Assembly: GCA_036677685.1 (NCBI GenBank)
Contig: JAVBWA010000012.1
Location: forward strand, 201,601-233,600
Reading direction: 5' to 3'
Length of the DNA stretch: 32,000 nt
Source: Syntrophomonas sp.
GTDB lineage: Bacteria > Bacillota > Syntrophomonadia > Syntrophomonadales > Syntrophomonadaceae
Below are positions 1-32,000 of this stretch, one piece after another. How positions within the stretch are numbered: position 1 is the first letter of the stretch; every line of letters starts with the position of its first letter. The notes beneath the pieces were generated by a model, which was given only the letters and a program-made list of their open reading frames with translations, had not been told where the DNA came from and did not search any database. The position numbers were made by a program, and so were the translations under genes.

Positions 1-952
1 TACCGGCGGCAATTGACTGAATTCCGTCTGCCCAATTTAAAGCCCCGATTGCAACACTATGTGAACCGTTGGCAATATTGGAACTCCCGATTGTAACGCT
101 ATAATCACCGTAGGCAGTGTTGTTGTACCCAGCGGCAAAACTGGCGTCACCGTTAGCTCTATTCTGATATCCGCCGGGAACGGTAGCATATGCACCGTTG
201 GCTGTGTTATTATATCCGCCGCCGACCGCGGCGCCCCGCATCGTTGCTCTATTATTATATCCGCCGCTGACGGTTGCGCCGTATCCTCCGACCGTGTTGC
301 CGGTGCCGCCAATGATATTGGGGTAGGTTTGAGTACCGCTGCCGGGCACAACCTGCATGGCGGCAGAACCGTTTACATAGAGCTTATCCGGGTAAGCCCA
401 CGCCGGAGTGCTGCTGCCATTAGATATCAGAACCTGGCCGGTGCTGCTGCCGCCGGCATTGATCTTGGCGGTGGTTACTGCCGAGTCAGCTATTTTACCT
501 GTAGTAACCGATCCATCGGCCAGCTTGGCTTCACTGACCGCCCCGTCGATGATGGATACCGCGCAAAGGGCGTAAGGGGCCGGGTTTAAAGGCTGGCGCG
601 GGCTGAGGGTAGTATAGCTGCCGGCCCCGGCCGGGCTGACCTTGGTTTCCAGCCAGTAAGCATTACCATCGAAAACACCAACCCCGAAATCCAGGCCGGC
701 GCTAAAATAGGCGCTGCTCACCGTCAGGGTCTGGGTGAGGGTCCCGCCAATCTGTGTTCCTCCGGATTCGGCGTCATAGAGGGTGAATTGAAAGTCATAG
801 CTCCCATTGGCGGGTTTGCCCGACTCCAGCAACTGTCCCTGGTAGGTGAAGGCTGTGCCTACCGGCGCCGCTACCGCCGACGGGTATAGAATGACCGTCA
901 GGACCAGGGTTAATAATACCGGCAACAAGAAAGGGAATCGTTTTTGCTTCAC
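1..952 (-). CDS. Secreted Gly/Asn-repeat protein (tail-fibre / YadA-head-like repeats), 3' end beyond window
   Basis: Absent from the ORF track because it runs off the window edge. The minus-strand frame opens with GTG at 952-950, with GGAG 8 nt upstream; the neighbouring ATG at 954 hits TGA at once. Translation VKQKRFPFLLPVLLTLVLTVILYPSAVAAPVGTAFTYQGQLLESGKPANGSYDFQFTLYDAESGG... gives a signal peptide. It is followed by IIDGAVSEAKLADGSVTTGKIADSAVTTAKI motifs and then 14-15 aa repeats (GGYNNRATMRGAAV, GGGYNNTANGAYATV, PGGYQNRANGDASFA, AGYNNTAYGDYSVT, IGSSNIANGSHSVA). The frame stays open to position 1. Confidence 0.7.
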   Translation of the reverse strand, partial: MKQKRFPFLLPVLLTLVLTVILYPSAVAAPVGTAFTYQGQLLESGKPANGSYDFQFTLYDAESGGTQIGGTLTQTLTVSSAYFSAGLDFGVGVFDGNAYWLETKVSPAGAGSYTTLSPRQPLNPAPYALCAVSIIDGAVSEAKLADGSVTTGKIADSAVTTAKINAGGSSTGQVLISNGSSTPAWAYPDKLYVNGSAAMQVVPGSGTQTYPNIIGGTGNTVGGYGATVSGGYNNRATMRGAAVGGGYNNTANGAYATVPGGYQNRANGDASFAAGYNNTAYGDYSVTIGSSNIANGSHSVAIGALNWADGIQSIAAG

Positions 953-1225
953 ATTCAACACTCCAATCTGTACATTGCTAAAAGGCATCGATCAAGCCTC
1001 CGTTTCATAATAAACGGTTACAATACTCACAACAGCCAAGCGATGTCCTACCTTGCCGTGGCGGCTTCCGCGCGGGTGGTATTGCCATGAGGCTGAATAG
1101 CTATGGAATTAACGCAGGCCGCCGTCACTGCTTCAGCCCGGATGAATTCAGACCATTTAATTTTTAGCGAGGCAGGCAACCTGGCCTTATGTACTGCCAC
1201 CGGTTCCCCTCTTGGTTGAGCCCCT

Positions 1226-4200
1226 TTAGGTTGGCCTCATAAATTTTACATCGACAAATTTTACTACCTGGCTGCTCTCATTAACCTCGTACAAACCAAT
1301 GTAATCCGTAGTCCGGTTGATCGTGATCTGGCCTCCCGACACATACTCCGTGGCCTCGCCAGGGTTGAAGCCAATAGCCGGAGCTGCCGCATTGACGGCC
1401 GGCGTTTCAAAGGGCAAGGTTTGTTTGACATACCTCAAGGTATTTCCGGCAGCGGGCGTATAGGTTATTATTATGAAGTCGCCGGGGAGATTGTCTTCCA
1501 AAGCAAAGCCCGTTATTCCCGGCGCGGCCAAACCTCCCGCGCCGGCTTCAATATCGTTCGCCCCAAGTGTAATGTCAACGAAAGTCACCACTTGATTGCT
1601 GCCTTGATTTATTTCGTACAACCCAAGATGATTTCCATATACAGCTCCTGTAATATCTGCTCCTGATGTGTATGGTGTTAACCACTCTATATAAGAGCTG
1701 CTGTCTTCACCGGCAATTGGCGGCAGAATAAAGCCTGGTTTTAAAGTATAGAACAGGCTATAGCCAGAAGTGTATGTTACGCTTGACGTTCCGCCGGGCG
1801 TGCCCGGATGAGCGGTTCCCGGAGCCACTGCATACCCGGTCGGTTCGGGCGCCGGCTGCCCCCATGAAATGTCTTCATGGAACTCTGACGATGGCACCTT
1901 GACTACGTAATCTATGGTGTCATTGGCGGTTTGACCGCCTGTTACGCAGGTGATGGATAAAGTCAGTACAGTTCCTCCATCATAATCAGGGTCTCGGCTA
2001 ATGACCGCATTTCCACCGTTAATATCGGTACTTACTCCTACATCCCTGGGGGCATCAAAGGTAAAAGTCACCCCCGCCTCTGTTAAATCAGCCGGTCTTT
2101 CTAATGTTACCGGACTGGCTGAGGGATCCGCACATGTTATCGAAGCGGCTGCTTTGGCGGCCGTTACGTTTACCTCATTTACAAGCATCTGTACCTTTGC
2201 CGCCGTGTTTAATGAGTTTGCTTGTGCAGCTTCTATAGCTGTTTGATATGCGTTATAATTATCACTAATTGCATTGCTTTGTCCGGTAGCAGTGTTCAAT
2301 GTATCTATATCAGGAGGGAAATCCCAACATAACTGACCGGCCGCTGCATTGACATAGTCGATTGCGGCCTGCTGAGCAGTCAGGGTCGTGATATTTACTA
2401 CATCGGAATCCCCCGCCAATGATCCGCCGGTCACAACCAGTTTGAAATCATAGGAGGTTGATTCAGTTAAACCAACTACTGTTCCGGATGTTGACGCATC
2501 ATCCAATGTTTCCTCTGTTGTCGCATCAGTCCAGTCATTCTGTCCTTTGGGGGATATTCTAATCTTTATCTCAGATGCCCCCGTAGCTGCGGTCCAGGTG
2601 AATTTTGCAGTTGTATCTGCCGTTAACGTGTTAGTAAAGCTAACGGCTGTTCCCGGTGTCATAGTTGTTGTGACGGTGTAAGTCTGGCTTGAAGCATCAG
2701 CTGCGGTTACCGTATAGGCTACCGGGCTGCTGAAGTCCTGCGCTGCGCCGCTGGACGGCACTATGCTTGCTCCGGTATGGGTGATGCTGGGTACCAGGGC
2801 GGTTATGCTTGTACCTGGCGGCACGGTCAGGGCTATGGTTTTTGCTCCTTCGTCTATGCTTCCGTTTACTACCGGGTTTAACTCGTTAAAATTAAATGCA
2901 GTTATTGCCATGGAAGCTGAAGCTGCTCTGCTTATGGTCAGGATATAGGTTTTCGTACTGTCTTCAGCTGTTACTACTATATTAACAGGATTTGGCCCCA
3001 CATCCAGGTTCAGGTTGTGGAAATTACCGGGATTCCCATTTACTTTTACGCTAGCAGTGCTTTCCTGGAGCACAACGCTCAAGGTTACCTGATAAACGCT
3101 ATTGGCCACACTGGCGTTATAGTTCAGAATGGCGGGAGCAAAGCCTGGGTTCAGGGTTCCACTGCTAAGGCTTATGCCTGCCAGCCTGGCGTTGCTGTTG
3201 CTGCTGCCCTCTCTAATTTCTCCACCTAAAAGGGCGTCATTTATCCCCTCGGCTACTGTCCAGTTTTGGGGTAGCTGCTGCATCTCTACCCCAGCAGAAT
3301 TAATAGCGGCGCTTATTATCTGCCCGCTTCCTCCAATGTTAGCCTGGGCATTGACCTGCAGGTCGTTTACGCTGACACCAGAGTCCATGGTCAGGTTAGT
3401 TCCACCGGCAGTTGCGGCAATATTCATCTGCCCGATGCTTCCCCCGGCTACCTGGATATTAAGACCAGGTGCATTAATATTTACCTTGGCAAAATTACCG
3501 TCTAGAATTATAGTAGTTCCTGCGGGGAAGCTAGGGCCGGTACTCACCATAGAAAACCCGGTAAACAATCCTCCGGTTAGCCCGCTTTCTTCCAGCTTCG
3601 CTCCCGAATTCAGGGTCAGTGCTCCAATGATGGTGCTGCCCTTGGCTACGATTCTAACGGTGTTAGTCTGCTTATCTACCGTAACCGTATAGAGTTCACA
3701 GTCTTCAATCGTTATACTGTTGGAACCACCGCCCAGGATATAGGTATTGCCTTGCACCTTGACGTTTTTTAGGGTGACGCTCCCTTCTCCTATACCTGCT
3801 CCCAGGGTAAGGTCTTTGGTGATTACCATGTTTTGCAGGGTTATCCCAGCGGCACTTACTATGACATTCTTGCTGATGATCTGGGTGCTGGCTGCACTTT
3901 CCGGTCCATAGGTTCCGGCGACTGCATAATTGATATAGCTTACACTTGATTCTTCATTTGTTTCGCCCTCGCCGCTGTCGGACGGGCCGGTACTTTGATC
4001 TGGAGAACCGCTGTTTTGCAGGGTTTGCTGGGCCTGCTGGCTTAATTCCTGCTGCATTTCTTTAAGCTTCTGCTCCAGTTCATTTTTCACTTGCTCGGTT
4101 AGCTGGATGCCGCTGGCTTCCAGGGCGTTTAATACTACATCAATGGTATTCTTGGCTTGTTCGGCCTGTTGGGCCGGAGTTAATGCTTGATCAGGTATTT

Positions 4201-5662
4201 CCACCAGCATCTCAACTGCCGGGGGTGCTGTGGCTTCTTTATTCCGGTCTATCTGCAAAGCGGTATTTACTACCCATTGCTGGACAGCGCTGAATTCCTG
4301 CTTTTCCTTTTCAGTCATGGGGACCGGCGGTTCCACGCCCCCTTCCTGGTTTATCCCGCTGCTCTTGCCTCCGCCCAGAGGTACGGCGCCGCCGCTTTTC
4401 CCGCCCACTTCAGCATCTCCGGTCAGGCAGCTTACATTACAGCTTCCATCCTGGTTCACACTGACCAGGATATAAGTTCCGCGAATCGCCGCTACTCCAT
4501 AAGGCATATCTATTTTCATTTTCACCTTCTTGGCATCTGCCTGCTGATACCAGGGCGGATTCTTGCTGCTCGGGCTGTCGGCTATATATTCCATGCCATC
4601 CAGTGATGCTAAGATGGTCTCTCCTGCCCGGGCTTGCTGTTTTTCCTGGGTAGTAGTTTCTTGTTTGGTGGCCAATGCGCCAAACAAGGTTCCTTTTTTA
4701 AGTTCGATGTCGACATTCTCCACGGCTATTCCGCTGCTGCCATCCTTTTTTATGCAGGCCCGGCCCAGCGATTCTTTTATCCAGAGTTCGCTGCTTTCTT
4801 TAATGAGTATGCTGCTGCCGTCGGGATATACGATGCTGGCAGTGCTGCCTGCGCTCGCGGTTATATTATCTCCTTTATATACGGGGTCTCCATTCTGCAG
4901 GGGGCTGCTGGTTCCAGCCCGAGTGATTTTTATTTCGCCTTTTATATCCTGAATGGTTCCGGTCAAATTCTTAATGTACAATCCGGGATCTTTAGTAAGC
5001 AAGGTTCCCAAAGCACGGGCCAGGCTCCCCCGGCTCATCACCGCATCAGGATAAATGTTTTTCCCGTCTGGGGACAGCCCGATCATTTCCAAGGCCAGGG
5101 CGGTACCCATATCGGCTGAGGCCCAGTGGTCCGTTTTCATATCGTTTAAGCCGGGCAGCGCTGCTTTTTCCTTTTGTGTACTTAAACGCATGACCAGGCT
5201 TATGCCCTGGGCCCGAGTGAGTTTTTCTTCGGGGCGGTAATTCCCATCGGGAAATCCTTGAAGATACCCGGCTTTAGCTGCGGCGGCTATACTGGCGGCG
5301 GCCCAGTGCCCGGTATTTACATCGGCAAAGCCGGTCTGTCCGGTTTCCGAATTCTGCAGTCCGGCAGCTTTGCATATTACGACGGCCGCTTGGGCGCGGG
5401 TCAGTCCTTCCCGGGGATGGTAATTGCCGTCGGGAAAGCCTTGGGCGATTCCTAATTGGTTTATGTAGGTAATGAAAATGGCGTTGAGGTCGCTGGAGGT
5501 AACGTCTTTGAATGGCACAGCCAATCCTGATTTGGTTTCGGCTTCTGCAGATACGCCTGCAGCCATTGCCATAACTCCAACATTAAATAATACCGCAGCG
5601 ATCATGACGGTCAGCAGGGCAAAATGTCTTAAGGCTCTTGCTGCAATCTTCAGTAATCTCAT
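1226..5662 (-). CDS. Giant SLH-domain cell-surface protein (1478 aa)
   Basis: N-terminal signal/anchor sequence, then three SLH repeats (FKDVTSSDLNAIFITYINQLGIAQGFPDGNYHP..., FADVNTGHWAAASIAAAAKAGYLQGFPDGNYRP..., DMKTDHWASADMGTALALEMIGLSPDG...). Next come a FecR-like beta segment, a Q/E-rich coiled coil, a beta-helix-like region, a cadherin-like domain (ARLAGISLSSGTLNPGFAPAILNYNASV), an Ig-like domain, an FN3-like domain, and a duplicated C-terminal module. The many plus-strand ORFs inside it are antisense artefacts. Confidence 0.9.
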   Translation of the reverse strand: MRLLKIAARALRHFALLTVMIAAVLFNVGVMAMAAGVSAEAETKSGLAVPFKDVTSSDLNAIFITYINQLGIAQGFPDGNYHPREGLTRAQAAVVICKAAGLQNSETGQTGFADVNTGHWAAASIAAAAKAGYLQGFPDGNYRPEEKLTRAQGISLVMRLSTQKEKAALPGLNDMKTDHWASADMGTALALEMIGLSPDGKNIYPDAVMSRGSLARALGTLLTKDPGLYIKNLTGTIQDIKGEIKITRAGTSSPLQNGDPVYKGDNITASAGSTASIVYPDGSSILIKESSELWIKESLGRACIKKDGSSGIAVENVDIELKKGTLFGALATKQETTTQEKQQARAGETILASLDGMEYIADSPSSKNPPWYQQADAKKVKMKIDMPYGVAAIRGTYILVSVNQDGSCNVSCLTGDAEVGGKSGGAVPLGGGKSSGINQEGGVEPPVPMTEKEKQEFSAVQQWVVNTALQIDRNKEATAPPAVEMLVEIPDQALTPAQQAEQAKNTIDVVLNALEASGIQLTEQVKNELEQKLKEMQQELSQQAQQTLQNSGSPDQSTGPSDSGEGETNEESSVSYINYAVAGTYGPESAASTQIISKNVIVSAAGITLQNMVITKDLTLGAGIGEGSVTLKNVKVQGNTYILGGGSNSITIEDCELYTVTVDKQTNTVRIVAKGSTIIGALTLNSGAKLEESGLTGGLFTGFSMVSTGPSFPAGTTIILDGNFAKVNINAPGLNIQVAGGSIGQMNIAATAGGTNLTMDSGVSVNDLQVNAQANIGGSGQIISAAINSAGVEMQQLPQNWTVAEGINDALLGGEIREGSSNSNARLAGISLSSGTLNPGFAPAILNYNASVANSVYQVTLSVVLQESTASVKVNGNPGNFHNLNLDVGPNPVNIVVTAEDSTKTYILTISRAASASMAITAFNFNELNPVVNGSIDEGAKTIALTVPPGTSITALVPSITHTGASIVPSSGAAQDFSSPVAYTVTAADASSQTYTVTTTMTPGTAVSFTNTLTADTTAKFTWTAATGASEIKIRISPKGQNDWTDATTEETLDDASTSGTVVGLTESTSYDFKLVVTGGSLAGDSDVVNITTLTAQQAAIDYVNAAAGQLCWDFPPDIDTLNTATGQSNAISDNYNAYQTAIEAAQANSLNTAAKVQMLVNEVNVTAAKAAASITCADPSASPVTLERPADLTEAGVTFTFDAPRDVGVSTDINGGNAVISRDPDYDGGTVLTLSITCVTGGQTANDTIDYVVKVPSSEFHEDISWGQPAPEPTGYAVAPGTAHPGTPGGTSSVTYTSGYSLFYTLKPGFILPPIAGEDSSSYIEWLTPYTSGADITGAVYGNHLGLYEINQGSNQVVTFVDITLGANDIEAGAGGLAAPGITGFALEDNLPGDFIIITYTPAAGNTLRYVKQTLPFETPAVNAAAPAIGFNPGEATEYVSGGQITINRTTDYIGLYEVNESSQVVKFVDVKFMRPT

Positions 5663-5898
5663 CCCCTTTCACTCTGTGCCAGCTGAAAAACCTCGCTGGC
5701 CGAGATTTCGATTTTGTTGTCCCAGCTTATAATATTGCCGTCCGTGGTTGCGCGCCGAAAAAAAGCCTTGTCCTCCAGCAGCCCGAACCGAACGGTGTTC
5801 AACCGGTCTGCCAGGTCCAACATGACACTGCTGCCGTTGGTGAACAGCACTTCCAGTCGATAGTCCTCCCCGGGGATGACAGTTTTTATTTCACTCAT
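5659..5898 (-). CDS. DUF2442-family small protein
   Basis: MSEIKTVIPGEDYRLEVLFTNGSSVMLDLADRLNTVRFGLLEDKAFFRRATTDGNIISWDNKIEISASEVF matches the DUF2442 pattern. I chose the ATG at 5898 (GGGAG 7 nt upstream) over the TTG at 5922 used by the track. Its TGA stop overlaps the ATG of the SLH gene (ATGA at 5659-5662). Confidence 0.7.
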   Translation of the reverse strand: MSEIKTVIPGEDYRLEVLFTNGSSVMLDLADRLNTVRFGLLEDKAFFRRATTDGNIISWDNKIEISASEVFQLAQSERG

Positions 5899-5913
5899 TA
5901 AACCACTCCCTAT

Positions 5914-5964
5914 AAAACACAAAAATCCACTCTACCTAAATGGTAAAGGGGATTTTTGTGTTTT
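5914..5964. repeat. Perfect 15-bp inverted repeat (AAAACACAAAAATCC / GGATTTTTGTGTTTT) with a 21-nt spacer
   Basis: Read directly: arms at 5914-5928 and 5950-5964. It sits between the LuxR-family gene stop and the DUF2442 RBS. On the minus-strand RNA it forms an A/U-rich stem ending in UUUU, so it could be a terminator/attenuator or a protein-binding dyad. Confidence 0.6.
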
Positions 5965-6014
5965 CATACTACCCATCGGGTAGTTTTTTCCTTACCCGGT
6001 CAGAAATGAGACAC

Positions 6015-6035
6015 GGGCGGATATGGAATCCGCCC
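6015..6035 (-). terminator. GC-rich hairpin immediately after the LuxR-family stop codon
   Basis: GGGCGGAT-atgga-ATCCGCCC: 8-bp stem, 5-nt loop, starting 1 nt after the TAG at 6036-6038. The downstream tract (GUGUCUCAUUUCUG) is only weakly U-rich. Confidence 0.4.
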
Positions 6036-8525
6036 CTACGGGTCAAGATCGTGTAAATGCTGCTTTAAAAGGCTTCTGCTGTTGATGGAGAGTTTGGCAT
6101 AGATGCTTTTTAGGGCCATTTTTACGGTATTGGTAGATATATATAAGCGTTTACCTATTTCAGCATTCGTAATACCCTCTGCCGCCAGGCGGGCAATTTC
6201 CATTTCCCGCTCGGTAAGCCGGGGCTTATCCGCTGTGAAATGCTTCCGAATGATTTGCTCTTGGTGCTTGCGGTAGGTCTTGGATAACTCCAATATCCGG
6301 GCAATATCCTCCTGACAGCTGCCTTCTCCGGCCAGCTTTTCCAGGAGTGGTTCGATATAATCGCAGTTTTCCACAAAGGGCATGTACATTTTGTCTGGCA
6401 TGGCAATCTCCAAAGCTTGCCTGAGGTTTGCCAACGCCGCATCATCCCTGAATACCTGCCGGTTGGCTGCGGCTGCATATATATATGTATAAACGTGTCC
6501 AAGCAGATTGGGAAAAACGGAGGCTATAGTGATAAAATAATCGGAAAGGCCGATTAGCTTAAAGTATTCACCATTAATCAGCAAGACTCTGCCATACATA
6601 ATGTTGAATGCACCCCAGGCAGGAAACCTGAGATGCAGGTTGGTGATGTCAACATCCACAAGTCTGGCCGGAATTTCATGTTTTTGATTAAGGTTGGAGT
6701 AAATACTGCCCTCGCATATTTCAACCGTATGTAAAAAATGATATTGCTTTTTAGTGGTCATATCTTCGCGCATTTTATGCAGGAGCTCAAACATTTGAGT
6801 AAAATCTCCCCTCATAAAGGCCAGGCGTATTTGCAGGTAAACGGCACAGAGTATAATGCTGTCCTGCATTTTCGACTGGGCTTTGTACAGAGCCTTGTGT
6901 ACTGAAATCTCGGCGTTGTCAAAGTCCCCCACATTGAAACACCTTTCCGCCTCCATGACATATTCTGCGCCCATGCCCTGTCCGTCGTTCAGAAGGTAAT
7001 AAATGGACATGGCGTTTTTTAATTCTTCGACCTGCTCTTCCAGCTTACCGCTTTCCCTGTATATCATATATAGGACGGACGGACAACCGAATGTCCAATT
7101 GGCCTTGTTATTCATAATCGATGTGGACTGCTTCATCAGTTGCCATGCTTTTTGGTGATGGGCCGTCATTTTTTTAAGGTCGTTGTAGGCGGGAAAACTC
7201 AGCATAAACTCCAATTCCCCTAAAAGCCGGTTGCGGGTGTCATCACCCAGGCTTGCGTTCGTTGCAACGTTATCGTGGAATTCCCGGCACACCTTGCTGA
7301 ATAGTTCGCCCTCATTATGTACAAACAAATGCATCAAATACTTTAATAAAGCATAGGGATGTCTGGACTTAACCTCCCCAGGGCAATCCGCCATATGCCG
7401 CTTGAGTATTTCTTTATTTTCATTGGTAAATGAATTGGTCCGGTCTTCTTCCAGAGTAAGCATGACACTATCGAAATCCCCGCTCCGGTAAAAATAATGC
7501 CGGGCCGCAATATAATCGCCGTTCTTTAAATACCAATACCCGGCTTTTTGATACAAATCCTGTTTATAGTGGGCATTTTTCCTTCCCAGTTCTTCCTGCA
7601 GGAAACCGGTGAAGATCTTGTGCATATGGTAGGTCTTGAGCCGGTCGTCATATTTTACGAACGCGTTCTTGCTGGTGACCTCATCAAGTAGCCGACCCGT
7701 GTTCTCTTTACGCCACATGTGGACAGCCTGTTCATGGGTAAAGCTTTCAAAAATACACATGGTGATGACCAACTCTTTTATTTCATCGGAAAGCGGTCTA
7801 AATACAGCTTTTTCAATCAACGTATAAATGCTTTTGGCCGGCGTATAGCTGCCCTCTGCTATGTATTCCAGCATAAACAGGTACAGCGCGCTTATCCATC
7901 CCTCGGTAACGGCATACAACCGGTCCGCTTCGTTACTCTTAAGATTTATTCCGCATGCCTGATAATATCCTGTGATCTCCTGCGGCATAAGCTCCAGGGT
8001 TTCTTTGCCTACATGATGCAAATAACCTTTAAGTTCCAGTTCTGCAAGCTTCTGAAATGTTGTGTTGCGAGCAGCTAAGACGATATGCAGATTGTCAATT
8101 TCGTTTTCAACCAGAAGGTCAATAAAGCTGTTGACTGCTGGGCTGTCAATCAGGTGGTAATCATCAATTACCAGAACGGTTTTTACCGGCAGTTCAATAT
8201 CCTCAATAAGCTTCAAAGCTTCCCGAGCCGATATAATGTCGTTAGGAAAGCCCAGGCATAACAGGCTTTGGGTGCGGTCATCGTCAAGTCCGCTGAACAA
8301 GCGGCTAAATCCATACCAAAAATTGCTGGTCGAACTGTCGTAAACCCTTTGCCACAAGACACTGACTCCGGCATTGTTCAGATACTCCCTTACCGCTGTG
8401 GTTTTCCCATAACCCATGGGTGCTTCGACGATAGTCAGGGAATGGTCAAAGATGCCGTCCATGGCTGCCGTTATTCGATCTGAAAAATACAGGTATTTAG
8501 GGTTGTATTGTCTAGGTTTAGACAT
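6036..8525 (-). CDS. MalT-like STAND ATPase / TPR / LuxR-HTH transcriptional regulator
   Basis: N-terminal Walker A (VEAPMGYGKTTAVREY), Walker B-like VLVIDDYHLI, and a long helical-repeat middle region. The C-terminal LuxR/GerE HTH reads LTEREMEIARLAAEGITNAEIGKRLYISTNTVKMALKSIYAKLSINSR. Strong RBS GGAGAGGGGG before the ATG at 8525. Confidence 0.9.
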   Translation of the reverse strand: MSKPRQYNPKYLYFSDRITAAMDGIFDHSLTIVEAPMGYGKTTAVREYLNNAGVSVLWQRVYDSSTSNFWYGFSRLFSGLDDDRTQSLLCLGFPNDIISAREALKLIEDIELPVKTVLVIDDYHLIDSPAVNSFIDLLVENEIDNLHIVLAARNTTFQKLAELELKGYLHHVGKETLELMPQEITGYYQACGINLKSNEADRLYAVTEGWISALYLFMLEYIAEGSYTPAKSIYTLIEKAVFRPLSDEIKELVITMCIFESFTHEQAVHMWRKENTGRLLDEVTSKNAFVKYDDRLKTYHMHKIFTGFLQEELGRKNAHYKQDLYQKAGYWYLKNGDYIAARHYFYRSGDFDSVMLTLEEDRTNSFTNENKEILKRHMADCPGEVKSRHPYALLKYLMHLFVHNEGELFSKVCREFHDNVATNASLGDDTRNRLLGELEFMLSFPAYNDLKKMTAHHQKAWQLMKQSTSIMNNKANWTFGCPSVLYMIYRESGKLEEQVEELKNAMSIYYLLNDGQGMGAEYVMEAERCFNVGDFDNAEISVHKALYKAQSKMQDSIILCAVYLQIRLAFMRGDFTQMFELLHKMREDMTTKKQYHFLHTVEICEGSIYSNLNQKHEIPARLVDVDITNLHLRFPAWGAFNIMYGRVLLINGEYFKLIGLSDYFITIASVFPNLLGHVYTYIYAAAANRQVFRDDAALANLRQALEIAMPDKMYMPFVENCDYIEPLLEKLAGEGSCQEDIARILELSKTYRKHQEQIIRKHFTADKPRLTEREMEIARLAAEGITNAEIGKRLYISTNTVKMALKSIYAKLSINSRSLLKQHLHDLDP

Positions 8526-8576
8526 AAATCAACCCCCTCTCCTTTTGCTTTAAATGATAATGCGGGTATTGCTATT

Positions 8577-8762
8577 TCAGATGGAGCAATAACCTGCCCC
8601 CTTTGTATAGGCCATGCTTCCAATTCGCCAGCACCCTGTAATTTCAGTTTTCACTTCTTTAAAACCTTGGCCGGCCTGGACTTTGTACACACTCTGCCAA
8701 CCTCTTGACACTATTTGCGGCAGATTATGCAGAACCTGAGCCATTTGCACCCTGTCGGTCAT
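8577..8762 (-). CDS. Hypothetical 61-aa ORF between kinase and LuxR-family gene
   Basis: An ORF only, with no convincing RBS and no recognisable family. It ends 50 nt before the LuxR-family start. The C-terminal part contains two Cys (GCWRIGSMAYTKGAGYCSI). Confidence 0.2.
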   Translation of the reverse strand: MTDRVQMAQVLHNLPQIVSRGWQSVYKVQAGQGFKEVKTEITGCWRIGSMAYTKGAGYCSI

Positions 8763-8877
8763 TTCAAATGCACGATAATCAAAAACTTAAGCTGAATATA
8801 GCACGAGGCAAATTTAAAAAAATACCAATTGCATAATCGGCACTTGAAATGACACAAATGACATCGTGATTGCTTTT

Positions 8878-10095
8878 TTATTGCATCGGCTCCACCAAAA
8901 CGGCGACGCTTACTTTAAAAACATCTATGCCCGGCTCAATTTTAACGAAGCCGTCGTGCTTTTCCGCCAGGTATTCAACGGTTCTGAGTCCAAAGCCATG
9001 ACTGGCTGGATCGGATTTGCTGCTGCGCACCTTGCCTTCCTGAATCAATGCTTCCCCAGTGCTGGGATTCTCTACTTGAATTACAAGATAATCCGGTTTA
9101 TAAAGCAGGCTCAAACCAATATACCGGCTGTTTTCCCCCAATGCGGCACAGGCCTCAATCGCATTGTCCAGCAGGTTCCCCAGAATCACGGTAAGGTCGA
9201 ATTCATTGAGCTCCAACGCTTCCGGAACGCTGATGTCCAGCCTGAGCTCGATCTTGCTGTCCCGTGCGGCGGACAATTTGTAGTTCAGCATCGCCCGCAC
9301 CATGGAATACGGAATATTCACAAGGTTCCGGTACTCCTCGGCGGTTTTTACCTGTTGTTTCACGTAGCCCCTGGCCTGCTTCGTTTCCCCGCCTTCCAAA
9401 AGGCCGTAGATGACCCCCAGATGATTGTTAAAATCGTGCCTCTCCGATTTCAATTTATAGATAAGCGACTCCAGGTTTTCCATATAATAAAGCTGCTGGC
9501 GATAATATTCCTCGATGGTTCTGGCGTATGCCTCGCTGCGGGCTTTCTCCTTCATATATGTATTGGAATATACGATAATCAGAACCGCCATGGTAAGCAT
9601 TATGACCAACATGTGAATCGGCAGGTCAAGCAGGCTGACATATTTGTCATTACCTACTGCCAACGAGCCGCTATAATATGCATCCCGACAGATTAACAGC
9701 AATTCCACCGCCAACATCGACACAACCATTACAATCCTAAAGCGCCCCGATAGTACTATGCTGACAAAGGCAATGAATATAATGGCATAATATGGCATTG
9801 AACCGTTGCTTCCATTGCTGACTATCCAGTTGTAGGGAAAGAAAGCAAATACAAACACACCCATTGATACAACGGATACCACATTAAAATAGCCTCTCAC
9901 CCTGGAGAGATAGTAGGTTAAAATCCAGCACCCGACAAAGGAAAGGTCAATCAATATGTCTGCCCTATAGTATAAGTCCATAATCGTACCGAAAGCAGTC
10001 ATACAAATCCCGAGCAGTATTACAAAATTGAATATTCGCTCCTCAAAGGTAAAATGCTCCGCGTCTCCGATAATCCTGCCGCTCATTCCCTTCAT
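8878..10095 (-). CDS. Sensor histidine kinase, AgrC/ComD-like (HPK10, GHKL ATPase), polytopic N-terminus
   Basis: About 6 predicted TM helices. H-box ERHDFNNHLGVIYGLL, N-box LGNLLDNAIEA, G-box HGFGLRTV. The start ATG overlaps the response-regulator stop (ATGA at 10092-10095). Confidence 0.9.
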   Translation of the reverse strand: MKGMSGRIIGDAEHFTFEERIFNFVILLGICMTAFGTIMDLYYRADILIDLSFVGCWILTYYLSRVRGYFNVVSVVSMGVFVFAFFPYNWIVSNGSNGSMPYYAIIFIAFVSIVLSGRFRIVMVVSMLAVELLLICRDAYYSGSLAVGNDKYVSLLDLPIHMLVIMLTMAVLIIVYSNTYMKEKARSEAYARTIEEYYRQQLYYMENLESLIYKLKSERHDFNNHLGVIYGLLEGGETKQARGYVKQQVKTAEEYRNLVNIPYSMVRAMLNYKLSAARDSKIELRLDISVPEALELNEFDLTVILGNLLDNAIEACAALGENSRYIGLSLLYKPDYLVIQVENPSTGEALIQEGKVRSSKSDPASHGFGLRTVEYLAEKHDGFVKIEPGIDVFKVSVAVLVEPMQ

Positions 10096-10823
10096 TGTTC
10101 TTCCTTTCCAGCGAACAGTCTTCGGGCCAGCATTTCCTTAATATTTTCAACGTAAGACCGGCTCACCGGCAGCTGCAGATTTCCGTTCAGAAATAAGGTC
10201 TTATCGCGAAAGCCCCTGATTTTGTCCACATTAGCAATGTACCCCTGGTGGCATTGAATAAATGAATTTGCATCAATTTGTTCAATAAGCCTGGCTAGAT
10301 TCCCGTAGTAGTAAATGTCGCGGTTGACGGTATGGACTTTTATTCTATGGCCAATTTTTTCGAAATAACAAATATCGCTGTAGTTTAGACAAATAATTTC
10401 GCCTTTGGTCTGAACGGTAAAGGTTTTGGCCGGTTCGTTCGCACTCTCCTTCTTGATAAAGCTCAACGCTTCTTCCAGCACATAATGAAATTTTTCTTCG
10501 GTCAATGGCTTTAGCAAATAATGAAAGGCTCTTATCCGGAAGGCTTCCATGGCATATTTTTCATAAGCGGTAATGTAGACGATAATGGTATCTTTATATA
10601 ATGCCTTGATTTTCTCCCCTAATTGGATGCCGTTCGTTTTACCCATGTCGATATCCAGGAATACCAACTGCGGCTTGTTCACTTTCAGCTTCATCAAAAA
10701 GTCTTCCGAATCTGTTGATTTGACAATCGCAAATTCGTCGCCGCCTTGATAATTATTCAGATATTGTATGAACAATTCAATTTGTTCAGGGCAATCATCA
10801 CAGATACCAATTGTGAATGCCAT
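10092..10823 (-). CDS. LytTR-family response regulator
   Basis: Receiver domain (FLDIDMGKTNGIQLGEKIK, YITAYEKYAMEAF) plus a C-terminal LytTR DNA-binding domain (IHRSYIANV-type: IQCHQGYIANVDKIRGF...LPVSRSY). Confidence 0.92.
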   Translation of the reverse strand: MAFTIGICDDCPEQIELFIQYLNNYQGGDEFAIVKSTDSEDFLMKLKVNKPQLVFLDIDMGKTNGIQLGEKIKALYKDTIIVYITAYEKYAMEAFRIRAFHYLLKPLTEEKFHYVLEEALSFIKKESANEPAKTFTVQTKGEIICLNYSDICYFEKIGHRIKVHTVNRDIYYYGNLARLIEQIDANSFIQCHQGYIANVDKIRGFRDKTLFLNGNLQLPVSRSYVENIKEMLARRLFAGKEEQ

Positions 10824-11197
10824 TATCTCACTTCTTTCGCTTCAACGATAGTAAGCAGGTTTTTGCTAACTTCACTCCATTTTTCTATTATACCAATCCC
10901 TTAAAATCGCAAAAATAGAGAAAAGGTATTGGTGGGGCTTGATCTCCGACCAGTGGTTTAATTTGATCCTCTAAGCACATTGGATTAATAGACAAGTCTT
11001 TTAATCCCAGTAGCACTTCTCTTAATAGGTTTTTTATGAACTTATAGTAATAGTTTCCTAAACACCATGATTTAGATTTCCTCTAATCTAACAAAATTTT
11101 TGGATATATGCCATTATAAACCGGTTCCACATTACTAATATCGAAAACTTCAATATAGTACTTCCTCTATTCTGTCTGTTCCCCAATTTATGCAGAC

Positions 11198-11231
11198 CCA
11201 AAAAATACGCCTGCATAAAAGCAGACGTATT
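11198..11231 (-). terminator. Rho-independent terminator downstream of the Rh-transporter remnant
   Basis: Minus-strand RNA AAUACGUCUGC-UUUUAU-GCAGGCGUAUU followed by UUUU: an 11-bp stem with one G-U pair. Confidence 0.6.
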
Positions 11232-11284
11232 CTTGAAACTCCATCAAACAAGGCAACTATTTTGTTTATCCATTCTTGGCAGTC

Positions 11285-11649
11285 TTATTCAGATAATAAA
11301 AACTCCTCTTCATCACTATATGGAACTTCCTTGGTACCAAGAAGCCCGATAATAAATCCGGTCAGTTTGCCGCATACAAAAGCAATTAATACTGTAGCAA
11401 TAATGCCCAGTATTTGAGTTTGGGCAGCACAAGTATTATTCCGGTTATACCTCCGAAAACCCCGGGCAAGCCATGCAGACTGTGAACTCCGCAGGTATCG
11501 GTTCCCTTGATAGGATTTTCTATCTTGGGAGCAATAATCGTATAGCCTATGGTACTTAAAGCGCCGGCTGCGATACAAATCAACATTACATAACCAGGGT
11601 TGGTCAAACTTATAAAATCGAACCCCCTGAGCTGAACAAATAATTCCAT
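11285..11649 (-). pseudogene. C-terminal remnant of an Rh-type (Rh50/Amt superfamily) ammonium transporter, frameshifted and 5'-truncated
   Basis: Two overlapping track ORFs are one broken gene. Frame A reads ...IAAGALSTIGYTIIAPKIENPIKGTDTCGVHSLHGLPGVFGGITGIILV (the Rh signature DTCGVH-LHG-PG). It continues after a 1-nt shift near 11410-11430 in frame B: AAQTQILGIIATVLIAFVCGKLTGFIIGLLGTKEVPYSDEEEF. The N-terminal part of the transporter, by far the larger part, is missing. Confidence 0.7.
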
Positions 11650-11762
11650 ACCTTATTGCTATTGTCATTTTGATATTTTAAAGAATATTGTATATTTGCT
11701 GGTATACAAAGCCCTGTATTCCTTAGTTAATTTAAACCTTTTGAATCCAAGCTTTAAGTTGA

Positions 11763-11798
11763 AAGCCGGCACTCCCCAAATTTCGAAAGTGCCGGCTT
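11763..11798 (-). terminator. GC-rich hairpin after metY stop
   Basis: AAGCCGGCACT / AGTGCCGGCTT: 11-bp perfect stem with a 14-nt loop, starting 9 nt after the metY stop. The minus-strand U-tract is poor, so function is uncertain. Confidence 0.45.
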
Positions 11799-11806
11799 GT
11801 TTATGA

Positions 11807-13153
<1,347 letters not shown>

Positions 13154-13272
13154 TTACTAATTTTATATTGGCGTTTTACTAGGGTATCAAGAAACAATTA
13201 TAAAAATTCTAATAGGGTCATGATTTGAATTTTTGTTTGCTTACTTCGAATGAAAAATCGATAAGAATAGAG

Positions 13273-14433
13273 TCAGTTTTGCGATAAGGACCAAATAAGC
13301 CTGGAGCGCTCAACCAGTCCGGGCAGGATATCCATCAATCTGTCAATATCCTCTTCGCTGTTGTCTTGGCCCAGGCTCAAGCGTAAAGCGCCAAGCGCGA
13401 CTTCGTTTTTCAGCCCCAGAGCTCTTAAAACATGGGAAGCTTGAAATGAATTGGTGCTGCAGGCGGCGGCGCTGGAAGCAGATATGCCTTCAGCATCAAG
13501 AAAATTGACTACCGCATCACCTTCCACTCCCGGGAACACGAAACTGGCGTGCCCGGGAAGGCGGTAGCCAGGTTGCCCGGTAAGATAGCTCTCGGGAATC
13601 TCGGCGAGCACTCGATTTACCAGTACTTTGCCGAGTTGTTCGAGATGTGCCGTTCGCTGCTGCATATTATGAGCAGCCATTTCAGCGGCTTTTCCCAAAC
13701 CAATAATACCCGGAAGATTTTCGGTTCCCGATCTTATTTTGCGTTCCTGCCCCCCGCCATAGGTTTGCGCCTCAAGCTTGATTCCCGACCGTACATACAG
13801 AACCCCGACCCCTTTGGGCCCATAGAATTTGTGAGCCGATAAGGACAATAAATCAACCTTTAGGGCCTTTACATCGATGGGGATACGACCCGCAGATTGA
13901 ACCGCATCAGTATGAAAAAGTATTTTATGCTCCCTGGCTATTTCGCCAATATCCGCCAAAGGCTGCAGCGTGCCTATTTCATTATTAGCGTGCATAATAC
14001 TGATCAGGGCAGTATCCTCGCGAATAACCTTTTTCAAGGTGTCCAGGTTTATGCTGCCATAAAAATCTACCGGCAGAACCGATACTTCAAAACCCATCCG
14101 GGCCAGCTGCTGAAATGAATTCAACACCGCATGATGTTCTATCGCAGAAGTAATAAGGTGTCGGCCCTGGTTTTGCCGGGCCAGGGCGGAGCCGATAATA
14201 GCCAGATTGTCCGCTTCAGTACCCCCGCTGGTAAACACAATTTCTTGCGGCTCGGCCCCGATGAGCGAAGCCACCTGTTTGCGGGCGGTTTCTAAAAGCA
14301 ATTTGGCTTCGCGTCCCTGACTGTGCAAACTGGATGGATTCCCCCACCCTTTAGTCATGGCTTCCATCATGGCTTCCGCGACCTCGGGGTCTACCGGGGT
14401 GGTCGCACTGTGATCCATATATATTCTTTTCAA
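13273..14433 (-). CDS. nifS: Cysteine desulfurase, NifS/IscS family (second paralog)
   Basis: MKRIYMDHSATTPVDP..., PLP Lys SAHKFYGPKG, active-site loop SSAAACSTNS. The TTG start is supported by N-terminal homology to the other paralog (MREIYLDHSATTPVDP) and by AAGGGG 8 nt upstream. Confidence 0.9.
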   Translation of the reverse strand: MKRIYMDHSATTPVDPEVAEAMMEAMTKGWGNPSSLHSQGREAKLLLETARKQVASLIGAEPQEIVFTSGGTEADNLAIIGSALARQNQGRHLITSAIEHHAVLNSFQQLARMGFEVSVLPVDFYGSINLDTLKKVIREDTALISIMHANNEIGTLQPLADIGEIAREHKILFHTDAVQSAGRIPIDVKALKVDLLSLSAHKFYGPKGVGVLYVRSGIKLEAQTYGGGQERKIRSGTENLPGIIGLGKAAEMAAHNMQQRTAHLEQLGKVLVNRVLAEIPESYLTGQPGYRLPGHASFVFPGVEGDAVVNFLDAEGISASSAAACSTNSFQASHVLRALGLKNEVALGALRLSLGQDNSEEDIDRLMDILPGLVERSRLIWSLSQN

Positions 14434-14502
14434 CTCTACCGCCCCTTGTATTTGATTCTAACAACTTGATAAAAATTCATAGCTTTATCACACTTTATCA
14501 AA

Positions 14503-14877
14503 TCAGGATTTTTCCCGGCGCGCAATACTGTCCTTAATAGCCTGGTGCATGGCATCAGCCGCCAGGTTGGAACAATGCATTTTCACCGGGGGTAGTCCGT
14601 CCAACGCTTCGGCAACGGCTCGGTTGGTGATGCGTTCGGCTTCTTCCAGGGTTTTGCCCTTCACCATTTCGGTAACCATGCTGCTGGTGGCAATGGCTGC
14701 GACACAGCCGAAAGTCTTGAATTTTATATCTTCAATGATATCATCCTTGACCTGAATCTCGATATGCATAATATCACCGCAGACCGGATTGCCTACTTCA
14801 CCTACTCCGTCCGCTCTATCCAGGGCTCCAACATTGCGAGGATTCATAAAATGATCCATAACTTTTTGTGAATACAT
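14503..14877 (-). CDS. nifU: Fe-S cluster assembly scaffold NifU/IscU
   Basis: MYSQKVMDHFMNPRNVG...GNPVCGD...KFKTFGCVAAIA...MHCSNLA carries the three conserved IscU cysteines. The ATG at 14877 shares one nt with the upstream nifS TGA (TGATG). Confidence 0.92.
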   Translation of the reverse strand: MYSQKVMDHFMNPRNVGALDRADGVGEVGNPVCGDIMHIEIQVKDDIIEDIKFKTFGCVAAIATSSMVTEMVKGKTLEEAERITNRAVAEALDGLPPVKMHCSNLAADAMHQAIKDSIARREKS

Positions 14878-16049
14878 CACTTGCTTCCCCCTTTGCTATA
14901 CAATGGCGACATTCTTCGCAGATTACCGATTATTTTGGGTAAAACCCCAAGTACAAAATCAACGTCCTCTTCGGTATTATCCTTTCCCAAAGTTAAGCGC
15001 AGCGATCCATGCGCTATCTCATGGGGAAGCCCGATAGCCAGCAGCACATGGGAAGGTTCCAATGAACCCGAGGTGCAGGCTGAGCCGCTGGATGCCATCA
15101 CCCCGTAACTATCCAGCATCAGCAGGATCGATTCCCCTTCCACGAATTCAAAGCATACGCTGACGCTTCCCGGGACCCGGTTTTGCAGATCGCCGGTGGT
15201 AATGGTATGCGGAATCTGCTCCAGGATTCCCTCGCGAAGTTTTCCGGCCAGTTTGTTTAAATGCCCGGCTATTTCGCTCATGCGGCTTTGGGCCAGTTCA
15301 GCGGCCTGTCCGAACCCTACAATACCGGGAATGTTTTCCGTACCGGCTCTCATTTTGTTCTCCTGGGAACCGCCGTGCAACAGGTTGCCAATTTTGGTGC
15401 CTTTTTTGATAAACAGACAGCCGACTCCTTTGGGACCGTACAGCTTATGGCTGGAGGCTGAAAGCATATCAATGCCCATGCTGTTAACATCGATGGCAAT
15501 CTTACCAGCCGTTTGCACCGCATCGGTATGAAAAGCCGCGCCAGCCTGGTGGGCTATGGCCGCCAATTCCGCAATGGGCTGAATGGTCCCTATTTCATTA
15601 TTAGCATGCATAATGGTAACCAGGGTAGTGTCAGGCTGCATAGCCTGTTTGAGAACCTCCGGCTCCACTGATCCCAAAGAATTGACCGGCAAAACGGTAA
15701 TATCAAAGCCATTTTTCCGGAGAAACTCACTGGTATCCAGTACGGCGTGATGTTCAACCGCCGATGTAATTAAATGCTTGCCTTTGTGGGTATTGCTGAG
15801 CATATAGGAAACAATGGCTTGATTATCGGCCTCGGTGCCGCCGCTGGTAAAAAATATTTCTCCGGCTTTGGCATTGATCAAGTCTGCAACTTGATCCCGG
15901 GCTTTTTCCAAGGCCTTTCTGGCCTCCCGTCCCTTGGCGTGCACGCTGGAAGGATTACCAAATATATCGTTATAGTAGGGTATCATGGCGTCAAAAACCT
16001 TCGGGTCAACCGGAGTGGTTGCGCTGTGATCCAAATATATTTCCCGCAT
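14877..16049 (-). CDS. nifS: Cysteine desulfurase, NifS/IscS family
   Basis: MREIYLDHSATTPVDPKVFDAM..., SSHKLYGPKG, SSGSACTSGSLEPSHVL. It starts 6 nt after the rrf2 stop, with RBS AGAGGTGA. Confidence 0.92.
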   Translation of the reverse strand: MREIYLDHSATTPVDPKVFDAMIPYYNDIFGNPSSVHAKGREARKALEKARDQVADLINAKAGEIFFTSGGTEADNQAIVSYMLSNTHKGKHLITSAVEHHAVLDTSEFLRKNGFDITVLPVNSLGSVEPEVLKQAMQPDTTLVTIMHANNEIGTIQPIAELAAIAHQAGAAFHTDAVQTAGKIAIDVNSMGIDMLSASSHKLYGPKGVGCLFIKKGTKIGNLLHGGSQENKMRAGTENIPGIVGFGQAAELAQSRMSEIAGHLNKLAGKLREGILEQIPHTITTGDLQNRVPGSVSVCFEFVEGESILLMLDSYGVMASSGSACTSGSLEPSHVLLAIGLPHEIAHGSLRLTLGKDNTEEDVDFVLGVLPKIIGNLRRMSPLYSKGGSK

Positions 16050-16055
16050 TGTTCT

Positions 16056-16523
16056 TCACCTCTTATCATTATTGTCTTGCTTAGATATCGTTACAGGGCT
16101 TTGCTCCCCTGCCGCAGATCCCTTTACTAAATCTTCCAGTGTATACGAATCCAAGACCTCGGAAATTGAGTCCCGCAAACGCGACCATACCTGCCGGGTC
16201 ACACAGTACTCGGCCCTGTTGCAGTCATCCGGGTTTAGCTCGCTCACGCATTCCACCGGGGCAATTGGCCCTTCAAGAGTGCGAACCACATCCCCAACCG
16301 TTATTTTGGCGGCATTTCGGCCCAGAATATAACCTCCCTGAGATCCGCGCACACTCTTAACCAGCCCGGCTTGTTTTAAAGGAGTCAGCAATTGTTCTAG
16401 GTACCTTCCAGATAAATTCTGACGGTCCGCAATAGTGTTAATTGCCACCGGCCCCATTTCCTGTTTTTGGGCAATATCAATCATAGCTCGCAGTCCATAT
16501 CTGCCTTTAGTTGACAACCTCAT
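16056..16523 (-). CDS. Rrf2-family transcriptional regulator (IscR/CymR-like)
   Basis: MRLSTKGRYGLRAMIDIA... winged-helix N-terminus. It has a cysteine set (C-x7-C-x5-C: PVECVSELNPDDCNRAEYC) compatible with Fe-S ligation. Confidence 0.9.
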   Translation of the reverse strand: MRLSTKGRYGLRAMIDIAQKQEMGPVAINTIADRQNLSGRYLEQLLTPLKQAGLVKSVRGSQGGYILGRNAAKITVGDVVRTLEGPIAPVECVSELNPDDCNRAEYCVTRQVWSRLRDSISEVLDSYTLEDLVKGSAAGEQSPVTISKQDNNDKR

Positions 16524-16572
16524 TCAATCATCCCTTCTCCCTGCCAAACTCAATACTATAGAACCCCCGCAG

Positions 16573-17493
16573 CTATGAAGCCAGGTAAATCATAGCCTCC
16601 AGAGCTCTGGCCGCTTTTTGCCTGATCTCCTCGGGAACCGTAACTATTGTTTGCTTTTGCTCAATGGAATACAGTATTTTATCCAGGGTTATACTTTTCA
16701 TATTGGGGCATATCAATTCTTCGGCAGCCAGGATCAGGTTGACTTCAGGACGTGCCTTAAGAATCGGATGGAAGATCCCCTTCTCAGTTCCTATTATAAA
16801 TTGTTTGTCTTCGGATTTGGCAACATAGTCCAAAATCCCGGCAGTACTGCCGGCATAATGAGCTTCGGCCAGAATCTCAGGCTTGCATTCCGGATGAACC
16901 AGAACTTGAGCCTTGGGAAATTGTTGCTTGAGATTTTTTATACTATCTAAAGCTACATGATCATGAATCGGGCAAAAGGAGGGGTAAGCTTCCAGGTTCC
17001 GGTCCAGTTTCTTGGCCACATTGGCGGCCAGGTTCTGATCAGGAACAAAGAACACTTCCCGGTCCGGCGGCAGTTTGCGTATTATTTTTTCCGCATTCGA
17101 TGATGTACAGCACACGTCACTTACCGCTTTAACCTCAGCGGGTGTATTCACATAGGTAACAACAATGCAATCGGGATGTGCTTCCCGGTACTTGACAACC
17201 TGTTCGGCAGTTATGCTGTTGGCCATGGGACAGGTAGCCGCCGGTTCCGGGGAAAGCACGGTGCGTCCCGGGCAAAGAATGGCGGCCGTTTCAGCCATAA
17301 AATCGACTCCCGCCACAAGAATTGTGGCGCTGCTCGAATTCCGGGCGGCCAAGGCCATCGCATAAGAGTCTCCTACAAAATCGGCAATATCCTGAATCTC
17401 ATTCCGTTGGTAATAATGGGCGATAATGTATATATCATCCCGTTTTTTTCTATCCAATATATCCAGGCTGATGGAGCTTTCACGCTGGTTCAT
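16573..17493 (-). CDS. nadA: Quinolinate synthase
   Basis: IIAHYYQRNEIQDIADFVGDSYAMA..., VAGVDFMAETAAIL, CPMA, CCTSSNA: typical NadA motifs. 306 aa. Confidence 0.92.
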   Translation of the reverse strand: MNQRESSISLDILDRKKRDDIYIIAHYYQRNEIQDIADFVGDSYAMALAARNSSSATILVAGVDFMAETAAILCPGRTVLSPEPAATCPMANSITAEQVVKYREAHPDCIVVTYVNTPAEVKAVSDVCCTSSNAEKIIRKLPPDREVFFVPDQNLAANVAKKLDRNLEAYPSFCPIHDHVALDSIKNLKQQFPKAQVLVHPECKPEILAEAHYAGSTAGILDYVAKSEDKQFIIGTEKGIFHPILKARPEVNLILAAEELICPNMKSITLDKILYSIEQKQTIVTVPEEIRQKAARALEAMIYLAS

Positions 17494-17593
17494 TGGTTCA
17501 CTTCCCTTGTTCGACTTTGACTAATTTAAAATAAATCTGGGATCAATATATCATATACCCTATAGTTTTACTAGTTGTATCTTAAAACATTTT

Positions 17594-18388
17594 TCAGTCC
17601 ATTACTATTTTTTCCGGATGAGTATAAATACTGAAGCACTTGCCACGGGCAAAACCTACCACGCAAAGCTCCAGTTCTTCAGCCAATTCCAAGGTCAACT
17701 CGGTCGGAGCGGCCCGTGACAAAATTACTGGTATGCTGCCGCGGGTGGCCTTGATTAAAATTTCCGAAGCCACCCGGCCGCTCAAAAGCAGGCACTTATT
17801 AGATATTGGCAGATCATTCAAAAACGCATATCCCAACACTTTATCAACAGCGTTGTGTCTTCCGATATCCTCATAATGAATAATTATTCCCGATTCGTCA
17901 GCCAGAGCCGCACTGTGCACCCCTCCGGTCAAGTGAAAAGATTTCGCCCTTTGCTCCAGTTCGGCCATCAAAACCTGAATTTGATCGAACGGAAGCTGCC
18001 AATCGGATTTTACCGGCTGCAGTTGGCGGGCATCATTAATAAAATAAAGGCCGGCGCGGCCTTTGCCGCAGCAACTGGCAACATGCCTCCGCAAAAAATT
18101 ATCGGTTTGCGCAATGGGTTCATAGGTCTCAATCCAAAGCAGGCCATCCTCTTCGCGAAGCCGGATGTCTTCGATCTGCGAGCGGGCCTGGAGCAGTCCT
18201 TCACTGAGCAGAAACCCAACAGTAAGCTCTTTTAACCCTCCCGGAGAGCAGATTAAGGTTGCCAGTTCATTATGATTGAGAAAAACCGTTAAAGGCTTTT
18301 CCGTGACAACCGATACCTCCTTTTTCTCAATACTTTTTCCATCGTACATTAGTATTTCCCGGTTTACATAAAGCGGCCAGCCTGACAA
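17594..18388 (-). CDS. fdhD: Formate dehydrogenase accessory sulfurtransferase FdhD
   Basis: GGVHSAAL and EDIGRHNAVDKVLG motifs. TTG start with GGAAGGAGG 8 nt upstream; an ATG 13 codons in is an alternative. Confidence 0.85.
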   Translation of the reverse strand: MSGWPLYVNREILMYDGKSIEKKEVSVVTEKPLTVFLNHNELATLICSPGGLKELTVGFLLSEGLLQARSQIEDIRLREEDGLLWIETYEPIAQTDNFLRRHVASCCGKGRAGLYFINDARQLQPVKSDWQLPFDQIQVLMAELEQRAKSFHLTGGVHSAALADESGIIIHYEDIGRHNAVDKVLGYAFLNDLPISNKCLLLSGRVASEILIKATRGSIPVILSRAAPTELTLELAEELELCVVGFARGKCFSIYTHPEKIVMD

Positions 18389-18413
18389 TTTATCGGCCTC
18401 CTTCCATCAAAAA

Positions 18414-19361
18414 TTACTCTATGTGCCATCTCCCGTCACCCGGATTGCACAACCTGGTCAAATCATATGGTGTTTCTTGATATACGTGGTAATTCAGCCA
18501 GTTGGCAAACATCAAATTCGCATGTCCGCGCCACCTGACCAACGGTGTTCCGGATGAATCATCATCCGGGTAATAATTAACGGGCACTGCTATATCCAGT
18601 CCTTTGGCAATATCACGTTCGTACTCCGCTTTCAGGGTAAGCGGATCGTATTCGGAATGCCCGGTAACAAAAATCTGACGGCAGTCCTGGTTGACCACAA
18701 TATAGACACCGGCCTCCTCGGATTCCGATAATATTTCCAGCCGCGCAACCTTTTCTATATCTCCTCTGCGTACTTCCGAATGGCGGGAGTGGGGAGCGTA
18801 AAACTCATCGTCAAATCCTCTGAGCAGCGGTACATTTTGTTTAAGTACCCGGTGGGTAAAAATGCCAAACATTTTTTCATCCAACGGATACTTGGGCACA
18901 CCGTAATGGTAGTACAGTCCTGCTTGAGCGGCCACACAGATATGCAGGGTAGCCCAAACATGCTTTTTGGTCCATTCCAAAACTTCCGACAGTTCTTCCC
19001 AGTAAGTCCATTCTTCATAATCAAGCTGTTCAACGGGTGCCCCGGTTATAATCATGCCGTCAAATTTCTGTTCTTTGATCTGAGAAAAAGTCGTGTAAAA
19101 ATTCTGCAAGTGCTCTTCCGCAGTATTTTTGGATTCATGGCTTTCCATATGCAGCAGGATTATCTCCACCTGCAGGGGAGTGTTGGACAGAAGTCTTAAT
19201 AATTGAGTTTCGGTTACGATCTTTTGCGGCATCAAATTCAAAATGACAATTCGCAAAGGGCGTATATCCTGATGCACAGCCCTTTTCTCTTTCATTACAA
19301 AGATATTCTCGCCCTGGAGTATAGCACTGGCCGGGAGATTATCCGGTATAATAATAGGCAT
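18414..19361 (-). CDS. metA: Homoserine O-acyltransferase (MetA family)
   Basis: [23 protein letters not shown]...[23 protein letters not shown]...; the catalytic Cys lies in [10 protein letters not shown]. Full length, 315 aa. Confidence 0.92.
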
Positions 19362-19482
19362 ATTCTAATACTCCCCTCAAAAATTTGTTTGTTTATCTAT
19401 CTTTATCAATGCATATAAATAATATTTATATCTGGTTCGCATTCATTTCTCGTCCATTGATAAGATACCTTTCATCCCATAT

Positions 19483-19611
19483 TTAAAAATTCCAATTGAC
19501 TATCCTCTTTATCGTGCCTCCCCCGATCACCCGGTCACCCTGGTAAAAAACCGCCGCCTGCCCGGGTGTCACCGCTCTTTGAGGATAATCAAAATCAACC
19601 CTGGCCTCATC
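19483..19611 (-). pseudogene. C-terminal 42-codon remnant of tRNA 2-thiouridylase MnmA
   Basis: The minus-strand frame reads [42 protein letters not shown], which is the conserved MnmA C-terminus (PQRAxTPGQxxVFY...GGG.I). An in-frame TAG lies immediately upstream, so nothing else of the gene is left. Confidence 0.65.
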
Positions 19612-19661
19612 CTAAAAAGAATTTTAGTATCAAGTGAATTATCTATACTATTTTTATAGGC

Positions 19662-19690
19662 ATTATAGGGTATTTAGAACTGAATTTCAA
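19662..19690 (-). promoter_or_regulatory. Sigma-70-type promoter for metA (TTGAAA-17-TATAAT)
   Basis: Minus strand: TTGAAA (19690-19685), a 17-nt spacer, TATAAT (19667-19662). This is about 300 nt upstream of the metA ATG. The TAGGGTAT motif overlaps the -10. Confidence 0.55.
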
Positions 19691-19749
19691 TCATTTTGGA
19701 GATAAAGGCAAAATTGCTGGCCCTATCCCCTACTAGAGTCACAAATATT

Positions 19750-19944
19750 TTATCCTTGCGGCTCTTGGAACAATACAGTTGAAAGATATCTTTCCCCGGT
19801 ATCGGGCAGCAATACCACGATATTTTTTCCTGCATGCTCCGGCCGTTGGGCCAGTTGAGTGGCGGCATAAACAGCGGCTCCCGAAGAGATCCCCACCAAT
19901 AAACCTTCCGTTTGAGAGAGCAGCCGGAAAGTATCAAAAGCCTC
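19750..19944 (-). pseudogene. C-terminal 64-codon remnant of a second cysteine synthase (CysK/CysM paralog)
   Basis: The minus-strand frame reads [64 protein letters not shown]. It aligns residue-for-residue with the end of the intact CysK ([61 protein letters not shown]). A TAA lies 2 codons upstream. By eye the DNA matches at roughly two-thirds of positions, so this is a decayed paralog and not a recent duplication. Confidence 0.75.
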
Positions 19945-20123
19945 GCTTTAAAGCATTAACATTGAAAAGGCGAGGCGTCTGGATAATAAAATAAGGCAAT
20001 TTTGATGAACTGTTCTTCTGTCAAAGCTATTTGTAGCCCAATGAATCTGGTAGCCAGCCTCTTTTGCCGATAAAATCCTTATAAATTTTAATTTGATTCG
20101 CCTGGAGAAATCCCTGTCAAAGG

Positions 20124-21053
20124 CTACTGCTGAAACAATTCAGTGGAAAGGTATCTTTCTCCCGTATCAGGCAGTAATACAACAATGGTTTTCCCATGAT
20201 TTTCGGGCTTTTTGGCTATTTGTGAAGCCGCATAGGCGGCTGCTCCTGATGATATGCCCACCAGAAGCCCTTCAGTCCTGGCCAGTAGCCTCGCAGTCTG
20301 AAATGCATCTTCGTTTTTTACTTTAAATACTTCATCTAAAATTGACCGATTCAAGACTTCCGGGATGAAATTTGCGCCTATGCCCTCAATCTTGTGCGGC
20401 CCTGCCTTCCCACCTGAAAGCAATGGTGAATCATAGGGTTCTACCGCAATTATTTTTACCTCCGGCTTTTTCGCTTTAAGAACCTCTCCTATGCCGGTGA
20501 TGGTCCCACCCGTTCCTACCCCGGCCACAAATATGTCTACCTGGCCTGCAGTATCCCGCCAGATTTCCTGAGCCGTGGTTTCCCTATGGGCTGCCGGGTT
20601 GGCAGGATTTTTAAATTGCTGAGGTATAAAGGAATTGGGTGTACTGGCAGCCAGTTCATCCGCAACCCGCAGGGCGCCCGCCATCCCTTCCGTTCCCGGA
20701 GTCAAAACTAGTTCCGCGCCTAGAGCCTTCAGCAGGTTGCGACGTTCCAGGCTAAAGGTTTCCGGCATGGTTAGGATTAGCCGGTAACCTTTTGCTGCGG
20801 CTACAAAGGCCAGCGCAATACCCGTATTCCCACTGGTAGGCTCGATTATAACCGAGTCTTTATTGATCAGGCCTTTTGCTTCCGCATCTTTGATCATGGC
20901 ATAGCCAATCCGGTCCTTGGCACTGCCGGCCGGGTTAAAGTATTCAAGTTTGCCCAGCAACCTTGCTTTCACCTGCTGATTTAAAGCAAAATTGGACAAT
21001 TCCAACATTGGAGTATTCCCGATAAGTTCAGTAAGATTTGATACAATTCCCAC
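20124..21053 (-). CDS. cysK: Cysteine synthase A (O-acetylserine sulfhydrylase)
   Basis: IGNTPMLEL..., PLP-Lys region [32 protein letters not shown] start with GGAGGG 6 nt upstream. Confidence 0.93.
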
Positions 21054-21109
21054 TTAAATCCCTCCGTTTTCTTATTTATAAACGTCTATCCTATTTCATC
21101 CTCCTGAAT

Positions 21110-21166
21110 TCAAAGCCAGTCGAGCATAGCGCGCAATCCATAACGGCCTTTCGTGGACATCTTCAT
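21110..21166 (-). pseudogene. 18-codon N-terminal remnant of an Rrf2-family regulator upstream of cysK
   Basis: The minus strand reads ATGAAGATGTCCACGAAAGGCCGTTATGGATTGCGCGCTATGCTCGACTGGCTTTGA, giving MKMSTKGRYGLRAMLDWL*. This matches the invariant Rrf2 N-terminus (compare MRLSTKGRYGLRAMIDIA at 16523). The rest of the gene is absent. Confidence 0.55.
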
Positions 21167-21320
21167 AAACCCGGTATCTCCAAATAGTTTTCCTATATGA
21201 ATACTAGTATATTATGACCACAAATGCAACATTATTACTGTAACAGCAGCCTTGTCATAGCTTTAATTATATTTTATAATTCCTATATAAATACTGTATA
21301 TATGAAAGGTTTTTGATTTG

Positions 21321-21770
21321 ATGATGAACGAAAAGGGGCATGTTCTGGCTGTTAATATCTCCGAAAAAAGAGGGGAAAAGAAGCATAATATCAATGAAGC
21401 TTACATTAAAGCCGACTGGGGTATTGAAGTTGATGCCCATAGCGGTGAATGGCACCGCCAGGTCAGCTTGCTGTCGCTTTCCAGTGTGGAAAAGATGCGT
21501 GCATTGGGAGCAGTCATTGATTACGGCGATTTCGCTGAAAATCTTACCGTTGAAGGAATTGATGTGGCTGCCCTTCCGCTGGGCACCCGCCTGCAAGTTG
21601 GAGAAGTCCGGATGGAAGTAACCCAAATCGGCAAAGAATGCCACAATAAAGCCTGTGCTATCAAAAAGCAAGTTGGCACCTGTGTTATGCCTATCGAAGG
21701 CATATTTACCCGGATTCTCAGTTCGGGCTGGGTAAGAGTAGGCGATACAATCGAAGTAATAGAACAATAG
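21321..21770 (+). CDS. MOSC-domain protein (small YiiM-like molybdenum-cofactor-sulfurase C-terminal domain)
   Basis: GHVLAVNISEKRGEKKHNINEAYIKADWGIEVDAHSG...RQVSLLS...GDFAENLTVEGID...LPLGTRLQVGEVRMEVTQIGKECH is a MOSC beta-barrel pattern. The 178-aa minus-strand ORF across it is antisense. Confidence 0.85.
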   Translation: MMNEKGHVLAVNISEKRGEKKHNINEAYIKADWGIEVDAHSGEWHRQVSLLSLSSVEKMRALGAVIDYGDFAENLTVEGIDVAALPLGTRLQVGEVRMEVTQIGKECHNKACAIKKQVGTCVMPIEGIFTRILSSGWVRVGDTIEVIEQ

Positions 21771-21900
21771 TAATTCAAATGTTGATTGAAAGGGATTCAG
21801 CATCTTAAAACAGTCAACCCAATGGCAATGGATAACAAAAAGCGGTTCATAAGCAATCAGTTGGCTCCCTGCCTGTAATTATGAAAGTTACGAACACCTC

Positions 21901-21941
21901 AAGCAGGTTCTCAACCTAATAAGAACCTGCTTTCATTTTTT
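21901..21941 (+). terminator. Rho-independent terminator after the MOSC gene
   Basis: AAGCAGGTTC-tcaacctaataa-GAACCTGCTT followed by TCATTTTTTC. Confidence 0.75.
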
Positions 21942-22125
21942 CTGGGCGACTTCAGTCATAATGCAAAAGCATTTCGGGTGAGCCTGTATTTTTGACCCGG
22001 CCGTTTTCTGAAATAACCACAATATCGCCGGCTATATACAGAAGACAAACAATGTGATATAGCAAAGATTTCCCGGCTAATTTCCTGCCCCCCTACAGAC
22101 CCTTAAAGGTGGTTATAATGATTAA

Positions 22126-22458
22126 TTATAAAGTTATGACCTGATCTATGCCGGCACCGCCCAAAACAGCGTAGAGATTGGGGAAACAGCCGATAGCGGC
22201 ACCATCCACCAATTTGTCGTCAATTCCCCTTTCAATGGTACACATATCACACCCCATTAAAACGGTACCGTACTTTTCGTGGATCTCCTGGAGTCTATCC
22301 CCGGTGCTGCTGCCTTTGGTCAACAGGAAGGTGTTGTCAAAGAAAAACATCATCCCGGCCACTTCAACTCCGTGACGTTCTTCCAGCATTTGCGGAATAA
22401 TCATTTTATCCAGTATCCTTTGCGCATTATTTGTGGAGAAAATATAGGCAACTCTCAT
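22126..22458 (-). CDS. DsrE/DsrF-like sulfur-relay family protein (last gene of the Cys-pair operon)
   Basis: MRVAYIFSTNNAQRILDKMIIPQMLEERHGVEVAGMMFFFDNTFLL...LMGCDMCTIERGI has DsrE-like topology and a C-x2-C-x3-RG segment. I chose the ATG at 22458 (AAGGAGAGG upstream) over the track's longer ORF, which would overlap the ATPase gene. Confidence 0.75.
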   Translation of the reverse strand: MRVAYIFSTNNAQRILDKMIIPQMLEERHGVEVAGMMFFFDNTFLLTKGSSTGDRLQEIHEKYGTVLMGCDMCTIERGIDDKLVDGAAIGCFPNLYAVLGGAGIDQVITL

Positions 22459-22480
22459 TTCAACCTCTCCTTTATTTTTA

Positions 22481-23374
22481 TTATTGGGCAACTCTGCCTT
22501 TATCAACTTTGGTATATCTGTTGTTCATCCGGTTATAAGCATCGGTAAAACTGGCCTGCCTGTCATAGTCAGCAACCTTTTCGCTAAAATCATCTGACAG
22601 CTCAAAGTCAACAACTTTTTCCTGAAAAGCCTGACGTACTAGCTTTGTCAGTTCCGCAACGTAGGCTTTAAAGCCTTCACTTTGCCTGTCCCGCGGACGG
22701 TCAAGATCAATATAAACGTCTTTTACTATCTGGCCCTTATTCCCGGACATGACTATAACCCGGTCACTCAGATAAACCGATTCATTTACATCATGGGTGA
22801 CCATAACCACAGTAGTTTTGGCTCCCTCTACCAAAGCTGCCAGTTCTTCCTGTAAAAGCTCCCGCATTTGAAAATCTATAGCTCCCAGCGGTTCATCCAA
22901 CAGCAGAATTTCCGGGCGGCTGGCTAAAGCCCTGACTACCGCTACTCTCTGCTGCATACCCCCGGAAAGCTGTACGGGATACTTGTTTTCGCTGCCTCGT
23001 AAATGTGATATATCCAACAGCTCCTGCAGGCGATCTATTTGTTCCTTATGAGCGAACTTTTTGACACGCAGGGAATATAGAATGTTGTCTTTCACTGTCA
23101 TCCAGGGGAAAAGAGCATAATTTTGAAAAACAAAACCCCGGTCAGGCCCGGGTTCTACTACCTTATTGCCGGCCAAAATTATTTCTCCCGCATCGGGATG
23201 CAAAAAGCCGCCCAATATGGTCAACAGGGTAGTCTTACCGCACCCGGATGGTCCCAGAAGCGAAACATACTGACCTCTTTCTACGGTAAAGGACATGTTT
23301 TCCAGGACTATGTGCGCGGCTTTTTTCTTCTGGGTAAATGTTTTGGTTATATCTTTAACTTCCAGCAAAGCCAT
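22481..23374 (-). CDS. ABC transporter ATP-binding protein (NitT/TauT = SsuB/TauB-like)
   Basis: Walker A GPSGCGKTT, FQNYALFPWMTV, signature LSGGMQQRVAVVRAL, Walker B LLLDEP. It has a roughly 60-aa C-terminal extension. Its start overlaps the permease gene by 20 nt. Confidence 0.92.
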   Translation of the reverse strand: MALLEVKDITKTFTQKKKAAHIVLENMSFTVERGQYVSLLGPSGCGKTTLLTILGGFLHPDAGEIILAGNKVVEPGPDRGFVFQNYALFPWMTVKDNILYSLRVKKFAHKEQIDRLQELLDISHLRGSENKYPVQLSGGMQQRVAVVRALASRPEILLLDEPLGAIDFQMRELLQEELAALVEGAKTTVVMVTHDVNESVYLSDRVIVMSGNKGQIVKDVYIDLDRPRDRQSEGFKAYVAELTKLVRQAFQEKVVDFELSDDFSEKVADYDRQASFTDAYNRMNNRYTKVDKGRVAQ

Positions 23375-24188
23375 CTTTAAATCTCCATGAAGTTAGTTTT
23401 TCCTCTATGGTTAAAAAGCCTTTATCAATAACAAACCCTACTAATCCCGACATAAACATTAAAGCGTAAAGCTGCGCCGTCTCCAGCCGCACCTGGGCTT
23501 CCACCATCAAAAAACCGAATCCGGCACTGGTAGCAATAAACTCCGCACAAATAACTGACATCCACCCGGCACCCATAGCCAAACGGCAACCGGTCAATAT
23601 GCTGGGCAAAGCCCCCGGCACCACAATATCGCGAATAATATGAGGCAAAGAAGCCCCCATACTGCGAGCCGCATTATAATAGTTGGGATCAATCCCGTAT
23701 ACTCCGGCAATAGTGTTGATAGCAAGAGGAAAAACCGCACTCATGGCAATCAGAAAAACAGTGGGACCGTCTCCCAGGCCAAACCAAATAATGGACAAGG
23801 GCACCCATGCCATAATAGGAACCTGACGCACCGAATTTATTACCGGGGAAAGCGCCTGCATGGCCGTCTGGGAATAACCCATTAAAAGTCCTAAGGGGAT
23901 GCCGATGACAAATGCATATACGAAACCTATAAACACTCTTTTTAAAGTCAAAGCCAAATTTGACATAATTACAGGGTCCACCCATGCTGTAAAAAATTCT
24001 TTGGCTGTGTCTTTAAAATAAGGCAACAGTAACGTATTTTGAATGCAATTGGCAGCAAAATGCCAGGCAAATACCAGGATAATTACAATAATCATGGTAT
24101 AACAGGTGCCTCGATACTTATCTAAAATATCGCCCGGAGTTAATTTGGTATTTCTATCGGCTGGAATTGTATTCCCATTTCTCTCCAT
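23355..24188 (-). CDS. ABC transporter permease (SsuC/TauC-like, BPD_transp_1)
   Basis: Six hydrophobic segments and an EAA-like loop (YNAARSMGASLPHIIRDIVVPGALPSI). RBS TGAGGT before the ATG at 24188, which overlaps the upstream gene by 49 nt. Confidence 0.9.
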   Translation of the reverse strand: MERNGNTIPADRNTKLTPGDILDKYRGTCYTMIIVIILVFAWHFAANCIQNTLLLPYFKDTAKEFFTAWVDPVIMSNLALTLKRVFIGFVYAFVIGIPLGLLMGYSQTAMQALSPVINSVRQVPIMAWVPLSIIWFGLGDGPTVFLIAMSAVFPLAINTIAGVYGIDPNYYNAARSMGASLPHIIRDIVVPGALPSILTGCRLAMGAGWMSVICAEFIATSAGFGFLMVEAQVRLETAQLYALMFMSGLVGFVIDKGFLTIEEKLTSWRFKDGFAGS

Positions 24189-24934
24189 ATTTTTACCTCA
24201 TTACTGCTATTCTCTATGGATAAATTTTTTTTCAGTTCTTTCATAAGTATCCCTGTGGTATTTATTTCACCGACCGCCTGGTTATAGGCCTTTATAAAGC
24301 TTTCCAACTCAGTGCTGCCAAGCAAATTTTCATGCACAACCAGCACAGAGCTTGGATACTCGGAAAGCAAAGGTAAACGATAACCACTAATTTTTAATGC
24401 TCCCAAAATATCCAGGACTATTCCTTCTACTGCATCTCTTTCCAGGGCATACGGTAAACCTGCAGGAAGCATAGGCTTCATTACAATACTATTGTCTAAA
24501 TTGGACCAAACCAATTTTTTCTGAATTTCCCGCAGATTCATGTAGCCTACAGTTCGCGGAATAGTATCCTGATTCGTGACTAGAACATTGGCGTTTACCA
24601 CTACCGGACCTAAAACCTGATAAGGCTGACCACTGGCAATCAGCTTATCGGCACTGTCTGGGCAAAGCACTGCCAGATCAAAATTGCCCGCGGACAGTGC
24701 CAGCTCAGTTTGGCTGTTACAGCAATCCTGCAGTTGTTGATAACTCATATCGACAACCTCCAGGGCTGAACTTCCCTCTCCCGCCAGGTATTTGACAAGC
24801 AAACCGGCAGCGTCATCATTACACGCAATCCGTAATCCACTCGGTTCTACGCGATCAAGCATCATGTTCAATCCTAAAAAGATACAAACGATAAGGATCA
24901 GGCCTGCCGGCAGCAGGATTCTTTTACGGTTCAT
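24140..24934 (-). CDS. Membrane-anchored periplasmic-binding-protein-like paralog (unknown specificity)
   Basis: N-terminal anchor MNRKRILLPAGLILIVCIFLGL. The segments LRIACNDDAAG...LQDCCNSQTELALSAGNFDLAVL parallel INMGYYNCDHMTAA...EAMSAGKMDVGYAG of the neighbouring SsuA/NMT1-type binding protein. ATG at 24934 with AGAAGGA upstream. Confidence 0.65.
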   Translation of the reverse strand: MNRKRILLPAGLILIVCIFLGLNMMLDRVEPSGLRIACNDDAAGLLVKYLAGEGSSALEVVDMSYQQLQDCCNSQTELALSAGNFDLAVLCPDSADKLIASGQPYQVLGPVVVNANVLVTNQDTIPRTVGYMNLREIQKKLVWSNLDNSIVMKPMLPAGLPYALERDAVEGIVLDILGALKISGYRLPLLSEYPSSVLVVHENLLGSTELESFIKAYNQAVGEINTTGILMKELKKNLSIENSSNEVKIWREMGIQFQPIEIPN

Positions 24935-24964
24935 CAACAGTCCTTCTGTGCAATTATGCAGCTA

Positions 24965-26143
24965 TTAACTTTTGGCCGTAATGTTATCAACTTCCATAGC
25001 CTTGGTTTTCCAATCTTCAAAACTCATCCCCAGCGGGAATACCGGATCTACTTCTTCTTTTATGAAGGTTTGAAAATCTTTGGCGCCACAAGCGTCAAAA
25101 TAGGAAGTGTCAACATAGTCTTCGACATCGACAGTATTAACATCATTTTGTACGCCATACTTCTGCATTACTTCCAACTGGTTCTTCAGTTCATCCATTT
25201 TCAGATCCCAGGATATCGTACGTCCTTCTTCATTGGTCTTCTTCCAAATGGTCATTAAAGCAACTTCAAGAGGAACATTGTAGTTTTTGGCAAATATTTC
25301 TGCAGCTTTGTACGGGTGATTATACATGTATTGAACCGACAAGGTATGTGCCAATAAAACCCTTTTGGCTAAATCCGGATGGGCTTGGGCGAAATTGGTA
25401 TGCATGGCTACCTTGCAGCAGGTACCTTGTTTACCATCCCGCACGGTATTTTGCCTTATCACCACCCAGCCGGTATCCTCGTATTCGGCCATGGAGCCCC
25501 ACGGATCACAACATATATAAGCATCCAGCTTACCGGCTTTAAGCGCAAAATATTCATCCTGATCGCTCATATTGAAGTTCTGGTACTTGGTAATATCAGC
25601 CGGAATGTCTAATTGGTCTGCCCATTCCGCCCAGTTGATACTATTGGTCTCAGGATCTGTTCCAAAGGATACTTTCTTGCCTACTAAATCTGCCGCGGTT
25701 TTAATCTCCTTGCTGGCTATCAAATATTCCGATCCCCCGGTATGGTTTTGGGCGGCAATGAACAGAGGTGTGCCTTTAGGAACTGCCCGCAGGGTGGTGG
25801 TCCAACCCGCGTAGCCGACATCCATTTTCCCGGCTGACATAGCTTCAGGTACATTACCATTGCCGGTTAAATTAATTTTCAGCCCCAATGCTTCATAAAT
25901 TCCGGCATCCTTGCCGATACAAGCAGCGGTCATATGATCACAGTTATAATAGCCCATATTAATGGTATAATTTGCGTCTTCATCACTTAATGGTTGAAGA
26001 TTATAAGTTTCTTTCAATTCCTCGGCCAGGCTTTTCTCCGTTTTCTGGGCTTGCTGGGAGGTTTGTTTGGCACTGCAGCCGCACAAAGCAAGTAACCCCA
26101 TCATTAAAATAGCTATGAGAATATACAACTTTGCATTTTTCAT
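24965..26143 (-). CDS. ABC substrate-binding lipoprotein, NMT1/SsuA/TauA-like
   Basis: Lipobox LLALCGCS. NMT1-like core (AMSAGKMDVGYAGWTTTLRAV, FIAAQNHTGGSEYLIA, GKKVSFG). Two vicinal Cys pairs: YICCDPWG and GTCCKVAMH. Confidence 0.9.
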   Translation of the reverse strand: MKNAKLYILIAILMMGLLALCGCSAKQTSQQAQKTEKSLAEELKETYNLQPLSDEDANYTINMGYYNCDHMTAACIGKDAGIYEALGLKINLTGNGNVPEAMSAGKMDVGYAGWTTTLRAVPKGTPLFIAAQNHTGGSEYLIASKEIKTAADLVGKKVSFGTDPETNSINWAEWADQLDIPADITKYQNFNMSDQDEYFALKAGKLDAYICCDPWGSMAEYEDTGWVVIRQNTVRDGKQGTCCKVAMHTNFAQAHPDLAKRVLLAHTLSVQYMYNHPYKAAEIFAKNYNVPLEVALMTIWKKTNEEGRTISWDLKMDELKNQLEVMQKYGVQNDVNTVDVEDYVDTSYFDACGAKDFQTFIKEEVDPVFPLGMSFEDWKTKAMEVDNITAKS

Positions 26144-26178
26144 GCTACATACTCCTCCAATCCCTTTTACTTAAAAAA

Positions 26179-26640
26179 CTAGCAGCAATCTTCCATGCCT
26201 TCCCCGAAAAGATTTACGAACTTTCCTTTTTCTAAACGATAAATAGCGTAACCCACATTCACCCCCTTGGAGCCGGATATTATCAATTCAACCGGGGCCT
26301 TATCATCAATATCCCGCCATTCGATGCGGTAATTTTCTGCCGGCGCCGGTGTCGGCTCAGAAATAACAACTGTCCCGGCTTCTTCCCATATTGCTATCAT
26401 TTTGTTGGCGTCTGCACTATCCTTATAAATAACAATTAAATCTTCCTCCCCATCATTATTAATATCATTAACTCCGGTAAGAAGAGGCTGCTTGTCTTTA
26501 TAAGCATTTAAATAGTATTCAAATAGCTTGTGGCTGGTTTCTATTGTTTTAACGCTATCTTCTTTCCGGTCTTTACCGCCACAGCCTGTAATGCACAGCA
26601 GAGCCAGCAGAAGCAAAATCAATCTTTTCTTCTTAGGCAT
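26179..26640 (-). CDS. Small lipoprotein ending in Cys-Cys-COOH
   Basis: MPKKKRLILLLLALLCITGCGG lipobox. I chose the ATG at 26640 (AGAGGG upstream), which overlaps the upstream permease stop by 8 nt. There is an FG-GAP/EF-hand-like DINNDGEEDL segment. The last residues are GEGMEDCC followed by TAG. Confidence 0.75.
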   Translation of the reverse strand: MPKKKRLILLLLALLCITGCGGKDRKEDSVKTIETSHKLFEYYLNAYKDKQPLLTGVNDINNDGEEDLIVIYKDSADANKMIAIWEEAGTVVISEPTPAPAENYRIEWRDIDDKAPVELIISGSKGVNVGYAIYRLEKGKFVNLFGEGMEDCC

Positions 26641-27748
26641 TTTTAACCCTCTGACCCAATTCGGCCAACCTTTCGCGGCATATTGGCCACCAAGCCGTAA
26701 TACCCATGGCAATGACGATCAGCGAACAAGCATATTCCAACCAGACCGGAACAGCCAGGGACATCTTATTGGCCAAATCCATACTATTCCGGGCATTGCT
26801 TAAATCAAAAACCGGAGTAAAGCCCGGCATTAAAAGACTATTGGTAATATAGCCAACTATCACACTGAGGACTACCACCGTCACCGTATATATAACTACC
26901 GTTCTTTTACCAATAAGTTTGTAAATACTTATTAATTCAGGCAAATTGGTCGCTACCCCCGAAAGCAGAAATGTAACAGCTACTCCCGGTGCTGCTCCTG
27001 CAGCAATAAGTGCTGCAATAAAAGGAATATGTCCAACTGCACAAACGTACATAACCGCACTTAAGATTACAATTCCAAACAAAGAAATAAAAGCAGGACT
27101 GCTTAAATAATCCTGTATAAAGGATACGGGAATAATCGTAAGCAAAAGTGCCGCAAATAATATCCCCACCAGAACATAGCGGCTTACCTGCAAGCCCAGA
27201 CTGCGTACGCTCCAATCCAGTCCGCTGCAGATCCTTTTATGCCAGGGAGTTTTAACCGCAGTAAGAGTATTTATTGCTGATTCCGCAGGTGAATTTATCA
27301 TAGCTTCTGCCATAGCAGCCGCCATTGGTGATACCAGCTCTTCCTTTCCCCATCTGTTGCCTATAACTCCAATAATGATCGGGAGTATAAAACCGGTAAT
27401 AACATAGATAATCGTCAATTCCGGTCCCAGAAGAGCAATAGCGAGTAAAACAGCCGCAGGATTTATTATCGGTGTAGCAACCAAAAATGCCAACGTAGGT
27501 CCTAAATAAGCACCCGAGTAATAAAGGCTCAAAGCTAAGGGCACCACTCCACAACTGCAAATAGGCAAAAGCATTCCCGATATGGTAGCTTTCGCCAGCG
27601 ATGATAATTTGGTATTACCCAGCGATTTTTGCAAAAATTCCGGGCGCAGCACTATATGTAAAAATCCGCAAAGGATAAAACTAAATACCAGCCAAAATGA
27701 ACTTACATTTAGTAATTGCCAGAAGAAAAGCAGGAATTCTTTAATCAT
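26633..27748 (-). CDS. Polytopic permease of the ArsP/DUF318 (PF03773-like) family
   Basis: About 10 hydrophobic helices, with the family-typical LPICSCGVVPLALSL and VCAVGHIPFIAALIAAG motifs. The ATG at 27748 overlaps the stop of the upstream thioredoxin-fold gene (AATGATTAA). Confidence 0.85.
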   Translation of the reverse strand: MIKEFLLFFWQLLNVSSFWLVFSFILCGFLHIVLRPEFLQKSLGNTKLSSLAKATISGMLLPICSCGVVPLALSLYYSGAYLGPTLAFLVATPIINPAAVLLAIALLGPELTIIYVITGFILPIIIGVIGNRWGKEELVSPMAAAMAEAMINSPAESAINTLTAVKTPWHKRICSGLDWSVRSLGLQVSRYVLVGILFAALLLTIIPVSFIQDYLSSPAFISLFGIVILSAVMYVCAVGHIPFIAALIAAGAAPGVAVTFLLSGVATNLPELISIYKLIGKRTVVIYTVTVVVLSVIVGYITNSLLMPGFTPVFDLSNARNSMDLANKMSLAVPVWLEYACSLIVIAMGITAWWPICRERLAELGQRVKNA

Positions 27749-28004
27749 TGGCTTTATCCAGAGCAACCTTAACTGCCCCTTCAATTACCCTCCTGCTCAA
27801 TTCATCAAAACGTTCTTTTTCATTAATAATCAAAGTTCCCCGGTTAACCGGCCCATATTTCGGCAGATAATCAAAATCCTTGCCCATGTAGTATATTTTC
27901 AAGTCTATTTGTTCGGGATGTCTAACGGCTAAATCCCTTAAAACATCTCCATACCCGTCACAACAAGAGCAAGTATTAATGAATTCCACCTTGACCTTTT
28001 CCAC
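27741..28004 (-). CDS. Small thioredoxin-fold protein (redox-active-disulfide-protein-2-like) with CSCC motif
   Basis: VEKVKVEFINTCSCCDGYGDVLRDLAVRHPEQIDLKIYYMG...GPVNRGTLIINEK. Its size, its beta-alpha-beta start with Cys directly after strand 1, and its pairing with an ArsP-type permease are typical of that family. GTG start with GAGGGAGAG upstream. Confidence 0.75.
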   Translation of the reverse strand: MEKVKVEFINTCSCCDGYGDVLRDLAVRHPEQIDLKIYYMGKDFDYLPKYGPVNRGTLIINEKERFDELSRRVIEGAVKVALDKAND

Positions 28005-28070
28005 TCTCTTCTCTCCCTCTTTCTTATTTATTTCTATACTTAATATTACTTTTTTTTATCTATTATTTAA

Positions 28071-28100
28071 ATTATAATCGAATTATGTAAATAGCGTCAA
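28071..28100 (-). promoter_or_regulatory. Candidate promoter of the eight-gene operon (TTGACG-18-TATAAT)
   Basis: Minus strand: TTGACG (28100-28095), an 18-nt spacer, TATAAT (28076-28071). This is about 65 nt upstream of the GTG at 28004. Confidence 0.45.
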
Positions 28101-28111
28101 TTGATTAACGT

Positions 28112-28134
28112 AATCGATATTATAGATATCGATT
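28112..28134. promoter_or_regulatory. Perfect 9-5-9 palindrome AATCGATAT-tatag-ATATCGATT in the divergent control region
   Basis: Read directly. It lies 12 bp upstream of the minus-strand -35. Its right arm overlaps a plus-strand -35 candidate (TTGATT 28133-28138, 16-nt spacer, TATAAT 28155-28160). Confidence 0.5.
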
Positions 28135-28324
28135 GATTTATATGTAATTCATATTATAATATTATTTAATATTTTTTCTTTTACGCTGTATGGCATTTAG
28201 ATCCTGTTCGCCGATTAAAAGACGGGCGCTGATTGAAATAAACTAAATCGGGGCAAAGTAAACTAATCAATAATTATGGGCAATATATGTTTAAAATCAT
28301 TTTGAAAGGTGATGATCCGGAATT

Positions 28325-28546
28325 ATGCGTGAAAAAGTTGAAGCTGTACTTGGTAACATTCGTCCGGCACTGCAGCGTGATGGTGGTGATGTGGAACTGG
28401 TTGAGGTCAATGATCAGGGAGTTGTTAAAGTTCGTTTGAAAGGAGCCTGCGGCGGCTGTCCAATGGCCTCAATGACTCTTAAAAACGGTATTGAAAGAGT
28501 TCTTAGAGAATCGATTCCAGAGATTAAGGAAGTTGTATCCGTTTAA
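28325..28546 (+). CDS. nfu: NifU C-terminal-domain (Nfu-type) Fe-S carrier protein
   Basis: MREKVEAVLGNIRPALQRDGGDVELVEV...VKVRLKGACGGCPMASMTLKNGIERVL is a canonical Nfu domain with CxxC. Confidence 0.9.
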   Translation: MREKVEAVLGNIRPALQRDGGDVELVEVNDQGVVKVRLKGACGGCPMASMTLKNGIERVLRESIPEIKEVVSV

Positions 28547-28633
28547 TTTAACAATATGGGACTATAAATAAGCTGGTTAAAAATATGAGTCACAAAATTA
28601 GAGCTAGCGGGACCTCCGCCAAGCATTACAAGC

Positions 28634-29092
28634 TCAAGTCTTTGTTCCGCTGCGAATGTCTCCCCCTGAGGATTGGATTTTTATTTCCGGCTCCATAAGA
28701 ACTTCGCTTTTTATAGATTGAGCTATAGTGGAATACTCAAAGGCCAACTGCAGCGCTCTTTTTACAAGCGTCTCAGACCCGCCCCTTACTGTAATTTTCG
28801 GCTTGAGCACAATCTTTTTAAACCATGAAGTTTTATCTAAAAACTCTTCTACATTGCCTTCAATCGTACATTGGTAACTTAGCAGTTCCAATTTAAAACG
28901 CTCTGCTGCCCAGATGACCATCATGTGAACACAGGTGTTGACTGCCATCATGAAGGCATCCTCCGGGGTCATCATCTGGGAATAGCCAAAAAGACTTGGA
29001 GGGGCTGAAAATTCCATGTCAATACCATTTTCGCAAAAACTATGCCCGAGGTGCCCGCCCTTCCAAATCACATTATTGGTATAGGTAGACAT
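28634..29092 (-). CDS. OsmC/Ohr-fold protein
   Basis: MTPEDAFMMAVNTCVHMMVIWAAERFKLEL...YQCTIEGNVE matches the OsmC core helix/strand pattern. The usual second catalytic Cys near the C-terminus (CPVS-like) is replaced by YSTIAQSI. Confidence 0.7.
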   Translation of the reverse strand: MSTYTNNVIWKGGHLGHSFCENGIDMEFSAPPSLFGYSQMMTPEDAFMMAVNTCVHMMVIWAAERFKLELLSYQCTIEGNVEEFLDKTSWFKKIVLKPKITVRGGSETLVKRALQLAFEYSTIAQSIKSEVLMEPEIKIQSSGGDIRSGTKT

Positions 29093-29140
29093 ATTTAATA
29101 CCCCCCGTTCTGTAATTTATCCACTTTACTCCAGCTAAAC

Positions 29141-29359
29141 TCAAACCTTCTTCCTCCTGAGCCCAAGTTTACCCCAAGTAATAAAAGCAGGACTTATCAA
29201 CTCTGAAAGTAAACTTGTCATGTGCATATTCCAGATAATCTTGTCCGATAAAACTACCCCCTTAACCGAAATGTTTTGAATGGCGCCATTCCCGTTTTCA
29301 GCCAGGTGTTTCGAATAGATCCCATTGAACCCTTTGGAAAATATTGTTAGTATAAACAT
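29141..29359 (-). CDS. Hypothetical 72-aa ORF upstream of the OsmC-like gene
   Basis: An ORF only, with no recognisable family and no clear RBS. It may be non-coding or a remnant. Confidence 0.2.
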   Translation of the reverse strand: MFILTIFSKGFNGIYSKHLAENGNGAIQNISVKGVVLSDKIIWNMHMTSLLSELISPAFITWGKLGLRRKKV

Positions 29360-29400
29360 ATTATTATATATATCATTTTAAATCAAGGCAGGTGGAAAAG

Positions 29401-29559
29401 ATGATTGAAAAACTGCGGGTATTATGAAAGCTCCAGAAGAGCCGACCCGGCTGAAAATTGTCAATGCAGGGACTTTGTATTTATGAACTCGCTATTCTTA
29501 ATATACAAATCTCCAGTTATGTGTATTTATTAGTTGTGAACAAACTGCTTTATTTTTAA
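29401..29559 (+). pseudogene. Decayed ArsR/SmtB-family regulator remnant
   Basis: RBS AGGTGGA precedes the ATG at 29401 (MIEKLRVL*). The next frame gives KAPEEPTRLKIVNAG (ArsR: KALaDPtRLkILn.L). After another shift comes GLCIYELAILNIQISSYVYLL (ArsR: ELCVCELA..LgxSQSxVSHHLkxL). There are at least one frameshift and premature stops. The 3' half is replaced by the TetR-controlled promoter. Confidence 0.45.
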
Positions 29560-29578
29560 GTTTGGCTTAATTCATATC

Positions 29579-29636
29579 TTGACAATATGACCGGGTAGTC
29601 ATATGATGTTCTTATAATATGACTACCCGGTCATAT
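29579..29636 (+). promoter_or_regulatory. Promoter TTGACA-17-TATGAT with two perfect 20-bp operators (likely TetR sites)
   Basis: TTGACA at 29579-29584. Operator 1, ATATGACCGGGTAGTCATAT (29585-29604), fills the spacer and overlaps the -10 TATGAT (29602-29607). Operator 2, ATATGACTACCCGGTCATAT (29617-29636), is its exact reverse complement just downstream. Each site has an internal 7-bp dyad, ATATGAC/GTCATAT. Confidence 0.65.
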
Positions 29637-29700
29637 CCATATTGGAGATTTCACGTTTGTATTTGCGCGAACGAGGAATTAAAAACAATAGGAGGAGAGT

Positions 29701-29820
29701 ATGCTCAAGGGAAGATCCCACGTTAGCAGTCAGAATGATCATGCCTTGAAAGCATACGCACTTTGCTTATACGGTAGTCAAATAATTTTAATTGGGAGGT
29801 ATACCTATGAAAATAAATAA
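29701..29820 (+). CDS. Possible 39-aa upstream ORF in the methyltransferase leader
   Basis: ATG at 29701 with GGAGG 5 nt upstream. Translation MLKGRSHVSSQNDHALKAYALCLYGSQIILIGRYTYENK*. It overlaps the methyltransferase start by 14 nt in another frame. No family recognised. Confidence 0.25.
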   Translation: MLKGRSHVSSQNDHALKAYALCLYGSQIILIGRYTYENK

Positions 29821-30802
29821 AGCGAGTTTTTCCGCCTTGATAATAGCTCACTGCCGAGCCTATCATGCGGCACATGATGACCCCAAGATATTTGACGACT
29901 TTCTGTCCGGTCGTTTGATTACCGAAGAGGAACGCACGTACTTCGACAATTCGCTATATAGGTCTATAAAGGTACTTAAATATCTCGGCTCCGGAAAAGC
30001 TGTTCCCTCGATTATAAAGTTATTGCTGCCCCGGCGTGCTAAACTTGCTTTTAAGGCTATTCCCCCCGAAGAATTGAACCAAATCTCCGGCCTGGAATCG
30101 GGCGTGGATTGCTATATGCACGCTACCGGAGGACCTGCATTGACCATCAGCAGGAGCCGGTATACCGAAGACTGCCTGATGAAGGCAGTCGGGGAAGGAC
30201 TAAAGCAGTATGTGATATTGGGAGCGGGTATGGACACCTTTGCCTTCCGGCACCCGGAATTGATGGAGAAGCTCCGGGTATTTGAGGTGGACCAACCGGC
30301 TACTCAGGATCATAAGCGCCAGCGCCTCTCCGAACTGGGCTGGGAACCTCCCGGGCAGCTATATTTTGTTCCCGTAGATTTCACACGCCAGAGGCTTGAT
30401 GAAGAGCTTAAAAATTCACCGTATGATCCGAAAGCCTTGAGCTTCTTTAACTGGCTGGGGGTCACTTACTACCTGCCCCGTGAAACTGTATTGGATACCC
30501 TGCGCACAGTTGCAGGTATCGCCCCCAAAGGCAGTACGATTATTTTTGATTACCTGGATACCGATGTCTATGACCCTGCCAAAGCAGCTCCACGGGGACA
30601 GTGGTTATTGTTTTCCCTGGTAGGTGCGAAAGGGAAATGCGCGTTTGAACCCTCGAAGTTATCTGGCGAGCTTGCTGCTTTAGGGCTGCGCCTTAAGGAG
30701 AATCTAAGCCCCTCAGAGATAGAAAAACTATACTTCCGGGGACACCCGGGCAACTACCATGCCCAGGAACATGCCCATTTTGCCTGTGCGGTTGTGGAAT
30801 AG
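29807..30802 (+). CDS. Class I SAM-dependent methyltransferase (TIGR00027 / leucine-carboxyl-MTase-like O-methyltransferase family)
   Basis: SALIIAHCRAYHAAHDDPKIFDDFLS, SAM-binding YVILGAGMDTFAFR, VFEVDQPATQDHKRQRL, FNWLGVTYYL. I chose the ATG at 29807 (GGGAGG 7 nt upstream) over the TTG at 29792. Confidence 0.88.
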   Translation: MKINKASFSALIIAHCRAYHAAHDDPKIFDDFLSGRLITEEERTYFDNSLYRSIKVLKYLGSGKAVPSIIKLLLPRRAKLAFKAIPPEELNQISGLESGVDCYMHATGGPALTISRSRYTEDCLMKAVGEGLKQYVILGAGMDTFAFRHPELMEKLRVFEVDQPATQDHKRQRLSELGWEPPGQLYFVPVDFTRQRLDEELKNSPYDPKALSFFNWLGVTYYLPRETVLDTLRTVAGIAPKGSTIIFDYLDTDVYDPAKAAPRGQWLLFSLVGAKGKCAFEPSKLSGELAALGLRLKENLSPSEIEKLYFRGHPGNYHAQEHAHFACAVVE

Positions 30803-30828
30803 CATAGCAAGGTCAAGGAGGAAAAATT

Positions 30829-31416
30829 ATGCCTAAAGATACTTTCATTAATTTGAGCGAAGAGAAGAAGAAGCGAATATTTGACGCGGCTGTGAAGGAG
30901 TTTTCCACCCGGCGTTTTAGCGACGCATCCATCAACCAGATCGTCAAGAACGCAGGTATACCCAAGGGCAGTTTTTATCAATATTTTGCCGACAAAGAAG
31001 ATATCTATCTTTACATGCTAGAAGAAATCTCAAAGGATATACATGAAATTATTGAACCCATTAATCTAAATTCGGGCTTTTTTGAAACCGTTATGCAAAG
31101 AGCCAAAGGTACCATTAAAGCAGGCAAAACAAGACCGGAGTATGCCAAGATAGGCGCATTGACGGTGATTGACAACAGTGATTTTATATTGCAGCTCCTC
31201 AGAGCATCCAACGAAAAGTACATCGAAATAATTGAGCGGGATAAACGGCGCGGTCTTATCAAGCCGGAAATCGACTCCGCAGTGGTTATTAAAATGATTT
31301 ATATCTTCGTTTTTAATGAGTATTTATACAGCGGGTTCGATGAGACTCTCTATTTAAAGCAAGTGGAAAACGCAGTTCAAATAATCAAGCAAGGTATTGC
31401 CGTCCATCAGGATTAA
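30829..31416 (+). CDS. TetR/AcrR-family transcriptional regulator
   Basis: The N-terminal HTH is IFDAAVKEFSTRRFSDASINQIVKNAGIPKGSFYQYFADKEDIY. RBS AAGGAGGA before the ATG. Confidence 0.92.
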   Translation: MPKDTFINLSEEKKKRIFDAAVKEFSTRRFSDASINQIVKNAGIPKGSFYQYFADKEDIYLYMLEEISKDIHEIIEPINLNSGFFETVMQRAKGTIKAGKTRPEYAKIGALTVIDNSDFILQLLRASNEKYIEIIERDKRRGLIKPEIDSAVVIKMIYIFVFNEYLYSGFDETLYLKQVENAVQIIKQGIAVHQD

Positions 31417-31468
31417 TTGAACATGTTGATTCATGGGGGGAGACGTCAATTCTAAGGGGGGTTACAAA

Positions 31469-32000
31469 ATGGCCTCATATGTTCTCGGTTTTGAGGAGAT
31501 AGATAAAACCAGGCTCGCCATAGCCGGAGGCAAGGGCGCCAACCTGGGTGAGTTGTCCAGGATTGAAGGGATTAATGTACCAGCGGGCTTTTGCGTTACC
31601 ACCAAAGCCTACCAAAGAATAATAGAGGACAATCAAGAACTTAAACAGCTGCTTGATCACTTGTCTCTGCTTAGGCCAGGCGAACTGGAAAAGATCAGCC
31701 AAATCAGCGCTAAGCTCCGCAGGGTCATTGAAGAGACCCCTATCCCTAAAAAAATCGAAGAGCAAATCGCCTTATACATCACCTTGCTGGGCGAAAAGAA
31801 TGCCTATGCAGTGCGCTCCAGCGCCACCGCCGAGGATCTGCCTACCGCCTCATTCGCCGGTCAGCAGGACACGTATTTGAACATTATAGGAAAGGATGCC
31901 ATTCTCAAACATATCAGCAGGTGCTGGGCATCGCTGTTTACTGATCGTGCCGTAACCTACCGAATGCAAAACGGCTTCGACCACCGCAAGGTCTATTTAT
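31469..32000 (+). CDS. PEP-utilising enzyme, PpsA / rifampicin-phosphotransferase-like (N-terminal ATP-grasp part; 3' end beyond window)
   Basis: Absent from the track because there is no stop in the window. ATG at 31469 after GGGGGG. Translation MASYVLGFEEIDKTRLAIAGGKGANLGELSRIEGINVPAGFCVTTKAYQRII...YAVRSSATAEDLPTASFAGQQDTYLNI...CWASLFTDRAVTYR carries the family's N-terminal motifs. Confidence 0.85.
   Translation, partial: MASYVLGFEEIDKTRLAIAGGKGANLGELSRIEGINVPAGFCVTTKAYQRIIEDNQELKQLLDHLSLLRPGELEKISQISAKLRRVIEETPIPKKIEEQIALYITLLGEKNAYAVRSSATAEDLPTASFAGQQDTYLNIIGKDAILKHISRCWASLFTDRAVTYRMQNGFDHRKVYL

Follow-up and report, generated by a model that had tools for sequence, protein, structure and literature searches.

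The eight co-directional minus-strand genes found in a 32-kb Syntrophomonas window (the whole stretch of DNA that was analysed) are almost certainly a copy of SAO ('Selenocysteine-Assisted Organometallic') as defined by Haft & Gwadz, an NCBI-curated locus of anaerobic bacteria, and this copy represents a minority configuration, without selenocysteine and without a nearby SaoL. The model that best fits the data, which we favour with moderate confidence, is that the locus imports a thiophilic species, relays it via cytosolic thiols and exports the product, with a soft metal(loid), or an organo-derivative of one, as the most likely substrate.

The genes follow the order saoT-E-C-X-B-P-A-D over positions 22126-28004, and the ORF listing and a script returned junctions, from saoT to saoD, of -8, -8, +35, +30, -49, -20 and +22 nt, in exact agreement with the initial annotation of this DNA. 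In the NCBIfam/Pfam search that this annotation had proposed, all eight proteins (SaoT, SaoE, SaoC, SaoX, SaoB, SaoP, SaoA and SaoD) scored above the curated cut-off of their own dedicated NCBIfam equivalog model (Table 1), with E-values of 2.5e-37 to 3.2e-152. Cluster mates with at least 90% identity, from a Syntrophomonas MAG, carry the NCBI names SaoE, SaoA and SaoC [Syntrophomonas sp.], and the description by Haft & Gwadz matches the operon gene for gene. These results indicate that the earlier family assignments were right, as were the CSCC motif of the thioredoxin-fold protein, the C-terminal CC of the lipoprotein and the ArsP/DUF318 permease. The 'Sao' names given there exist and apply, although SaoX was missed as a named member, SAO was expanded as 'selenium-associated operon', which is not the published expansion, and the canonical ninth gene, SaoL, absent from this copy, was overlooked. 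Because the SAO system has already been published in detail, the gene set is not a new combination.

Table 1. Genes and sequence elements of the Syntrophomonas sao region (coordinates are positions in the 32-kb window; model scores are given with their cut-offs)
Feature	Coordinates	Strand	Evidence
saoT, 87-aa cytosolic thioredoxin-like protein, C12-S-C14-C15, GTG start	27741..28004	-	NF040730, 126.5 bits vs cut-off 65
saoE, 371-aa ArsP/DUF318-family permease, C64-S-C66 and C236/H240	26633..27748	-	NF040736, 497.8 vs cut-off 325
saoC, 153-aa lipoprotein, lipobox ITGC (C20), predicted FG-GAP-like beta core, FGEGMEDCC-COOH tail	26179..26640	-	NF040734, 169.4 vs cut-off 80
saoX, 392-aa lipoprotein, NMT1/SsuA-like substrate-binding protein	24965..26143	-	NF040735, 506.4 vs cut-off 300
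saoB, 264-aa membrane-anchored substrate-binding protein, C71-C72 and C91	24140..24934	-	NF040727, 248.3 vs cut-off 140
saoP, 277-aa ABC importer permease, gate residue C214 in WMSVICAEFIA	23355..24188	-	NF040733, 378.1 vs cut-off 295
saoA, 297-aa ABC ATPase	22481..23374	-	NF040729, 379.8 vs cut-off 360
saoD, 110-aa DsrE-fold protein, C70-x-x-C73 and C91	22126..22458	-	NF040732, 181.7 vs cut-off 169
Putative sigma-70 promoter of the operon, TTGACG-N18-TATAAT	28071..28100	-	11/12 positions, best promoter-like match of the region
Conserved element of ~22 nt, AAGnAATnnnAnrTATAAnTAA, between -10 box and ribosome-binding site	28030..28051	-	Upstream alignment of nine related loci
13-bp hairpin in the intergenic region of the convergent genes saoD and MOSC	21901..21932	.	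RNA fold of 21880-22130 and sequence

The eight genes also occur together in 63 of the 80 loci fetched from other species, a co-occurrence that the initial annotation had suggested checking; 11 other loci share the order TECXBPAD, and the set spans Bacillota, Synergistota, Spirochaetota, Thermodesulfobacteriota (former Deltaproteobacteria) and Actinomycetota. Together with the eight equivalog matches, this places the gene set far beyond chance. A rival reading, an ABC importer of the usual sulfonate, taurine or nitrate type lying beside unrelated small genes, would account for the family-level similarity of the permease, the ATPase and SaoX to TauC/SsuC, TauB/SsuB/NtrCD and SsuA, respectively, but these proteins fall far below those cut-offs while exceeding the dedicated Sao cut-offs (SaoX reaches 98.7 bits against SsuA_fam, cut-off 163.5, and 30 bits against TauA, cut-off 304). 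In addition, the eight genes travel together across five phyla, the Cys/Sec signature positions are conserved, and ssuD, ssuE and tauD were not found in the window. This explanation is extremely improbable, and is refuted by the co-occurrence of the eight genes and the HMM scores; the view in the initial annotation that the operon matches no characterised system of these types is thus supported.

On the import side, SaoP matches the Pfam importer-type permease domain BPD_transp_1, and its motif WMSVI[C/U]AEFIA is almost invariant, with TGA as the gate codon in most loci and Cys in the Syntrophomonas copy. The gating role of this position was proposed from a structural alignment to MetI Met-163 (Haft & Gwadz). 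For SaoA, the NF040729 HMM aligns to residues 4-250 and does not reach the C-terminal tail of ~47 aa. For SaoX, matches were obtained to Pfam NMT1 and NMT1_2, and the similarity to solved SsuA/NrtA-like structures reaches only E ~4e-4; among its cysteines (C68, C75, C211-C212 and C242-C243), those kept from locus to locus are C68, C212, C242 and C243. SaoB, in which position 72 is Cys here and TGA (Sec) in many other loci, had been described as a membrane-anchored paralog of SaoX: the anchor is present as one N-terminal hydrophobic segment (residues 6-24), whereas paralogy is unproven, with no detectable sequence similarity between the two proteins (BLASTP E = 0.9). The importer-type domain, the two binding proteins and the conserved Cys/Sec gate motif suggest that the system imports its substrate.

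For the cytosolic proteins, no signal or TM segments were found in SaoD and SaoT, nor any hydrophobic segment in SaoT, whose motif carries Sec in other loci as UxxC, CxUC or CxxU. The SaoD residues C70, C73 and C91 are invariant, and its AF2 model (pLDDT 94.6) matched YchN, DsrE and TusD in Foldseek (TM 0.70-0.75), with a sequence score below the Pfam DsrE threshold. The DsrE/TusD fold of SaoD and the lack of signal and TM segments point to a cytosolic relay.

On the export side, the families nearest to SaoE are the SO_0444 Cu/Zn efflux proteins (197.9, below the cut-off of 300) and ArsP (Pfam ArsP_1, 186 bits); trivalent organoarsenicals are exported by ArsP, whereas inorganic As(III) is not (PMC6205960). 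The CSC motif and C236 of SaoE are invariant among 30 homologs, and LPICSCGVVP and MYVCAVGHIP fall opposite each other in an internal repeat (E 2e-13), which pairs C64/C66 with C236/H240. These features suggest that SaoE is presumably an exporter, the direction being read from family resemblance only. For SaoC, the FGEGMEDCC-COOH tail is invariant, including C152 and C153. The AF2 model of SaoC (pLDDT 86) is all-beta, with partial matches to integrin-alpha propeller blades; the match to Pfam FG-GAP_3 is sub-threshold, and a profile of SaoC matches FG-GAP_3 repeat proteins, so that the core is predicted to be FG-GAP-like, which is newly noted here. The 8-nt overlap of saoE and saoC, together with natural in-frame SaoE-SaoC fusions in other organisms (four or more protein clusters and locus L052), argues for a partnership of the two proteins; in the fusions, each half exceeds its own cut-off, and the linker is the retained lipobox segment. 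Also newly noted are these fusions, the SaoE internal repeat and the recurrent Mo/W-bisPGD oxidoreductase beside SAO loci.

In the proposed mechanism, the operon would form a cysteine-lined path along which a thiophilic substrate enters the cell and a product, likewise thiophilic, leaves it again. Capture would take place outside the membrane, on the cysteine clusters (CC pairs among them) of the lipoprotein SaoX and of SaoB with its membrane anchor; from there the substrate would pass to SaoP2-SaoA2, the ABC importer, in which Cys214 from each permease subunit would form the gate and ATP hydrolysis would power uptake. In the cytosol, two proteins would then hold, exchange or reduce the substrate: SaoD, with its DsrE fold and three invariant Cys, and SaoT, with CSCC in a thioredoxin fold. 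SaoE, whose two repeats bring C64, C66, C236 and H240 into matching and presumably central positions, would expel the remainder and pass the product to the extracytoplasmic SaoC with its flexible CC-COOH tail, and SaoC may return the product for a new cycle.

As to the substrate, the proposal of the original authors, a soft metal(loid) or one of its organo-derivatives (Hg-, As- or Sb-like), is the most likely. This leaning is based on the MerB-like SaoL found in 30 of 40 well-flanked loci, on the invariant three-Cys sets in SaoB, SaoD, SaoT and SaoE, and on the SaoD outgroup, which adjoins AztC/AztD-type metal importers (Haft & Gwadz). It is weakened by the finding that no MerR, ArsR or CsoR type regulator and no classical resistance gene adjoins the locus, in the window or recurrently in relatives. 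The Cys/Sec clusters are equally compatible with a covalent chalcogen relay (persulfide or selenotrisulfide). In this rather unlikely alternative, the chalcogen trafficking put forward in the initial annotation, sulfur or selenium (persulfide, polysulfide, selenotrisulfide) would be imported and relayed on Cys/Sec, feeding or recycling cofactors or selenoproteins, and SaoE would export the excess. Vicinal CC pairs are able to hold an S-Se-S bridge, and the sulfur-relay type of the SaoD fold, the thioredoxin-like SaoT, the remotely SsuA-like SaoX, the PF11823 'putative Se/S carrier' genes flanking five SAO loci and the PhsA/Fdh-like Mo/W-bisPGD oxidoreductases adjoining 16 all point in this direction, as does the selenocysteine machinery in every SAO species (Haft & Gwadz). 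The initial annotation had also invoked the neighbourhood; nfu, OsmC, MOSC, fdhD, nifS/nifU, cysK, metA and metY are indeed present in the window, but this sulfur-gene context is not kept, since nfu, OsmC, MOSC, fdhD, nifS and cysK are not beside the sao loci of relatives, including the closest with full flanks. Furthermore, the conserved set contains no rhodanese, TusA, SelD or cysteine desulfurase, SaoD lacks DsrF/H or TusB/C partners as well as a Pfam-level DsrE score, the characterised SaoE relatives export Cu/Zn or organoarsenicals, three quarters of the loci encode SaoL, which resembles the carbon-metal lyase MerB, and the pairing of an importer with an exporter is hard to explain for a nutrient.

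A metal(loid) substrate could also be handled purely for detoxification, in a mer/ars-like heavy-metal or organometal resistance island that would deliberately import the toxic species, process it and pump it out; this we judge quite improbable. The architecture resembles that of mer operons, in which thiol-lined uptake is followed by cytosolic processing, and an ArsP-family permease here and SaoL in most loci would fit. A 2026 review, in which the roles of the Sao proteins are still unresolved, likewise groups them with metal/metalloid resistance. However, no MerR/ArsR-type regulator, MerA, ArsC or mobile-element gene adjoins the locus here, or recurrently in the 80 loci, and Haft & Gwadz report that SAO is 98% conserved among assemblies of C. 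difficile and lies in a housekeeping context. The genes that recur beside SAO, for Mo/W oxidoreductases and for double-cubane enzymes of strong reducing power, suggest a role in metabolism and not in resistance. In addition, expression of the SaoX ortholog in C. difficile was seen with no metal added; its expression and localisation are the sole experimental data found on SAO, and our literature search, in line with the initial annotation, found no experimental work on the substrate or mechanism.

No in-frame TGA was found by script in any of the eight Syntrophomonas genes, and therefore Cys occupies every signature position, including the permease gate. In orthologs, in-frame TGA at Cys-aligned positions, as the initial annotation had proposed to look for, was found in SaoT, SaoB and the SaoP gate. 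Compared with the canonical nine-gene locus, whose ninth gene encodes the MerB-like lyase SaoL, the Syntrophomonas copy has no SaoL in the whole 32-kb window, uses Cys only, and has no double-cubane reductase nearby within 32 kb, although the rest of the genome may carry either. The same Sec-free, SaoL-less form was seen in 6 of 40 well-flanked species-representative loci. Sec-capable species can also keep Cys in the transport parts, because in L008 and five Brachyspira loci SaoT, SaoB and SaoP carry Cys and SaoL has a TGA. The absence of both SaoL and selenium here suggests that core transport requires neither carbon-metal cleavage at the locus nor selenium chemistry.

The spacing of the genes and one conserved putative promoter suggest that the sao genes form a single operon. 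Clear Shine-Dalgarno sequences precede seven of the eight starts, and the saoE start, which has none, overlaps the saoT stop. The TTGACG...TATAAT pair recurs at the corresponding position 5' of saoT in five Syntrophomonas-clade loci (L004, L005, L006, L031 and L065), whose upstream regions cannot otherwise be aligned, consistent with a promoter role. The ~22-nt element downstream, which matched no Rfam family even at E<=1 and whose L006 version is a perfect palindrome (TTATACA-A-TGTATAA), is possibly an operator or leader. The hairpin beyond saoD is likely a terminator: its T-run lies on the + strand side, as expected if it ends the MOSC transcript in the canonical way, and the sao transcript would probably end there as well.

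All eight proteins encoded by the gene set scored above the curated cut-offs of their own NCBIfam equivalog models (NF040727-NF040736; see the table), confirming the Sao names that the initial annotation had put forward. Pfam detected only generic domains in the eight sequences (ArsP_1, NMT1, BPD_transp_1, and ABC_tran). These results leave very little doubt that the genes form a SAO locus. Cluster mates from Syntrophomonas sp., sharing at least 90% identity, carry the NCBI names 'SaoE', 'SaoA', and 'SaoC', indicating that the NCBI annotation pipeline already recognizes this locus type in Syntrophomonas. The nearest species-representative loci, with 77-85% SaoE identity, all belong to Syntrophomonas or to Syntrophomonadaceae MAGs.

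The Sao models originate from Haft & Gwadz (bioRxiv 10.1101/2022.07.06.499078; J Bacteriol 205:e0025922), who named the system 'Selenocysteine-Assisted Organometallic' and found it in 52 of 15,511 representative species, anaerobes throughout. Its canonical neighborhood comprises nine genes, ordered saoTECXLBPAD in C. botulinum and saoDTECXBPAL (CD2361-CD2369) in C. difficile, and selenocysteine (Sec) occurs in 98% of SaoL, 85% of SaoP, 65% of SaoT, and 60% of SaoB proteins (10.1101/2022.07.06.499078). The function was put forward there as a hypothesis only, and a 2026 review states that the Sao roles still need investigation; the sole experimental data found concern the C. difficile SaoX ortholog, which was detected by proteomics and immunoblot. 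The initial annotation had described the eight genes as an operon unlike any characterized sulfonate, taurine, or nitrate system. The gene set is real and was correctly observed, but the system had already been described and curated. Since the gene order T-E-C-X-B-P-A-D recurs in 11 other loci and SaoL-less loci are noted in the original paper, the present form is acknowledged as a minority configuration and does not count as a new variant.

The canonical locus and the present one share the relative order T-E-C-X-B-P-A, and the signature Cys/Sec motifs are all present, every one as Cys: CxCC in SaoT, CSC in SaoE, CC-COOH in SaoC, the CC pairs of both SaoX and SaoB, the gate residue of SaoP, and CxxC plus a further Cys in SaoD. 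In contrast, the canonical locus contains the MerB-like lyase SaoL, is commonly Sec-bearing, and recurrently lies near a double-cubane reductase, whereas in the 32-kb window C. difficile SaoL (NF040728) gave no tblastn match at E<=1e-3, a coordinate script found no in-frame TGA in any sao gene, and no double-cubane reductase (NF040772) was detected. The window also contains no Sec machinery (SelD/SelA/SelB) and no tRNA genes, including tRNA-Sec. The hosts differ as well, a syntrophic Syntrophomonas here and a Stickland fermenter in the canonical case.

The eight proteins and C. difficile SaoL were mapped by tblastn in 80 loci, one genome per species, of which 40 had a full set of core genes flanked by 4 kb or more on each side (the well-flanked subset). 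All Sec positions aligned to the proteins of the window are Cys in the latter, and, as had been proposed, TGA occurs in other loci at the Cys-aligned positions of SaoT, SaoB, and SaoP. The SaoT motif C12-S-C14-C15 appears elsewhere as UxxC, CxUC, or CxxU; position 72 of the SaoB pair C71-C72 is Sec in many other loci; and SaoP C214, within the near-invariant WMSVI[C/U]AEFIA, is encoded by TGA in most. SaoL lies nearby in 30 of the 40 well-flanked loci, and 14 are Sec-free in SaoT, SaoC, SaoX, SaoB, and SaoP. The two states coincide in six loci, comprising two from Syntrophomonadaceae, one from Thermosyntropha, and three from Synergistota. Sec-free loci make up 6/10 of those lacking SaoL and 8/30 of those with it, a weak association among loci that are not phylogenetically independent. 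SaoL was present in 45/52 published loci and is thus sometimes missing (10.1101/2022.07.06.499078); because it is not universal in either set, its absence marks a variant, and membership in SAO still stands. Locus L008 (8982-9464) and five Brachyspira loci (L010, L012, L014, L021, and L026) carry Cys in SaoT, SaoB, and SaoP and keep TGA in SaoL, indicating that the choice between Cys and Sec is made per protein and not by the selenoprotein capacity of the host. The Sec-free state therefore does not simply reflect a want of Sec machinery.

The eight adjacent, co-directional genes span 22126-28004 on the minus strand with junctions of -8, -8, +35, +30, -49, -20, and +22 nt (range -49 to +35 nt), as reported initially and verified with the ORF listing and a coordinate script, using the start codons implied by the initial annotation. 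A clear Shine-Dalgarno sequence precedes seven of the eight starts; the exception is saoE, whose start overlaps the saoT stop. Judging from this spacing, the genes would be transcribed as one operon. The predicted saoT promoter is kept in related loci, where the rest of the upstream DNA is unalignable, and the gene upstream of it varies within the Syntrophomonas clade: L005 and L007 have double-cubane reductase and activase at this position, L009 has a Mo/W enzyme, and the window has nfu/OsmC. The conserved element of about 22 nt, which in locus L006 is a perfect palindrome (TTATACA-A-TGTATAA), may be an operator. A wider regulon was not supported, as the single further weak match in the window (21263-21284, upstream of cysK) was equaled in 4 of 100 shuffles and is at chance level. 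The inverted repeat AATCGATAT-N5-ATATCGATT was rejected as a conserved regulatory site because it is missing from all nine related upstream regions. For leader RNAs and riboswitches, no Rfam family, including the SAM and T-box riboswitches, matched at gathering thresholds in the whole window, and nothing was found at E<=1 in 27950-28350 or 19300-21400.

Features of the sao locus and of related loci (L numbers, sao loci from other species); scores are bits against the NCBIfam cut-off
Feature	Source	Position	Strand	Score or remark
saoT	window	27741-28004	minus	126.5 vs 65
saoE	window	26633-27748	minus	497.8 vs 325
saoC	window	26179-26640	minus	169.4 vs 80
saoX	window	24965-26143	minus	506.4 vs 300
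saoB	window	24140-24934	minus	248.3 vs 140
saoP	window	23355-24188	minus	378.1 vs 295
saoA	window	22481-23374	minus	379.8 vs 360
saoD	window	22126-22458	minus	181.7 vs 169
Predicted promoter TTGACG-N18-TATAAT	window	28100-28071	minus	Top-ranking promoter-like match in the region; ~60 nt before the saoT start codon
Element of ~22 nt	window	28030-28051	minus	Between -10 box and saoT RBS; conserved in Syntrophomonas-clade loci
Perfect 9-bp inverted repeat AATCGATAT-N5-ATATCGATT	window	28112-28134		Just upstream of -35 box, saoT/nfu divergent intergenic region
13-bp hairpin	window	21901-21932		Between saoD (last sao gene) and the convergent MOSC gene
In-frame saoE-saoC fusion	L052	2722-4230		Fused at DNA level
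Mo/W-bisPGD oxidoreductase	L009	7459-9525
Mo/W-bisPGD oxidoreductase	L013	16489-18597
Mo/W-bisPGD oxidoreductase	L027	7569-9710
Mo/W-bisPGD oxidoreductase	L057	7376-9490
Mo/W-bisPGD oxidoreductase	L061	6693-8768
Mo/W-bisPGD oxidoreductase	L060, L072, L078, L079, others
PF11823 protein	L050	13010-13288
PF11823 protein	L017	15411-15710
PF11823 protein	L042	6636-6911
PF11823 protein	L048	14005-14370
PF11823 protein	L078	13654-13953

The import side of SAO combines a permease of importer-type architecture with two binding proteins. By prediction, SaoX and SaoC are lipoproteins and SaoB has a membrane anchor, and no signal sequence occurs in SaoT, SaoD, or SaoA. Like SsuABC and TauABC, SAO contains a type I ABC importer with a related permease and ATPase and a binding protein of the NMT1/SsuA fold class. 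However, the proteins of the window score far under those family cut-offs (for SaoX, 98.7 vs 163.5 bits for SsuA_fam and 30.3 vs 304 for TauA), which agrees with the initial view that this is not a sulfonate or taurine system. SAO further differs in having a second binding protein, SaoB, without detectable pairwise similarity to SaoX, and in the Cys clusters of the binding proteins and the permease gate. SaoX matched the SsuA structure 2x26 at an E-value of only 4.7e-4, sequence searches of SaoB and SaoD against the PDB gave no match, and the genes annotated in the window include none for desulfonation (ssuD/ssuE or tauD). In SaoA, a C-terminal tail of ~47 residues (residues ~251-297; 22481-22630) extends past the end of the family model, and the saoA-saoD spacing in loci L009 and L031 suggests that it is common to the Syntrophomonas clade.

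For the export side, SaoE matched Pfam ArsP_1 (PF03773) with 186.4 bits (cut-off 32.3), placing it in the same family as Campylobacter jejuni ArsP, which exports MAs(III) and roxarsone(III) (PMC6205960). In contrast to ArsP, SaoE is coupled to, and sometimes fused with, the CC-tailed SaoC; no ars context (arsR, arsC, acr3, or similar) was found in the window. SaoE also has in common with the SO_0444 Cu/Zn efflux family a Cys-x-Cys membrane motif, whereas it scores 197.9 against that family's cut-off of 300 and is covered by a dedicated equivalog model. An internal repeat (residues 13-131 vs 186-303, E 2e-13) pairs LPIC64SC66GVVP with MYVC236AVGH240IP, residues that are invariant in 30 homologs, and C64, C66, C236, and H240 presumably occupy equivalent, central positions of the two repeats.

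SaoC has been called 'dark matter', without homologs outside the locus (10.1101/2022.07.06.499078). Its conserved parts are the stretch D59-I-N-N-D63-G-x-E-D-L-I-V-I-Y and an invariant FGEGMEDCC-COOH tail. Residues 57-145 contain the FG-GAP-type motif DxNxDGxxD, and residues 57-112 gave sub-threshold matches to Pfam FG-GAP_3 and FG-GAP (FG-GAP_3 E 0.011, 16.8 bits vs cut-off 26.9). The AlphaFold model is all-beta with a pLDDT of 86 (>90 in the globular part), and its PDB fold matches are partial only, to beta-propeller blades and repeatedly to the integrin-alpha FG-GAP propeller. An exhaustive profile search retrieved giant proteins in which the SaoC core is matched 7-24 times over; Pfam assigns them to FG-GAP_3 with E-values of 1e-69 to 1e-142. 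From the motif, Pfam, profile-search, and fold matches, the most fitting description of SaoC is a lipoprotein built from FG-GAP-like blades and ending in a Cys-Cys tail. In addition, SaoE-SaoC fusions make up no fewer than four protein clusters (P0079, P0086, P0100, and P0059) with both halves above their NCBIfam cut-offs. These natural in-frame fusions suggest that SaoE and SaoC work together; in the window, saoE and saoC overlap by 8 nt. The fusion linker keeps the former signal-peptide/lipobox segment after a positively charged loop, so that the SaoC domain would lie outside the membrane. Neither the FG-GAP relation nor the fusions are mentioned in the preprint (10.1101/2022.07.06.499078).

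These features suggest a route in which SaoX and SaoB would capture a thiophilic substrate, SaoP2A2 would import it through the Cys214 gate, SaoD and SaoT would hold or reduce it, and SaoE would expel a thiophilic product to SaoC. On the sequence evidence, such an import, thiol relay, and export of thiophilic species by the SAO proteins is moderately probable. Its assignment to a metal(loid), in preference to sulfur or selenium, is more tentative. The favored substrate would be a soft metal or metalloid, or an organo-derivative, because the characterized relatives of SaoE export Cu/Zn or trivalent organoarsenicals, three quarters of the well-flanked loci have the MerB-like lyase, several Sao parts offer three invariant thiolates, and a sister branch of SaoD lies beside metal importers (10.1101/2022.07.06.499078).

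The mer operon follows a like logic, in which thiol pairs relay a soft metal from the outside through the membrane to cytosolic proteins. MerA has a C-terminal Cys pair, which the C-terminal CC of SaoC recalls. In contrast to mer, the present system imports by an ABC transporter, has a dedicated exporter, and includes no metal-sensing regulator; its operon lacks a MerB-like gene and encodes no homologs of MerP, MerT, MerA, or MerR, and none of MerR, MerT/MerP, MerA, or MerB was matched elsewhere in the window.

Recurrent neighbors of the sao loci were identified by clustering 616 flanking ORFs. A double-cubane reductase with its activase, whose cluster representatives were confirmed as NF040772 and TIGR00241, occurs near 30 loci (16/40 of the well-flanked), an association already reported by Haft & Gwadz (10.1101/2022.07.06.499078), and adjoins the locus in the close relatives L005, L007, and L008. 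SaoL is likewise among the recurrent neighbors. A Mo/W-bisPGD oxidoreductase of ~700 residues, an association not mentioned in the SAO paper, lies within 6 kb of 16 loci from several phyla (9/40 of the well-flanked) and, in L009, the closest full-flank Syntrophomonas relative, directly upstream of saoT. These enzymes have no Tat-like N-terminus, and their top NCBIfam matches, Fdh-alpha, PhsA, and NasC, are all under cut-off. A single orthologous group was rejected, since the enzymes split into three or more sub-clades that share 26-36% identity with one another; the neighbors are a recurring class only. The window contains no such oxidoreductase, though fdhD and a MOSC gene are present.

The PhsA/Fdh-like affinity of these neighbors fits an alternative in which SAO handles sulfur or selenium, as do the reported link of SAO to selenium use and the presence beside five loci of a PF11823 'putative Se/S carrier protein-like' protein of ~92-121 residues (E 1.2e-19 for the L050 copy). 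The fold of SaoD points the same way: the model (pLDDT 94.6) adopts the DsrE/TusD/YchN fold, with Foldseek TM scores of 0.70-0.75 and probability 1.0 to 1jx7, 2hy5_A, and 2d1p_A. SaoD scores 16.2 bits against Pfam DsrE (PF02635), below the gathering cut-off of 22.7, and a profile search against PDB sequences for alignment with the DsrE/TusD active-site Cys returned spurious matches only. Unlike DsrEFH and TusBCD, which have one active-site Cys, SaoD has three invariant Cys, and it stands alone as one small subunit, the locus encoding neither DsrF/H nor TusB/C partners. The initial annotation had also cited the sulfur and Fe-S context as favoring chalcogen trafficking. The genes are indeed present in the window (metY, two nifS, nifU, an Rrf2 regulator, nadA, fdhD, metA, cysK, a MOSC protein, nfu, and an OsmC-like gene), but the context is not conserved: none of these sulfur and cofactor genes lies beside the sao loci of the closest full-flank relatives, L009 and L031, and any such gene was found in only 2/80 loci. 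A chalcogen relay is the less probable reading when set against the metal(loid) one.

A further reading starts from the Sec-free, lyase-free eight-gene form, which would imply that the conserved core is not an organomercurial pathway; the core would instead be a thiol-lined import/export shuttle. Its partner would be an adjacent strong reductase, double-cubane or Mo/W-bisPGD depending on lineage, and its substrate a redox-cycled oxyanion-forming metalloid or chalcogen (As, Sb, Se, or Te) or a thiometallate, with SaoE and SaoC acting as one export/recapture module, as the fusions suggest. Taken jointly, these proposals are improbable.

SAO, which C. difficile and C. botulinum also carry, is one of the conserved gene sets of anaerobes that are harder to explain, in that an importer is paired with an exporter and both are Cys/Sec-lined. 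What the window contributes is not a new type of system but a documented natural selenium-free, lyase-free eight-gene SAO in a syntrophic Syntrophomonas. With Cys throughout, the operon can be expressed in E. coli free of Sec-insertion problems, which would make it directly feasible to assay ligand binding and transport by the core proteins. The FG-GAP relation of SaoC, the SaoE-SaoC fusions, the internal repeat of SaoE, and the Mo/W-bisPGD neighbors are small additions to what is described for SAO and provide concrete hypotheses for such assays.

Elsewhere in the window, metY, nifS, nifU, nifS, the Rrf2 (CymR/IscR-like) regulator, nadA, fdhD, metA, and cysK form a dense minus-strand run (11807-21053). 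Within it, metA and cysK are separated by 760 bp, empty but for a minus-strand ORF of 49 residues (19750-19899). The encoded sequence is very similar to the C-terminal end of the neighboring CysK (VGISSGAA...), and the ORF seems to be left over from a cysK duplication or rearrangement.

Follow-up and report, generated by a model that had tools for sequence, protein, structure and literature searches.

Why should adjacent cysteines, which form Cys-Cys (CC) pairs, recur in one protein after another of a single bacterial operon? The question was raised by a 32,000-nucleotide stretch of DNA, here called the window, in which an original prediction made from the letters alone had noticed five such pairs in four neighbouring proteins, together with an ICSCG motif in a permease and a GCDMC motif in a DsrE-like protein. 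All of these motifs and their coordinates were verified, although the inventory had overlooked the gating C214 of the permease SaoP. Every cysteine codon is TGT or TGC, as had been claimed, and the eight genes concerned have no internal stop and end in TAA or TAG, such that none of them contains or ends in TGA. The description of the four CC-bearing proteins as secreted or membrane-facing holds for three of them, which are extracytoplasmic, but probably not for the thioredoxin-fold protein SaoT, which has no signal peptide.

By its sequence, the region at 22126-28004 is a SAO (Selenocysteine-Assisted Organometallic) locus, the system described by Haft & Gwadz (bioRxiv 10.1101/2022.07.06.499078; J Bacteriol 2023), in a Cys-only form without SaoL nearby. 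It consists of eight contiguous genes, saoT-E-C-X-B-P-A-D, all on the minus strand, whose products (SaoT, SaoE, SaoC, SaoX, SaoB, SaoP, SaoA, and SaoD) each pass the equivalog cut-off of the corresponding NCBIfam model, the Sao families being covered by NF040727-NF040736. Eight of the nine Sao families are therefore co-located in the window above curated cut-offs, and the family-specific signature Cys motifs are all present in its proteins. The repeated CC/CU theme is a SAO hallmark already reported by the same authors (10.1101/2022.07.06.499078); thus, the finding itself is known, and the locus adds a further example of the system without Sec or the lyase. The NCBIfam names read "(seleno)protein", Cys forms being recognised members. 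The nearest proteins and loci, at 84-98% identity, come from Syntrophomonas, Syntrophomonadaceae, and Desulfosporosinus MAGs, and the host, as judged from these relatives, would be a Syntrophomonas-like anaerobe. About 70 nt upstream of saoT lies a promoter-like site, TTGACG-18 nt-TATAAT (28071..28100, minus strand), which is a consensus match only, agreeing at 11 of 12 positions and scoring highest in the region; a similar TTGAC...TATAAT pair is found 5' of saoT in the related loci L001, L003, L006, and L009.

Conservation was assessed across 80 related loci, which supplied 55-80 orthologs per family. The motif cysteines proved essentially invariant, in agreement with the proposal that the CC pairs are functional and common to these neighbours, and the CC positions are kept in the alignments, with replacement by selenocysteine (Sec, TGA) at some of them. 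SaoX (24965..26143; NF040735, 506.4 bits, with the cut-off at 300) is a substrate-binding lipoprotein of the SsuA/NMT1 type whose cysteines are C68 (25940-25942), C211/C212 in YICCDPWG (25508-25513), and C242/C243 in GTCCKVAM (25415-25420). Among 120 database homologs, no substitution occurs at C68, C212, C242, or C243, and 65 have Cys at position 211; the 80 loci give a matching picture, with C212 in 80/80, C242 in 79/80, and C243 in 80/80. SaoX belongs to the same fold family as TauA/SsuA and THI5 (NMT1 fold; TauA E = 1.6e-6, THI5 E = 3e-5), with corresponding cleft-lining positions. In the profile alignment with TauA, C212 falls on Trp176 and C243/K244 on Leu204/Asp205, which are ligand-lining residues in TauA (PMC6906117), while C242/C243 fall on the C-rich CCCFC stretch of THI5. 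This indirect evidence suggests that the CC pairs map to the ligand cleft rather than the core. A sulfonate binder of the SsuA/TauA type was considered and rejected, because the family cut-offs are unmet (TIGR01728, 98.7 against 163.5; TauA models, at most 30 bits against cut-offs of at least 304) and the polar and aromatic contacts of TauA are replaced by cysteines. The second binding protein, SaoB (24140..24937; NF040727 "SBP_SaoB_CU", 248.3 bits against 140), is membrane-anchored or secreted and carries C72/C73 in LQDCCNSQ (24719-24724) and C92 (24662-24664); C72 and C92 are conserved in 75/75 orthologs, and C73 is Cys in 65 and Sec in 10. It had been taken for a paralog of SaoX, and no paralogy is detectable (BLASTP E = 0.93), though both are binding proteins. 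In the AlphaFold models of Haft & Gwadz, the conserved cysteines of SaoX and SaoB converge within the binding cleft.

The ABC permease SaoP (23355..24188; NF040733 "ABC_perm_U", 378.1 bits against 295), encoded next to the ABC ATPase SaoA (22481..23374; NF040729, 379.8 bits against 360), has its cysteine C214 at 23547-23549, the site most often occupied by Sec in relatives (40 Cys and 34 Sec in 74 orthologs), and published models bring the Sec residues of both subunits in the SaoP dimer together at the gate (Haft & Gwadz). SaoE (26633..27784; NF040736, 498.9 bits against 325; Pfam ArsP_1, 9.8e-55), an efflux-type permease of the ArsP family that is probably translated from the ATG of residue 13 (27748), carries the CSC motif as C76/C78 (27551-27559); C76, C78, and C248 are invariant in 69 orthologs, and C353 is kept in 68 of them. 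The 153-residue lipoprotein SaoC (26179..26640; NF040734, 168.7 bits against 80) has its lipobox cysteine, C20, at 26581-26583 and ends in EDCC followed by TAG, which leaves a Cys-Cys-COOH terminus (26182-26187) that is present in 70/70 orthologs. SaoC is predicted to be all-beta over residues 51-147 (pLDDT 85) and, beyond its own family, shows only weak similarity to FG-GAP and propeller blades; an identical 153-residue product exists as a database record.

Two small thiol proteins complete the set. SaoT (27741..28004; 87 residues; NF040730, 126.5 bits against 65) presents TCSCCDG, a CxCC motif formed by C12, C14, and C15 (27969-27971, 27963-27965, and 27960-27962). Its AlphaFold model (pLDDT 92) adopts a thioredoxin fold in which the motif opens helix 13-28, at the position canonical for CxxC, and the best 50 Foldseek matches in the PDB are all classical thioredoxins. 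In 68 orthologs, C15 is invariant, C12 is Cys in 62 and Sec in 6, and C14 is Cys in 40, Sec in 8, Thr in 10, and Ser in 8; among the CXXC motifs of thioredoxin-like proteins, fewer than 0.5% have a third cysteine of this kind (Haft & Gwadz). Lacking a signal peptide, SaoT is presumably cytoplasmic. An ArsD-type metalloid chaperone was rejected as an identity, there being no Pfam match even at E <= 10 and no ArsD among the best 50 Foldseek PDB matches. SaoD (22126..22458; 110 residues; NF040732, 181 bits against 169) is DsrE-related, with a weak match to Pfam DsrE (E = 0.012), and has a CxxC motif (22240-22251, within GCDMC) and a third cysteine (22186-22188), all three invariant in 55/55 orthologs.

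Some of these columns alternate between Cys and Sec. In-frame TGA codons occur in relatives at three Sec-prone sites, namely SaoB C73 (10/75), SaoT C12 (6/68) and C14 (8/68), and SaoP C214 (34/74), and homology extends 55-189 residues past them (55-59 in the Sec forms of SaoP), with small hairpins 3' of the TGA. The prediction that this is the all-Cys version of a family using Sec elsewhere is therefore correct. Haft & Gwadz reported Sec in 85% of SaoP, 65% of SaoT, and 60% of SaoB, and among the related loci, 66 have a complete core, 33 of them all-Cys. The MerB-like lyase SaoL (NF040728) was not found in the 32 kb, where tblastn with four SaoL sequences, one of them validated as SaoL, gave a best E of 0.04. 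SaoL, which bears a CU motif, accompanies 40 of the 80 related loci, one case being confirmed by NF040728 and Pfam MerB; it is likewise missing from the nearest Syntrophomonadaceae relatives and from the vicinity of 18 of the 33 all-Cys loci. As the authors found it missing from 7-9 of 52 loci and considered it dispensable (Haft & Gwadz), its absence does not exclude SAO membership. A SaoL gene could lie elsewhere in the genome; the 32 kb do not encode the step of organometal cleavage, which is what chiefly points to an organometallic cargo.

Comparison with known systems places the locus closest to SAO itself. The C. difficile locus CD2361-CD2369, representative of a system that Haft & Gwadz found in 98% of the C. 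difficile assemblies they surveyed, has the same eight families, which in the window all exceed equivalog cut-offs, with the same motif set (SaoT CxCC, SaoE CSC, SaoC C-terminal CC, SaoX CC, SaoB CC/CU, SaoP Cys/Sec, and SaoD CxxC plus Cys). The chromosomal setting, in which the neighbours are housekeeping genes and the 32 kb contain no mobile-element genes, is also SAO-like, as would be the anaerobic host suggested by the nearest relatives. The differences are that every Sec-prone position is Cys, that SaoL is missing from the 32 kb, and that saoD follows saoA as the 3'-most gene. The gene for an 8Fe-9S double-cubane protein, a frequent but not universal neighbour that adjoins the locus in almost half of genomes (Haft & Gwadz), was not found among the large ORFs of the window by Pfam and NCBIfam annotation. 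The MerB/MerT/MerP system likewise relies on ligand exchange of a thiophilic metal between Cys pairs, and related SAO loci have the MerB homolog SaoL; in contrast to mercury resistance, the window lacks MerA, MerR, MerT, MerP, and MerB, import in SAO would rely on an ABC transporter served by two binding proteins, and the context is neither mobile nor plasmid-like. SaoE shares its conserved CSC with the ArsP and SO_0444 Cu/Zn efflux permeases, but its 198 bits fall short of the SO_0444 cut-off of 300, and no ars genes occur in the window. SaoE is found only together with the Sao ABC importer (Haft & Gwadz).

We consider it reasonably probable that the cysteines of this all-Cys locus are cargo contacts in a relay based on ligand exchange that would handle a soft, thiophilic cargo, whether heavy metal, metalloid, or organometal. 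The data establish family membership, the conservation of the cysteines, their interchange with Sec within single columns, and the fold of SaoT; we infer in which direction transport runs, how the hand-offs proceed, and what the cargo is. Besides the CC pairs, the contacts would include the CxCC, CSC, and CxxC motifs and the single cysteine of the permease. Outside the cell, the lipoproteins SaoX, with a pocket of four to five cysteines, and SaoB, with three, would capture it and pass it to a SaoP2-SaoA2 ABC importer, in which the C214 residues of both subunits of the SaoP dimer would come together at the gate. In the cytoplasm, SaoT and SaoD would hold the cargo or the released metal, SaoE would carry cargo out, and the flexible C-terminal CC of SaoC may take it back for another round. 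A thiophilic-ligand relay had been the original proposal, and a thiolate/selenolate relay between binding proteins and transporters is also the published reading (Haft & Gwadz), with which the alignment of the SaoX pairs to ligand-lining positions of TauA is consistent.

Could the recurrence instead be a compositional accident of Cys-rich proteins? The Sao proteins contain 1.8% Cys against 1.0% in the other window proteins, and two unrelated proteins, NadA and FdhD, each have a CC pair; these are, however, the only two across 18 other proteins (6551 aa), and within-protein shuffling, which retains the Cys content of each of the eight Sao proteins, yields a mean of 0.61 pairs, with P = 2e-4 for at least five pairs and P = 1e-3 for at least four proteins with a pair. 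The claim that the pairs are unlikely to arise by chance is thus borne out, and the conservation data, in which phyla ranging from Bacillota and Synergistota to Spirochaetota and Desulfobacterota invariantly retain the pairs, refute coincidence and leave it a negligible probability. A structural or redox role, as vicinal disulfides or a thiol-disulfide exchange chain, would suit the thioredoxin fold of SaoT, with its motif at the redox-active site, and the extracytoplasmic location of three CC-bearing proteins, where disulfides can form. We regard it as very unlikely, given that vicinal disulfides are strained and rare, that SAO hosts are strict anaerobes, that the third cysteine of SaoT is atypical, that the SaoX pairs appear to map to the cleft, and that the SaoC pair sits at a free C-terminus; moreover, a structural role explains the switch to Sec at the same columns less well than catalysis or soft-ligand binding would.

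On homology, the DsrE-related SaoD and the ABC parts (sulfonate/taurine/nitrate group) would suit a sulfur or selenium cargo equally well. Sulfane sulfur, polysulfide, selenide, or selenotrisulfide could ride on the Cys or Sec residues as persulfide or selenotrisulfide adducts, in a relay for sulfur or selenium acquisition and trafficking. DsrE/Tus proteins carry persulfides, SaoX, SaoP, and SaoA fall within the sulfonate/taurine ABC group, SaoT has the thioredoxin fold, and the window contains cysK, two nifS, iscU, iscR, fdhD, a MOSC gene, metY, and an Nfu-like gene. Yet MOSC, Nfu-like, FdhD, IscU, and IscR recur beside none of the 80 related loci, and CysK/NifS almost never do. SelD and selenium-cofactor genes rank in the second tier of co-occurrence in published phylogenetic profiling (Haft & Gwadz), but a selenium importer itself needing Sec in most species would be circular. 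With a MerB-like C-metal lyase in half of the related loci, SaoE relatives that export metals and organoarsenicals, and SaoD homologs outside SAO that adjoin metal importers (Haft & Gwadz), a chalcogen cargo seems unlikely. A further reading starts from the clade of the window, in which all Sec-prone sites hold Cys and SaoL is missing from the vicinity: the conserved SAO core would need neither selenium nor carbon-metal cleavage. Such a core, comprising two binding proteins lined with Cys, an ABC importer gated by Cys, SaoT, SaoD, SaoE, and the CC-tailed SaoC, might be an import-and-re-export loop for inorganic thiophilic species (metalloid or chalcogen) and not an organometallic pathway, a suggestion that we make tentatively and hold to be rather doubtful.

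SAO is among the densest known clusters of selenoprotein families and includes the first reported Sec-containing ABC-transporter subunits. A reading from the letters alone recovered its published hallmark and rightly predicted Sec-containing relatives. While the window brings no new principle, it documents a compact, all-Cys, lyase-less SAO in syntrophic Bacillota, and, since this version could be produced in standard hosts that lack Sec machinery, binding and transport assays would be practical.

The eight genes saoT-E-C-X-B-P-A-D lie tightly packed, some of them overlapping, on the minus strand (22126-28004), and translation with mapping of every Cys codon reproduced exactly each position at which the original prediction had placed a cysteine motif. 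All on that strand, these are TCSCCDG in SaoT (27960-27971), the C-terminal DCC followed by the stop in SaoC (26182-26187), YICCDPWG (25508-25513) and GTCCKVAM (25415-25420) in SaoX, and LQDCCNSQ in SaoB (24719-24724), together with ICSCG in SaoE, the large permease, and GCDMC in SaoD, a small DsrE-like protein. As had also been claimed, TGT or TGC encodes Cys at every motif, and none of the eight sao genes has a terminal or in-frame TGA, a codon that serves as stop in 6 of the 18 other scored genes of the window. The excess of Cys-Cys (CC) pairs is real, as had been argued: five pairs compare with a mean of 0.61 when residues are shuffled within each protein, which keeps its own Cys content, and at least five appeared in 0.02% of trials. 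As background for this statistic, the 18 other window proteins (6551 residues) contain two CC pairs, one in FdhD (17594-18388; ...VASCCGKG...) and one in NadA (16573-17493; ...DVCCTSS...).

Pfam recognizes only generic parts of the system, namely an ArsP_1 permease, an NMT1-like binding protein, an ABC permease, and an ABC ATPase. NCBIfam equivalog models, by comparison, assign all eight products, every one above its curated cut-off: SaoT as "CxCC_doxin", a thioredoxin-like (seleno)protein, SaoE as an efflux transporter, SaoC as a Cys-Cys-COOH (seleno)protein, SaoX as a binding lipoprotein, SaoB as "SBP_SaoB_CU", SaoP as "ABC_perm_U", SaoA as an ATPase, and SaoD as a DsrE-related protein. The source of these models is the work of Haft & Gwadz (bioRxiv 10.1101/2022.07.06.499078), which PMC13188914 cites as published in J Bacteriol in 2023 and in which the neighbourhood received the name SAO (Selenocysteine-Assisted Organometallic). 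At 96-100% identity, the nearest database entries are proteins of a Syntrophomonas MAG that already carry the NCBI labels SaoX and SaoC. The SAO system is already described, curated, and used in RefSeq annotation, and because Haft & Gwadz had described the neighbourhood, the recurrence of CC pairs is an independent rediscovery of its published hallmark.

After alignment of SaoX homologs, 80 related genomic loci were fetched with 10-kb flanks and translated with TGA as selenocysteine (U, Sec), and each window protein was aligned to its ortholog per locus. The expected conservation of the CC positions largely held, the motif cysteines being essentially invariant: C68 (79/80), C212 (80/80), C242 (79/80), and C243 (80/80) in SaoX, both C72 and C92 in all 75 SaoB orthologs, C15 in 68/68 SaoT, the terminal CC in 70/70 SaoC, and each of the three cysteines in 55/55 SaoD, with C76, C78, and C248 of SaoE each present in 69/69 and C353 in 68/69. 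It failed at C211 of SaoX, the first residue of the YICC pair, which is facultative, being Cys in 52 of the 80 loci and 65 of 120 database homologs, in agreement with the "about half" reported by Haft & Gwadz.

In-frame TGA occupies the column of SaoB C73 in 10/75 orthologs and those of SaoT C12 and C14 in 6/68 and 8/68, respectively. Recoding to Sec is most frequent in the column of C214 (23547-23549) in SaoP, with TGA in 34 of 74 orthologs; this single Cys of the ABC permease was absent from the original list, and the published SaoP dimer model (Haft & Gwadz) puts its site at the substrate gate. Since TGA occupies Cys columns of SaoB, SaoT, and SaoP in relatives, the operon was correctly predicted to be the all-Cys version of a Sec-using family. 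Beyond the TGA codons homology runs on for 55-189 residues, and short hairpins with G-containing loops lie 3' of them. When SECIS elements were sought by global folding energy, the MFE of the 60-nt stretch 3' of the codon did not discriminate Sec from Cys orthologs (SaoP p = 0.076; SaoB and SaoT in the opposite direction), so that the Sec call rests on in-frame homology, which, with the local hairpins, supports probable Sec incorporation in these relatives. Among aligned SaoT homologs, some database sequences (P0223 and P0225) carry Trp as the first motif residue ("NTWxGC"), likely because a gene caller with a different genetic code translated a TGA (Sec) codon.

Profile comparison relates SaoX to the taurine-binding protein TauA, whose structure is solved (E = 1.6e-6), and to THI5 of yeast (E = 3e-5). 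With TauA numbering adjusted for an offset of 21 between PDB chain and paper, checked on Glu106 and Thr132, SaoX C212 aligns with Trp176, C243/K244 with Leu204/Asp205, and E139 with the hinge residue Glu106, TauA residues that line or contact the ligand (PMC6906117), while the C242/C243 pair falls on the Cys-rich stretch GCCCFC of THI5. By alignment, the SaoX pairs are thus placed in the cleft, in agreement with the convergence of the four conserved cysteines there in the AlphaFold model that Haft & Gwadz published for C. difficile SaoX. SaoB had been regarded as a paralog of SaoX, a relationship that pairwise comparison did not uphold (E = 0.93).

In the confident AlphaFold model of the window's SaoT (pLDDT 92), C12 directly precedes helix 13-28 and C14/C15 sit in its first turn, the modelled position of the motif being that of the canonical thioredoxin active site. 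The combination of a thioredoxin fold with three clustered cysteines suggested to us an ArsD-like metalloid chaperone, which we rejected, as Pfam gave no ArsD match and the best 50 PDB matches in Foldseek were classical thioredoxins only; nothing beyond the generic fold speaks for it. The SaoC model (pLDDT 85) shows, after the lipoprotein signal, an all-beta domain (residues 51-147), with the CC carried on a short C-terminal helix. A structure search returned no significant PDB neighbour for SaoC, its weak likeness being to FG-GAP repeats and propeller blades (E at least 0.07; Pfam FG-GAP_3 E = 0.011, below cut-off).

Cys stands at every Sec-prone site in the window, and tblastn with four sequences of SaoL, the MerB-like lyase family of SAO (one query validated with NF040728 and Pfam MerB), found no SaoL in the 32 kb (best E 0.04). 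Pfam and NCBIfam annotation likewise revealed neither a double-cubane gene nor any gene of the Sec machinery in the window. The locus is a Cys-only, lyase-less member of SAO. SaoL is also absent at the closest related loci (L001-L009, L012-L014, L017, L018, and L020), which come from Syntrophomonadaceae, Desulfosporosinus, Thermacetogenium, and Synergistota, and present at L010 and L011. Half of the 66 complete-core loci (33) are all-Cys, and SaoL is absent nearby in 18 of these 33; a link between Sec usage and SaoL presence was rejected for want of association (Fisher p = 0.32). Gene order is rearranged to X-B-P-A-T-E-C-D in Oribacterium, Oscillospiraceae, and Lachnospiraceae MAGs (L029-L033, L039, and L041), some of them with an additional saoE or a further saoT copy bearing CxUC; two saoX copies occur in L051 and in L062, and L072 has an extra saoX-like gene on the opposite strand.

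Upstream of saoT, a perfect 9-nt inverted repeat, AATCGATAT-N5-ATATCGATT (28112-28134), closely precedes the best promoter-like site (28071-28100); it was rejected as an operator, not being conserved even in the closest locus, L001. An AT-rich motif, judged by eye (for example AGTAATATTAAGTATA, AGTAATATAATGTATAAC, and AGTAATACAATATATAAC), is common to the leaders between promoter-like site and saoT in the window (about 28030-28050) and in L001, L002, L006, and L009, and could act as an operator or as an additional -10 region. Rfam at gathering thresholds returned nothing in the 32 kb, with no riboswitch or T-box despite the Met/Cys genes. The operon is adjoined by metY, nifS, iscU, nifS, an Rrf2/IscR regulator, nadA, fdhD, metA, cysK, and a divergent MOSC-domain gene (11807-21770); a 73-aa Nfu/NifU C-terminal-domain protein (28325-28546, plus strand) is divergent from saoT, with 320 bp of AT-rich spacer between them, and is followed by an OsmC-like protein (28634-29092, minus strand), neither of the latter two recurring in related loci. 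As a functional clue this sulfur/Fe-S neighbourhood was discarded, for these flanks are conserved beside none of the 80 loci and are treated as coincidental. Farther off, on the minus strand, are a 1478-aa cell-surface protein with SLH, cadherin-like beta-sandwich, and SbsC C-terminal domains and a FecR-like segment (1226-5662; GC content about 0.51, versus 0.43 in the SAO region), and an 829-aa MalT-like LuxR regulator next to a two-component pair of GHKL/SpoOB-type histidine kinase and LytTR response regulator (6036-10823).

In line with the published model, we infer a relay in which SaoX and SaoB would capture a soft, thiophilic cargo outside the cell, which would then cross the SaoP dimer at its Cys/Sec gate with SaoA as the driver. 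Cytoplasmic SaoT and SaoD would handle the cargo, SaoL, where present, would cleave it, and the ArsP-family SaoE would expel the metal, possibly onto the C-terminal CC of SaoC, to be used again. A serious rival is a chalcogen cargo, persulfide or selenide, to which the DsrE-like nature of SaoD and the sulfonate-type ABC parts point, whereas the MerB-like lyase in half of the loci and the kinship of SaoE to metal exporters argue against it. Readings in which the CC pairs are structural disulfides or arose by chance are effectively excluded, because the sites interchange Cys with Sec and are invariant across phyla.

The recurrence of CC pairs in this operon is thus confirmed, its interpretation is supported, and SAO presents an attractive problem for experiment.
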